Source: Amphiscolops sp. MND2022 (lineage: Eukaryota). From it: DNA of 64,000 nt. Positions 1 to 64,000 of this stretch are shown here, piece after piece (the stretch's first letter is position 1; each line of letters starts with the position of its first letter). Below the pieces are notes generated by a model, which was not told the origin of the DNA, did not search any database, and saw nothing but the letters and a program-made list of their open reading frames with translations. A program made the translations under genes and the position numbers. The stretch covers positions 11,844,001 through 11,908,000 of the forward strand of contig OZ076409.1 of assembly GCA_964187785.1 (NCBI GenBank), given 5' to 3'.

Positions 1-307
1 TCGATGACACTTCGCACGCATGAGCACCGTTGGGTCTATGAATACTGTGTCAAAATTGTATAAAAACCGTAAACAATGATTCGAGACAACACAGAGGAGT
101 GAGAAGCATCTGACGCTGTTTTGTTGGTTTGTTCGTTTGACTGAAAGATAACACGAAATCCGGTGTTCTATCCCCCACCTCAAGACTCCAGTTGTAATTT
201 TGTTGCCTTCCCCTACTAATTTGGCAAGAGGCTTTGTTTTTATGGCGAGCTTGACCCGCACCCAAATGAGGTATAACAACTCAAGCTCGACATGAATGTG
301 AGAAGAT

Positions 308-368
308 AGCCATTACAGGACTCGAACCTGCATCTTAAGATAAATATAAACCAATAGACCAAATGGCT
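308..368 (-). pseudogene. tRNA-derived sequence (internally deleted copy)
   Basis: AGCCATT/AATGGCT acceptor-like stem, A-box-like TGGTCTATTGG and T-arm GCAGG-TTCGAGT-CCTGT. The anticodon arm is truncated. Confidence 0.55.
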
Positions 369-589
369 CATTTAACCTTACCAATCTCTCGACTTATCAC
401 TGACAACGCCCTTCTTATGATGTTATTCCTTCAAAAATTTATGTTTCGATGAAAAACAATGAAACTTCTAGCGCCCCTTAGTGCCTAAAGCCCTCAGGCA
501 CGGTAAACTGTGTACAATATAACATTTTTAACGGATGGGTCCAATTAACGTGCGATAATTCCGGTTGCTGACTTTACTGCCAACATTTA

Positions 590-1070
590 CGTTCCAGTAC
601 CACCGTGAAGATAAACTTCCGTCAGCGTGTCTCTGAATTTTTATATCCAGGAACACAACACAGACTTGATTGTCAGATGTTTCAAATGTGAATTTAAGAT
701 TTTCGTGCAATGTGTTGACACAACCGAGTGAGTACGAATCACCACCGAAACGCAAGGTTCTTATAGCATCATCCACATACCGGTTGTAGCATTTGCTAAA
801 CGATTCCGTTTCAGCGTCATGTTTGGAAACATATATTTTAGCGAGTAGCGAACGCACTGAACTTCGCAATGCGACACCATCATCAATCTGTTTGAAGTTC
901 CTTCGATGTGTTAGCAAAATTACTTCCTTTGAAACCCTTTAGTTTAGTGGAGTATAAGAGGTCCACTGTGTAATTTAATGCTTTTACATAGAGGAACTTT
1001 ATAAACAAGCTCACTATATCGAGACTCACAACAACTTCATAGTCATCCAGTTTCGATGTCTGAATAGTGT
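590..1070 (-). pseudogene. Penelope-like element (PLE) reverse transcriptase relic, frameshifted
   Basis: Motifs VSLDIVSLF, FKQIDDGVALRSSVRSLLAKIY, RYVDD, NTLHENLKFTFE and FLDIKI match the PLE RT pattern (SxDVxSLF, KQxDGxAMGSP, RYVDD, NxxHxxxKFTxE, FLD) across two frames. Confidence 0.8.
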
Positions 1071-1375
1071 GTTGATGACACTGCGCACGCATGAGCACCG
1101 TTGGGTATAAAAATACTGTGCCAAAAATGTACAAAAACCTTAAGCAATGATTTGAGACAACACAGACGAGTAAGAAGCATCTGACGCTGTTTTGTTTGTT
1201 TGTTCGTTTGGCTGAAAGGTAACACAAAATCCGGTGTTCTATCCCCCACCTCAAGACTCCGGTTGTAAATTTTTTTCCTTCTTTACTAATTTGGCAAGAG
1301 TTTTGTTTTTTGGGTAGCTTGACACAAACCCAAATGAGGTATAACAACCCAAGCTCGACATGAATGTGAGAAGAT

Positions 1376-1451
1376 AGCCATTACAGTGCTCGAACCTGCA
1401 TCTTAAGATAAATCTAGCTGTCAAGTGCCTTAACCACTAGACCAAATGGTT
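1376..1451 (-). pseudogene. tRNA-like / SINE-head sequence
   Basis: 76 nt with TGGTCTAGTGGTTAAGGC (A box/D arm), GGTTCGAG (B box) and CCATT/AATGG pairing. The anticodon loop is oversized and the T stem is mismatched. Confidence 0.55.
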
Positions 1452-1486
1452 AATTTAATCTTACCAATCTCTCGACTTATCACTGA

Positions 1487-3425
1487 TGTCGCAGGCTGCC
1501 GCCTGTGATGGTACAAGGATCACTACTACCGCAGAAGGACAGGAAATAGCGGCCGGAACTCTACCAATATTTTAGAGGTAAACATTAAAAACACAAACTT
1601 TGCTATTATTTTTTAGTCTACAAGTTGTACCTGTTATCGTTGCAAATTTTACACTTAGTATATAGTTTGCTGATATTAGTCCGTTAATGCCAACATTTGA
1701 AAATTCAGATGATGTATTGATAATTGTAAGAGCTAGAAGTGCAGTATGAACACGCTGTTATAGCAATAGATAGGCAGCTAGAAAGCGTGAAGGAAACGAG
1801 TTCAAGTGAACGTAACTCCAATTCCGGAGACGTCACTTGAGCTCAACCTGTTAGCCAATCATATTCATCCATTTGAGTAATAGTAGTGCTGTAGTTAATT
1901 AATGACCGGTTTAGGCCATATGCCGGAACTTCATCTTTATCTATTGGCGCTTTAGTCAAACGGCCGGTTCCGGCCTTAATGTTCAGATGAAAGAATATTA
2001 GTGCAAGCACTGTTGCGTTTCGTTAAATAGTAGTCTAATCACGTTGCTGTACTAATTAAACGTTCATTTTAGCTAATTGGCGCTTTATTTTATCCATTCC
2101 AATATTAGGCCGAATAAAGCCATTTGCCTGACTTCTATCCTCTGTTGCTGTGACCAATTGGACAGTGGCCGGTTGAGGCCCCTTTTCAATACTATTATTC
2201 AGATGCTAATTACAATCATTTAGTGTACTTTAAATGTCATGTATAGTTACAAGTACGTCGTAAAGACTCATGTAACTCTTGAAATTAATTGATGTAATCA
2301 ATACCAATGTATGATGTTGCTACCAATATTAGTCCAAAGGACATGTCTGACCATATTTACTAGTTGACACGTGGAATCTGTGTGCATATTATATAAAGGA
2401 AAATATGTGCTTTTACATGTAACATTGCTGTATACAAGTTGATCTAGCCTGCTAACGGGGCACGTGCCGACACGAGATTGTCAGCATTCCTGAAATATTA
2501 GCGGCGTAAACATTTTAATCGATGCTATTTGATGTACCGTGTGCCTTTTGAATACTTGTTATAGTTGTCAAAACAGGAATTTGATCGGCCGCGTGACCTT
2601 ACGATCACGATTCGGCGGCACTTTGATGCTTACATAGTCGAGTTAAGTCAGGTGCTTTCGGAATGTGTTTGTAACATTTTTTGGCTGTTTGCATCATGTT
2701 TATCCCGCCCAAGGAAGTATATATAGGGGCAACTTCCTTTGGGTGGACACAATCTTGTTTTGCTCCTAATACTCAGTTGATAACACTTTTCCGTTAACGA
2801 CCACCAATTCTGTTTTCCGGTTCTGATAATTTAACTATTCAACCCGGTTTAGTCTTGATGCCTACTACTAGAAAACAAAAGAAGGCTAGGAAATCTAGAG
2901 GATTGGAAATTCTCTCTGATATTGAAAACCTTGATATAATGTTAGGGGAGAACCATTTTGATGGAACAGAAAGAGACGAAAGTCTCGAAAGGACATCTAT
3001 CAGGAGACAAGAAAGTGTCACTAGCAATAACTTAGAAAATGAAGGACTAGGCCCTTATGCCGATTATGGAAACCATAGGGTCGGGACTAGTGCCATTCAT
3101 GACCAGAATTCAGCAAGTGTAGATTCTCAAGCTGAGATTAACAAACTGTCGAGCGAGTTGAACTCCAGAATATCTAGGGAGATGGATGTGATGATGAATA
3201 GTGTCAGTTCTCAAATCCAAAGAGCTATAAATGATGCCATTTATAACCAGGTTTTACCCCAAATCCAGAACGTTATTATGGCCGGCTCAGGACAGGAGAC
3301 TAGAAGGGGATGGGAGAGATCCGATGAGAGACCGGAAAGTTATTCCGAAGTTCAGCACAACGTGAAAGCTAAAACTACTCTCAACAGTGAACACGGTGAC
3401 AAAAACCACCGTAATGGTCACGACA
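1487..3425 (+). repeat. 5' LTR of element 1 (1939 bp)
   Basis: Direct repeat of 15967-17883 with TGTCG/CGACA inverted termini. By eye it differs by ~17 substitutions and 2 indels (23 bp and 1 bp). Confidence 0.97.
2718..2725 (+). promoter_or_regulatory. Putative LTR TATA box, inside an inverted repeat CCCAAGGAAG...CTTCCTTTGGG
   Basis: TATATATA 140 nt upstream of the gag ATG. Equivalent TATA boxes lie 131 nt (20165) and 147 nt (60600, minus strand) upstream of the gag ATG in elements 2 and 3. Confidence 0.65.
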
Positions 3426-4552
3426 TGGTGACAGGAGACAACGAATCTCCAAATCCAGTTCCTGAGTTTCTCACAGGACGAATCTCATCCAGAAATCATC
3501 TCGACAGGTCCTTTGAGGACATCCACCTCGACACGACGATCCCAGCACAAGAGAGAATCGCTACGGCTGCTGACTCCGACCCCATCACTCGACTGGCAGA
3601 CGTCTTAACTACAATGCAGAATAGACGGACAGCCCAACAACTCACCATACGCCCAGTCAACTCAAATACGATGACATTCGATGGCAAAAGTGAGAAATTC
3701 GAGCTGTTCGAAGACCTATTTCACACTATGATCAAGATGCAGCCAGAAATGACTGAGCAAATGAAGATCAATCACTTCCACTCTTTATTGAGGAAGAATG
3801 CTCTTCAGACGTTCAGAAAGATCAGCTCAAGCAACCGACAAACTCTAGAGGACGTATTAGTCATCTTTAGACGAAAATACGTCAAGCCCGAGTCACAGGC
3901 GACTGCCAAACATAAATGGCACCGTCTAGTCTTCGATCCCAATACGATGAAGCTGCCTGATTTTCTCGAAGAATTGAACCAGGGAGCCGAGAAGGCGCTT
4001 GGCGATCATGCACAGAAAATGATTGACAGCTTGCTCTACGCAAAGCTGCCACCTAAGTTGAAGCGGTCTGTCAACATGGCCAGATTAGAAAATGGCTCAT
4101 ATAATGAAATTGTTGCTCATTTGGAGAGAGAGTTGGAACTCAATGCCCTTGAGGAATCAGATGACCTACCAATGGCCACAATGACCTCCTCGACTACAAA
4201 ATCTAAAACTCCTCTGCCCACTGGGCAAATGTCAGACATTACTTGCAATTACTGCAAGGAAAAAGGCCACATGGTCAAAGACTGCGAAAAACTGAAAAAG
4301 AAAAAAGAGAAAGATGCCCAACAAGGCAAGTCGACGCAGAAGAAAACATACCCCGAGTGTGGCTTTTGTGGCAAAAAGAACCACCCGGAAGAACGATGTT
4401 GGCAAGGTGCTGGTGCACATCTTAAACCCAAACGCACTAGACCTGATGACTCAACTGAAAATAAGCCCAATCCAAAGGCTCAGAAACCTCAGACCAAACC
4501 GACATCATCGAGCTCCCAATCCTCATATCCTAATGATGAGTCAAAAAACTAA
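2858..4552 (+). CDS. gag: Gag (capsid-like region plus two CX2CX4HX4C zinc knuckles), starting inside the 5' LTR
   Basis: Intact ORF with FDGKSEKFELFEDLF, CNYCKEKGHMVKDC and CGFCGKKNHPEERC. Confidence 0.93.
   Translation: MPTTRKQKKARKSRGLEILSDIENLDIMLGENHFDGTERDESLERTSIRRQESVTSNNLENEGLGPYADYGNHRVGTSAIHDQNSASVDSQAEINKLSSELNSRISREMDVMMNSVSSQIQRAINDAIYNQVLPQIQNVIMAGSGQETRRGWERSDERPESYSEVQHNVKAKTTLNSEHGDKNHRNGHDMVTGDNESPNPVPEFLTGRISSRNHLDRSFEDIHLDTTIPAQERIATAADSDPITRLADVLTTMQNRRTAQQLTIRPVNSNTMTFDGKSEKFELFEDLFHTMIKMQPEMTEQMKINHFHSLLRKNALQTFRKISSSNRQTLEDVLVIFRRKYVKPESQATAKHKWHRLVFDPNTMKLPDFLEELNQGAEKALGDHAQKMIDSLLYAKLPPKLKRSVNMARLENGSYNEIVAHLERELELNALEESDDLPMATMTSSTTKSKTPLPTGQMSDITCNYCKEKGHMVKDCEKLKKKKEKDAQQGKSTQKKTYPECGFCGKKNHPEERCWQGAGAHLKPKRTRPDDSTENKPNPKAQKPQTKPTSSSSQSSYPNDESKN
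3426..3438 (+). promoter_or_regulatory. Primer binding site TGGTGACAGGAG
   Basis: Starts with TGG immediately after the LTR terminal CA, and the identical 12-mer occurs at 20674 in element 2. It resembles Leu-tRNA-type PBSs, but the primer identity is not verified. Confidence 0.85.
4543..4549 (+). promoter_or_regulatory. -1 ribosomal frameshift slippery site A-AAA-AAC
   Basis: Sits directly before the gag stop, and the -1 frame is open into pol. The same heptamer is at 21664-21670 in element 2. Confidence 0.85.
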
Positions 4553-7500
4553 CTTCGCCACGACTCCAATATAACGAATTAATATCTGTCCGACATTACA
4601 TCAGATCGGACCCTCAAACGCAAACCTTCCACCAATACAATCAGCAATTGATGGGCTATCCCTCTGTTGTCTGGCAGCAGCAGATGGAAAAAGCTACCAT
4701 CATCACCTACAATAACACCGATTTATTCCAGAAACCAATTCCTGTTTGGGACCCTGATTACACCACTACCTTCACCACCCGCTTCAGGCCCATTCCCCTA
4801 ATCGATGATTACAATCCAACATACATCGATCCAGACTACGGCAGAGATCCCTATCGAGACACCGAGCTTTACAACCAAGATTCACTGCAATTTCAATATG
4901 TCCTGGACGATATTGACTATTACAATAGAACAATCCACGAGAACCCTCCAATTACCCATAGCAAGAAAACACGAGCGCTAATTGAAAACTGGCAAATGAA
5001 TGATGGCACAAACCATCCAGTGTTCCCAAACCCACTGGGGACCGAGAATCCTGAAAACAGTGGTAAAATCACGCCACAATCATTACTAGACGAAAAACAA
5101 TTCCAAAACGTACTCATCACCAGAGAAGGTGAACCAGACTGTATACCCCTGTCAACCAACATCAACCTCAAATGCAAGAAACGCATGCTTTATTTCCCAA
5201 TGGACTTTGGGGAGTTGACCATTGATGGATTAATAGACACTGGAGCACTGTCCAGTGCAATCCCTGAAATGGACCTCCGGAAAATCCGCCTTCTATCTCC
5301 ACAATCTGTTATCCGAGAAGGTCCGCCTCCGAACTTCCAAATCATGGTCGCTAATGGGCAACTGGAAACTCCTAAGAGTACCATAGAGCTCAAATTCGAA
5401 GTTGGTGACATTGAGTTCCATGAAATCTTCATAGTAATGGAACATTTGACAGGACCGATCATTGGACTAAAGTTCCTTCAAAGAAACCATACAGTGCTGG
5501 ACATGAGACAAGGGATATTAAATTTCCCGTTCTTTTCAATGCAGCTCAAAACGGCTGACCATAAGTATTCAAATGTATTAGAACCAATTCTCAACCCTAT
5601 TGAGATAACAATTCCACCAAATGATAAAGTCCTAATTAGGACCAATTCCCTACTCTACCCTGAGAATGCTGTCACTGGAATTTTGCAACCGAGCGACCTT
5701 CTACATGAGGAAGGCGACATCACATTTTGCCCAGCTTTGGTCACTCTGAATGACGGCAATATATTGATACCAGTGAACAATTTCACAGACCACCCTTATA
5801 AACTCAAAAAGGGACTACATATTGCCAATTTCTCTGTCATGACGCCAGAACAGATGAAGTATGTCAAACCGGTAGACCCGGCATCAACCTGGCACCTTTT
5901 GCAGAATGACCAGGAGCAAGCAGCCCATTATGTCAGCAGTCTCATCAAGACCAATAGAAATCCACAAAACTCCGAAAATTATTGGTTCCCAACTCCAGAA
6001 AACCCTGGAAACCCTGAGGAACACACACCTATACAAAAACGAATCCTACGCGAGTTACAGGCCTTACAAGACCTGGAAACACTCGACCCCACTACAGATG
6101 CAGAATCGCGTGCGAAATTCTTAGAAAACTTTGACTGGAAGGACTCCACCCTTACTCCTGAAGAGAAGGAGAAATTTGAGGAATTATTAGTGGAATTCCA
6201 TGACATCTTTGCACGACACCGATTTGATATAGGCATGAACGAGGAATTCAAGGTGAAACTAACGCCTAAGGACGATTCCCTAGCCTATAGTCAAAGCCTC
6301 CCAGCTCCTATCAATCTGAAGGAGGACATCCTAGTCGAATTAGCCATGTTACACAAGTATGGCATCATCACCACCCTACCGTTCTCGAAATATGCATAAT
6401 AACTACAATGCCATTTTCGAAATACGCTAGTCCAATTTTCGCACAAAAGAAGCCGAATGGGAAACTCCGACTCTTGGTTGACTTGAGAAAAATCAACAAC
6501 CTCATCTCGGATGGTTACATCAACAATAATCACCCCGTCAGCACACTAGTTGATGCTGCCCAACACTTGGCAGGCAAAAAACTGTTCTGCAAATTAGACT
6601 GTTCGCAGGCATACCACTGTCTACCAATGGCAGACCAACGTTCAATCGAAATGTTGGCTTTCAATTTTGCCAGTCGCACATTCGCTTACAGACGTTTAGC
6701 ACAAGGCCTTAGCCGGTCACTATCCGCATTCTCGAGTTTCATGAGAGAATACCTTGACAAAGTCATTGAAGCGGATCAGTGTGCCCAGTATGTGGACGAT
6801 ATCGGCATCGCAGCCAACGATGTTGACCACCTCATGACGAACCTGAGAGCTACGTTCAAATGCATCCAGGAAGCAGGCCTTAAGTTAACAATGCACAAAT
6901 GTCACTTCGGTGCAAAAGAAATTGATTTTCTCGGACGGACTATTACCCCACAAGGCGTCAAACCCCAGAAACAGAATGTGCAAAACTTTCTGGAAAAGAC
7001 CAAATTCCCGAAGTCGAAAAAGTCTTTACAGCGATATTTGGGATTCCTAAACTACTACAGGAATTATGTCCCAAGACTCTCCGAACGCCTTGCTCCATTC
7101 TACAAGATGCTCAAAAGTGACGAAAAGGTCCTAGTATCGAAAGAATTAGTCCAACAATTCGAAGAAATCAACAGAGCACTAGACAAATGTTGCGACTTGG
7201 CCCTACAGCAACCCATTCCGAGCAAGCAAATAGCACTAATGACTGATGCAAGTTTTGGTGCAGCCGGGTACGCGGTCCTAATCGAAGACGACCCAAGCCA
7301 GAAATTTACGTCACTCAGAAAATCGTATGCACCGGTCGCATATGGATCAAAAACCTTCACCCCAGCACAGATCAAGATGTCAATTTATGCCAAGGAATTC
7401 CTTTCAATTTTATTTGCATTCAAAGAATTCCGACATATCTTCTGGGGTGCGCCGAAACCGGTCATCATCCTTACGGACAACAAAGCTGTCACGAGATTTT

Positions 7501-9787
7501 TCCAAACAAAAATAATACCCCCAGCCCTGTGGAACGCGTGTGATTTTGTCATTCAGTTCAATTTTGCCATAGCACACATCCCAGGGGCACAAAATACAGC
7601 TGCCGACTATTTGTCCCGATTGGAAGCAGATCCGAAGGGCAAATTGGTGATGAAAATTCGTGAAGACGTACAAACACTACCAATCGAAATCAATGTCCAA
7701 TCCGCAGGGGTGTCACAAGAAGAACAAATCTTCTACACCAATGACGACGACGAGACAGAAGAACAGTTTTGGGCAAAAAAGAAGCAATCAAGAAAAACCC
7801 AGCAACTGATGAGCCCACAGTTACTATACAAACTCTGTCAACAAACCAGGTCAAGCAACACCCCGACATACAAGTCCGATTGAGGAAAACGAACCAGTTC
7901 ATTATTGAGCAATCCAAAGATGCAGTATTACAACAATTGAAGGCAAAACTCCTTCATGAAGATTATTCAGAAAACATACTGCAACAGGATGCCCGATACA
8001 GACACTATGCAAACAATCTGGAACGAATTGTACTAAAAGACGAAATCCTGACAAGGCAATACTTTGATGAAACAGGGAACGTTAAATACCATCAAATTCT
8101 GCTCCCGCAACATTTACTTCAGGAACTGCTTAAGTCTCTCCACGGGACAGCGCATAAGCATCCTGGGATTTCAAAAATGTTGCAGGAAATTAGACAGAAG
8201 TATTACTACCCTAGCATGGCTAAACGCGTCAAAAAGTGGGTAGAAGGGTGCGAACAATGTGCCAGAGACAAAAGACTCCCTAACGCAACGATCACACCTG
8301 AACTGCTCAACTTGCCCGAATGGGACCTTGGACCTGAAGACGCCATGCAAATCGACCTATTGCCGAACCTTCCCCCAAGTGCAGGATATGAAAATGTCCT
8401 AACGGCAATTGATGTATTCTCCAGATATTTGTTCGCCTATCCCCTTACGGACGCATCAGCGATCAATGTAGCAAAAGCGCTCATTGACATCATGACTAAA
8501 CACTCATATCTACCAACGACTCTTATCACTGATAAAGGTACTGCATTTACTTATACAATTATTGCGGAGGTTACGCAGATTTTGGGCATCACACTCAAAT
8601 GTGCAACGACAAAACACCCGCAGACAATTGGGAAATTGGAGCGAACTCATGCCTCATTGAAAACAAATCTCAAAATGGCATGTGGGGAATATCGCCGACA
8701 ATGGCACAAATACTTGCCATTAGCAGTACTGAATCATAATACTATTTATCACGCCAGCATCGGGTGTGAACCGACGAGAGTATTTCACGGAAGAATTCCA
8801 TTCAATATACTGGATCACAAGCTTAGAAATAATCCAAACGAGCAGATCAACCCCACAACCGAATTTGCTGAAGAAATCCTAAACCGGACAAAAATCATGA
8901 TTGACAAAACGAAGCAAAACATTATGCAGTCGTATATCAAATACAAAGAATATTATGACCGCAAAGCAAAAGCCGCTCCACTAAAGGAGCACGAATACTG
9001 TTTTGTCCTACAGCCGAAAGCGGATAATCAAGGATCAAAAATTCCCTTCCGCGATTACCGTTGGGTTGGACCATTTGTAGTCCAAAAAGTTTTGCCAAAT
9101 GAAAACTATATAGTACGACGCATCAACACAAACAAAACTCAAATTTTACATCGGATTCGCCTTAAGAAGTTTGTCCCCAATCAACCGCTTGAAGACAATT
9201 TCCGTGAACAACGGTTACAGCCAGATGAAGAAATCGTCATTCCGCAAGATGATTTATATATCATAACGTGGGAAACCGACTTTGGCGAACAGCTAGTTAC
9301 ACGAGGAAGCGAGACTATTCCGACTAGCACGCCGAATGGCGAACGGCCGAATCCGGCAGAAACGAATACAAATGACGTAACCGAGAATGAAGCGGATTAC
9401 ATAATCACGCGAGAAGTAACGAACAACGGCAATGCAGCGCACAGCCGGAATGACCACTTAAGCGATGACGTCACTGAAAGAAATGAATCTACTGCAATCA
9501 CAGAAAATGAAGATTCTGACTGGCCGAATCCGGCCGTTTCCCCAAAAAACCAAGAAAAATCATTGCCGAATACGGCCGATAGACCGGAACCCGATGAAAA
9601 TTTTTCAGAAAGAAACTACTTGACGAATGAAAACCATACACAAAATTCTCCAAATAGGGGGGATGATATTATCGTGCCCGAAATATCTGAAAACGATGCT
9701 AGAAATGAAAACCTGAACCCTAGAGGAGGAAAATATAACCTCAGGCCTAACCCCAACCCAAACTACTCAGAAGACTTCAGATACTAA
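4549..9787 (+). pseudogene. pol: Pol (protease, dUTPase-like segment, RT, RNase H, integrase with GPF motif) with two frame disruptions (~6395 and ~7775)
   Basis: LIDTGA; YVDD; TDAS...TDNK...ADYLSR; LHGTAHKH...CEQC; QID/TDKG/LER catalytic triad region; WVGPF. Split over ORFs 4648-6399, 6408-7883 and 7769-9787. Confidence 0.95.
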
Positions 9788-10012
9788 GAATTGAATTTCT
9801 TCCCGAAAATGGGAATTCTCTTCTTTTCATTCTTTTTATCTTTTTTTGCCCCTCAGAGAATCTTTTACAATAAATAATTGGGGCATTACAAGTGATCCCT
9901 TACAAAGAAATAAATATGGGATCAAGGCAACAAAGAACAAAACGAAAATAAATACGAAACAGAAAATGAACAAGAGATACACTTTACAAGTACATAAATA
10001 CATATGTACACA

Positions 10013-13000
10013 TTAGTTCTTAGAAGATCCCTGGACAAGTTTCTTGGAGGCGGACGAGATAGTGGAACTACTGCTGCCCATTCTTTTCCGTTGGGTCCGG
10101 GAAGGAAACTTTACGGCAAGAGTCATCCGGCACGGAAGAGGCAGTTCCTTTCCCCAGACGAACAGCCCGAGTGGGGGAAACAGCAGTGACGGCCTTATAG
10201 GAGGCAAGAAGGCTCTTGTAGATCTTGGACCTACCGAACTCATCCACAAAGGTCCATGGATCGTAATCAGGGGAGAAAGCGGAACGCTCGAAGGAAGAAC
10301 TGAATTGGCATCAGAGCAACAATACGAAATGGAATCAGGCACGCAAGAAAGGTAACTCTGACAGGGCACTACCAGGTCAGCAAAACGGCCTCGGTGTCCA
10401 AAAGTGTCAACACTCCCAAAAGATACTGGAGGATATTGGGGACTTTGACCTGTCAAACACAAGCAGCACAGCTTGAAGAGATGGAAAATGTGCTCATGAG
10501 TTTGAAAAAACTCGAGCCGCATCAGGAAGTCTATGAGGTCACTGGAATTTTCCTTGAAATCAAAATCTGGAGGATAATTGACTCGCAGGTGATCCAACAA
10601 AGCCAAATACTCATCTCGACAGATGTTCTCATTCTCACTGGAGACCCAAGAACGAAGCTGAAAGGTCGAGTGTAGCACCTCAAAATGCCGGAGTCCGACC
10701 TCAGTCGGCCTCTTGAAAAGGACAAAAGGGTCAAAGGCGGCCAACCCCTTGATCACCTCGGAACTCAGGCCGGCTTGGTTGAGGACCTGCTTGATCAGGT
10801 ACTGAATGAAGTGCAGTCCCTCTTTGATAAAACTGCTAGTTGTTTCTGCAGCTGTCTTATCAATGGCGGCCTTCTCGGATTTTTTGTTCAGATGAACAAC
10901 ATCAGCACACTGTTTGCTGGCAGTAGCTATCCGATTTGTCAATCGGTGCCGGATAAGGAAATCTTCCTCACTGATGAACTTTCCTTCGCTCACGTCGAAA
11001 TTAAGGAGAAGGAACCACGAATTCTCGAGAGGGATGGTTTCTGGCAAGTAGCATCTGGCGCATAGCTTGGAGACGAAACGACAGACTTCTCCACAGAGGA
11101 AAAATGACGCATCTCGTCGGCCTTGCAGATTGACAACGAAACTGGAAACATCTGGAAATACAACGGACAAGATCATGAAAGGAACAAAATGTTCACGTGA
11201 ACCCATGACAATATGCCTACTATGCTAGTAGCCCAAAGAATCAAGGACCGTCCAGATAATGCCCTAAAGTATCGATATGGACATGTAGCGGTATACTCAC
11301 AATCACTGATTATGCGTTGGAAGAGTTTCAACTTGACGACGAAGAAAGAGTCGCAGCTGAGAGACCACTCGAAACTCTGCACTTGATTGTGGACCCCCTG
11401 CATTCCTTGATGTGGAGTGTGTGATGTCAAGTACTGCCTGACTGCCTTCCAATGTTTTACGAGTTCCCGGCAGAGGTTGGGTAAATTCGGCAAGTCCAGT
11501 TTGCAAGTATCAATGGCCTAAACGAACCCAAATTGTCTTTTGCCCGTACCTACCCCCTAACCCTTTGCGCCTTATGTTTGAACTTAATATACTAACTTGT
11601 GCTAGCTCAGGGGATTGCAGGACCCAGTCCTCGCCAGTAGCTGCTCCAAGTGAAACCATGAGGCATTTCAGAACAGAGAAGAAGTCTATTCTGCCAAACA
11701 CACTGTAAGTTGGCTTGTGCATCATCTTCTGGAGCTGCAGGTGCTCGAAGCGAAAGCAACTCTGGACAGAGGGAACCAGAGGGAAGAAAGCATTATGGTC
11801 GATAGTCTGGATCAGCTCCACTGGACATCCTGAGCAAGCAACTATATCGGCCTTGGTGGACACTACTGAGAGAAGTCGGGAAAGAGACCCCAGCTCCCCA
11901 GTGAGATCAGAGGAAGGAAGCCCACTCCGGCACACGTAGATTCGACAGAGAGTGTCGCCCTTCCAGAATTTGACAGACATGAGTCTGTTCACGCCCTCAT
12001 CCTCAAACTCGATGGCAAAGTGCTGTGTGGTAGCCATCTGCTCCGCTAAATCATTCATTGCACAATTGAAAATGTGCTGGAAGATGGCCTGGAAAGGAAA
12101 AGGAGGATTACGAAATGTGTGGAGGGCTTTAGCCTCCCTCAAGCAGTACGCAAACTCAAAAGAGAACTTACCGAAATTCTTTCCTCGCCCCAATCGAAGT
12201 CGCAGTAGCTGATCTGGTAATTGGTCAAAGAGCCTATTTGAGACCACAATTTGCGGAGCATTCCAATATCTCCAAGTTGTTGTACGAAGTTCCCGATGAG
12301 ATGGATCTGCGTCTTGGCCCTTGATTCAGGGGTGACAAGTGTGGTTGACGTACCTTTTATGAAATCATCATGAAAAGGGAAGCGTTCTCCGATGTCCACC
12401 AGCTCGACGTGCATGAAGTGGCGCATCTCCTTTGCCAACTCTATCTCTGAAAGGATCTTCCCATTACGGCCTCTCACTCGATGTTGCACTTTTCCGGACA
12501 CGGAGTGGACGCTTTTAAGGTGCTCGTAGCGCCATCTTTGATCCCGTCGGAGGTGCTTCTCAGTCCTGTGGTGTCGCAAGATTTCTAAAGTCCCCTTAGT
12601 TTTCACGGAGATATTCTTTTTGCATATATGGCACCACACCATATATGGATTGTGAAGGGGATCTGCTGGTCCGGAAATGAATGAGCGCGTCCAACCGATC
12701 TTAGAGAAGAACTCCTCTCTCATAGGGACACCTCGAGTCTGCTTGCGTCGCTTCCTTTTGGGCGCTTTACCCGAACTTGAAGCCAAAGGCGGGGCGGGAG
12801 AAGTTTGAGTCCGCAACTCAGAAAGAGTGGCATCAAGGCTTGACTGCTCCGCAGATTCAAAGCCTGCTTGGGAGGGATCGACTTGTGTAGTTTTGCGGGA
12901 AGTTGAAGCAGGTCTGAAAGGCTCCTTGAAGGCCTGTGAGATGAGAGCCATCTCCCCAGAACTATCAGTATCGTTGGAGGAGTCCAGCCCTCTGTCTTCT

Positions 13001-14383
13001 TGCCCTGAACTTGATCCAGCAGACGTATCGGTTCCCGATTCAGGAAAATTCTCAGAGCGTGAGCTGTCTTCAGAATCGCTATGCAGACCAGGTCCTGGAG
13101 TTTGGGCTCTTGGCCTGACTCGGAAATGATCAGTTCGGGAACTGGAAGTGACCGGCGCTCCGCGAACTGCCCCAATCACCATCTGTTCCATGGCAGTAAA
13201 GGACATTTTCAACGTCTCATCAGTAAGAACTCTCAAAAGATGATATACTTGTGGCTCAGTAAAAGCCACTGTTCTATGGCCGAGAGGGAAATTGATGGTG
13301 GTAGCATCCTCATCAAAGTACTGTTTTAAAATGGCCCGGCTGCGGCCGGAGAGCTCCGTGACTTTGGAATCTTGCCCTGCAGGCGTTGACGTTGACGGAC
13401 GCATGATATCGGGACGATGGATAGAAGTATCAACTGATGATTCTCCTGCAGTTTCAGTCACATTTCCTACTGGCTGGAAATTGTATAGGGCAGGTCCACT
13501 TGCCTGGCTGGATGTGTCACCGGCTTCCTCAGTCCCAGTCACGTCGTCCAAATATATCACATTCGTGACTCCCGTTGGCAGTTTGGGGGCATCACATACA
13601 GAGGAACTCTCATCAGTCTCATGCTGAAGGAATGACGCTGCTGACACGTTGGCAGAAGTTCCGCAAGTTGTCAACAACTCTGGCAATGCCGTCAGAGAGG
13701 AGGGAGCAATCGTTAGACCGGCTTCTAGTTGTGTTAAATTCAGCCCTGCAGACTCACTGGGCAAGTTCTTGGTTGGAGTGCTAGTTTGGAAAAACAATGT
13801 ATGATTTTGGGGTTCAATCCCAGCAGCAGACGGACCTTCAGTGGCACTCTCTTCAATCTCCTGTTCCCTGATTTCGGAACCCTTGGCAACTTGTCCCTCT
13901 TCCTGTTCCTGGGCTTGTTCAAGAAACAGAACTTTCTCATCCGCATACGCAGTAACGTCAACGTTACTGTCAGGACTGCCAGGCGACCTCGGAGGTCTTG
14001 TTGGTGGGAAGGGTGGAGGCGATGGTTGCGGCCTACGGACAACGTTGGACACTCCTGCAGAAGTAGTAGTCAGGACACGCTCGCTGGGAATATCTGCTGA
14101 TGTGTTGGCTTGGGCTTGAGGATCATCTCCTGGCTGATTTGCTAAACAAAAACAGATGAAATTTGGCGGTGAGCTTCCTTGAAAGAAATCCATTTCACCG
14201 CATTAGAAAACTTCCGGAAGTGCTTGAAAATTTGAATGGAAACGTTATCACGTGTTCATTGACGGAAACAGGAAGCATTTTGTGAACAAATTTAACCCTG
14301 ATCAAGTTAGATTTTTCAAAGATCTAGATTTAGATCAAGATTTAGTTCAAAAATAAAACAAACCAACCTTCAGACGAAGACAT
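10013..14383 (-). CDS. Antisense five-exon accessory gene, 1277 aa model: low-complexity N-terminus, BED-type zinc finger and hAT-transposase-like body. Exons 14383-14368, 14141-12172, 12088-11597, 11517-11301, 11151-10013
   Basis: Four GT-AG introns (donors GTTGGT, GTAAGT, GTTAGT, GTGAGT) are phase-compatible, and the exons total 3834 nt with no internal stop. Zinc finger W...WCHICKK...LRHHRTEKH. Confidence 0.8.
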
Positions 14384-15272
14384 TCTGGGGCAAGACTGAT
14401 TGTAGGGAATGAGTCCTTGTTCGGCTGTAATGGATAAGGGAACTTGGCCGAGTCCGGCTGAAGAAGGAGATCCGGGATATTCCAAAGAGAAGAGCTGACG
14501 GAAGAAGAGCTGGACGTACAAGGATGAATCTCAGTTGGAAGAATACAAATGAAAGAAACAAATGTAGAGTAATCAGAAATGGAATTGGATTGGAATTTTA
14601 ATGTAAGAGAATTGAAGAGTTGGAGTTCGTGGCTGAAGAATATTACCAGACTAATATTATGGATTATCTACATATTGATTCTGTACATGGAGTCTGCCAG
14701 CGAAGTGTACAAAGAACTTTGTTATTTACAGCTTATTTAGTTTGAGGCCGGTTATGGTCGTTTGCCCTGTTTTGTTTTGCCGTTCCGTTCAGTTGTCTTA
14801 GTTACCTTTTAGTTAGAATTTTCGCCATCTTGGATTACTTGGATTTATTATTTTCGCCATTTTTATTATTTAATTTTGCAATTTATCGAAGCTTAAAGCT
14901 GATTGGCTGAAGCCATTTTGAAAGAATTCCGCGTCGCGTGCCGTTAAGCGCTCTCAGGCAAACTGTTAATTACCCACTTGAAACGGGTGAAGATAATATT
15001 TACAACTCAAGCGTCATTAACACCTCTCAGAGTGATGGTGCTGATAGGGGGTAAACACTGAGTTATCAAAGGATGCCGACTAATTATAAAATTCCATTCA
15101 GGAATGTTAACGTCGGATCAGGGCGATTTACCGATAACTCGACCGCCAAAAACGAATTGCCGGGAAAAAGCCCGAGTCGACTAAATTTTTGAGTTGGTAA
15201 ATTCATTCCACTTTGAAATCTCACTCAAGCTAGTTAACTTTCCCAATCAGCAAAATTGCTAAGAAACTCATA

Positions 15273-16055
15273 ATGCAGAGGTATAACCTAACTAAAAAGC
15301 TCTTTGATCTTGAAGAAGACTCAGAAAGTTCAGTGGATTCAGTTATCTACATCTCAAGTGACAGTGAGAATGAAGTCTCAAGTTCCTGGGACTCAGACTG
15401 GTCCACGGATACAGAAGAGATCATAGAAAGAATAGAACGAGAGGTGAAAGCAGCTCCAATCCCTATAGCGAGACGCGGGATGACGACGGAAGATTTAGAC
15501 GACGAGATGACAGCTGGACCAAGCAGTGCATGGCCTGTTCCGCCCTCTACCCCTAAACTGGGATTCGAGTATTTTAACAAGGAAATGTGCTTGGCTCCAT
15601 CGAAAAAACAAAGAAAATCAAAAGTCGAGCTCTGTGCAACTGTTACCCGTTCTGCAGTCCCCACAGTCTCCTCCCGACCATGAAAGGGGACCGAGCATTG
15701 ACACCCCTCTTGCGCAGTCAACCTCTGGATCTTTCTATGCGTCCTATCATGTGCAAAATATCGAGCCTTACCAGGATGTGAGCCAAAATTTGCACACAGG
15801 CTGTATGGTATGTGGCAAGTCGAGAGATCAAATAAAAGCAGAAAAGGTGAACTGGTACATGCAAAGATCGACACCTAGCAGTAAGCCGCTTATATTACCG
15901 CTCTACGACGAGAGGCTTATGAAAATGGCTTGAACGCAGGAAGCTTACTTTTCCTAACACCCGCAGTGTCGCAGGCTGCCGCCTGTGATGGTACAAGGAT
16001 CACTACTACCGCAGAAGGACAGGAAATAGCGGCCGGAACTCTACCAATATATTAG
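15273..16055 (+). pseudogene. Sense accessory ORF of unknown function (acidic Ser-rich N-terminus, CMVC motif), two frameshifts, ending 89 nt inside the 3' LTR
   Basis: The C-terminus AYITALRREAYENGLNAGSLLFLTPAVSQAAACDGTRITTTAEGQEIAAGTLPIY* is conserved at protein level in the copies at 62020-62150 (-) and 57547-57635 (+). Confidence 0.75.
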
Positions 16056-17883
16056 AGGTAAACATTAAAAACACAAACTTTGCTATTATTTTTTAGTCTA
16101 CAAGTTGTACCTGTTATCGTTGCAAATTTTACACTTAGTATATAGTTTGCTGATATTAGTCCGTTAATGCCAACATTTGAAAATTCAGATGATGTATTGA
16201 TAATTGTAAGAGCTAGAAGTGCAGTATGAACACGCTGTTATAGCAATAGATAGGCAGCTAGAAAGCGTAAAGGAAACGAGTTCAAGTGAACGTAACTCCA
16301 ATTCCGGAGACGTCACTTGAGCTCAACCTGTTAGCCAATCATATTCATCCATTTGAGTAATAGTAGTGCTGTATTTAATTAATGGCCGGTTTAGGCCATA
16401 TGCCGGAATTTCATCTTTATCTATTGGCGCTTTAGTCAAACGGCCGGTTCCGGCCTTAATGTTCAGATGAAAGAATATTAGTGCAAGCACTGTTGCGTTT
16501 CGTTAAATAGTAGTCTAATCACGTTGCTGTACTAATTAAACGTTCATTTTAGCTAATTGGCGCTTTATTTTATCCATTCCAATATTAGGCCGAATAAAGC
16601 CATTTGCCTGACTTCTATCCAGTGGCCGGTTAAGGCCCCTTTTCAATACTATTATTCAGATGCTAATTAGAATCATTTAGTGTACTTTAAATGTCATGTA
16701 TAGTTACAAGTACGTCGTAAAGACTCATGTAACTCTTGAAATTAATTGATGTAATCAATACCAATGTATGATGTTGCTACCAATATTAGTTCAAAGGACA
16801 TGTCTGACCATATTTACTAGTTGACACGTGGAATCTGTGTGCATATTATATAAAGGAAAATATGTGCTGTTACATGTAACATTGCTGTATACAAGTTGAT
16901 CTAGCCTGCTAACGGGGCACGTGCCGACACGAGATTGTCAGCATTCCTGAAATATTAGCGGCGTAAACATTTTAATCGATGCTATTTGATGTACCGTGTG
17001 CCTTTTTGAATACTTGTTATAGTTGTCAAAACAGGAATTTGATCGGCCGCGTGACCTTACGATCACGATTCGGCGGCACTTTGATGCTTACATAGTCGAG
17101 TTAAGTCAGGTGCTTTCGGAATGTGTTTGTAACATTTTTTGGCTGTTTGCATCATGTTTATCCCGCCCAAGGAAGTATATATAGGGGCAACTTCCTTTGG
17201 GTGGACACAATCTTGTTTTGCTCCTAATACTCAGTTGATAACACTTTTCCGTTAACGACCACCAATTCTGTTTTCCGGTTCTGATAATTTAACTATTCAA
17301 CCCGGTTTAGTCTTGATGCCTACTACTAGAAAACAAAAGAAGGCTGGGAAATCTAGAGGATTGGAAATTCTCTCTGATATTGAAAACCTTGATATAATGT
17401 TAGGAGAGAACCATTTTGATGGAACAGAAAGAGACGAAAGTCTCGAAAGGACACCTATCAGGAGACAAGAAAGTGTCACTAGCAATAACTTAGAAAATGA
17501 AGGACTAGGCCCTTATGCCGATTATGGAAACCATAGGGTCGGGACTAGTGCCATTCATGACCAGAATTCAGCAAGTGTAGATTCTCAAGCTGAGATTAAC
17601 AAACTGTCGAGCGAGTTGAACTCCAGAATATCTAGGGAGATGGATGAGATGATGAATAGTGTCAGTTCTCAAATCCAAAGTGCTATAAATGATGCCATTT
17701 ATAACCAGGTTTTACCCCAAATCCAGGACGTTATTATGGACGGCTCAGGACAGGAGACTAGAAGGGGATGGGAGAGATCCGATGAGAGACCGGAAAGTTA
17801 TTCCGAAGTTCAGCACAACGTGAAAGCTAAAACTACTCTCAACAGTGAACACGGTGACAAAAACCACCGTAATGTTCACGACA
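15967..17883 (+). repeat. 3' LTR of element 1 (1917 bp), carrying a second copy of the gag N-terminus (ORF 17316-17963)
   Basis: Direct repeat of 1487-3425. Confidence 0.97.
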
Positions 17884-18149
17884 GTTTGGTACATGACTTA
17901 TTGTTGGAAAATAATTACCGTAGAACATGTTTAAAGCTTGAGGCTTCTACGTTTTTTTGCTAGCAAAGCTTTTCATTTGATCATCTTCTGTTTCTGTTGC
18001 AGAGAGGTAAAATGATAATCTCATTAAAATCTGGATATCATTCATTATCCGAGATAAAAATAAATTGTTTTTGAATGGCCTCATTGATTCCCTAACCTAG
18101 GATAAGAGACATAGCAGGGCAACAATCGAACTCTGTACCATTTTTGCAG

Positions 18150-18324
18150 GTACTCTCCTGTTAACAACACTTGGGAGACTATTTCCAACATGCGAGTACC
18201 ACGTATTGATTGTGGAGTATGCTTGATGGGTGATAGAATCTATGTGGTGGGAGGATACTGTAACAAAGATGAAGATCGGGAGACAGTGGAGGTGTACAAC
18301 CCTGATACAGATGTGTGGACTGAA
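18150..18324 (+). CDS. Host internal exon encoding a Kelch repeat (Kelch-domain protein)
   Basis: Acceptor TTTTTGCAG and donor GTAAGT. Translation YSPVNNTWETISNMRVPRIDCGVCLMGDRIYVVGGY...VEVYNPDTDVWTE fits the Kelch consensus. Confidence 0.9.
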
Positions 18325-18759
18325 GTAAGTCGAGCTTGGTATCCGTTGATAATTTTGTTCAACTTTCCGAGCGGTAAATGTGCTCGTTCATGCCTCCGAA
18401 TCTCAGTATGATCAGCGAAAAGTGATTCACAGCTATTATTGGGGGCATTAGAATACCATTGTTTAGTTAAGCACGAAGTTGAAGGAAACTCCCAACTAGC
18501 ACACTCGATGATTTGGATTGTTGAACACTAATACGCGTGAGTGTGAATCCAATGTTTGAAAAGTACTCGCAGGCTCCCCTTTTCTTGCCTTGTCTGGGAA
18601 ATTGATGCCGAATTTCTCGGAGAGAAAGAGCTCCATTGATTGATTAAAGTTGGACAATCTGCTGACATTAAGTTCATCCTTTTGGTGAATTGACTGGCAC
18701 TCCAAATCTTCGCTCAATCACTTTTTCAACGGAGTTCAACGGCTATTAAAGAACGTAAG

Positions 18760-20673
18760 TGTCACGACCTGCACCGGTCGTAATTTTACTTGCTGCTCTG
18801 GAAAACCGGGATTCGGCAGAGGACACGGACAAGGGCAGAGTAAATACTTTTAAACTTTGTTAAACTAATCCAATTCTACTTACAGTACAGCTAAATAAGT
18901 GCGAATAATTTTCCAAATACAGAATTCAACGTAAGCGTTACGGAAGATTTTCAGAAATGACTTTAAACTAGCTAAAACTTCCGGTCTAATGTTTTCACAC
19001 GCAACACCGTTTTAGTTCCGGTTTTATCTTCTGAGTTTTCCATTCCAATCTAAATACTAAAACAAAAACATTTTTGCAAACGGGATAATTTTGGCGCTCC
19101 ACACTAAAAAGAAAGCACAGAAACGACATTTAACTCCGAGATCCCAACGGAGTCCATAAGATCTAAAATGAAAGAGCATACAAAAATAGAGTGGAAATGT
19201 ATTCCAATATTGAAGTAGTTGTTAAATATCCACTTAAAACCGCAGTCAAGTGATTTTAAGTAAAAGTTTACAACGTTATGACAGCGTCACTCAACTAGGC
19301 TAGCAACAGGTGTTTCTATTTTTACGGACCAATAGCGTCGCTCGCTGGCGGAATTATCTGAGCTCAATCCAATAGAATTGCGCTTGGTTGCCCCTAGCAA
19401 CGCTTACAAGCTAAGAAAAGAGAATAGAATCGCCTACGCTCTCCGTTTTCATTCGCCTGCTATTGCTGCTCAACTATAACCAATCTTAATACGTACGGAG
19501 CGCTTACGGAGCGGATTGTAAAATTGTATTCCGCCGCTCAGCTATAAGCAATCTTAATACATACGGAACGCATTCGGAGCAAATTGTAAAAACAGCAATT
19601 ATGAAGTATTGTTCTAAACAGAATTTAAACGGGGTTTTTCTGCATTGACGCATTTTAATGGTTTCAGGAATAACTTTGCATAAGATTTTTACAAATAAGT
19701 ATTTTTGTCGTTTCAAGATGTGTAACAGTGGTTCTAAGGTGTTCTAGTGAAATTCTTTCAGCATCATTTATCCTCTCTAATAACTAGATATTTCCATTAT
19801 CCAAAATTCATAATTCCGTTTCATTTCCGTCGTCATTTTTGAGTGTCATTCTTTTGCTTCGGATCTCAATTTCCTAACTTGAATGCTGACTAATTGATCA
19901 CGCCGGCGTGCCTACGCTGATGAAGATGTCAGCTAGACTTCTATTTTGCCGCAATTTTGAAGCTCAAACAGGAAAAATGAGGATTATCTGAACAAAAATG
20001 ATTTCAACAAAGTTTTACGGAATAGTGACGCAACTAGGAGTCTCGATACCTGAATTTATGACGCCGAGTTGAAATAAGTTGAATCCTTAGCGCTTTTTGT
20101 TGAACAAACCCGATTTTATGATACCTAGGAATTTTTAGGTGAGGAACAAATGATGCTGGGAAGGTATAAATATGTAAAACAAACCTGTTTTGTACCAATT
20201 AGTCCTGTTCCGTTATCGTAACGTGTTCAAAAGAAAACTTAAATCTTTGAAGAATTCAACCTTTCCAAAGATACTTTCTCTCTCTTTTGACTAAAATGAC
20301 AACCAGAAGTCAGAAAAGGAAAGCTGTAGCTGAGCTATTCTCTGGTGATTTTGAAACCTCCGTAAACGAAAACTCCCCGTCTGAAAGCCTTGTAGCTAGT
20401 TCTAGCAAAGTTCCTAGAATAGAACCTGAGAGTCTGACTGAGATAAAAACTCTCTAAGGAAGGAGATTATGTCTGATCTAACTAAAATACTTGCGGAAAA
20501 CCAAAAGGAAATGCTTAAACTGATAGCACTTTTAAACAAGAAACAAACTGTCTACATGAATGCTCAAGACTCGGACTCTGAACCAGAGAATGTCTCCGTA
20601 GCAAGGACGTTTACCCCCGTCAAAATTCATACTGCGACTAACTCTAAAACAACACCGATAAACAGTCGTAACA
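18760..20673 (+). repeat. Putative 5' LTR of element 2 (1914 bp)
   Basis: TGTCACGAC...GTCGTAACA inverted termini (8/9 match), followed by the PBS. Length is similar to the element 1 LTR, but no second copy confirms the left end. Confidence 0.75.
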
Positions 20674-21673
20674 TGGTGACAGGAGTCCTCAATGACTCTA
20701 CCAACCAACCCACGAAAAGATCAAAACAACAGCGCGCATCCAACGAGCAAACAAAAGACCGTCCTTCAACATCTAAAATACTGTTCGCGCCACAACCTCA
20801 AACATTTCCATCTACCAATCTACTTCCGATGCCGAAAGCACACACTGCTTCGCTTCCAGTCTTTTATGGTAAGTCCGAAAAGTTTGAACTTTTTGAGGAC
20901 ATATTCCGAAATAATATCAAAATGTATCCTCACCTAACCGAGATACAAAAGATCAACTACTTCCACTCACTCCTACGAGGAAACGCGCTGCAAGCGTATT
21001 GCAAGAAGTCATAACGGCATTCAAACGTCGTTATGGCGATTTCCAATCATCTGGTAAGGCAAGATGCGAGTGGGACGCGCTGCATTTTGACCCCACTAAA
21101 CAGAAACTCCATGAGTTCCTTGACACCCTGCAAAAAACTGCAAAAGAAGCATTCGGCTTAGAAGCACAAATGTTTATCGATAAAGCAATCTACGCCAAAA
21201 TGCCGGATCACGTCAAGAAAATCCTCAACAGAGCATAATTGGAAGATAACCCCTACAATGACATAGTTTTGCATCTTGAGAGGGAAATGAGATTAAACGG
21301 ACTAGGTGCGCCCGACGAAACAACCCTAGTCCCACTCAACACAGTGGACGCAGTAGTGACGGACGATAAAAAAGACCAACAACAACGAGGTCATTGCTTT
21401 CACTGTGGCAAATATGGCCACTATAAAGCACAGGGTCGCAGACTCCAACGAGAGCGTTACAATATCGCCAAAACAAACACAAAAGACCCAGCCCAAAACG
21501 AAGCACCCAAACCCAAGTGTGACACATGTTGCAAGATGCACAAAACTGAGAACTGTTGGAACGGAGCCAATGCGGCAAATGACCCCGGAAGGAAGAAACG
21601 AGAATTCACGATTCCAACCAACAAAATCAGTGAACAACCTGTACCCAGACTGTCCTCCCAGCCAAAAAACTGA
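20296..21673 (+). pseudogene. gag: gag of element 2 (frameshifted), starting inside the LTR
   Basis: MTTRSQKRK start; FYGKSEKFELFEDIF is homologous to element 1; CFHCGKYGH knuckle. Confidence 0.88.
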
Positions 21674-24600
21674 AATCGCCGCGCCTACGATTTGGGGAAA
21701 AAGTCGATGCGAGGGCGTACACGATAGAGGACCCCCCAAAAAGGTATGAGGAAGATTTTTTTACTGAATGTAATGAAGAACCAACTCAAGACTGGCAACG
21801 CCGTTGGAGCGTAGGCATGATACTCAGGCATAACGCCAGACACCCAGAAGATCCAACACCACTACTCCAGTGGATAACGAAGTCGCCCAATAACTATGCG
21901 ACACTCAAAAGATCGTTGCCGGAATCAAAAACAGAACGAATTTAAATATATGACAGAGACTATAGATGTGACCCCTGGGATGAACCAACTATCTATGATA
22001 CAAATAAACTACTTTTCAAAATCCAAGTCTCAAACCCTCAAGCTCAATCTACGGGAATCACAAACTTACCATCACCACCGTCACCGATCCTGAAAAAAAC
22101 AACACCATCCCCAACAGTACCCGTCACCATCACGTCCACACCGATAGACGCAGAAAACATCATCTGCATTGAAGATAAAACCATATGGGCACATCAAGAA
22201 AGAAGAAAACGAGAGAATGCTGACCCTCCAGTAACATCTCCAACAACCGCACCCGTCACAGCACTGACGAACGACGACATAGAAATCACGGAATGTCTCT
22301 TAAAACTGCCTGAAGATCTAGATGCCATCAAAGAATTCATCCAACATGACAAAGATGACGACTACATTCCGTTAATGTCCGATATCGCCCTCGAGAAGAA
22401 AAAACGAATGCTTTTTCTACCAGTCGAATTCAACACAGTCAAAATCGACGCCCTAGTCGACTCAGGAGCGTACATTAACGCTATTAGTGAAAGGGACGCT
22501 GAAAAACTCCGAAAGCACGCTAGTCAATGCATCGTCAATAAAGCACCCCCACCCCCTTTCAAAGTGCAGTACGCCAATGCTGAATTAGAACAACCACTCG
22601 CCACGTACACCCTACGATTCAAAATAGGGGACTACACCTTCGAAGAAACATTCATCATCATGAATCAAACGTCATTTCCCATAATCGGAATAGCGTTCCT
22701 ACGTAAACACGCCGCAATTCTCGACACGGCACAAGGAACCATTGACTTCCCTAAGATCCAAATCACGATGGCACTCACAGATGAAAGACAAAAGTGCAAT
22801 CCCAAACCCATCACAATAAAGACTGAAGCCAAACACACAATTCCAGCGCACTCTACCCGGATCATCTACGCAACAATCCCTGTGAGTATCGAACACTCAA
22901 TAACTGGCACAATACAACCCTTACCACAGTTTGACGAATGCGCGAAACTAATAGTAGCCCCAGCAATTACCACAGCCAGAGATAAAAAGGTACCATTTAA
23001 AATCGCCAACACCACGGATTTCCCATACACAATAGCTACTGACACCAAAATAGCCGAAATACAAATCCTGAAACCCGAAGAAACGAAGATGATCCGTCCA
23101 GTCGACATAGCCGCCCTGAATCTTCTCACCGAACATGACGATGTGGTTACGTACATTAATGCACTAATGCAAGTAGAGCGGCCCGACGAGAATGAAGAGA
23201 AATTCTGGTTCCCAACTCCAGAACACCCAGGCAACGAACAAGAACATTCGCCCATACAAATGCGAATCTTGAAAGAACTGCGAGACCTTGCCGAACCAGA
23301 AAAACTTGATCCAACCGAAAATGAAGAGTCTCGAAACAAATTCCTATCCATGTTCAAATGGACAGATTCACTGATCGCGGGCAAAGACCGTGAAAACCTT
23401 GAAGACAACATTGTCGAATTCAACGACATCTTCGCTCGACACCGGCTAGACATCGGGATGAACACACAATTCAAAGTCAGCCTAACACAACAAGACGACA
23501 AACCAGTCTACACACAAAGCCTACCAGTTCCCATCAACCTCAAAGAAGATCTAACTGTGGAACTGGCCCTCATGCATCGATACAGTATCATTACGACACT
23601 CCTCTTCTCCAAGTACGCCAGTCCCATATTTGCACAACGGAAGCCCAACGGCAAGCTGAGACTGCTGGTGGATCTGCGCAAAATCAACGCACTCATAGCA
23701 GATGACTACATCAACAACAACCACCCTGTCAGCACCCTCTCAGATGCGGCACAACACCTAGCAGGGAAAAAAACTATTTTGTAAGCTTGACTGCTCCCAG
23801 GCGTACCACTGCCTTCAAATGGCAGAACAAAGGTCAGTGGAATTACTTGCTTTCAGTTTTGTTATTAGAATGTTCGCCTACCGTCGCCTGGCACAAGGAC
23901 TAAGCAGAGCTCTATCAGCCTTTTCGAGCTTTATGCGTGAGTATCTGGATTCAGTCATCAACGCAGACCAATGTGCACAATATTTAGATGACATTGGCAT
24001 CGCCGCAAACACAACGGAACAACTCATAAAGAACATCAGAGCAGTTTTCAAGTGTATTAGACAAGCAGGATTAAAACTAACCATCGAAAAATGTCACTTT
24101 GGAGTAACCCAAATTGAATTTCTTGGCCGAACCATCACCCCTGACGGAGTAGCTCCGCAAGATCAAAAAGTCAAAAATATCATCTCCAAAGTCCGCTTCC
24201 CCAAATCCAAAAAACAGGTTCAAAAATACATTGGCTTTGTCAACTATTACCGCAATTACATACCGCGCTTGTCAGAAAAACTCATTGGAATGTATGAACT
24301 TCTCAAAGCAGACTCCAAAATCAGAATCTCAGGGGAACTTGTAGATAACTTTGAAGAAATTAACTCCAGTTTAGCGGAAGCGTGTGGACTCGCACTCAGA
24401 CAGCCCATAGCAGGAAAACAGTGCGTTCTAATGACGGATGTAAGCTTTCGTGCATCAGGCTACGCCCTCATGATCGAAGTGAACGATGAACGCAAAATAC
24501 TCTCCAAACGGAAAACTTTCGCACCAGTAGCGTTCGGATCACGAGTTTTCTCACCTGCACAACTGAACATTAGAGTGCATAGGCGAGCTTAATTTGCGCA

Positions 24601-25550
24601 AAGCGCAACTTTGTGCTTTCAATACCTCGGATTCCACGACCATACCTTTAACCGTGCAAATTTGGCAAATTACGTCATATGTCCCGGATTCCACAGACAA
24701 GCATGCCACGGACAAGCAACTGAGTTTTCGTGTCCCGGATTCCACGACAAGCAGCAAAATAGCTTGCCTATGCACTGTATTGAAAATGTCCATCTACTGC
24801 AAGGAATTCTTAGCAATCTACCATGCCTTCCTTGAATACAGCCAAATACTATGGGAAACAACAATTCCAACGCTGGTCTTGACAGACAACCGCTCAGTAA
24901 CCAGATTCTTCCAGACGAAAACAACACCTCCTGCACTATGGAATGCCTGTGACTATGTACTACAATTTAAGTTCGAATCATGCACGTAGCTGGCTCCCAA
25001 AACACGGGAGCCGATTTTCTCTCAAGACTTGAACTCACACCGAAAGAAAAGGTACAACTTAAACTACGAGACGACATCCTAACGTCCCCAATTGAGGTTA
25101 ATCTACAATCATCAGATGTAGCTGACGAAGAACAACTTTTCTTCCTACCAGACGAAGAAGATGAATCTGAATAAGAAATCTTTGCCCGAAAAGCACTCAG
25201 CAAGCGACGTGCCATAGACGAACATGAGAGAGAACTATCAACAAAAGTAACCGAAGTCATCAAGATACCACTCAACTCCGCAGTCTACTCCTTCGGTGAA
25301 ATTAGGGAAAATGCACGGATCAGAAACGAACAAGATGCAGACCTTCTCCTCAAAGCACTGAAACAACAGATCTCACACAACGAATATGACAATTACCGTC
25401 TCAAAACTGAACCACGAGGACGAAACCTATTACGCCACGAAGAAAGAATCATAATGAAAGACGGAGTTCTGATGCGAAAGTACTACGGAGAAGACGGATC
25501 AGTTACATATAACCAAATCATAATTCCAAAACACATAGTTCCAGAACCTT
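21670..25550 (+). pseudogene. pol: pol of element 2 (disrupted and truncated)
   Basis: ORF fragments 22375-23784, 23819-24592, 24594-24989 and 24980-25174 are collinear with element 1 Pol. Confidence 0.9.
24571..24779. mobile_element. 209-bp hAT-type MITE inserted in RNase H of element 2
   Basis: TIRs TAGAGTGCATAGGCGAGCT / AGCTTGCCTATGCACTGTA; degenerate 8-bp TSD CTGAACAT / TTGAAAAT; three internal CGGATTCCAC motifs. Removal restores PAQLKMSIY. Confidence 0.85.
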
Positions 25551-27192
25551 GAATACCTTCACTCTTCCTCTAAACATCATATCCCTTCATGTGTCAACTG
25601 CTTATCCTGACTCCAAAACAGCATACACAGTCGTCAACCAGATGCTTGCTTTTTCTTTGTCTGTGCCGCCCAGCAATCCACCTTCCAATTCTATTTTGCT
25701 GCCCATCTCATTATTTCCCTAAAATGGAATATCATCATCTGACACTGACTCCATGCTAGCTCTTCTTCCATGAGAAGCTATCGCCACTAACTCCAGATTG
25801 CATCGATGCCCCGCCGTCAAAGAATTGACTACACATCTTCAAACTCGCAGGCCTTTAAGCCGTCTCCCGAAACGCTCACAGCTGCCCCCAGGTGGAGCAA
25901 GCTCTACAACTAAAAGAATTGTCCACTCCGTCAAAAATGAGCAAAAACTTGAAAACTCTAACAACTCTCAAGCAATACGATTAGTTATTTAGACGAACTG
26001 ATTTCAAAACAAGTCACTGAACCGAATAAATATGCAACTAATTTGAATCAGATAGCTAATCATTCAATCTCTTCTCCTCCCTCACCCTTAGCCGCATTCA
26101 AATCTCTGTATCATACGAAACCATAGTTTCAGTCACTCTCTACTAAAATACCTTCCATAATTATAAAAATTTCCGACAATGATACCCTTATTTTCCTAAT
26201 CAGTGCTTAAATACTCATTCTCATCTTTGACAAACTAATGCCTCATTACCTAACCGCCGCGTTACTCCCATTTGAAATTGAAGCTATTACACCCCGACCC
26301 ACCAATTTCTTCAAATGATCTAAATACTCTTGTTTCTTCTTTGCAAGAAGTCAATTATTCCAAATTTCATGTTTCGTTTTCAATATATATGTGAACTTGA
26401 TCAACAAACAACTCTTTTAATATCATGCTGCCCTTCTTTTTTCGTCTCTCACCTCGTCATTTTCACTCCCGTTGTTTTGCACTTTGCACGCCAAATGCTT
26501 TTTTCGGTTGTTCAAGTTTTTATTTATTGTCATTTTTTTTTCAAAAAACTGTAAGAATTTCTCCAAAAATAAGATTCCGTTGCTATTTCACTGTGCTATA
26601 AGTTCGGTTCAATGCAAGGTACTTCACATTTTATTGTTTTACACACTCTCTCCTAATCGTCTCTTACATATTTTTGTGGCCTTTCCACTTCTTTTGAGAA
26701 TTTCATCTACAAAAGACCTTTTTTTAACACACACTCCCTTTTTTCATCCCAATTCTAAAAAGTTTTGAAATTTACTCCTCAACTACTTCTGTTCTATCAA
26801 AGCCGTTTTTAATTTTTTAACTCTCCTAGTTAGATTGGTTGTCCATCTACCTTTTAGAATGATTTTCACTCAAATGACTCTTCTGAACAGCTTCTGAACA
26901 CTGATACGTCAATCAATGAAGTCAAATCCACTTGCCTAGAACTTTTTCACTTTGATTGCAACGTCAACATGCCACTGAAGCTCACAAAAGTCAATTCTCT
27001 TTTAGTTTATGAAAAATGACGTCATAGTTGAACGCTTAAGTTGACATGAAAACTAAGAATCTTCCTCCATCCCTTGCTTCATGTTCGTCAACACTGCTGC
27101 GTAATGTTTTTTAATCAGCGCATTTTAGAAGAAAATGAGCCCGACTATCACAGTGACTAGTTTTTTTTTTCATAAGATAACAGAATGTATGC

Positions 27193-27392
27193 NNNNNNNN
27201 NNNNNNNNNNNNNNNNNNNNNNNNNNNNNNNNNNNNNNNNNNNNNNNNNNNNNNNNNNNNNNNNNNNNNNNNNNNNNNNNNNNNNNNNNNNNNNNNNNNN
27301 NNNNNNNNNNNNNNNNNNNNNNNNNNNNNNNNNNNNNNNNNNNNNNNNNNNNNNNNNNNNNNNNNNNNNNNNNNNNNNNNNNNNNNNNNNNN
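27193..27392. other. Assembly gap (200 N)
   Basis: Run of N. Confidence 1.
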
Positions 27393-30300
27393 GGGGATGA
27401 TGCTTCAGTTAGCACTGGACCTGTATTATTGCGATACCACGTGTTGTAATCTAATATGTCACGGTTAAAACAGTTCTTTGTGCCAAGACTTTAACTCAGT
27501 ATTCATCGACGTATCTATTTCTAAGCTTCGTATCAAATCATAATGATGGTATCAATACAACAACATAAAGTGTCAGTAATTAGAGTTTTATTGGTAAACA
27601 AGACCAAGTCTCCCTGTCTAAGTCCGTATGTTACGGTATGAACTGAATCTACGGTAGAGGTTACGATGGCAGCGGGCGTCTTGTTCAATTTTTAGATGTT
27701 TTTGTGGATATGGAGGGTCAGAGAGTTTTAAAAACCTTCGGTAACCTTCTTTCCACCGTTCGTTTTTCTTGGGGGAATAGTAAGTTTTTAAATCCAAAAT
27801 GACGTATATATGAACAGAAACTATCAGTTTTTAGTAGGCGCTTTTCTAGTGAATAGTGCCCGACTCTTACAGTGGCGAGCTTTTTTTTCGCCAGACTACA
27901 ATCTCACTCTGATTGGTCCACTTTGGAGCCCTGATTGTGTCTTCTTTCCAACGCGCTAAAAATCGTTTGTCGGACTTCAATAGTTTAGGAGGTATTGAAG
28001 TTTAAAGTTCTATCACCAGATTTTTGGATGGATCCGGAAATTTTCTCGTCAGTTTGGGGATAATTGGAAACTTCATTCTAAAAGATCTTTTTTCAAACGA
28101 AATTCATTGTTTTAGGTCTGCGTCATTTTTATCATCACGAGATTTTTTGAAATAGCACCATGCCCAAACCAGAGGGATTTGACAAATTTTATGCAAACGA
28201 TTGAGGTTCTTAAAAAAGAACTATCATAGAAATATCTTCCTAGCATAGGTATTTTTGAGATATTTTCTTGGTCCATATAAATCAAAATGTCCAATTTTGT
28301 CACTATTTTCCATTATTTGCTGCTCGGGAATAGACTTTCGTTGAATCCAAAGTTCATGATTCAAAAATTGCTGAAAAACGCAAAAATACAATTTTTGACA
28401 GTTGTTTGTAACTTTTATTATTTTCCGCCCACATATAATGGGAAAGAAAATCATAATCTGTGTTGCGTTTTTTTCCAACTTCTGCCAACTTTCCATCGAC
28501 TTCTTTTGACTGTTTGTTACTTGACTATTTTTGTTACTAATGCTCACTTGGTGAAGGCGTGGAAAATATCCCGCTGCTTAGGGGGCGTCTTGTTCAATTT
28601 TTAGATATTTTTGTGGATAAGAAGGTTGAGAGTTTAAAAAACCTTCGGTAACTTTCTTTCCCCCGTTCTTTTTTCTTGAGAGAATAGTAAGTTTTTAAAT
28701 CCAAAATGACGTGCATATGAACAGAAACTAAGAGTTTTTGTACCTTGGGGATGATGCTTCAGTTAGCACTGGACCTGTATTATTGCGATACCACGTGTTG
28801 TAATCTAATATGTCACGGTTAAAACAGTTCTTTGTGCCAAGACTTTAACTCAGTATTCATCGACGTATCTATTTCTAAGCTTCGTATCAAATCATAATGA
28901 TGGTATCAATACAACAACATAAAGTGTCAGTAATTAGAGTTTTATTGGTAAACAAGACCAAGTCTCCCTGTCTAAGTCCGTATGTTACGGTATGAACTGA
29001 ATCTACGGTAGAGGTTACGATGGCAGCGGGCGTCTTGTTCAATTTTTAGATGTTTTTGTGGATATGGAGGGTCAGAGAGTTTTAAAAACCTTCGGTAACC
29101 TTCTTTCCACCGTTCGTTTTTCTTGGGGGAATAGTAAGTTTTTAAATCCAAAATGACGTATATATGAACAGAAACTATCAGTTTTTAGTAGGCGCTTTTC
29201 TAGTGAATAGTGCCCGACTCTTACAGTGGCGAGCTTTTTTTTCGCCAGACTACAATCTCACTCTGATTGGTCCACTTTGGAGCCCTGATTGTGTCTTCTT
29301 TCCAACGCGCTAAAAATCGTTTGTCAGACTTCAATAGTTTAGGAGGTATTGAAGTTTAAAGTTCTATCACCAGATTTTTGGATGGATCCGGAAATTTTCT
29401 CGTCAGTTTGAGGATAATTGGAAACTTCATTCTAAAAGATCTTTTTTCAAACGAAATTCATTGTTTTAGGTTTGCGTCATTTTTATCATCACGAGATTTT
29501 TTGAAATAGCACCATGCCCAAACCAGAGGGATTTGACAAATTTTATGCAAACGATTGAAGTTCTTAAAAAAGAACTATCATAGAAATATCTTCCTAGCAT
29601 AGGTATTTTTGAGATATTTTCTTGGTCCATATAAATCAAAATGTCCAATTTTGTCACTATTTTCCATTATTTGCTGCTCGGGAATAGACTTTCGTTGAAT
29701 CCAAAGTTCATGATTCAAAAATTGCTGGAAAACGCAAAAATACAATTTTTGACAGTTGTTTGTAACTTTTATCATTTTCCGCCCACATATAATGGGAAAG
29801 AAAATCATAATCTGTGTTGCGTTTTTTTTTCCAAATTCTGCCAATTTTCCATCCACTTCTTTTGACTGTTTGTTACTTGACTATTTTTGTTACTAAGGCT
29901 CACTTGGTGAAGGCGTGGAAAATATCCCGCTGCTTAGGGGGCGTCTTGTTCAATTTTTAGATATTTTTGTGGATATGGAGGTTGAGAGTTTAAAAAACCT
30001 TCGGTAACTTTCTTTCCCCCGTTCTTTTTTATTGAGAGAATAGTAAGTTTTTAAATCCAAAATGACGTGCATATGAACAGAAACTAAGAGTTTTTGTACC
30101 TTGGGGATGATGCTTCAGTTAGCACTGGACCTGTATTATTGCGATACCACGTGTTGTAATCTAATATGTCACGGTTAAAACAGTTCTTTGTGCCAAGACT
30201 TTAACTCAGTATTCATTGACGTATCTATTTCTAAGCTTCGTATCAAATCATAATGATGGTATCAATACAACAACATAAAGTGTCAGTAATTAGAGTTTTA

Positions 30301-33300
30301 TTGGTAAACAAGACCAAGTCTCCCTGTCTAAGTCCGTATGTTACGGTATGAACTGAATCTACGGTAGAGGTTACGATGGCAGCGGGCGTCTTGTTCAATT
30401 TTTAGATGTTTTTGTGGATATGGAGGGTCAGAGAGTTTTAAAAACCTTCGGTAACCTTCTTTCCACCGTTCCTTTTTCTTGAGGGAATAGTAAGTTTTTA
30501 AATCCAAAATGACGTACATATGAACAGAAACTATGAGTTTTTAGAAGGCGCTTTTCTAGTGAATAGTGCCCGACTCTTACAGTGGCGAGCTTTTTTTTCG
30601 CCAGACTACAATCTCACTCTGATTGGTCCACTTTGGAGCCCTAATTGTGTCTTCTTTCCAACGCGCTAAAAATCGTTTGTCAGACTTGAATAGTTTAGGA
30701 GGTTTTGAAGTTTAAAGTTCTATCACCAGATTTTTGGATGGATCCGGAAATTTTCTCGTCAGTTTGGGGATAATTGGAAACTTCATTCTAAAAGATCTTT
30801 TTTCAAACGAAATTCATTGTTTTAGGTTTGCGTCATTTTTATCATCACGAGATTTTTTGAAATAGCACCATGCCCAAACCAGAGGGATTTGACAAATTTT
30901 ATGCAAACGATTGAAGTTCTTAAAAAAGAACTATCATAGAAATATCTTCCTAGCATAGGTATTTTTGAGATATTTTCTTGGTCCATATAAATCAAAATGT
31001 CCAATTTTGTCACTATTTTCCATTATTTGCTGCTCGGGAATAGACTTTCGTTGAATCCAAAGTTCATGATTCAAAAATTGCTGGAAAACGCAAAAATACA
31101 ATTTTTGACAGTTGTTTGTAACTTTTATTATTTTCCGCCCACATATAATGGGAAAAAAATCATAATCTGTGTTGCGTTTTTTTTCCAAATTCTGCCAATT
31201 TTCCATCCACTTCTTTTGACTGTTTGTTACTTGACTATTTTTGTTACTAAGGCTCACTTGGTGAAGGCGTGGAAAATATCCCGCTGCTTGGGGGGCGTCT
31301 TGTTCAATTTTTAGATATTTTTGTGGACATGGAGGTTGGTAGTTTAAAAAACCTTCGGTAACTTTCTTTCCCCCGTTCTTTTTTATTGAGAGAATAGTAA
31401 GTTTTTAAATCCAAAATGACGTGCATATGAACAGAAACTAAGAGTTTTTGTACCTTGGGGATGATGCTTCAGTTAGCACTGGACCTGTATTATTGCGATA
31501 CCACGTGTTGTAATCTAATATGTCACGGTTAAAACAGTTCTTTGTGCCAAGACTTTAACTCAGTATTCATTGACGTATCTATTTCTAAGCTTCGTATCAA
31601 ATCATAATGATGGTATCAATACAACAACATAAAGTGTCAGTAATTAGAGTTTTATTGGTAAACAAGACCAAGTCTCCCTGTCTAAGTCCGTATGTTACGG
31701 TATGAACTGAATCTACGGTAGAGGTTACGATGACAGCGGGCGTCTTGTTCAATTTTTAGATGTTTTTGTGGATATGGAGGGTCAGAGAGTTTTAAAAACC
31801 TTCGGTAACCTTCTTTCCACCGTTCCTTTTTCTTGAGGGAATAGTAAGTTTTTAAATCCAAAATGACGTACATATGAACAGAAACTATGAGTTTTTAGAA
31901 GGCGCTTTTCTAGTGAATAGTGCCCGACTCTTACAGTGGCGAGCTTTTTTTTCGCCAGACTACAATCTCACTCTGATTGGTCCACTTTGGAGCCCTGATT
32001 GTGTCTTCTTTCCAACGCGCTAAAAATCGTTTGTCAGACTTGAATAGTTTAGGAGGTTTTGAAGTTTAAAGTTCTATCACCAGATTTTTGGATGGATCCG
32101 GAAATTTTCTCGTCAGTTTGGGGATAATTGGAAACTTCATTCTAAAAGATCTTTTTTCAAACGAAATTCATTGTTTTAGGTTTGCGTCATTTTTATCATC
32201 ACGAGATTTTTTGAAATAGCACCATGCCCAAACCAGAGGGATTTGACAAATTTTATGCAAACGATTGAAGTTCTTAAAAAAGAACTATCATAGAAATATC
32301 TTCCTAGCATAGGTATTTTTGAGATATTTTCTTGGTCCATATAAACCAAAATGTCCAATTTTGTCACTATTTTCCATTATTTGCTGCTCGGGAATAGACT
32401 TTCGTTGAATCCAAAGTTCATGATTCAAAAATTGCTGGAAAACGCAAAAATACAATTTTTGACAGTTGTTTGTAACTTTCATTATTTTCCGCCCACATAT
32501 AATGGGAAAGAAAATCATAATCTGTGTTGCGTTTTTTTTCAAACTCTGCCAATTTTCCATCCACTTCTTTTGACTGTTTGTTACTTGACTATTTTAGTTA
32601 CTAAGGCTCACTTGGTGAAGGCGTGGAAAATATCCCGCTGCTTAGGGGGCGTCTTGTTCAATTTTTAGATATTTTTGTGGACATGGAGGTTGGTAGTTTA
32701 AAAAACCTTCGGTAACTTTCTTTCCCCCGTTCTTTTTTATTGAGAGAATAGTAAGTTTTTAAATCCAAAATGACGTGCATATGAACAGAAACTAAGAGTT
32801 TTTGTACCTTGGGGATGATGCTTCAGTTAGCACTGGACCTGTATTATTGCGATACCACGTGTTGTAATCTAATATCTCACGGTTAAAACAGTTCTTTGTG
32901 CCAAGACTTTAACTCAGTATTCATCGACGTATCTATTTCTAAGCTTCGTATCAAATCATAATGATGGTATCAATACAACAACATAAAGTGTCAGTAATTA
33001 GAGTTTTATTGGTAAACAAGACCAAGTCTCTCTGTCTAAGTCCGTATGTTACGGTATGAACTGAATCTACGGTAGAGGTTACGACGGCAGCGGGCGTTTT
33101 GTTCAATTTTTAGATGTTTTTGTGGATATGGAGGTTCAGAGAGTTTGAAAAACCTACTGTAACCTTCTTTCCACCGTTCCTTTTTCTTGAGGGAATAGTA
33201 AGTTTTTAAATCCAAAATGACGTACATATGAACAGAAACTATGAGTTTTTAGAAGGCGCTTTTCTAGTGAATAGTGCCCGACTCTTACAGTGGCGAGCTT

Positions 33301-35340
33301 TTTTTTTCTCCAGACTACAATCTCACTCTGATTGGTCCACTTTGGAGCCCTGATTGTGTCTTCTTTCCAACGCGCTAAAAATCGTTTGTCAGACTTGAAT
33401 AATTTAGGAGGTTTTGAAGTTTAAAGTTCTATCACCAGATTTTTGGATGGATCCGGAAATTTTCTCGTCAGTTTGGGGATAATTGGAAACTTCATTCTAA
33501 AAGATCTATTTTTGAACGAAATTCATTGTTTTAGGTCTGGGTAATTTTTATCATCACGAGATTTTTTGTAATAGCACCATGCCCAAACCAGAGGGATTTA
33601 ACAAATTTTATGCAAACGATTGAGGTTCCTAAAAAAGAAATATCATAGAAATATCTTCCTAGCATAGGTATTTTTGAGATGTTTTCTTGGTCCATATAAA
33701 TCAAAATGTCCAATTTTGTCACTATTTTCCATTATTTGCTGCTCGGGAATAGACTTTCGTTGAATCCAAAGTTCATGATTCAAAAATTGCTGGAAAACGC
33801 AAAAATACAATTTTTGACAGTTGTTTGTAACTTTCATTATTTTCCGCCCACATATAATGGGAAAGAAAATCATAATCTGTGTTGCGTTTTTTTTTCAAAC
33901 TCTGCCAATTTTCCATCCACTTCTTTTGACTGTTTGTTACTTGACTATTTTAGTTACTAAGGCTCACTTGGTGAAGGCGTGGAAAATATCCCGCTGCTTA
34001 GGGGGCGTCTTGTTCAATTTTTAGATATTTTTGTGGACATGGAGGTTGGTAGTTTAAAAAACCTTCGGTAACTTTCTTTCCCCCGTTCTTTTTTATTGAG
34101 AGAATAGTAAGTTTTTAAATCCAAAATGACGTGCATATGAACAGAAACTAAGAGTTTTTGTACCTTGGGGATGATGCTTCAGTTAGCACTGGACCTGTAT
34201 TATTGCGATACCACGTGTTGTAATCTAATATCTCACGGTTAAAACAGTTCTTTGTGCCAAGACTTTAACTCAGTATTCATCGACGTATCTATTTCTAAGC
34301 TTCGTATCAAATCATAATGATGGTATCAATACAACAACATAAAGTGTCAGTAATTAGAGTTTTATTGGTAAACAAGACCAAGTCTCTCTGTCTAAGTCCG
34401 TATGTTACGGTATGAACTGAATCTACGGTAGAGGTTACGACGGCAGCGGGCGTTTTGTTCAATTTTTAGATGTTTTTGTGGATATGGAGGTTCAGAGAGT
34501 TTGAAAAACCTACTGTAACCTTCTTTCCACCGTTCCTTTTTCTTGAGGGAATAGTAAGTTTTTAAATCCAAAATGACGTACATATGAACAGAAACTATGA
34601 GTTTTTAGAAGGCGCTTTTCTAGTGAATAGTGCCCGACTCTTACAGTGGCGAGCTTTTTTTTTCTCCAGACTACAATCTCACTCTGATTGGTCCACTTTG
34701 GAGCCCTGATTGTGTCTTCTTTCCAACGCGCTAAAAATCGTTTGTCAGACTTGAATAATTTAGGAGGTTTTGAAGTTTAAAGTTCTATCACCAGATTTTT
34801 GGATGGATCCGGAAATTTTCTCGTCAGTTTGGGGATAATTGGAAACTTCATTCTAAAAGATCTATTTTTGAACGAAATTCATTGTTTTAGGTCTGGGTAA
34901 TTTTTATCATCACGAGATTTTTTGTAATAGCACCATGCCCAAACCAGAGGGATTTAACAAATTTTATGCAAACGATTGAGGTTCCTAAAAAAGAAATATC
35001 ATAGAAATATCTTCCTAGCATAGGTATTTTTGAGATGTTTTCTTGGTCCATATAAATCAAAATGTCCAATTTTGTCACTATTTTCCATTAATTTGCTGCT
35101 CGGGGTTAAACTTTCGTTGAATCCAAAGTTCATGATTCAAAATTTTTAGATATTTTTGTGGATAAGGAGGTTGAGAGTTGAAAAAACCGTCGGTAACCTT
35201 CTTTCCACCGTTCTTTTTTCTTGAGAGAATAGTGAAATTTTAAATCCAAAATGACGTGCATATGAACAGAAACTAAGAATTTTTGTACCTTGGGGATGAT
35301 GTTTCAGTTAGCACTGGACCTGTATTATTGCGATACCACG
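27393..35340. repeat. Tandem array of a ~1355-bp unit, about six copies, each with an internal ~160-bp duplicated sub-repeat
   Basis: Unit start GGGGATGATG at 27393, 28747, 30103, 31457, 32811, 34167 and 35292 (periods 1354-1356; the last unit is internally deleted). Confidence 0.97.
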
Positions 35341-35639
35341 TTCGAATGTTGCCAGTTCACGAGTGATCAATTCTTGGGCATGGCGAGATTAACAAGGAGG
35401 GATTGTCTCGAAGTGGTGCTCCCCCAAATCTCAAAACGCAGGTTTTAAAACACTCCCAGGGCTTATTATTTTCCGCACATATTTCATATGGGAAAGGAAA
35501 ATATTTAAATCAAATGGTTTTTTTACAAAATTTGTCAAGCACGAAATTTATATTCACCTTAAAGGGCGTTTCCCATAGGTTTCAGCTCACGTAAATTCAG
35601 CTTCGTGCGATTTGTATTTGTAGAGATTTTTGGACTATT

Positions 35640-36140
35640 TTGGGAATGACGCAAATGACCCCGGAAATGACAAAAATTCCCAATTTTCAACGTTTTTATG
35701 CAATTTTTGTCCTTTTTTCGATAAACATCGTGGATTAGAATTTTAAAAACGTTCAGCAAGGCACAAATTTGTTGTCCAATAGTATTTTATGAAGATATAA
35801 ATGAAGTGTTTTAAAAGAAAATTGACCCCAAAGATGACAAAAATTCCAATTTTTTTCGATTCTTAACGTTTTTATGCAATTTTTGTCAAATTGTCGATAG
35901 ACTTCGTAGATTAGAATGTTAAAAACGCACAACATGGCAGGAATTCGTTGTCCAGTAGGCTTTTCCGAAGAGATAATCGCTGTTTTCTAAATGAAAAATA
36001 TCAAATTGAAACCGAAAATGACAAAAAACCCAAAATTTTCCAATTTTCAAAGTTTTTATGCAATTTTTGTCAAATTTTCGACAGACTTCGTAGATTGGAA
36101 TGTCGGAAAGAGTCAACAAGGAACGAGTTTGTTGTCCAGT
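35640..36140. repeat. Degenerate ~170-185-bp tandem repeat, about three copies
   Basis: ATGACAAAAA...GTTTTTATGCAATTTTTGTC...CGT(A/G)GATT recurs at ~35668, ~35835 and ~36018. Confidence 0.7.
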
Positions 36141-39100
36141 AGTCTTTTTTGAAGATATATTTTTTGAAATCAAAAACACTCCAGAATGACTCCAAAATAT
36201 GTATTTTTTAAATCGTTTTGGAGTCAAAATGTTAACAAACGTTCAACAATGATTGAACTCATAATCCAGGAAGCTCTTGAGGAAGAATTTGCAGACTTCA
36301 TGAAAATGATCAGAATTGACCGCAAAAAGTTGAAATTTTGTCGATTTCTGACATTTTCAGTGAATTTTCATTTGAGACTGAAAAATTTTGACATTGGAAA
36401 AATATAAAGGTAAAAGCTTGCTAAAGTTTAATGTGATAAAATTAGGTCGGCAGCACGTTTTTGGAAGAGAAACTTGCATATTTTATGGCGGAAAGTTTCC
36501 TCAGAATGACCCAAATAATGTAAAAACTGAGAATTTTCATTTTTTAAAATATTTCATCCATTTTTTGTACAACTTTTAGGCTACTTCCTTGCATAAAGAG
36601 GTTTTAAAAACTCAGTAATGACTTATCCCGGTATCCAGTAGGCATTTTTGAAGATATAACTGAAATTTTTCTGGAATTGATCCCAAAAACACTCCAAAAT
36701 CCAACAAACGACAAAAAAACCACGTTTTTTGACAAATCAATCCAGATTTTAGTTCAAACCACCAAGGGTTTGTGGAATAGAAATTCCATTTACCTGAACG
36801 TTGAAACAATAAAGTATTCAAAACGCAACTTGGGAAAGAAAGTACGATGAAGATCTTCGAGTTTACAACAAAGGTGTCAGAATTTCCGAATTTTCTAAAT
36901 TTTCGACAACCAAGTAACAATTTTGGAACCTTAACGAAAATTTTCTTCAATCAGAAAGAAAACCCTTAGGCTCAGGATTGGAATGTGTAGCTGCCGGTAG
37001 TGTTTCGGAAAGATATCAGACTAAGTTTTGTGCAAAATTTAGAAAAAAAAATATTTGAAAGCGTAAATGTCTTTTTCGACCTTATTTGTGAAGTATTTAA
37101 TATTCAAAAAGCTCCAAGCAAAATCACTAGATATGGAGTAAACCTTCAAAGGGAAAATGTTTTTGCAGTTTCCCACGTAGGAAGAAAACCTGAGAATGGC
37201 CCATAAACAAAAATGAAAAGAGGCATTTTCCTCAATCATCAAAAAAACTCATCAGTTCCAAAGTATCAAAAGAAATAAGAGGTCAACCCCTAGACTCGGG
37301 AAACTTATTTTCTCTACAGAAAACCTCAAAAACTAAAATTTGTGAAAAATGTTTTTCGAAAATTGTCTTCCAAAAGGTTTTCTTCACGCGGTAAGTCGCA
37401 TAGTGCCGAAAATACAAAAAGTGGGCAGCTATTGCAGAAATATTAAATTAGGTTTTGCCTTTAAAAATGGACTAAGATGAATCAAAGCTTTGCTCTTCGA
37501 ACTTTTTTTCATAGTGCTTTGGCTATTTTGAGCCTCAAATTTATATAGTTGTAGAACAGTTTGGGGGAGGAAAATATCTCGCTGCTCAGCGGGCGTCTTG
37601 TTTAAAAAACTCACAAACATGAGAGTGGTGCCGAAGGGAGCCTTTCGTGCTCTGAAAACGCTTTGATCTTGTATATCAGAGTGATATAAAAAGCCCAAAC
37701 CAATGAAATTTGTCGATAACAGTCGTACAGTGCCGAAAAACCCAAAGAGGTTAGGACCCTTTAACTCGTCAAGATTTGCGAAGAAAGATTTTCTAAGTTA
37801 GGCATAGAAATGACGACAGTCTGTTTGGGAAGGCCACTGGCGGGTGAACAAACTCTTCAACAGTGGACGCTGTGCATACATTCTGGTGTGACGATAAAAA
37901 AACTTCACTGTAATGAGAACATATTCTCTCAAAATGCCGACTAAAAGAAGCAAAATTGGGGAAAACGTTTGAAACTTTTTGGGAAAAGTCGCACAGTGTC
38001 GAAAATTCTGGAGGATTACCCTTTACGCTCTTGAGACGGATTACCCTAACTAGAAACATGACAAAAATGTAAAAGGGCTCTTCAGCGAGAAACTTAAGTT
38101 TTGGGGAGAAAAGTTGTTGCCAAAAAAGCCCTAAGGTGGACCATTTGGTCCCAAATAGTTTCAAGGATAAGGTAGATACGAAAAACTTCAAGGGTGAGTA
38201 TCCTTTAGTCATCTTGGGCTCCTTGGGTACCCTTTTGAGCTTAGGCGTAAAGTAAGTAGAAAATGGACTATACAGTGTGCTGTCTGTGCTCTGACGAAAA
38301 AAAACTGCCTCTGTAAGTTTCGGGCACTTTTGTTGAAAACGCTTTTGGAAAAAAACATCTGAAAAGAGAGACAGCGAGCAGTCACAGCATGTCACCGAAA
38401 CCACAGCTTCAAACCAATCATTACTCGATAACAAGTATGTTACCATGGCTTGCTATGGGGAAATTATTATCCGAAAAGTTCTACAACTAATAACAGAACT
38501 GCCTTCACCTTCAACAATTCGGCCTTCACCTCGTGGAAAAAAGGAAAGTGCACTTCCTGATTTCTTCTCAAAAGTTTTCAAAAATTGCATTAAAAAGTCA
38601 AAAAGTTGGCATATGAGTGTATAGAAAGTGTTCAGAAAGAGCACTCAACTTTTCAGCACACTCTTGTATTTTAGGCAATTGTTTTTCCGCAAAATGTTAG
38701 AATCAATGAAGCACCTGACTTTGCCCCGTGACACTCCTTTTATGTACACAACTTACAAACTCAGCTCGAGACATCATTATCGCAAGTCGCAGTTGAAGTT
38801 TTTGAAACTGAAGAGCAGCCTGCAAACGGTCCATTTAGGCGTCCCGCTTTAACTTCAGAAAGTTGAAAATGTTACAAGCCTAAAAGATGGGGTCCTGCGT
38901 TTTTTGAGCCTGAAAAGCCATGAAAAATTCTGAATATCTCAAAGTGTCGAAAAATCCAAAAATAAGAACACTTTGGGCCACAGAGAGATATTTCCTAACT
39001 CAAAACGTCAAAAACTCGATGGGGGACCTTTTGTTTTTTTTTTAAAGTTTCCGTTCAATATGTAAAAAAGTGGACAAGTCAAAAGGAAGATGCTTTGGTA

Positions 39101-41608
39101 TTTGTTAATATTCTTGAAATTTTAAATTTGTAAAAAACGGACATTACAGTGTGGAAAAAGTTGCTTTACGGGGAAAAACATGCCACTTTCTATAACAAAG
39201 AAGCGCCCACTAAAACAAGTCGGGAACGAACCAAGTCGGCGCTAGACACTCTAAATGTGAAACGCCTATTAAATTGGCTCCAACCTAAAAAAAACTTTTT
39301 CCCCAAAATAGTTCTGCAGAATCTCGGTTCCAAAAAACAGATGCTGCACCTTTCAGGCTGCTGAAAGTTTAATTCAAAATGAAAACAAAAAAAATCAAAG
39401 CACTTTTCTGATACGGTCTAGTTTTGTGAGCGACATCAAAGCATTTTAATTTGGGGCTTGCCTTGCGACGATATAAACACGTTATAAACAAAATTAAACA
39501 ACTTGAACAAAAAAGTGGAAACTACTGTGAGACTGGGGAAAAACTAATAACTGTAATAGTCAGTTTTTTCTTCAAAAAACGCTGACTGCAAAAGATTTCA
39601 AACTTATTTCAAGTAGGAATAAGTAACTTTTCTTGCAAAATGGCTTTACAATAAATCCCTGACTTTGTAAAAGTTTGATGAATTTGGAGAGCAGTACTGT
39701 AGTTGAGAAATCCTCCTTTCCTGTCACAGAAAGCTTTCGAAAATTGAAATACATGAAGTAGTAAGGACATGGTTATTCAGACTGTAAGATTTTCAGTCAA
39801 TCATTGAGAAAAAAGTTTTTTTTAAAAAATGAATGACGTCGAACATCATAACTTCTGAAAATGCTCCTGAACTACTTCTTGAATATGGGAAATTTACACC
39901 AAGTTTCCATCTCCTCGAACTTTTGCAATTCAGAAACAGCAATTCTACCATGCTTAATGTTATTAAAGGTCACACTTTTTTGTTTGCACCGTAAAGTCCA
40001 CAACATTGACTATGGCTGGATCAGAAATGACTAACACACCGTGCAGAGATGTCAGAGAAGCTCTATATTACAATTCCTCGCAGAAATTCAAAGCACTAGA
40101 AAAACTCAGTGGAAGAAAATGAGTCCGAATGTTAATCGAATTTTAGACTTGCTGCACAAATTTTTTAATGTTTTAGCTGAGCAAATAAGTGCACTGATAA
40201 TTTTTGTTTTAATATTAAAGCCTTGTTCTGCTTTTTCTAAATCACATAGCTATCGAAAATGGCATCTCAGATGCGTTTATTATTATTCAGGAAGTTTCGA
40301 ATTTTCGTCGTCCAAAACTCTCTTTTGAAACTTCTGTTGATTATAATGATGGTTCTCTTTCTTCTGTCTTACTTCGGGCATCATGAGAAACTCCGAACTG
40401 TCACTCAAGAAGCCGAGAGTGCATCAGAAGACGACAGAGCAGGCATTGTCAAATATTCATTTCTAACCAATTGTCGGACCATGTTTCTTATCACAAAAAC
40501 GCGAAAACAACTTCTATACTTGAAAAAACTTCTTGGCCGAATGAGAAAAAATGATATGACTATTATTACGTGGAGGACTGTCTCTAGAGTTGTTTTGCAC
40601 TTGCAGTAAAAAATTATCCAGTCTTTTTAATATTCTGACAAAAGAAAGCAAAAACTTAAACCCCTGGAACAAACTAGAATTGTATAGGAAAGTAAATTTT
40701 CTTCGACATAAATTGAAATGAGCAGCTTTTAACTTTGAATTAATGTAAACAAGCCGAGAACGGCCCAAGTCATATCTAAGGTTCAATAATATTCAAGGAA
40801 AAACTCAGCCTATTGTGAAATTTTTCATTTACCACACAGTGCCGAAAAATCCTGAAAGGGTTTTCCTCGAAACTCGAAAACAGTTTTTTTTCTGCACTGG
40901 AAACATCAGAAAAAACTAATTTGCCTTTAAGAAAAATTAAAATTTTTCAAAAAAGTATTTCAAATTTCAAGTTGGTAAAAAAAGTCGCATAATGCCGAAA
41001 AACCCAAAAAGAGACCCTTTAGGCTCATTAAACGTTTTTTACAAACCGACAACTTCAAACCGACATATCAAAATTGACATATATATCAAAAATGATGATA
41101 ACCAAAACATCCAAAACGGTCGAGGAATGAACATAATTGCTTTTCTAGTCCTCACCTTCATTTTTTAAAAAGTCTATGAAATGTATTACATTTCGTCTAG
41201 GTACACAAATTGTCCGTGCTTTCTATAACAGATTTAGGCAATTTTTGATAGTTTTTTGACTGCCCAATGTTCTAACCTGGGAAAACAATTTTCTCGGGAG
41301 AACCTTTATCACAATCTTGTCATAATTTCGGCGGGACTACGGTGATCAATGATTCCATAATTTTCCATGTTTTTTGGTTAGGAGAGGTATCACCCTTCTT
41401 GGTAACAGCTGATGATCATTTATTTAAATGCAAAAAAACACTGTATTATACCTTTTAAAAGTTCACAAAATAAAAACGGAGTATTGTAACTTTATAAAAG
41501 GAACAGTGTAATTAAAATTGATATTGAAAATTAAAATTAAAATGCTATTGAAAGTTACATTTTCACAAATTAGGACCCCGAAATTGAAAACTTAAAATTG
41601 GAAACTAG

Positions 41609-41913
41609 AACCTGATAATTCCTGCGAAACAGTGACTTTGGCAAGCGAAGAAGAAATGACAAAAAAGCGAGTGAAAGGAGTTGAAGGGGCGGTTAAGATA
41701 GTGTTGCAAGGATACGTGAACAAATTCTCGGAAATCATTTTGCCGTACGTGTTGGATGAACAGTTTAGCACGACATTCTTTATCTTCGACATGGCCAACT
41801 ACCACGAGATGAAATACTACTTCGGCGAATCTCTCACCCAGGCCAATGCCATGCAAGTCATAGAGGACGCGACCGAATGCAACTTCAATGACCAGACCAT
41901 TGCATATCTGCAT
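41609..41913 (+). CDS. Candidate host exon, product unknown
   Basis: Open, higher-GC ~100-codon island ending at a CAT|GTAAGT donor. The acceptor position is uncertain. Confidence 0.45.
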
Positions 41914-44197
41914 GTAAGTACTGGAACGTTTGATTAATCGCGATTGACACTCGCGATTTTTTGAATGTGCACAGATTGCATAAAATCTAAAAAACTTGAT
42001 GGAAAAATTGCATTTTGGGGCGTTTTTAACAACTCTTTATGAACATATAAACATAAAACATGTTACCAGTTTAAAAATAATGACCAGATTTGACCGATTA
42101 TTTTAGCATTTGTTTTCTGAATACTTCGACTTGATGTTCTGAAAAAGCATCTCTCGTAGCTTCGTTCACAATTCTGGGAGTATACTGAGCTCTAATTTCT
42201 ATACCTGGTAAAGTTACGTTGATTTGTGACTAGTCAGTGCTTTGCGGCTTATTCGGACTACGGGGTTTCCGTGTAGCCCAATGGACCGAATGTTTAACCA
42301 GTTTTCAAGGTCGCCTAGACTATTTCGATGTTGGGGAAGGACTTTTTCAGTTTTAGTTGAGTCTATAGCTTGTAGAATCTATGAATTTCTGGACATCCTC
42401 TCCAATCGTGTTTGTTTTTTCATGAAGTCCTCCATACGTTTCCATTTCTCTCAGAATTGAATTATTCTCATGATCAATTCCCGGAGCATTTCTTAGCATT
42501 ACATTCATATCCTCTAAGTTGAACATTTGGTCCGATTAGCGAAAAAGCTTTTCTGTTTGCTAGAAGAAGGCATTTAAAGAAATTGTCAAGTTTCAATACT
42601 TAATTTCAATCAAAGTGAAAGCAATCGAGAAATGTAAGACGCAAACAACAACCAAATGTACGGTGATGTGAAGTATCAAAAGTAGCAAAATCATCTTTTT
42701 TCAATGGCAGGATGGGTATATAAATCATAAAGGCCGTGACACCCAGAAAAGTGGATGGGAAGTTACTAAATTGGGAAGTTGAAAAGCCGAGAGCAACAAG
42801 ATAGATATACAACCATACAATTATTATTCAATCAAGTATCATGCTCCTGCATCTGTAAGACGGACAGATACAGTATCAACTTGACCCAACTAAAACGCGA
42901 ATGAGTCATCTCGCACAAACTTCGGCGGTCATAGATGATAAGACAAGACATGATTCGAATTCAATTCGATATTCGAGTCATTGGAGTCAAGTCCCTCACA
43001 TCGCGGGAGCCTCTAGACCACACGGATGTACTACACAAGCTTCAACTTGCTTTCATGCTTTACAAGTATTTAGAAGCAAGTGTAGTAACATGAATTTGTT
43101 TCTTTTTCTCACTTCAGTTGCATTAATTGCCCCTGAAAGCATTTCAATTTCCAAATTATCAATTTCAATTGAGTCTAATAGACGCAGCACCTGTCTAGAT
43201 GAATATATACAACACTTGTATAAAAGTAATTGATTTGATTAGGTAACTGCAAAACAATTATGACGATAAAGCGACTGATACTTGTCAGTTTCATGGATTA
43301 TGTCAGTAGTCGTGCGGACTCAAGTTCTTAGTGTTTAGATGGGGAGAAGTCGGGAAGGGGTGGTACTGAATCATCTCCTTCATGGGAGATCTGGTAGTAG
43401 TTGCCATCACAGGCGGCAGCCTGCCACAGTATGGTTTTCAATTCACGTTCACAAAACGCCACAATCGAAAAATCACGAGTATAATCACGAGCTTGAGTTA
43501 GATAACCCTGAAATACAGTACAATGTTTATGAATTGCGCAACTGTAGCTTCAAAAACAATTCCTATATTTAGTCATTATCGGCAACATCAAGAATTATCA
43601 GTTTGAAACTTTAATTTACGCAATGTTCACTATTGGAAAAGAAAATTAACTGCTGCGTTTTTCTCCAATATTCACAATGTTCCAAGGTGCAATGTTCAAG
43701 ACCAAAACGAAACCAAAACAGTCAAAATGTCCAAAATGTTTCAGTTTTTACATATTTACATCTTTGGTTTTTGAATTTTTTTCGTTGGTTAGAATATCCA
43801 GATATGATTGATATATGGCTAATAAAAGATTGATCAATCATTTTAAAATTCCACAACAAAAATAAGTTGTCACCATATTTATAGGGTCAGTTGACACCGT
43901 AATGGTATAAGTCGGCGGCCCGCTCAAGGTTCAAATGCGCAATGTACTTAAAGCTTTAAGGAACTGTGTTCGAGCAATTCTGAATCTCTTAGAGTAGAAG
44001 AAATCGTTGTTGCTGAAAGTGTTTTTTCACCGCTGAAGCAGTCAGAAACACACTTTGTTGAAATTAAATACTTTTTATTTTCCGCCGTCAATAATTTTTT
44101 GTGTAAAGGGAGTAAGATCACCATCTGTGTAGCGTTTTTTTTTCAAGTTCTGTCAAATCTCCACTTTATTATTCCATTTAATTATGTGGATCTTTCA

Positions 44198-44270
44198 GTC
44201 AACGTGATCCAGTTGATAGTTCGAGTGCTCGGCTGACCGGAGGTCGTGGGTTCAAACCCGGGCTTGAGCC
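44198..44270 (+). repeat. tRNA-derived SINE-like head
   Basis: A-box-like TGATCCAGTTGA and B box GGTTCAAACCC at tRNA spacing, with no complete cloverleaf. Confidence 0.45.
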
Positions 44271-45502
44271 TGGAATTTTTCGACTTTTCAAGGAAGTAGG
44301 TTTTCGGTATCTCACCTTCGCCATACGGTTTTTGCATTTTTAATACGTATGGATGGGTTTCGAACCTCGCCTTCTCCACACATTTTTGTGTGGTGGAAAA
44401 TATCATGATGTTTAGCAGGCGTCTTGTTCGAAACAAAACGTCGCACACTGCTGAAAACACGAATGACCACCGAATTCTCGCTACAAAATTTCAAAACCAA
44501 TTGGGAAGTCATCTGTTAAATTGAAATTGTGTACGGTAAAAATGAAAGGAATGATCGGTTGAATGATTTTGGAACGTTGCCAGTCTCCACGGTTATGGTC
44601 TTTTCGACAGAATCGTAAAACAAAACACGGCAAAAAGTCTCTATAATTAGATATAATAATAATATTTAGATCTGGGATAATCTATAAGCGATTTTTTCTG
44701 AGATTAGCAAAAATTGGAACATCATACAACAACGTTCTGATTTCTTTCTTCTTTGACGCGAAATTACATATTATAGTTATCTGCAATAATTGTCGAGAGG
44801 AATGAAGAAAGAAGAGGCTCAGGATTTCACCTCATAACAATTTTACAATTTGAAAGGGGGCATTCAAGTGTTTTAAAAACTCTCATTTTCTGAAAAAATT
44901 GGCGAATACCCGATATCGAGATTTTTCGGAAGAATTCACGTTCCATAGAACATCTCACAGTGCAGAAACTGCTCAAAAGTGTGAGCCTTCAGGCTCAAAA
45001 AACGCGTTTTTGACCAATCCATAAAAAACAAGCCGAGAACTTCTGGCAAAGAGAAACATTTCGTATAAAACCGCTCAGCCGAAAAACGTCATTCCACAAT
45101 TTTTGAGAAAACATTCATCAGTAAGACAGATGTTACCTTTTATCAAAGACATCACCATTAAGACCCGAAAAGCCGTTTTCCTTATCAGAAAACCTCAAAT
45201 AAACAAAAACTTTTTCCTCTACTTTTTCAGCCATGAAACAATTCTAGTTTGGTGCGGGACTCGAACCCACCTATTCGGGTTTCTCAGACCTCGTCACCAG
45301 GGTTGGAAATTTACGTTAGCTAATCAATTGGACATCAGAAATCAGCTTTAATATTATCTATTGAAATGTTCTGTGAAAACAAATCTGGATCGCTGTTTGG
45401 ATAAATCATTACACTTGCGATAAGCAAGTGTTATTTGAAAGTGCGGGTGTTTTTTTCCGCGCGACAACTCTCTCGTTTCAGCCTGCAAGTCGCATAGTTC
45501 AG

Positions 45503-45575
45503 GCGTTCGTGGTCTAGTGGTAAGATGCTTGCTTTTCAACCCTGAGGGTTCGTGTTCGAACCCGTGAGTGTGTGC
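45503..45575 (+). repeat. tRNA-derived SINE-like head
   Basis: TGGTCTAGTGGTAAGA (A box) and GTTCGAACCC (B box); stems are imperfect. Confidence 0.6.
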
Positions 45576-48500
45576 TAGTTTTTTTACAAGTATTTCGAAG
45601 CAGAATGTTCTCACTTTTTCGGCACTATGAGACTCCTCCCTTTTTTCGGCACTGTGAGACTTTTTTTCGAAATTTTTTTAATGTCCTCAAAGGGTCCTAC
45701 CTTCAATTTGTTTTCATATTTTGCAACAGAACGAATGTTAAAAAATCACAAAGGATCCCTTCTTTCAGGTTTTTCGGCACTATGAGACTGTTAAAAATTC
45801 TCATCTTTTTGGTTTTTTTTTCGAAAATTTTTCAAAGACTCCAAAGACTTCCCGTTCACCTCTTTTTTTAAAATTTTGCAACAGAATGGTTGTTAAAAAA
45901 TCACAAAAGGGTTGTTACAAAATCCCCCTTTCACAGTTTTCGGCATTTTGAGAAATTTCAAAATGAATAATTTTTGTCTAAAATTAGGTTTTCTGAGGCC
46001 CAGCACGCTATATCCGAATTTTGTTTTATTTAAAGACCGGCGTTTTTTCTATGCTACTTTCTTCTAATTTGCTTTCATCGAAGCCCCCCTCAATTTTTAC
46101 TTAAAACGAAACGTTTTGCGAACATAAAGGACTGCTCAAGGTTTTCGGCACTATGCGACTTACCGGAGACCTTCTTCAGAAAATTTTCCGAAAAAAATTC
46201 GAATTTTTTTCCTTATTGTTCTGGTTTTTTCAATGTTTCCGGTTAGGAGAGATGGTTTTTTTGCTGTTTCGAGTTGGGGAAGAATGGTTTTGGAGATTTA
46301 TGCGTATCCCTTCGGGTATTTTTTGGCGCTGTAAAATTGATGAAAATTTAACAATGTCATTTTACACTTGGTTCTCCGTATGATTTAGCTCATTTGGTTT
46401 TCTTCAAAAGTTCGCAACCTTCTGCGCAAGTCTGGCAGCTTAGCCTCTGTATCTGAAATTAATTCTAGAAACGTGTTGATAGTGTCTACAGAAACTGTAA
46501 ATACAAGAAGGTCAATAAAAAACGAAAACTCTGTGAAAGAATACAATTTAGATATCAAATTTGAAAGTTTGTGGACATACCTCAGTTTTTTTCATTGAAG
46601 AACAAAAAGAACTAATCTCAGAAATGTGAGAATAAAACGTTAGATTGTTTTTTAAATCAATTATTCAAAAATTGTTGGAAAAGTTCAAATGACATCTATG
46701 CGAATTGAGAAAAAATGTGAAAACTACGATGTGAAAACTGCCAGAGGTATAGTTCGAGCTCAAAATGGGCTTTCTAATGTTCTAAATGGGCTTTCTAATA
46801 AAACGTGGAAAATGTCAAGGAGAAACAAAGGAAGGCGGACTTTGAAGTGAGTGGAAACAGATCAAGATTAGCAGTTTTAGTTCAATCTTCTGATAACTGT
46901 TGTTGCTCAAAATTGAGATACAAGAAATTGAGTAGGACAAACCAAGTAAAAGAATGTTACAGGAAAAGAACTACCTTGATGTAAGAAAATCCAATTCGGG
47001 GCTTGGAGTGAGTTAGGTTCAAAATTAAAAAACAATAAAATAGGCAATTTAAACATCATATGAAGAGAAGAGCACTAAAGTCTCAAATAAAAAGTACTCT
47101 TAATATTTGTGGTAGATAATGTTAAAAAAGTCAAAAAATGTGAAAATCCTGGATAACAATACTTGTGAAATACCACTATCTAATACTACATTTCGTTTCC
47201 TCCGTCACTTAGTCAGCCTATAAAACTCCCCATATAAACCATGAGCGCCCCGCTCTGTCGCATTGAGATTACTCGCTGTTCTTCGATAATCCCGCAGGAG
47301 CGCCCGCAGCCTTCTGCACTCCTCCGTTCCCGTGCGTATCACTACTGCAAGCCGCCTACGGGCTGCGGTGGATACTTCGACTGTCAAGGGTGCCCGTTCG
47401 AAGAGGCAGAAGATTCTTGCTATGCGGACGTACTAATTCCAGTTCGGGAAGTACCAATTGCTAATATACAGTCCCTTAAAAGCCATGAGTGCAAAACGGC
47501 GCGGTGAATAATCAGTCTATAATAATACTCAAGAAACTCGAAACCTACTTGCTATCCGTGCCATTAAAAATGCCTATATTCGAACTTTTTGTACTCATGA
47601 GGTTTCATTTGACGGGCTGCTTCGAGATATGTATAGAGAGCAAACAGTTGTTTCCTGTAGTCCTATTACTTTCAGCAACATTCGGGTACGGGTTTTTAAT
47701 GGTTCTCTACTTGCTTGCCTAGGTATTCGCTCACAGAAGTGCGTCAAAGAGTCAACAATTATATGAGGTGAATTTTCGCCGTTGAAAGTTTTGTTTGCTC
47801 GGCAACTTTACTCTTTCAGCACAGTCAGTTTTCGCCAACTTGACATTTCGGAGCTACTAAACTGTACTCTTACATCTTCTCAATTTCGTGATCCGTGAAA
47901 GCAATGATGCATGAGAATATCGCAATACGATTGCAATGGGCTTCCCTCTATTATCGGAAGGTTTTCTCTACGCAGAACATGAGTGTAGACGGGGGACGTG
48001 ACATCAAAATATTATTGGAGGGTGGTGAACAGCTGATGATAGATTATATGTCTCCTGGCTGGGTCGAATTTACCCTATTTCTGCAGAGTCTCCCTTTTCC
48101 AGGGAAAAGGGTCGAGGGTCAGACGTTTCGGCTCCAATTGGCACGACGCACGCTTCTAAGAGCCTTCAAAAAGACGTGGCCTCCGGACGTTTTCTCGTAA
48201 AAATTTAACGAACTCCATCACTTTCATCCTATTTTCATCTTTTATTGCTTCATCCCAACTAGAAATATTTTATTGTTTCTTTCTTTTCGGCAATGCGCAG
48301 TGGAATAGTTCGACCGAGTCTACTTTAAATGTTCGAGAAAATGTTTAGATTGCTTAGGGCGGTCTATCCGTGGTGTGATAAACAATAAGGAGAGTAGCAC
48401 TAGGGTAGGAGTTATGAGACAGGGGGAGTGGTGGGTATGCTCATGGGCACAACAATAGAAAAAGGGTTAGGGTCGGCGGTTTGGGATAAATGAAATATAG

Positions 48501-48799
48501 AAGCATATTTTAAACATGTATGAAAACATATATATAATGGGTTGTGTCAACGGAAAGATTAATAGGCAAAGACCACTCACGAAAATCTGCATGTATTTTC
48601 AGCCTATTTCTGTGCAGCAAACAAAAAAACTTTATCTTCAGTACAGTAACATCGTTTCTCCAAAACAAACATGCAATGCCATGCGAAAATTCGGCTAGCT
48701 TGGTCACTTAGATCCACGAAAATCTAATCCTACAAGAAAATATAAAAATTGAGGTTTGTAATTGATGACTAATCTTTTGTCACCAGTATTCATTTGACA

Positions 48800-51560
48800 T
48801 CCCACAGTCCTTACAGAGGCATCTTGTGAACACGTTGTCGTCACCCGATAGGTCATCTTTTCATCGAGAACTGCGCTGCATGTTCTTCCGCTTCCCACCT
48901 GCCCTGCTTCCTGTGACTGACCCAGCTGCAAGGATCGGCGCTTGACTCAGCCACACTTTGCTTTTGTTCCACACCAGCATCGCAGACACGTCTTGAAACA
49001 GGCTTCTGTGGGTTGCACGCAGCTGGCGGGTGGTAGAATCACTTCCCTTCTGGAGTTAACATCGCCTTGCGCGTCACTTGGCCTGTGTCGCCACCGTCAA
49101 GTTTCATTTTTACTCTGTCGTAGACTTCCCTCGCAGTCCTGTGCTCATCGCTCATCTCAACATGGGGCTCTTTGAGGGACGCCAATTGTCACCAGTTGAG
49201 TTCCACGCCTTAACGTGACACTTTTCCGCTGGGTCGGTTCGTGATTCAAAACTTGTTTCTCGGAGCTCACCCACTGATGACATCTTTGTCTCATGGTATG
49301 GATGCTTCAGGCAAATCCTCGAGAGCTTTATAAACAACGCTCGTGAGGGCGTACTGAGAAGCTGCCCTTCTAAAATTTGTCCACGTTGAGTGTCTCGAGA
49401 GAGTTCATCCAGCTTCTCATTCACTTCTGAGTGGCTGTTCTCCATGCCAACGATGAGAACACTGGTTTTCGCGATTAGACTATCATTGTTCGAGAGCATC
49501 AGCTCAACTCCAGGATTTCCTTTGAGTCGAATCTAACTTCGATCACTCTGTTCGAAGGTGTAGGTTGCCTAACCTTCTCTCCATTTCGTGACATTGCAGC
49601 AGCATCGGGAGGAAAGACAATGCATGTGCTGGACTCAGGCTTCCTCACACATCAGCGACAAAGCTTGTTCCCAATAAACGGACGGATGTCAAAGCGCATG
49701 ATACCATCCTTTGGAGCTTCCGGGTAAAGCGTTCAAAGGCTTCTGACGATCAGACAGTACGTTCGCTTGCCTCCACCAGGCAGCCATTAGCCACAGAAAT
49801 GAAGTCCAAACTTGGCTATTGAATTTCACACAGCTCGCTTCGGTCAGCTTGATACCGGCGTTGCGGTCTGGCACACGCTGATAAGCTGTCCTAACAACTT
49901 GCGTACTGTGTCCCGGACCCCATCGCGGTTCATCTCCAACAACAAAGGTCTGAACTCCGTGCGACGGCCTTTTTGCTTCCGTCTTTTGTGCACACATCTA
50001 ATCCTGATTGTCTTCCTTCATGCATTCTTGTTTCAAATCAGCTAGCTCTTTTGGGAATTTGAAAACACTCTCAACTTCTCGAAGGGGACATTTCCCACTC
50101 TCGACTTCCCACGTTTCAGCAGGTCTTCTTTGCGAGAGCTGCTCTCCTACTTCCAAAGAAAAAGAACGTCCTTCACTGGAAAGCGTGGTTCTCTCAGCAC
50201 TCAATCCTTCAAAATCTGCAGCTGTTGCTTCATTATTCAGTCGACCCATTGCTCTTTTGTTCAAGCCACGTTCTAGTCAATCGATGTGATTCGTCTGAAC
50301 GTTTGTCTCCACATCACACATTACCCGAGCACGTTAAACAATTGCTTCTTCACATCTCACAATCAATACTGGTTAGCCCTCAGCAGCTTCATTGTTCCAC
50401 ATCAATGTTTCTTGGATTGGCATCAATGTACAATTTGTTTCAGGTGGTGCGAAGCTCGCACCGTTTCCGCTGGCAAGTCTTGTTTTCTTGCCCTTGTCAA
50501 ATTGCCTAAGGGCTGCTTCCCTTGTCAGCAGCTGGTACGGACAATCATAGTCATCGTCATTTTCCAGCTCGCTCCAGAGCTCATCGTTCTCTTCATCTGA
50601 CCACTCTTCGATACTGGAATAGCAGGTTCATTCGCTTCGTCAAGGCTGCCTGTGCGCAGTACCTTCGTAGTCTCCAACGATATCATCACAATCGTCATCG
50701 CAGTCTTCACCTCCCCAGTATGACGCTTTCCACACTGATGTTGACCTCGCCACACGTCCAGCGTTTGTGTGCGCAATGCTTTCTGATTGCGTTTCTTCGT
50801 TCTTGCACTGGGCAGCATTGGAACTGTTCACGTGAGCAACGTTTCTCGTCTGCTTCTCTTTCGACAAGTTCCTAAGTTTTTGAAAACTACCAGTACTTTG
50901 GGCAACGCTAAGGTTTTTTTGTCGGTCGGTATCCTTTCTTCTTGAGCTTGTGGCTAAGCGTGACGACGTCAAACTTGATGCAGTTTGGCCCACAACACAT
51001 TACGCTGCTGTTCCAACCAATCTTGGCGTTCCAACTCTCGTACAATCAAGGTAAATTGCGCATGATCCTTCACAACATCTCGGAGGCATTCGTCGTTCAA
51101 ACCTGACAAGCAATTGGTGGACCAATGCTCATCACTTAATTTTTTCAGAGCAATCGTCCTGAATGCGCTCACCCTCCGTGCATAGTCTGATATAATTTCT
51201 CTTTTCCTCTGTCGAAGCTGCAGAATAAAACGTTTTTCAAAAAGTTCAATCTGAAAAACTCCAATCACTTCTAATGTTCTGCTCAGAATGTCAATTACAC
51301 AGTGGTCACCCGATTCTACTTCCACAAAGAGCTTGGCTTCCACATATGCTTTGAACACAGCTCCTCTGAGAAATTCCGATAGTTTCTAGCAACAAGTTTG
51401 GTAGTTCCATTTCAATTGCTCGGCCGTGCTCAAGAACTTCAGCAGCCACAATCTCCTACTGGGTGCAATACTGCTCGGGAAACGAACCACATCCACTGGG
51501 TCACTCTCAAGACGTTCTCGCTTCCCAGAAAACATCTCTCAGACTGATAATTCTGTAAGA
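48800..51560 (-). pseudogene. Heavily degraded LTR-retrotransposon-like remnant
   Basis: Gag-like RQRKREIISDYARRV...LSGLND (50969-51358) and an integrase zinc-finger-like stretch near 50290-50450, riddled with stops. Confidence 0.45.
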
Positions 51561-52714
51561 TCCAATGTTCTCTTTAACAGAGTCCACAAACATCCACAGT
51601 AACATCAAAATGAATGGGTAGCCCACCCAGGAGCGCCACTGTAATAAAATCCAAACTGGGCCTTAGAGAGAGTTTTTCTTCCAATTGGAAGCTTAGCAGA
51701 CAAAAAGGTTGTTTTAGTGAGTAAACCAATGCTCCTAACGTTACTGTCAATTTCTCTCTCGATTTGCTATATCGGCTTGCGTCTTCCAAAAACTTCGAAT
51801 GGTTAAATTATAAAGTTTTTTCTGTATCGCAAAAATAACTTTGGGTTATTCAAATCCGTCAAACTAACTAATGTTCATCAATCGAAGAAACAATCTCTGA
51901 TTTCGCCAACTACAATTTTATCACAAGTCCCGGACTTGTACGAATTCGATCTAGCTCCCAGAGATAACGACAACGTAATCTTCTAGAAGTGTCTCTTGTC
52001 TCCGCGAGACTCAACTTGCTTCCAGCTCTCTTACTCGGTTGTCGAGAAGCGCGATTGTTAATCCGAACAAGTATCTTGCCTCCGCGACATTCAACTTGAT
52101 CCCAGCTTTCTAACTCGGTTCTGTCTATTCAGGTATATTCCAATTCCGCCTCAAATATATTTGCTCATCGCCCGCATTTTTGTTATTCCGATATCACCCT
52201 TTAAGTTGTATGCTTTTGGCTTCATGTATACTTATCCCTTTTAAGGCATGCCAACGCCCTAGTTATATTTCGGCTAAACATTCTTAGCCGCCAACGACAA
52301 ACACTTCAACAATGTTTGTACAAAGTTCACACTTCAATAATAGTTCCGTGCTCAAGAGCGCAGTGCATCGCGCATTCTCTCGCTTGACCGAAATGCATAA
52401 ATTATCACGCAAACGGCGCTGATCTACATGTTTTATCGTTAGTTTCTCTATATGTTTTGGGATTGTATCTGTATTTTGACATTGAGATCCATCGGTGACC
52501 TTGAAGTTATTTCTCCTCATCCAAAGTTGCTACAAGCCAAGTCACACCGTGCTAGGGTCAATGGTTCCCGAGTTACATGATATGTGTATGGTTTGTTTGC
52601 TTAAGGCGGTTACCCCCGGCTTGGGTTAAAATCCGGTTCCATTCTTGTTTGTAATCGACTACATTCATCGTTCCGATTCGTATGAGATATTACAAGCCAA
52701 GGTCAAATGTCACT

Positions 52715-53220
52715 TGACAGTCGGGCCCGCGTGTCTGGTCCCGCGTGCAATAAACAAACATTACTCCGCGCGTGGTGGACCAAATAATGTACCTTTCATG
52801 TATATTACTTAGGGTTGGTAGGTGAACGTATTAGGCAAGTTTCGTGTTCTTCGGGTCAACTGGTGGCTATTTACATAACGTTCGGGGTTTGTTTACACAG
52901 GGTTCGTATTCCTCCTACACGTGTGCAATATGGTTCCGAAATTATTTGCAAACGGCCTAATATCCTAGGGGCTATCAAATCCATATATAACATGACTTAT
53001 TCCGTGCTTCGCCGACGAGTTCCTATGGGGGTCGACCTAGGTCACTTCCGGTGCTAATAGCCCGGGACTGGGGGTCTCGGCGCGGTTCCGTGTTCATAGA
53101 CGAGTAGCATAACAGCTTAGATACGCGTGTGCCAAATTTCAGCAGAATCAGTTCAGTAGTTCTCCGGGACGGAGTTGGTGGCCCAATTTGGAATGTTTCT
53201 CTCTCTCTGGCTTAATATAA
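52715..53220 (+). mobile_element. Possible non-autonomous Helitron/Helentron-associated (DINE-1/Lep1-like) element
   Basis: 5' GCCCGCG...CCCGCGTG and 3' GTGCCAAATTTCAGCAGAATCAGTTCAGTAGTT followed by (CT)n and AATATA resemble the conserved blocks of such elements. This is a recalled resemblance only. Confidence 0.35.
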
Positions 53221-54240
53221 AAACTTAGTAAGTTTTGTTCTCGGGGTGGTCGATTTTAACTTGGCTAATTCGTACTTGTTGAATTTCATTGCTAACATCA
53301 TTCACTAACTTGGTAATTTTGCCTCTGAAGTTTCGTTTACTATATAAACACCTAGTTTGCCAAATAAGTCCGATTGAAACACGCTATTGTCAGCCTTTTC
53401 AGCTGCATTCATTATTTCGACTCTCTAAAATCGTGATTAACATAGTTTTGTCTATCGTATGTACTTCGCGCAAAAGCAATGGATTTTTGTGGACGCCAAA
53501 AACTAAAATTTCCACACTTAATCGCAAAAGAAGATCTCGAATAAAATATTTTTGAGCCAAGATTCATGATAGTTTTTTTTGGAAATTTGATTCATGACAA
53601 ATTCATGATAATTTGATGTGGAATAGGTGTGAGCAAAATGCCCAGTGATACTGTAATTTTTCTCGAATCTTTTGCTGCTGGTGCGACTGTAGAAAAGAAT
53701 CAGACACCTTCCAGACTTATTTGTTGGTTTCAAAACGCGCGAGTTTTCAATTTTCATTTCAAGAAATGATTGTTGATTGTCTTGTTTTCGTCCTGGCATG
53801 ATCCACTTATATTTGAGACGAGATTGAAAGTCGAATGTAGCGCATTTTTATCGTTAGACTTGTTATGCGTAACAGAGAAAGAGGCATTGTTCATATTGAA
53901 AAGATACAAATACTCGACATTGGTCAAAGTAGAAACTCTCACAATTCCTAGCAAATTGTTTAATCATAAAGATATCACGTCAAAACTTCAGATTTGGCAC
54001 CTTTTTATAATTTTATACGTTATATTGGAAAACGTAGTGTTGAAAACAATTTTTAAAGCAATACCTACTAAGACACAAGAAACTTAGGACCCAAGAATTT
54101 TAAAAAATATGGATAAAACCTCAATAATTAGGACTTGGCACATTTTTCATCAGAGAAAGCAAACATTAGAAAAAAGCGTATATCAAAATTAGTTCGGAGA
54201 GCCTTTTGTGGAAAGTAAAAGTCGTACATTGCCAAAAAAC

Positions 54241-54705
54241 TAGAGGTTTGGCCCCGTTACTATTTTTTTCGGCGGCGGCGTGAGGTCAAAAATCGATCGG
54301 CGGCGGCGGCGTCGCCGGCGTGAAAGCAATAAGTCGATAACAAAAATTGTTCACGTACTGCGTCTGTGGGACATCTATTTTGCAAAAATTTGCTCCTTGA
54401 TCAAACTTTAGTAGTAAATACAAGTTGTTGAAAGTGAAATCACAAAACTCTAAAATTATTTGCAAAACTGATTCTGAAGTGTTTTCACAAATCTAATATC
54501 ATTTGATCAAGCGTTTTTGATTTCCTCCAGAATCACTCGGGCTTCGAGCTAATATATTTTTAGTCCAAATCATTTTTTACAATCAATAGTTCCATTCAAT
54601 CATTACACTATGGTATGTGTTCACGCCGGCGTACGCCCATATACATCGGCGTGAACGGCGCGGAGGTCAACAAAGTCGGTGGCGGCGTCGTGGCGCCCAC
54701 CTCTA
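54241..54705. mobile_element. 465-bp hAT-type MITE
   Basis: Termini TAGAGGT.. / ..ACCTCTA; 8-bp TSD CAAAAAAC / CAAAAAAA (7/8); subterminal CGGCG repeats at both ends around an AT-rich core. Confidence 0.75.
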
Positions 54706-56171
54706 CAAAAAAATAACTCAGAAATCTTCAGGTTGAAAACACAGTTTTACCTGAAAACTTAAAAAAAACACTGTTGAGCAAAAAACGAAAGTCGCACATT
54801 CAAAAAAACCTGTAAAGTACCGACTTTAAAAATATGTTTCCTGACTGAAAACATTAAAACAGCAAAGATTAGAGTTTTAGCGAGAATGATCTTTTTGTTG
54901 TTTCACAGTGCCAAAAAACAGCAGAGAACTTTTGGTGTTATCATTTTTTGAGTTTGCTGAAAATGGACATAAGTCAAACAAAGGTGGCACTCAGATTCTC
55001 TGGACGCATTTTACATCTTCGATCATCTGAAAAATTAGATCAAAACTCACTCTGAATAGTTGCCATGCTGAAAAAAAAACAAGGAAGAAATTTTTTGATT
55101 TCTTCCTTTGCAAGCATAGAAAACGCTTGGTGGAACCCACTCACTCTTCCCCATATCCAGCTGCGCTAGACACTCAGGGTACCCCTTGCACAGAGTAGAA
55201 AGTACTTTCCATGTTGGCTTGTAATTTCGGGCAGAAATTGTTGAGGGAAATTTTGAAAACCGCTCCTCAACTATGATTTTTCGTTTCTAAAAAATATATA
55301 TATCTAGATTGCGCATTACTGATTCAAAAATCCAAAAAAATGTTCTGAAAAAATTCTGCAGTGAAAGTTTGTTACAAAATGATATACACTAAGCACAATC
55401 CAGATTTCGAATGTGAAATTCCCAAAAAATCTGTTTCACAAAAAGTTCCTGTTGCTGCTGCTGTTTTTCCAGCATTGGAGAAAATCATTGATTAGTGTGA
55501 TGCTCAGTAGCGCAAGTCCGATTGTTTTTTTTTCGATTTTTTAATAATAAGCGCGAGAGACTTGTTTGACTATTTTTGGTCTCAGACGGTAGCGTAAAGA
55601 CCTTTATAACGGTATTGTTCTAGGAACCCACAGACACTTCCTATATATTACAGCAAATACGGGCTGAACCTTCGCCGATTTGCTCAATTTACTGAGGAGA
55701 TCCCCGTTTTCTTTTATCGAAAGCAAAATAAGCGCAAACGTTTGCATCCTTTTCGCGAATTCGGTGCCACGCGTAATGCTCGAAAACTGCAAAACATTCT
55801 TACTTAATCTTTGTTGATGCTGGAAAACCTAAACAGAGAATCTGGAGATCATTCAAGTTATAGAGAAGAGAAGAGAAGTTAATTTCCCCATTACCGCGGG
55901 GTGGACGCCGAATAAGCAGTTCTGCTTTTCTAAGTCGGCGCCCTTTCGGATACTATCTCCCCATAGCAAGCTATGGTACCATATTTGCAGCCAAGTGGTC
56001 AAGTAATGGTGGACTTGAAGCTGTGGTTTCAAAGTAACTTGCTCAAGGTCACAAAAGTCTGACTGCTCACCGTTGTTCCTTTTTTTCGATTTTGCATTTT
56101 TCCGGCAAATAAGAGTTTTTTTGTTACATACCACTAAGCTAGGGATAAAGGTCTTGCTTAAGACCCAACAA

Positions 56172-56248
56172 TGGTGAGTTGAGAGAGATTCGAACCTGAA
56201 ACCAACCCACTACAGACCGAATGCTCTAACCACTACGCCATACTCCCC
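56172..56248 (-). repeat. tRNA-derived SINE-like / tRNA pseudogene
   Basis: TGGCGTAGTGGTTAGAGC (A box), GGTTCGAATC (B box) and an ACCA end; stems are broken. Confidence 0.5.
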
Positions 56249-56623
56249 AGGAAGTACAGACAGACATGTTTAACAGGAAAGAAGTACAGATGCGGCTGAC
56301 TCGATCAGAGAAATAGGAGGCAAGCAACTCTCGCGAGAAGAGTTCGCGGACAAACTGAAATCACATTGTCTCAGCTGTGACGTCAGAATAATAGACGCTG
56401 CTGGAATGACGTATGTGGACGTGGGACCACGTGATGACATCGACAGACACATTCATCACATCTTCATTACCAAGAACCCCAGATACCACATGGGACTAGT
56501 GTTGGTAGCTTTGTCATTGCTATATTCAGGAAACGACAAGTTTGATGGCATTTTAAACAAATTTTTGGTCTTCTTTGCGCAATTTTTAGTGTTTTTACGT
56601 CATTCATAGCCTGTATGTATCTC

Positions 56624-56684
56624 GAGATTCGATTGTAGAGAATGTAGAGATTCGATTGTAGAGAATGTAGAGATTCGAGTGTAG
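56624..56684. repeat. 23-bp minisatellite, ~2.6 copies
   Basis: GAGATTCGATTGTAGAGAATGTA repeated. Confidence 0.8.
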
Positions 56685-57546
56685 CGATCCAATCGGCCAT
56701 TTCTAACATTTGCTCATCCTTGGTTCTACTTCAACCGAATTGTGAAACTGGCTGGAATGCTTGTATATTCGGACTCATAGCATCTTGCCTCGTTTTGAAA
56801 ACTAGTCGCAACTATTATAGTTTTGCACAAGATAATCTGCAAAGATGAGATTTTCAGTTTCTTATCATTACCTTGAAACACAACTGTAAACGTTGGAAAA
56901 CAAGCTGTCTGGGTCAATGAAACTAAATTTGTTACCATTGGCCTTCAGAGATAACCAGAGTCAAAACAAGAACGGCATGAGTCAGCCCTCCGCTCAAGAG
57001 AAAGCATAAAGTATTTCGAAACGTTTACAGCATCTCAGTGCCGAGAAAAGCTGAGATGAGGACCCTTTGGGTGGAAACGAATTTTTTTCTAACTGAAACT
57101 ATTTTAAAAACCAAAATGACACTCCTTTTGGGAATTTGAAACAATGAAAAAGATCGCATAATGCCGAAAAACCAAGCACTTTTGATAAGTATCCTTCTCT
57201 TGGATACTTTTTTGTTTTGAATTGGCACTTAAGTTTTGTGAATTGCTTGTTGTATTTTCAAGATATTCAATTATATCATGTCACATTCCCCCCTCTGGGA
57301 AGATTTGATGATGTAGGGTATTCAGTAGTAAAAGCTCCGTATATTACAGTTGACACCGTGTTTGTTGATAATGTGTCTTGTTTTCCTGTAATAAATCATG
57401 GTTAGGTTTTGTTTTGACTTTCCTTGACTTTCGTATTGATACAATCAGTGCAGTTGGTGTTTGACCGTAATTTATCCCTGTTTCGGGGGAAAGATTGGTT
57501 TCCTTTGGATGGAAATGTGGTTCATCCTCGCGTTGGTGTGGAGTGC

Positions 57547-58310
57547 TGTCGCAGGCTGCCGCCTGTGATGGCAGTCTGATAACCACTACAACCAGCGGAC
57601 AAGAAGTGGCTTCAGGAACGCTACCAACTTTTTAGAAGTAAACTTCTAGTCCATAGAAACTTTTTCCATTTTATAACCCTGTTCAATCATTTATTTTCCT
57701 ATACATATTCAGGATATTAGTCTGTAAACTGTTGCTCGAAAGCGCTGGTTTAGTTTTGTAGGCAATGTAAATTAAAGTGTGTTAGAATACAAGCAGTCAA
57801 AGTAATGTACGTAACAAAGGAAACGAGTTCAAATGCTAAAACGTCCCGTTCCGGTGACGTTGCTCGCTCTAGCATTATTGGCCAATCATAGTGCAGTATA
57901 GATAGTATTGATTCTCAGCAGTACATTAATTGGACGGATATGGCCGTTTCACTATAATGCGCTTTTCTCATACTAGACTTTAGGCAAATGGCCTGTTCAG
58001 GCCATTCAGCTAATTATTGTTTGTCATGTTATGAATGAAGTATATTTTAATAGTTCGAAGTCATGCATCTCTATATTTATATTTGAGGACACTAATAAGC
58101 CTCTTGGGATTAATTAGTGTAATAACAAGGACTAGCTGCAATAATCCAAATACCCGTCACCAGTCCTATTCTGGCCTCTGCTACTGGCCAGCACCCATGT
58201 CCAATAGCAGTACCGGGCGCATTGCTATACTCCTTTATATTGCATGAAACTGTGCCGTTGTTTTGTTGGTTCCACATAAGTGTGTATGTGTTGCCTGTGG
58301 CAAGTGTTGA
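57547..58310 (+). repeat. 3'-truncated LTR of the element 1/3 family
   Basis: Starts TGTCGCAGGCTGCCGCCTGTGATGG, identical to 1487, and shares blocks with both the element 1 and element 3 LTRs. The right end is approximate. Confidence 0.85.
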
Positions 58311-59763
58311 CTGTTTGCATTACAAGACTCTAAAAATTCTCCAGAGCGTAAGAAGATTTGTCTCTGGGTTTTTTTTCCAGAAACCAAAGATTTTTCGTTC
58401 TCATAATTTGTGAGCTAATGTTCATGAAGAAGTTCATATTTGGAGGCAGGAGTGAGTTCAAAAGCCGAGATACGGCCCTTTTCCGGCTTTAATTTTCAAT
58501 TTTGAGCCAAGTTCATCTTTAGCGATGATTTCAGCCATTCCCAGTTTAGTATTAGCTTGATTGGACACGGTATATCTTTTACACTCGTTCCACGACAAAA
58601 TTTGTTGAATGTGCTGAAAGATCTGATATCTTACGACTGTCGTGATTTTGATTTTTGTGAATGTTGATGATTTAATCAGCATTCTGTGCCCAAAATATAT
58701 TGGATGCATTCTAGGCAACGTAGACTTCAACGAAACAACAGAGTTTTGGATCCCATTGACCTCTGTTACCAGATGCGAGAGGTCTTCGAAAATGTCGGTG
58801 AGTGAAACTATCTTTCCTAATTTTGTTTTATCCCTTTATTCTTGAATTCTTGATAGCTGTTGCTATTATTAGTGCCAAACACAACCCTGATTACACGTAT
58901 TGGACCATGTTTCTTAGTTCACCACCATACCTCCCCATGTACACCTTGTTTCCAGTTTTCCCCCAACACGAAAGCACGTTTTATTCTTGAAGAAAAAAAT
59001 TTCACCAATAAGAAAATATTATATGAATGTAAATTTTTGGACGATTGTCTTTCCAGCTCTTTTGAAACTTCCAGCAAAAAATTAACTGTTATTTTTTGAT
59101 ATTAATTCACGCCTGGAAAAAGCTGAAATCGCATAGCAAGGCCCCTATTCTAACCCAAATTTTCTGCGCCATAAATTTAAGATTTAAGATTTACGTTTGT
59201 GATAAGAAACAAAGTTCAAATGCATTATGTCGACATCAATTATTTTCTTGGACAAAATTTCAACGCTAACGATGCCGACGTAATGCATTTGAACCTTGTT
59301 TCTTATCCCCCCACAGCTGTTTGGGAGTGGGGAAATGAGAAACATGATCCCACGTTTTTGTTGATCGCTCTGATATTTTACCCTTCGTTAATTGTTGTTT
59401 CAGAAGAAAGCAAAACTACATTTTTGCTCAAAATTGAAGAATTCACGTCATCGAAAGAGACGGCTTTTCTGAAACTGCGTCACTCAATTTGGACTGAGAT
59501 TACTGAGCACTTTGAAGACATCCGGTTGAAACTGAAAAGCAGATCGGACATCGACTTCCAATATTACATCAGCAATTTGGCTCTGACCAGTACGGAAGAG
59601 ACTCGACTGGTGTGTGGGGAGCTTTTCAGAAGACTTGGATACCACTTTCCACTCTGAAAAACTAACTGATCAATTACATCCAGGGTTTTGACATCGCTAA
59701 TTTTCCGCTAATTGCTTAACCGCTTATATTAAAATCACTATGTCGCTAAAAAAATTCTCCAAA

Positions 59764-60453
59764 CTATTGAATGTTTCGATTTAAGTATCTTTCAAAATTG
59801 AACGATAACCGGATCTCTTTCAAATTCTCCCCCTTTTGACTCGTTCCACTATGTCCCTTGTCGTAAGCACGCGCGTTTGTGGATGTAGTTGGACCGTCTT
59901 TCTGACAGTCCATAAATGGCTTACTTCTCGAGTTATCTCTGGAATCTGAGTTTCGCAGAACTTCGGAATATCCTTCCGGTCTCTCGGCCGGAACGTTCCA
60001 TCTTTCTCTGGTCAAATGTCCCGATCCGGCCACAATGGCATTTTGAATCTGGGGTAAAACCTGATTGCTAATTGCATCATTTATGGCTCTCTGTATCTGA
60101 ACACTGACACTATTCATCATCTCGTCCATCTCTCTAGATATTCGGGAATTCAATTCACTCGACAGTCTATTTATCTCAGCACTAGAATTACCTCCAGCAG
60201 AGTTTTGGCCGTAATCGGCATTTGGACTAAGTCCGTCATTTCTTGAATTTAAGTACCTGTTTTCATCATTATTTTCAAATTGATCACCAAAAGTACTTTC
60301 AGGTCTTCTGGTTTGATTACTACTGAGGCTTTCATCTCTCTCATTTCTACTGAAATGGTTTTCTCCGAGCATCATATCTACATTTTCAATGTCCGAAATT
60401 ATCTCAACTCCTCTAGATTTTCTGGTTTTCTTCTGCTTTCTTGTTGTAGGCAT
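59764..60453 (-). CDS. LTR-borne Gag N-terminus (198 codons) reading out into flanking DNA
   Basis: MPTTRKQKKTRKSRG...SELNSRISREMDEMMNSVS..IQRAINDAI..QVLPQIQN is homologous to 2858-3425. Confidence 0.8.
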   Translation of the reverse strand: MPTTRKQKKTRKSRGVEIISDIENVDMMLGENHFSRNERDESLSSNQTRRPESTFGDQFENNDENRYLNSRNDGLSPNADYGQNSAGGNSSAEINRLSSELNSRISREMDEMMNSVSVQIQRAINDAISNQVLPQIQNAIVAGSGHLTRERWNVPAERPEGYSEVLRNSDSRDNSRSKPFMDCQKDGPTTSTNARAYDKGHSGTSQKGENLKEIRLSFNFERYLNRNIQ

Positions 60454-62038
60454 TAGAAAGAAAGTCCGAGGTAAAACAGTGAATTAGGTTTTATTCGGAA
60501 AATAGGATTTTGTACGTTGTATCGTAAACAGGTATATCAAACTAAACTTGGAGAAGCAAAATACAATTGTGTCCCTCTCGGAAAAATACCAATATATATA
60601 CCCCTGAGAGGGTGACACTCACATTCCTTTTTAACAATCTATTTACAAATTCCATAAAGGGCACATGACCATGGCGGGTGACCACTAACATTCATTCATT
60701 TTTAGCGGCGTCAACTGCATCAAAGCACTTAGGAATTTGTCCCGTTAGGGCCAAAGGGAATTCATACCTAATTCATTCGCAGCAAAATCATTTAAAGTTT
60801 ACATAAAATATGGAATGCACTCAAATGCATTTTCTAACTGCAAATACTATCATCAAAGGGGAGCGGAGGAATTTAGCCTTATTATAATAGGCAAACAACA
60901 CTTTGACCAAACATCAAAACTAATACTTTCAAATTGTTTACAGTGAGAGGAATGTAAACTATTTAGCGGCACGTGCCTACACACGTGCGTAGAATCAACA
61001 AAACAAAGACACAGTTTCATGCAATAGAAATGAACATAATATAGCAATATGGCCTAATACGGCCATTGGACTTGGGAGCTGGCCAATAGTGAAGGCCGGA
61101 ATAGGACAGGTGACGGGTATTCGGATTGCTACTACTGGTCGTTATTATTGCACTAATTGGATTTAAAAAGCTCATTAACATCTTCAAGTATATAAATATA
61201 ATCTTACATGACTGTAAAACAAACTCATTCATGCTTAAAAGCATCTCTAATAATAATAAGCAAAATGGCCTAAACCGGCCATTTGCCTTTTGTCCTGCAT
61301 TACCAATCTAATATAACGTCAAGTGGCCATATACGGCCAATCAATTAAAAATGTGTACAGCGCTTTACACAATCTGGCCTGAATAGGCTAATTGCCTCGT
61401 ATTAAGTAAACATTATTAAAATACTGGTCAAACGGCCTTAACCGTCTGAAAAAGCCAAGTCTGTGGTGTAGTTAGTTAATACTGCACTAGAGGGGTTATT
61501 CAGCCTAAGAGTACAAGCACATGAATCCTGGTTAATAATTAGCATCACAATTGCGCTTTTGTGAAATGGCCGGAACCGGCCGTCTGACTGGATATTTATT
61601 AAAAGTAGCGAAGTTATGTCCACAGGCCTTATTCGGCCATTAATGAATGGAAATATTAACTGCGTAGCAAATGGAGTAATTTGATTGGACAAGGCCGCGT
61701 GCTCAAGTGACGTATCTGGTACGGGATTTTATCAATAGCAACTATAATTAAAACAATTACCAATACCTCTTCTAACACTTTTAATCATGGCATCTGACGT
61801 ATTAAGACAGCTTCAAGTACTTTCCAAGAAAATACACAGCACTACTGATTAAATAGCACAGATTACTTGATAAAAGCTAAATAGGCCGGAACCGGCCATT
61901 GGACCAGCGTCCGCGAGCATAGTGGTTAGATTAAGGCAAGCGGCCATAACCGGCCAAATATTGTATTGCTGAGAGATAATACTAATACTAGCTATACTGC
62001 ACTGTGATTGGTTAATTTGCAGGAGGCAGCCTGTGACA
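59859..62038 (-). repeat. 3' LTR of element 3 (2180 bp)
   Basis: TGTCACAGGCTGCC start and TTACGACA end on the minus strand; contains a gag N-terminus homologue. Confidence 0.9.
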
Positions 62039-63054
62039 CTGCGGGTGGAATAAATAAAAACGACCCTGCATTAAGTCCATTCAATTAAGCTTCCTTCATA
62101 ATTGCTGTCACGTAGGCCGGCTCACCTCTTGGTGTTGATCTCCTTATCACTCCCGTCATCAGAATAGGTGTGAACAATGCTCAAGTTGTTAATATCAAAT
62201 ACACTCGTCTCAAGTGGGTAATTAACGAGTCGCTTGGAGGCAATTAACGGCACGCACCAAAGGTTTCTCTTAAAATGGTTTTAGCCAATCAAAATTGACT
62301 TTCGATAAAATGGAAATTGGATAGTAAAATGGTGAAAATAATAACTAAAATAATCCAGAATGCGGAAATTCTAACTAAATGGTAATAAGGGCAACGGAAC
62401 AAAACGGCAAAACGGAACAAGGTAAATGGCCATAATCGGCTTCTAACTAACTAATTTGTAAATAATGAGCAATCTTCTGTACATTTCGCTGGCAGACTCC
62501 ATGCACAGTTTTAAATTCGTAAATAGCCATAAAATATTAACCCGGTAATCTCTTCAGCCACGAACTCGAACTTTCAATCTCTAGGATTGTCATTTATTCC
62601 CATTTAGTTCCAATTCCATTACGATTTGTATTCTTTTAATTTTGAATTCTTTCGGCATCCCTATCTATGTACTGCATTGTTATGTACGTCCATTTGGGTT
62701 CCAACACAGTTGCCGACTACATCTTCCTCGGAGTATTCCGGGGCATCATCCCCTTTTCAGCCGAGCTCGGCCACTTTCCCTAACTTCACCAGCCGAATGA
62801 GGACGGTTACCCAGAAGGAGTTTCCATCACTGCAGGATGTCTTCAAACACAAGTTGATCTGGATTTTTATTTTGAACTAATTTAACTTGATCAGGGTTAA
62901 AATTTGTTCACAAAATGCTTCCTGCTTCCATCACTAAACACGTGATAACACGTTTCATTCAAATTTTTAGAACACTTTCGAAAGGTTTCTGACGCGGCAA
63001 AATGGATTTCTTTCAAGGAAGCTAACCGCCAAATTTCATCTCTTTCTGTTTATA

Positions 63055-63270
63055 GAATCAGAACAAAGAGACTACTCGAACACCAGATCCCAATTCACCC
63101 GTGGGTACAGGTTATGCTGTTGTGTTTTCACCGCCCCTGTTTCCTCCTCTTAGAGTAGAGAGGTCCCCAAGTAGTACTGACAGTGTTGATATTACAGCTT
63201 ACGCTGACGAAAAGGTCAGACTCCATGCAGAGGCTCAATTGCTAGAAGGGTCACAGGTCGCTGAATCATT
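63055..63270 (+). pseudogene. Remnant of exon 2 of the antisense accessory gene in element 3
   Basis: FPPLRVERSPSSTDSVDITAYADEKV matches FPPTRPPRSPGSPDSNVDVTAYADEKV. It is preceded by a CTAAC branch site and pyrimidine tract ending TATAG. Confidence 0.8.
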
Positions 63271-63432
63271 CATGGCGACCAAGAGACAAAGGACGAAGAA
63301 GGAAGAAGGGTAGATGCAGTAGGAGGAGAAGTAGAAGGAGAGGTAGAAGCAGAGGGAGGAAGGACTTTAAAAATGAAAAGGAAAAGAAGAAAAGAGAGCA
63401 GTGTTCCTTCTTGGACGCTTATTAATCTTTTC

Positions 63433-64000
63433 CTAGTATCTGAAGTCTTCTGAGTAGTTTGGATTAGGATTAGGTCTCAAATTATATCTTCCACCTCTAG
63501 GACTCAGACTTTCATTCCCTTCATCATTCTGCGATATTTCGGGCACGATAATATCATCCCCCCTTTTTGGAGATTTTTGTGCATCGCTTTCATTAGCAGA
63601 ATTTCGTTCTGAAACATTTGCATTGTTTTCTTGTCTTTCGGACAGATCCGGCAAAGATTTTTCTGGATTTTTGTGGTAAACGGCCGAATCCGGCCAATCA
63701 GAGTTTTCATTTCTAGTAGCTTCACTATCTCCATTTGCATTGCTGACGTCACTTTTCAGTCGTTTATCTCGACTGTGCTCTGTATCGTTGACGTCATTCG
63801 GACAATCAGTCGTGATTATGTAATCCGCTTCATTCTCGCTTGCGTTATCTGCGTTCGCTTTTGCCGTACTCGGTCTTTCTTCATTCGGCAAGCTAGCAGG
63901 AATAGGCTCGTTGCCTCGTGTAGCTAGCTGTTCACCAAAGTTTGTTTCCCACGTAACTGTGTACAAATCGTCCTGCGGAATGACAATTTCTTCGTCCGGC
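63433..64000 (-). CDS. pol: C-terminal tail of Pol (post-integrase) of element 3
   Basis: Open frame homologous to ~9220-9787 of element 1. Confidence 0.9.
   Translation of the reverse strand, partial: PDEEIVIPQDDLYTVTWETNFGEQLATRGNEPIPASLPNEERPSTAKANADNASENEADYIITTDCPNDVNDTEHSRDKRLKSDVSNANGDSEATRNENSDWPDSAVYHKNPEKSLPDLSERQENNANVSERNSANESDAQKSPKRGDDIIVPEISQNDEGNESLSPRGGRYNLRPNPNPNYSEDFRY

Follow-up and report, generated by a model that had tools for sequence, protein, structure and literature searches.

Known coding sequence in LTRs

The gag gene of most gypsy-type elements has its start 3′ of the PBS. Coding sequence within the LTR is known from MMTV sag, lentiviral nef and foamy-virus bel, while murine leukaemia virus produces both an N-terminally extended (glyco-Gag) and a short form of Gag. 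In Ty1, only about a dozen gag codons lie in the 334-bp LTR. Two papers place the start of Ty1 gag in the 5′ LTR (PMC3522557) and the PBS inside the GAG ORF (PMC4974528), hence translation crosses both the LTR end and the primer site. The comparison with Ty1 drawn in an earlier sequence-only reading of the DNA described here is apt.

Elements of the window

The window, i.e., the whole stretch of DNA analysed (64,000 nt), is from Amphiscolops sp. MND2022 (assembly GCA_964187785.1, contig OZ076409.1, positions 11,844,001-11,908,000, forward strand). It contains a Ty3/gypsy-type element in which gag very probably starts in the 5′ LTR, reads through 189 selected codons and continues through the PBS, likely from an RNA that starts upstream of the ATG. 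The layout was seen in four related families, those of elements 1, 2 and 3 of the window and a fourth found in the genome. Their LTRs measure 1.9-2.35 kb and hold 189 (element 1), 126 (element 2 family), 198 (element 3 family) and 183 (fourth family) gag codons. The features are the following:

1487-17883, + strand: element 1, whole, Ty3/gypsy-type
1487..3425, + strand: element 1 5′ LTR, 1939 bp, TG...CA ends, pairing with 15967-17883
2718..2725, + strand: TATA-like box of element 1, 140 nt 5′ of the gag ATG
2745..2753, + strand: conserved GGACACAAT of element 1, putative transcription start and R start
2858..4552, + strand: full gag ORF of element 1, 564 aa, ATG-to-stop frame
2858..3424, + strand: 189 LTR-internal gag codons of element 1 (basic N-terminus, disordered linkers, long helix)
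3425..3427, + strand: junction ATG, made of the final LTR base and the first two PBS bases; gag codon 190
3426..3437, + strand: element 1 PBS, 12 nt, complementary to tRNA-Leu(CAG), translated within M-V-T-G
15967..17883, + strand: element 1 3′ LTR, from BLAST of the window on itself
17316..17963, + strand: copy of the LTR ORF in the element 1 3′ LTR, 215 aa including 80 nt of flank
18760..20673, + strand: element 2 5′ LTR, separate family; TATA near 20164, ATG used by the family at 20297
20674..20685, + strand: element 2 PBS, identical 12 nt in the same reading phase
59859..62038, - strand: element 3 3′ LTR, about 2181 bp, with its 5′ counterpart just past the window end
59764..60453, - strand: element 3 LTR ORF, 198 codons to the LTR end plus 31 flank codons

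The order of the pol domains (protease, reverse transcriptase, RNase H, integrase) is that of Ty3/gypsy elements (Metaviridae). In Pfam searches, the ORF at 4651-6399 matched aspartyl protease just under the curated cut-offs, the ORF at 6408-7883 matched RVT_1 and RT_RNaseH, and the ORF at 8177-9787 matched Integrase_H2C2 and rve. Other hallmarks of the group are present as well, namely TG...CA repeats with target duplication, a host-tRNA PBS adjoining the 5′ LTR and a Gag with a capsid-like domain and CCHC. Within the 564-aa Gag, DUF1759 was found at residues 274-376 (26.2 bits, cut-off 25.4), and a zf-CCHC knuckle at 462-476 scored 18.1 bits, below the cut-off of 20.8, with a visible and conserved C-x2-C-x4-H-x4-C pattern. 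Where a polypurine tract would be expected, immediately before the 3′ LTR, elements 1 and 3 have ...CACCCGCAG, which is not rich in purines.

The LTR ends were placed by several comparisons. Aligning the window with itself (BLAST) showed that the element 1 LTRs, with termini TGTCG...CGACA, share 97.9% identity across 1940 columns. The copy of element 1 in the window lacks a target duplication (ACTGA versus GTTTG); in its family, six solo LTRs and seven LTR pairs carry matching 5-bp duplications and share the same end base. The LTR pair of element 3 is 99.9% identical and flanked by the 5-bp target duplication AGGGA. For element 2, the LTR end is confirmed by a complete copy of the family, in which the pairing of the LTRs extends exactly to the PBS.

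An open frame across the LTR end and the PBS

The sequence-only reading had proposed that about 190 gag codons lie inside the LTR and that the ORF passes through the LTR end and the PBS, and this was confirmed. In element 1, positions 2858-3425 comprise 568 nt, i.e., 189 codons and a terminal A, which forms an in-frame ATG with the TG of TGGTGACAGGA (from 3426). The gag frame of this segment is free of stops over its 189 codons, whereas the five other frames contain 6-25 stops, and it is open in 23 of the 30 family copies. The 12 nt of the PBS are complementary to the 3′ end plus CCA of tRNA-Leu(CAG), for which a gene was found in the genome (L095), and the 27-nt junction occurs 1192 times genome-wide. 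A start codon 5′ of the LTR end followed by a continuous frame across the PBS is the layout of Ty1.

The same phase had been reported for elements 2 and 3, and it recurs in both. The element 2 junction reads ...AACA/TGGTGACAGGA (20673/20674). Its window copy is itself broken, with only 68 in-phase codons from an ATG at 20469 and the start at 20297 in another frame; 126 in-phase codons are found in 17 of the 30 family copies. On the minus strand, the element 3 ORF (60453-59764) meets the LTR end at 59859 after 198 codons and 1 nt and then enters the flank. Among genomic copies of this family, 17 of the 18 5′ copies continue through TGGTGACAGGAG into a Gag of 569-574 aa, while all 12 of the 3′ copies run on, to 199-229 aa. 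In one copy of the fourth family (L109), 183 codons precede TTACA/TGGTGACAGGAG within a 562-aa ORF, and nine more loci diverge directly after ...ACA.

In none of the four families does the frame meet a stop up to and including the LTR end. Consequently, the frame of 3′ and solo LTR copies extends into the flanking DNA, and products outside the 5′ LTR would end at a random position there (190-259 aa). Every difference in length between the families preserves the frame junction with gag. The common phase is due to common descent of both sides of the junction and not to independent convergence.

Selection on the LTR-internal codons

Calculation of dN/dS for the LTR-internal ORF, which had been suggested as a check, revealed purifying selection, with ratios of 0.11-0.23 in 10 subfamily or family pairs (Nei-Gojobori), the synonymous divergence being possibly distorted by the frequent recombination in these LTRs. 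Elements 1 and 3, in which the ORF aligns at 70% and nearly all of U3 is unalignable, gave an Sd of 79, an Nd of 116 and a ratio of 0.15 in the LTR part, and an element 2 pair gave 0.18. One-sided Fisher tests yielded p values of 7e-15, 4e-7 and 7e-20. Constraint is weaker in the LTR-encoded part than in the remaining Gag (0.15 versus 0.04-0.05). In the conserved helix, the frequency of identical codons at identical residues is ordinary (9/15 and 10/18), which argues that conservation there acts at the protein level. The dN/dS ratios, the missing stop at the LTR end in four families and the 5′ copies that continue into full Gag together support the reading of the LTR-internal frame as genuine coding sequence for the N-terminal third of Gag.

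Since gypsy-type elements usually have gag after the junction, Gag could begin only there, and the LTR frame could be an upstream regulatory ORF or a product of chance. Against this stand the ratios above and the conservation of motifs at the protein level among LTR-encoded parts whose identity falls to about 30% among the four families. In addition, none of 20000 shuffles of the element 1 LTR segment was open, and the first Met is invariant in an alignment of 21 diverse sequences. A start at or after the junction is, therefore, extremely improbable.

Another explanation is that each LTR (5′, 3′ or solo) expresses a separate accessory protein similar to MMTV sag, its continuity with gag being incidental. 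Every LTR copy carries a TATA box, an ATG and an open frame, the frame being intact in four of six solo LTRs. In addition, hundreds of short calls of the LTR ORF are found in public protein sets; among 150 representatives listed from 469 hits, most are short, 59-310 aa. However, such a protein would end at random in the flank, and the junction with the gag frame is retained through every length difference between families. The ORF lies 3′ of the promoter and not in U3, and the 5′ LTR of element 1 differs from its 3′ LTR in a neutral manner (Sd 1, Nd 7). We consider this explanation very unlikely. As a class, a stand-alone sag-like gene was rejected because the frame has no stop of its own within the LTR in the four families and is located downstream of the TATA box.

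Promoter, leader and predicted RNA

If gag begins inside the LTR, its RNA has to start further upstream. In all four families, a TATA box is found at -139 to -156 from the ATG, and the element 1 and element 3 families share GGACACAAT about 27-35 nt 3′ of it. The leader is ATG-free in elements 1 and 3; in element 1, no ATG occurs between GGACACAAT and 2858. A predicted transcription start near 2750 fits the TATA box at 2718, GGACACAAT at 2745-2753 and the ATG-free leader; in the other families, the equivalent start would lie about 110-120 nt 5′ of the ATG. On the basis of the TATA box and this leader, an R-U5 of about 680 nt, mostly coding, is likely.

Signals for the 3′ end of the RNA were also sought. 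From the TATA box to the LTR end, elements 1 and 2 contain neither AATAAA nor ATTAAA. AATAAA is present in the leader of two families, that of element 3 and the fourth, and hints that R may be short and that the ORF would lie in U5. A search for poly(A)-tailed retrocopies marking a poly(A) site in the element 3 leader returned no match, and neither did Rfam on positions 1400-4700. The strong splice-donor pattern AGGTRAGT is absent from the window, which is uninformative.

Variation among element 3 copies is arranged in blocks. In 30 copies picked by ORF identity, variable columns number 5-22 per 100 nt in U3 and 2 per 100 from -107 on. In the reciprocal sample, picked by U3, the ORF region has only 5-6 variable columns per 100, and positions -200 to -108 are hypervariable in both samples. 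These blocks are suggestive, although not decisive, of a boundary at the promoter and start site.

It had further been proposed that two Gag isoforms are possible, the longer starting at the LTR ATG and the shorter at the junction ATG (3425). The glyco-Gag of murine leukaemia virus offers a precedent for extended and short forms. All four families have the junction ATG in frame, with a purine at -3 and a G at +4, whereas the ATG at 2858 has a T at -3 and a C at +4. However, an LTR ending in CA that adjoins a PBS starting with TGG produces this ATG automatically, and its phase is set by homology and by the TGA that arises in one of the three phases. Moreover, the stretch between 2858 and 3425 contains 16 ATGs, of which 5 are in frame and 11 are not, making leaky scanning unlikely, and nothing observed suggests an internal promoter. 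This part of the earlier proposal was not supported, and we regard a short isoform as improbable.

A Gag that begins inside the 5′ LTR remains the preferred explanation. In element 1, translation would begin at 2858 and proceed past the LTR end, via the tRNA-Leu(CAG) PBS, into the remainder of Gag. The genomic RNA would start about 110 nt 5′ of the ATG under control of the TATA box, and the coding piece would accordingly belong to R-U5. The arrangement could have originated by placement of the PBS within gag, since all sequence upstream of such a PBS becomes U5 and hence LTR.

The LTR-encoded piece of Gag

The LTR-encoded piece has a basic N-terminus and one confidently predicted 58-residue helix (residues 86-143, pLDDT 87-97), the rest being predicted to be disordered. 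No family match emerged: the best E value was 0.02 for the LTR-encoded parts of three families against Pfam and 0.31 for a profile of 21 N-terminal sequences against PDB sequences, and residues 1-190 gave a top score of 0.77 and no lead in the ESM Atlas. As the piece is predicted to be disordered outside the helix and matches no family, its function can be drawn from composition and position only. From these, it would be an N-terminal accessory domain of Gag, positioned like retroviral matrix. Its basic start resembles an NLS, and the long helix may drive oligomerisation. Relatives of 564-570 aa span the N-terminal part fully. Gene calls of public assemblies likewise fuse the piece with Gag: most of the best 120 matches listed are 560-570 aa long and cover the 190-aa query in full.

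Possible module exchange and consequences

In two copies, the LTR part is identical while the Gag cores differ at a dS of 1.6, the switch occurring at most 15 nt after the PBS. With R on one side and the PBS on the other, the LTR-encoded module would be exchanged as a unit during the strand transfers that reverse transcription requires. Solo and 3′-LTR copies would each provide a self-contained promoter, a start codon and an open-ended exon. Gag N-terminal fragments made from them could perhaps act on element copy number, like the p22 Gag fragment of Ty1. It is possible, but doubtful, that the module is swapped between families and that solo and 3′-LTR copies feed such fragments or host-fusion proteins into the cell.

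If expressed, every leftover LTR would be an open-ended gene piece read into neighbouring host DNA, raising the question of how thousands of solo LTRs with a promoter and an open ORF affect neighbouring genes. In annotation, Gag will be cut short by one third wherever a tool expects gag 3′ of the PBS, and gene callers make short spurious proteins from 3′ and solo LTRs. About 580 nt would serve at once as the LTR end (the integrase substrate), as R-U5 in strand transfer, as neighbour of the primer site and as coding sequence. These families could offer a natural setting for studying how a protein domain recombines at obligatory template switches during reverse transcription.

Comparison with known systems

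No report of a long LTR-encoded Gag segment was found in the literature searched, which lay outside subscription journals and Repbase reports and yielded Ty1 and the plant CRM elements. The closest relatives in layout are Ty1 and Ty2 of Saccharomyces (Ty1/copia, Pseudoviridae), in which gag is likewise read from the LTR and the PBS is translated. Other LTR-coding systems differ in position. In the group A plant centromeric CRM chromoviruses (Ty3/gypsy), pol overlaps the LTR, with the integrase C-terminus in the 3′ LTR, at its U3 end; the families described here are the mirror image, with the Gag N-terminus in the R-U5 end of the 5′ LTR. The sag, nef and bel ORFs are located in U3, at the 3′ end, each with a stop of its own. 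Murine leukaemia virus glyco-Gag is alike in extending Gag at its N-terminus, but its start is downstream of the PBS.

In contrast to Ty1, these families hold 125-198 codons, one third of Gag, in LTRs of 1.9-2.35 kb, belong to another superfamily with the pol order PR-RT-RH-IN and use tRNA-Leu(CAG) as primer instead of initiator tRNA-Met. The arrangement itself is the known one of Ty1, extended here to a very abundant animal gypsy lineage and to a much longer coding piece, a whole protein module in place of a few codons.

Gypsy-type elements and the gag frame of element 1

Self-comparison of the window revealed three gypsy-type LTR retrotransposons (elements 1 to 3), located as follows:

1487-17883, plus strand: element 1, with LTRs at 1487-3425 and 15967-17883 that are 97.9% identical
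10013-11206 and 12139-14193, minus strand: long antisense ORFs of element 1, downstream of its pol ORFs
18760-20673: 5′ LTR of element 2, which extends to about 25551
62038-59859, minus strand: 3′ LTR of element 3 at the window end; only this LTR and part of the interior lie inside the window

The LTRs of element 1 have the termini TGTCG...CGACA, and its ORFs follow the gypsy order of Gag marks (DUF1759 and a CCHC knuckle), aspartyl protease, reverse transcriptase with RNase H and integrase, with pol divided among three ORFs. The antisense ORFs gave no Pfam match.

The gag frame of element 1 extends from an ATG at 2858 to 4552 (564 aa), and its first 568 nt (189 codons and one base) lie within the LTR, which ends at 3425. 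Codon 190 is an ATG composed of the last A of the LTR and the TG of the primer binding site (PBS). The 189 LTR codons are free of stops, against 6-25 in the other five frames, and none of 20000 shuffles of the LTR coding segment kept the frame open. The sequence-only reading had noticed about 190 gag codons inside the LTR and an ORF passing through the LTR end and the PBS; this observation is confirmed, and its main interpretation, a gag start internal to the LTR, is supported.

LTR boundary and primer binding site

Six solo LTRs of the element 1 family with perfect 5-bp target duplications all share the same terminal ...ACA, seven full copies carry matching duplications at both ends, the target duplication of element 3 is AGGGA, and in a full element-2-type copy the LTR pair is exact up to the PBS. 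Because solo LTRs, target duplications and LTR pairing agree, the LTR/PBS boundary is not an alignment artefact. The PBS, TGGTGACAGGAG, is the complement of the 3′-terminal nine bases of a genomic tRNA-Leu(CAG) gene together with CCA, and the genome contains 1192 occurrences of the 27-nt junction of the element 1/3 type.

The 20-nt 3′ end of this tRNA has 781+12 genomic occurrences, mostly in one tandem array with a spacing of about 296 nt (G000 C8, ~35.59-35.65 Mb), and ARAGORN accepted a tRNA in one (L095) of four checked loci carrying it. At a 5′ copy of the element 3 family (L068, identical to L110; G000 C8), five bases with a match to the T-stem of tRNA-Leu come after the 12-nt PBS, in place of four other bases in the family; the gag frame is shifted by them and the ORF ends at 208 aa. 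These bases look like primer tRNA sequence that was copied during plus-strand strong-stop synthesis and retained, a single case against 1192 normal junctions. In the 40 codons after the PBS (3438-3560), elements 1 and 3 use the same codon at 22 of 26 identical residues, compared with 191 of 371 elsewhere in gag (Fisher p 7e-4), which hints at an RNA element adjoining the PBS and overlapping the coding sequence.

Conservation of the layout in four families

In the element 1 family, the LTR frame is open in 23 of 30 copies, one of which (L025) has a deleted end. The 11 copies with a PBS after the LTR all continue into gag, three of them over the full 564 aa, and in 3′ and solo copies the frame stops 1-70 codons into the flank. 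Elements 2 and 3 had been noted to keep the same phase at the LTR end, and their families agree. In that of element 2, 126 codons starting with MTTRSQKRK are in phase with the junction ATG in 17 of 30 copies, the upstream part being out of phase in 10 (the window copy among them) and absent in three. In that of element 3, 17 of 18 5′ copies encode a Gag of 569-574 aa whose first 198 codons precede the LTR end, and all 12 3′ copies run on to 199-229 aa. A fourth family came from a genome search in which a distant relative (P0264) was the query; P0264 itself proved 100% identical to one genomic locus. In this family, copy L109 has 183 codons before TTACA and the adjoining TGGTGACAGGAG, within an ORF of 562 aa, while nine other loci diverge immediately after ...ACA; an open frame of 564-575 aa is present in about 39 of the 150 matches scored in this search. 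Identity between the LTR-encoded parts of families 1 and 4 is about 30%, but two motifs are common to both: one is a basic start with an acidic LSD-EN-D-MLG stretch after it, the other a long helix.

Selection on the LTR-internal codons

Neutral evolution of the LTR ORF was the outcome that the sequence-only reading had set against its proposal. The ORF was found to be constrained, with dN/dS of 0.11-0.23 in ten subfamily or family pairs (Nei-Gojobori). The ratio is 0.15 for the comparison of elements 1 and 3 (Sd 79, Nd 116) and 0.18 for a pair from the element 2 family; one-sided Fisher tests of the selection signal gave p values of 7e-15, 4e-7 and 7e-20. The rest of Gag is under tighter constraint (0.04-0.05), and the two LTRs of element 1 itself, as would be expected of changes since insertion, show neutral differences (Sd 1, Nd 7). 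The ORFs of elements 1 and 3 can be aligned at 70%, with U3 scarcely alignable. Since identical residues of the conserved helix share their codon at only 9 of 15 and 10 of 18 positions, the constraint acts on the protein. Judged by these substitution patterns, the LTR-internal frame is coding. Among element 1 subfamilies, U3 (1487-2717 compared with L015 and L023) is 92-97% identical, and its divergence of 3-8% is lower than that of synonymous sites in the LTR ORF (dS 0.23-0.48). Single LTRs are subfamily mosaics (L017 and L018 in bin 300-600, L022 at the ORF end), so the rates are blurred by recombination.

A part of Gag

No stop codon occurs at or before the LTR end in the four families, and all length differences between sequences leave the LTR frame joined to gag. 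In public assemblies, gene callers predicted single proteins of 560-570 aa that fully span the first 190 residues of the query; 251 of 571 candidates matched in this search, and the best 120 of the 251 are mostly of that length. A second search, of the 189 residues against 1.84 billion representatives, gave 469 matches (186 below 1e-10), none linked to a known family; among the 150 of these that were listed, short proteins (59-310 aa) predominate, as would be called from 3′ and solo LTRs. The LTR ORF is best read as part of Gag and not as a separate protein.

It had also been suggested that the ATG at the junction (3425) could start a second, shorter Gag isoform. This is improbable, and the suggestion is not borne out, as such an ATG arises automatically wherever an LTR with the end CA adjoins a PBS starting with TGG. 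One of the three phases would read TGG TGA, a stop, and the phase is common to the four families by descent. Moreover, 16 ATGs lie between 2858 and 3425, 11 of them out of frame, so that scanning ribosomes would rarely reach the junction ATG.

As part of Gag, the LTR-encoded piece precedes the capsid-like DUF1759 region (residues 274-376) and by position would correspond to the retroviral matrix. It has no match in Pfam, a PDB profile search or the ESM Atlas. AlphaFold2 models of the whole Gag (32 sequences) were poor (mean pLDDT 41.5) except for a helix at 89-143, and those of the 189 residues (21 diverse sequences) contain one helix at 86-143 (pLDDT 87-97), the remainder being below about 60. 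The helix may serve in oligomerisation, and the basic start in nuclear localisation or nucleic-acid binding.

Transcription signals

All four families have a TATA box 139-156 nt upstream of the ATG. About 27-35 nt past it, families 1 and 3 share a conserved GGACACAAT (2745-2753 in the window), with no ATG between this motif and the start codon. The predicted transcription start near 2750, with an R-U5 of about 680 nt, would fit the TATA box, the motif and the ATG-free leader. AATAAA is present in the leader of families 3 (-42) and 4 (-63), and no canonical poly(A) signal lies between the TATA box and the LTR end in families 1 and 2. Linkage blocks among element 3 copies give only a hint of the extent of R. 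Two 5′ copies of the element 3 family (L066 and L067) are identical over the interval that begins at the TATA box (-147) and extends 15 nt beyond the PBS, and their gag interiors have a dS of 1.6, which indicates that the LTR-encoded Gag module and the Gag core recombined, with a switch at or just after the PBS.

Further features of the elements

The window copy of element 1 lacks a target duplication (ACTGA at 1482-1486, GTTTG at 17884-17888), unlike seven other full copies of its family, and may be a recombinant of two insertions. Element 2 is cut off by a stretch (27193-35312) in which, after a 200-N gap, a 1354-1356-bp unit is present at least six times in tandem (96-100% identity). Element 3 (59859-64000, minus strand, completed by L097) is internally deleted, at about 8.1 kb. 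The identity of its 2.18-kb LTRs is 99.9%, gag is intact (572 aa), and a 380-aa ORF contains only the integrase tail; the element is probably non-autonomous. Its LTR ORF is ~100% identical in at least 40 genomic LTR copies, and its spread was therefore very recent. The region before the 3′ LTR of element 1 (15927-15966) and its equivalent in element 3 lack a purine-rich tract, both families reading ...CACCCGCAG; hence plus-strand priming may use an unusual site. Read by eye, ~18150-18335 (plus strand) resembles a host-gene exon that encodes kelch repeats and has a GT donor at its end; elements 1 and 2 would in that case lie in introns of this gene, in the same orientation.

Comparison with known elements

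The closest known layout is that of Ty1, in which only about a dozen gag codons lie in the LTR, compared with 189 in element 1. For an LTR-encoded Gag segment of such length no report was found in the literature searched, many journals and Repbase being outside its coverage. The gag of Ty1 starts in the 5′ LTR (PMC3522557) and its PBS is located in GAG (PMC4974528). The plant CRM elements, whose polyprotein ends in the 3′ LTR (PMC3059260), are the mirror image of the present layout.

Follow-up and report, generated by a model that had tools for sequence, protein, structure and literature searches.

Retrotransposons with a spliced gene running backward through them have so far been described mainly in plants and fungi. 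HBZ of HTLV-1, a vertebrate retrovirus, is a small bZIP nuclear regulator made from a spliced minus-strand transcript driven from the 3′ LTR. In HTLV an antisense promoter is located within the 3′ LTR, and antisense extra genes, of still unknown function, are documented in plant and fungal Gypsy elements (PMC7264820). The plant genes of Ty3/Gypsy elements, termed aORF-3R, are those of maize Grande (gene23), rice RIRE2, Silene Retand (ORF4) and Phaseolus PvRetro13; since Retand ORF4 carries a transposase_28 domain, a transposase-like antisense cargo would have a precedent (PMC7264820). The fungal gene, brtn, belongs to the Boty-like Ty3/Gypsy elements of Botrytis and Sclerotinia (Zhao et al. 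2011, as cited in PMC7264820). LTR retrotransposons of bdelloid rotifers carry an ORF3 cargo downstream of pol, enzymatic in some cases and reportedly expressed from env-like spliced messages; the types given in the portion of the source available to us are env-like, GDSL lipase, DEDDy exonuclease, coiled-coil and transmembrane, with no zinc-finger protein among them (PMC5408684). Among the papers listed by our full-text literature searches, none describes an animal LTR retrotransposon with a spliced antisense gene.

We analyzed a 64,000-nucleotide stretch of the genome of Amphiscolops sp. MND2022, hereafter the window, which contains a 16.4-kb Ty3/Gypsy element with a minus-strand gene between the integrase and the 3′ LTR (Table 1). 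A reading made from the sequence alone (the sequence-only reading) had taken the carrier for an LTR retrotransposon, and this is well founded: the LTRs are present, Pfam confirms the Ty3/Gypsy order gag, protease, reverse transcriptase, RNase H and integrase, and 5-bp target duplications (ACTGG, CAAAT and GTGAG) are found in three sister copies, c10, c13a and c3, of the four with readable ends, two further copies being unreadable at one end. The window copy itself has no matching duplication, with ACTGA on one side and GTTTG on the other. Besides the antisense gene, the element has a second accessory frame on the sense strand, which is intact, with 274 codons, in sister copy L012 and in subfamily-2 copy L021, at 60% amino-acid identity between the two.

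Table 1. Features of the antisense gene, its host element and the gene-less element 3, in window coordinates
Feature	Position	Strand	Evidence or remark
5′ LTR, 1939 bp, ends TGTCG...CGACA, TGG directly after	1487..3425	+	97.9% identical to 3′ LTR
gag frame, DUF1759 and zf-CCHC; opens within LTR	2798..4552	+	Pfam, ORF list
Protease frame	4540..6399	+	Pfam gag-asp_proteas
Reverse transcriptase and RNase H frame	6291..7883	+	Pfam RVT_1, RT_RNaseH, RT_RNaseH_2
Integrase frame, long acidic tail	7745..9787	+	Pfam Integrase_H2C2, rve
Antisense gene, exon 5: helical C-terminal domain and tail	10013..11151	-	Window sequence
Stretch of exon 5 read in another frame than in sister copies	10119..10304	-	Indels relative to 6/6 compared sister copies
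Intron 4, 149 nt, phase 1	11152..11300	-	GT..AG in 18/18 sister copies; position shared with L048
Exon 4	11301..11517	-	Homologue present in L048
Intron 3, 79 nt, phase 0	11518..11596	-	GT..AG in 17/18 sister copies; position shared with L048
Exon 3: most conserved block; includes the supposed catalytic region of the earlier reading	11597..12088	-	
Intron 2, 83 nt, phase 0	12089..12171	-	GT..AG in 17/18 sister copies; position shared with L048
Exon 2: S/T/P/E-rich N-terminal half, basic patch, zinc finger, conserved region behind finger	12172..14141	-	
Zinc finger C-x2-C-x16-H(H)-x5-H, residues 509-535	12553..12633	-	Pattern and conservation
Intron 1, 226 nt, phase 1	14142..14367	-	GT..AG in 9/9 copies reaching the region
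Exon 1, coding part (ATG and 13 nt)	14368..14383	-	ATG kept in 9/9 copies reaching that far
Presumed promoter region upstream of the antisense gene	14384..15025	-	71% match to element 3; promoter function presumed
Second accessory frame, split into two frames in the window copy	15234..16052	+	
3′ LTR, ends TGTCG...CGACA	15967..17883	+	LTR comparison, end reading
Element 3: homologous to the upstream region, through exon 1 and intron 1, to the first 8 bases of exon 2	62166..63061	-	Gene body absent

Splicing of the window sequence by program joins five exons, from position 14,383 to 10,013 on the minus strand, through four GT..AG introns, each with a pyrimidine-rich tract before its AG. The resulting frame of 3834 nt (1277 codons and a terminal stop) begins MSSSE and has no internal stop; introns, frame, start and intron phases (1, 0, 0 and 1 for introns 1 to 4) had all been proposed beforehand and are reproduced here. 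The structure is real and far beyond chance, because the same exons occur in 18 sister copies and in L048, a lineage with no detectable DNA similarity to the window family, because the protein is under purifying selection, and because similarity to exon 3, which has 168 relatives, ends at the exon borders in unrelated public assemblies. Intron 1 is the least secure of the four: in L048 the first Met runs straight into exon 2. Element 3, a relative further along the window that lacks the gene body, matches the 3′ part of intron 1 at 87% identity. The splicing, like the promoter and the start codon, is predicted from sequence; a motif scan of the window copy found no TATA box upstream of the gene and no AATAAA downstream of it.

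The end of exon 5 differs in the window copy. Relative to six sister copies, it has a 19-nt gap near 10,304 and one extra base near 10,119, so that residues ~1180–1242 (about 62 codons) are read off the family frame. The conserved tail motif YDPW..VD.FG is lost, the exon 5 tail shows a dN of 0.52 relative to the sister copies, and the tail frame of this copy is open by luck only.

The antisense gene is a feature of the family, as had been proposed, and not a one-off insertion. It occupies the same place in all seven other full-length copies, which lie on other chromosomes and are co-linear from the end of pol to the LTR; roughly two dozen copies of subfamily 2 have it as well, and so does L048. 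Scored genome matches, 34 of 2803 first-look candidates, are spread over many chromosomes. The GT..AG borders of introns 2–4 are preserved in 17 of the 18 sister copies, and 7 of 19 copies retain an intact spliced frame, while one more is open, with no stop within the extracted range. Among diverged copies of the last exon, 100 of the 108 scored have no stop. Between the two subfamilies, dN/dS is 0.09–0.11 over the core (about 700 codons) and 0.22–0.29 over the N-terminal half, with dS values of 0.26–0.61 for the gene and 0.26–0.39 for its core; gag and pol, used as a control in one inter-subfamily pair, give 0.03–0.05. The dS of pol (0.53–0.93) is above that of the antisense-gene core, so that dN/dS may be biased, either by exchange between subfamilies or by constraint on the sense RNA.

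L048 has introns at the same three positions as introns 2–4, and its exon 4 is split by an extra 83-nt GT..AG intron. Its antisense gene stops ~245 bp away from a pol tail that shares the GKYNLRPNP end. Given the intron signals, the intact frames, the dN/dS values and, in L048, the shared intron positions and the adjacency to the pol tail, this is a real accessory gene of the retrotransposon family. The earlier proposal of an intron-bearing protein-coding gene opposite gag-pol is likewise supported.

Element 3 had been cited by the sequence-only reading in support of a family feature, an argument that errs in detail: the upstream region, exon 1 with intron 1 and the start of exon 2 (8 bases) are homologous, with positions 63,061–62,166 matching 14,134–15,025 at 71%, but the gene body, that is the remainder of exons 2–5, is absent. 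All 40 scored genome matches, at 97–100% identity, show the gene-less junction; this form thus has at least 40 near-identical copies, which look younger than the gene-bearing copies (88–98% identical). With the upstream region, exon 1 and intron 1 common to both, a deletion derivative is the better reading of the gene-less relative.

The encoded protein has the S/T/P/E-rich N-terminus expected from the earlier description, with 41% S+T+P+E in residues 1–470 and 25% in the rest. It is followed by a basic patch (residues 467–472), which looks like a nuclear localisation signal, and by the predicted C2H2 finger with BED-like spacing, which is preceded by aromatic residues and conserved in relatives: C83, H100 and H106 (alignment numbering) do not vary in any of the 22 sequences, at least 90% of which also have C80. 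In an AlphaFold2 model, exon 5 forms a helical domain with pLDDT >90 over about residues 10–233 of the exon. Foldseek with this C-terminal domain gave no PDB match at E≤0.001, other fold searches with it no convincing structural match, and profile searches against PDB sequences found nothing; transposase_28 is absent among the Pfam matches of the window pieces at E≤1. Homology thus assigns no function, the Pfam, PDB sequence-profile and fold searches all being without a significant match. Relatives are numerous at the protein level: counted among 50%-identity cluster representatives of public assemblies, exon 5 has 354 at E≤0.001, with identity down to 27%. Neither a name nor a precomputed Pfam domain occurs among the 120 relatives listed for exon 2 or the 120 listed for exon 3, and annotation pipelines will therefore mask the gene or miscall it as four ORFs.

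We favor, with a probability of about three in four, an accessory gene common to the whole family in a metazoan Ty3/Gypsy lineage, the product of which is most likely a trans-acting nuclear cofactor or regulator. The gene moves with its element, its layout of exons and introns is conserved from copy to copy and between lineages, and it is under purifying selection as a protein. The element replicates through its sense-strand RNA, on which the introns of the antisense gene read CT..AC; they are not spliced from this RNA and therefore survive reverse transcription. The gene would be transcribed from its own promoter, within ~14,384–15,025, and then spliced. Its product of ~1280 residues would combine a disordered S/T/P/E-rich half, the NLS-like basic patch and one BED-like C2H2 finger with a conserved globular half ending in a helical domain, and would most likely have a trans-acting, nuclear role, binding nucleic acid as a cofactor or regulator of the element's own life cycle at the level of transcription or integration. 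Action in trans would explain how the gene-less sister family can still multiply; this success could equally mean that the antisense gene is dispensable, even costly. Counting against an accessory gene are the modest share of copies with a kept frame and the off-frame codons of the window copy.

The origin of the protein is a separate matter. The sequence-only reading had seen in it an exapted, catalytically dead hAT transposase captured by the Gypsy lineage, with the BED finger and dimerisation region retained and the D-D-E residues lost; we regard this as doubtful. There is a general likeness to hAT and domesticated proteins (Hermes; ZBED, FAM200 and GTF2IRD2-type) in the BED-like finger, which fits the pattern C-x2-C...H-x5-H with aromatic residues ahead, and in the long conserved region behind it that ends in a helical part. 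An Atlas feature search with exon 5 placed FAM200-GTF2IRD2-like (0.87) and Dimer_Tnp_hAT-carrying (0.86) clusters nearest, scores below 0.9 counting as leads only. The best hhalign placements, of the finger on the hAT BED finger (probability 0.37%) and of the tail motif YDPW on the beginning of the hAT dimerisation region (0.09%), are co-linear, and hAT elements abound in the genome, with 150 scored matches exceeding the cut-off. All of these hints are sub-threshold, however, every signal lying below the noise mark of its own tool.

The direct searches also argue against a hAT origin. Pfam zf-BED, DUF659, DUF4371 and Dimer_Tnp_hAT were found neither in the four window pieces nor in 42 exon-5 relatives nor in a diverged lineage together with distant relatives, and zf-BED (PF02892) gave no match at E≤1 in the window pieces or the diverged lineage. 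The hAT dimerisation domain (PF05699) matched none of 42 exon-5 relatives at E≤0.1, against six of six control hAT frames from the same genome at E≤1e-14, and the listed exon-2 and exon-3 relatives are, as said above, free of Pfam domains. Against six hAT transposases from the genome itself, profile-profile comparison yielded probabilities of 0.3%, 4.6% (over an irrelevant stretch) and 0.37%, and a deeper C-terminal hAT profile gave 0.08%. The proposed hAT origin thus finds no significant sequence match, no profile-profile probability above 5% and no fold match for the C-terminal domain, which lies behind the supposed catalytic part (about residues 540–900); nor can the D-D-E positions be placed. 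No tool aligned FAIEFEDEG, IVACSGCP or HIFHLFKLCCLCL to the catalytic or dimerisation positions of hAT. Unlike a hAT element, the antisense gene has neither TIRs nor an 8-bp duplication and is mobilised by reverse transcription, within an LTR element making 5-bp duplications. If the protein were nevertheless transposase-derived, one transposon class would be reusing the protein of another. The bolder version, an old and very successful animal Ty3/Gypsy lineage defined by its large antisense gene with host-like introns, in which a nuclease-dead descendant of a hAT-like DNA-binding module steers the transcription or integration of the element in trans and gene-less relatives parasitise it in the way that non-autonomous elements live off autonomous ones, is improbable; if true, it would mean that one class of mobile element has domesticated the protein of another.

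We give a similarly small chance to a protein that is of no help to its element, whether it represses competitors or is a tolerated remnant, the gene-less family having shed a dispensable load. The near-identical, younger-looking gene-less copies would fit such a protein, as would the intact frame in only 7 of 19 gene copies. A tolerated remnant is at odds with a dN/dS of ~0.1 between subfamilies and with survival in lineages diverged beyond DNA recognition, whereas a role against competitors fits the data and is here indistinguishable from a helper role.

Far less probable is a functional antisense RNA, for instance one forming dsRNA together with the element's genomic RNA, with the long frame incidental. 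Non-coding antisense transcripts of retroelements are known, and regulation through dsRNA has been proposed for antisense ORFs (PMC7264820). Against it stand the low dN/dS over the core codons, a frame kept through four introns, finger Cys and His residues that are invariant or nearly so, and the hundreds of relatives recognisable as protein. The weakest explanation, a nested DNA transposon or host gene inserted in a single retrotransposon copy and thus cargo of the locus instead of the family, would account for the GC content of 0.48–0.50 over 10–14 kb versus 0.41–0.44 over gag-pol, the missing gene body in element 3 and the unmatched ends of the window copy, but is already contradicted by the same placement in all seven other full-length copies, three with 5-bp duplications of their own, by the copies in subfamily 2 and beside the pol tail in L048, by the lack of credible inverted repeats flanking the gene (best pair 24 nt, 75% complementarity, 1 of 42 in 5.6 kb), by the exon 1, intron 1 and upstream region common to the gene-less relative, which make a nested DNA transposon unlikely, and by differing flanks and target duplications, which counter a reading of the sister loci as segmental duplications of one locus.

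Extra genes reveal what retrotransposons need beyond gag and pol. The present case contributes four points: an animal lineage with a large (~1280 residues), multi-exon antisense gene under strong purifying selection; the great abundance of that gene, with thousands of first-look candidates in the genome and 354 protein clusters in public assemblies; a gene-less sister family that offers a natural comparison with and without the gene; and a second conserved extra frame in the same element.

Among the known systems, the rotifer ORF3s are alike in being varied extra genes downstream of pol in animal LTR retrotransposons; the available text on them contains neither "intron" nor "opposite", and uses "antisense" once, for small RNAs (PMC5408684). 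HBZ may be compared as the protein-coding product of a spliced minus-strand transcript of a retroelement; the Amphiscolops gene has its presumed promoter within the element, upstream of the 3′ LTR, and the two proteins are unrelated in size and motifs. The brtn gene likewise sits on the opposite strand of a Gypsy element, with pol on one side and the 3′ LTR on the other, in fungal hosts (PMC7264820). The plant aORF-3R genes have the same place between pol and the 3′ LTR and the same orientation opposite gag-pol, are likewise present in most copies of their families, are conserved to a degree comparable to the element's own proteins, and are suspected of a nuclear function, as is the Amphiscolops gene (PMC7264820). 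An upstream promoter of its own has been shown for Grande (PMC7264820) and is only presumed for the Amphiscolops gene. The latter differs in its animal host, the genome of which contains wnt genes, and in its much larger product of ~1280 residues encoded by five exons, introns not being mentioned in the text of PMC7264820 available to us, and its element also has the second extra frame on the sense strand.

Self-comparison of the window revealed a 1.94-kb direct repeat whose two copies are 97.9% identical, start with TGTCG and end with CGACA, with TGG directly after the 5′ copy. These are the LTRs of element 1, a 16.4-kb element whose internal domains follow the Ty3/Gypsy layout. The gag frame begins about 630 nt inside the 5′ LTR (2798-3427, first ATG at 2860), and an in-frame ATG spans the LTR end and the following TGG (3425-3427); the 3′ LTR accordingly carries a second copy of this frame (17256-17963). 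Between integrase and the 3′ LTR lies the antisense gene. The sense strand carries a second extra frame, situated between the upstream region of this gene and the 3′ LTR; it runs for 274 codons from stop to stop, reaches some 86 nt into the LTR and matches nothing in Pfam. It is complete in the sister copy L012 (5332-6153) and in L021, a copy of a second subfamily (2556-3377), with 60% amino-acid identity, and is split in the window copy into the overlapping frames 15234-15683 and 15511-15933.

Positions of element 1, element 3 (a diverged relative at the end of the window) and neighbouring features
Feature	Position in window	Strand or orientation	Basis	Remarks
Direct repeat, ~400 bp	3-403 and 1074-1486			87% identity; immediately upstream of element 1
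Element 1, LTRs	1487-3425 and 15967-17883	direct	self-comparison	
gag (DUF1759, zf-CCHC)	between repeats, first in order	plus	Pfam	
Protease	between repeats, second in order	plus	Pfam	
Reverse transcriptase with RNase H	between repeats, third in order	plus	Pfam	
Integrase (Integrase_H2C2, rve)	between repeats, fourth in order	plus	Pfam	
Antisense gene	14383-10013	minus		five exons
Second extra frame	15234-16052	plus		274 codons
Fragment of another Gypsy-type element	20442-24592			DUF1759 gag piece, protease, RT; ~71% identity to element 1 over RT region
Gap of 200 N	27193-27392			directly ahead of satellite array
Satellite array	27393-35312			period 1354-1356 bp, at least 6 units, 96-100% identity
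Weak match to LTR-start part of second extra frame	57507-57632			may be another LTR
Element 3, integrase end	64000-63430 (= 9220-9790)	reverse	sequence match	
Element 3, upstream region/exon 1/intron 1	63061-62166 (= 14134-15025)	reverse	sequence match	71% identity; 369 bp past integrase end
Element 3, LTR start	after the 14134-15025 match	reverse	sequence match	

The minus strand of the antisense gene contains three long stop-free stretches (687, 271 and 403 codons) and one of 114 codons. They are joined through four introns of 226, 83, 79 and 149 nt (phases 1, 0, 0 and 1), all of which start with GT and end with AG preceded by a pyrimidine-rich tract. The five joined exons measure 3834 nt, that is, 1277 codons and a terminal stop, and the predicted protein begins with MSSSE. 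Its S+T+P+E content is 41% in residues 1-470 and 25% elsewhere; residues 467-472 form a basic patch, and residues 509-535 a C-x2-C-x16-H(H)-x5-H finger. The sequence-only reading had proposed the four introns, the single spliced frame of 1277 codons and the finger, and recomputation of the GT..AG borders and of the open frame showed it to be correct as written. The otherwise low-complexity N-terminal half also contains, in exon 2, a conserved block of about 90 residues (~230-330) that has no Pfam match; its consensus in A4, the family alignment of the finger region, is LSGR.RAILK.YF...TVAFTEPQ.YHLLRVLTDETLRMS.

The presence of wnt genes in the genome identifies the host as an animal; MHC class I gave no match there, which carries little weight given that its control gave no signal either. 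The genome was searched with the 4.4-kb gene region, and 34 of 2803 first-look candidates were scored, figures that are not copy numbers. Besides the window, seven full-length matches were found at 93-98% identity, together with about two dozen further matches at 88-91% that form the second subfamily. Each of the seven full-length matches is co-linear with the window between the integrase end and a point just short of the 3′ LTR. Among six whole sister copies taken for inspection of their ends, two of them unreadable at one end, three (c10, c13a and c3) are flanked directly outside the LTRs by the 5-bp target duplications ACTGG, CAAAT and GTGAG; the window copy lacks such a duplication (ACTGA versus GTTTG). 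The LTR pairs are 97.9-99.7% identical, which indicates young insertions. Co-linear copies with target duplications of their own argue that the antisense gene travels by retrotransposition as part of the element. A nested DNA transposon, which the sequence-only reading had itself raised as an alternative, was rejected, since inverted repeats around the gene do not exceed chance level and the gene is present and co-linear in 7/7 full-length copies. Chance ORFs and an assembly artefact were likewise considered as its source and rejected.

Splice sites and reading frames were counted after aligning 18 sister copies with the window. The GT..AG borders of introns 2-4 are kept in 17 of the 18 sisters, the exception being L008 with two mutated sites, and the exon-1 ATG and the intron-1 signals are kept in 9/9 copies that extend that far. 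From exon 2 to the stop, the spliced frame is intact in 3/8 copies of subfamily 1, to which the window belongs (window, L003 and L006), and in 4/11 copies of subfamily 2 (L025, L030, L031 and L032); that of L027 is open, with no stop within the extracted range. Comparison between the subfamilies by the Nei-Gojobori method gave a dN/dS of 0.09-0.11 over residues ~470-1175 and of 0.22-0.29 over the N-terminal half, with dS values of 0.26-0.61. As a control, comparison of the window with one subfamily-2 copy gave 0.03-0.05 for gag, protease, RT-RH and the integrase core, and 0.40 for the integrase tail, so that constraint on the antisense protein core comes to within about 2-3-fold of that on pol. 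The antisense gene is mobilised with its element, keeps its introns through retrotransposition and is under protein-level constraint. Compared between the window and subfamily 2, the antisense gene has a lower dS in its core (0.26-0.39) than gag and pol do (0.53-0.93), and recombination between subfamilies or RNA constraint could lie behind this difference.

The window copy itself is damaged. Scored against its sisters, with the same result in 6/6 compared, it has six extra in-frame bases in exon 3 and one extra base near 10119, and lacks 7 nt in intron 4 and 19 nt near 10304. The 19-nt gap and the single extra base place residues ~1180-1242 in a frame that is not that of the family, which explains the tail dN of 0.52 relative to the sisters; the conserved tail motif YDPW..VD.FG is found in another frame (ORF 10068-10310). 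The stop-free run of 1277 codons is real, yet the last part of the window copy is probably non-functional.

The protein family extends well beyond these copies. In public assemblies clustered at 50% identity, 354 cluster representatives are related to the last exon at E≤0.001, down to 27% identity, 205 of them at E≤1e-10; the exon-2 finger region has 230 relatives in public assemblies and exon 3 has 168. No names or precomputed Pfam domains occur among the 120 listed relatives of each of the latter two regions. In the exon-3 alignment, similarity stops exactly at the exon borders (...FQ/AIFQH at the acceptor, ...EL../VS at the donor). A search with exon 5 for longer annotated gene models found none, weak evidence by the tool's own rating. 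With a distant homologue protein as query, 108 matches were scored out of 7804 first-look genome candidates; they form several groups, and 100 of them are free of stops. One deeply diverged lineage, L048, has no detectable DNA similarity to the window; introns 2, 3 and 4 each have a GT..AG counterpart in it at the matching position. An additional 83-nt GT..AG intron within its exon-4 equivalent (4411-4494, gene's strand) points to intron gain or loss between lineages. About 245 bp separate the end of the L048 gene from a plus-strand frame terminating in ...GKYNLRPNP..., the same tail as in the integrase frame of the window (tblastn E 6e-7), which indicates that the tail-to-tail arrangement with pol is old. 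A run of ~88-nt tandem repeats occupies positions 800-1560 of L048, in the tail of the pol frame.

Element 3 had been put forward as evidence that the gene is a family feature. Its upstream region, exon 1, intron 1 and eight bases of exon 2 are indeed shared with element 1; the rest of the gene body is absent. Lineages that carry the gene have diverged from the window much further than element 3 has, which favours a deletion as the simpler reading. The gene-less junction lies within 62800-63600 of the window, and all 40 genome matches scored for it (out of 2910 first-look candidates) are 97-100% identical, which indicates that a family without the gene body has multiplied recently and hence that the antisense gene is not needed in cis; for this family its product is either supplied in trans or dispensable. 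The gene-less family looks younger than the gene-bearing copies. Between elements 1 and 3, the 3′ part of intron 1 (14143-14320 versus 63052-62871) is 87% identical, with flanks at 71-76%, and this stretch may be a conserved non-coding signal.

The sequence-only reading took the protein for a captured, catalytically altered hAT transposase. Pfam searches with the four window pieces of the gene gave nothing at E≤1 apart from one chance match, and no hAT-related family was found in the L048 versions, seven distant relatives or 42 exon-5 relatives. PDB sequence searches with single pieces and the family profiles A1, A3 and A4 gave only one chance match (E 0.92). Exon 5 folded without an alignment was useless (pLDDT 36.7); AlphaFold2 with a 42-sequence alignment predicted an all-helical domain with pLDDT above 90 over residues ~10-233 and a disordered tail. 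Homodimer prediction on this domain, run without the alignment, scored 0.00 and gave no verdict either way. The fold comparison proposed in the sequence-only reading was run on exon 5 only, and Foldseek returned no match at E≤0.001 in PDB or BFVD (viral). Six long hAT frames from the same genome served as controls, all of them matching Dimer_Tnp_hAT and some also zf-BED and DUF659. Against these, profile-profile comparison gave probabilities of 0.3% for exon 5, 4.6% for exon 3 (to an irrelevant stretch) and 0.37% for the finger region; with the full-length profile of the family the value was 0.09%, and with a deeper hAT profile of the C-terminal part 0.08%. The best placements are co-linear with hAT, with the finger over its BED finger and the YDPW motif where the dimerisation region begins, at probabilities of 0.37% and 0.09%. 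In Atlas, a feature search against protein clusters, exon 5 retrieved FAM200-GTF2IRD2-like and Dimer_Tnp_hAT clusters at 0.86-0.87, leads only by the tool's rating, and exon 3 nothing usable (best score 0.76). No alignment reproduced the proposed hAT motif assignments, and we put the chance of a hAT origin at about one in four. The structural observation is confirmed overall; its interpretation is partly supported, in that the family-borne gene and the retained introns hold, while the hAT origin is unconfirmed after negative Pfam, profile and fold searches.

The replication intermediate of the element is the sense RNA, on which the antisense introns read CT..AC and cannot be spliced, and this is why they persist. 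The antisense gene itself would be transcribed from its own putative promoter in 14384-15025 and then spliced. Neither a TATA box upstream nor, in the first 500 bp beyond the stop on the minus strand, an AATAAA was found in the window copy. Judging from its sequence, the basic patch of the protein could direct nuclear import and the finger could bind nucleic acid, and the protein may act in trans in the transcription or integration of the element.

Within the limited full-text collection searched, no animal LTR retrotransposon was found described as carrying a spliced antisense gene. A review places antisense extra ORFs in the interval from pol to the 3′ LTR in Grande, RIRE2, Retand and PvRetro13 of plants and, as brtn, in the fungal element Boty; it gives the functions of these ORFs as unknown and assigns a transposase_28 domain to Retand ORF4 (PMC7264820). 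Elements of bdelloid rotifers are described as carrying varied ORF3 cargo downstream of pol (PMC5408684). The window's element shares the architecture of the plant and fungal antisense ORFs and differs in its animal host and its unusually large multi-exon product. It also differs in that a sister family lacks the gene and in that the element bears a second conserved frame in sense orientation. As read from the sequence, this is a known architecture, an antisense extra gene between pol and the 3′ LTR, here in an animal.
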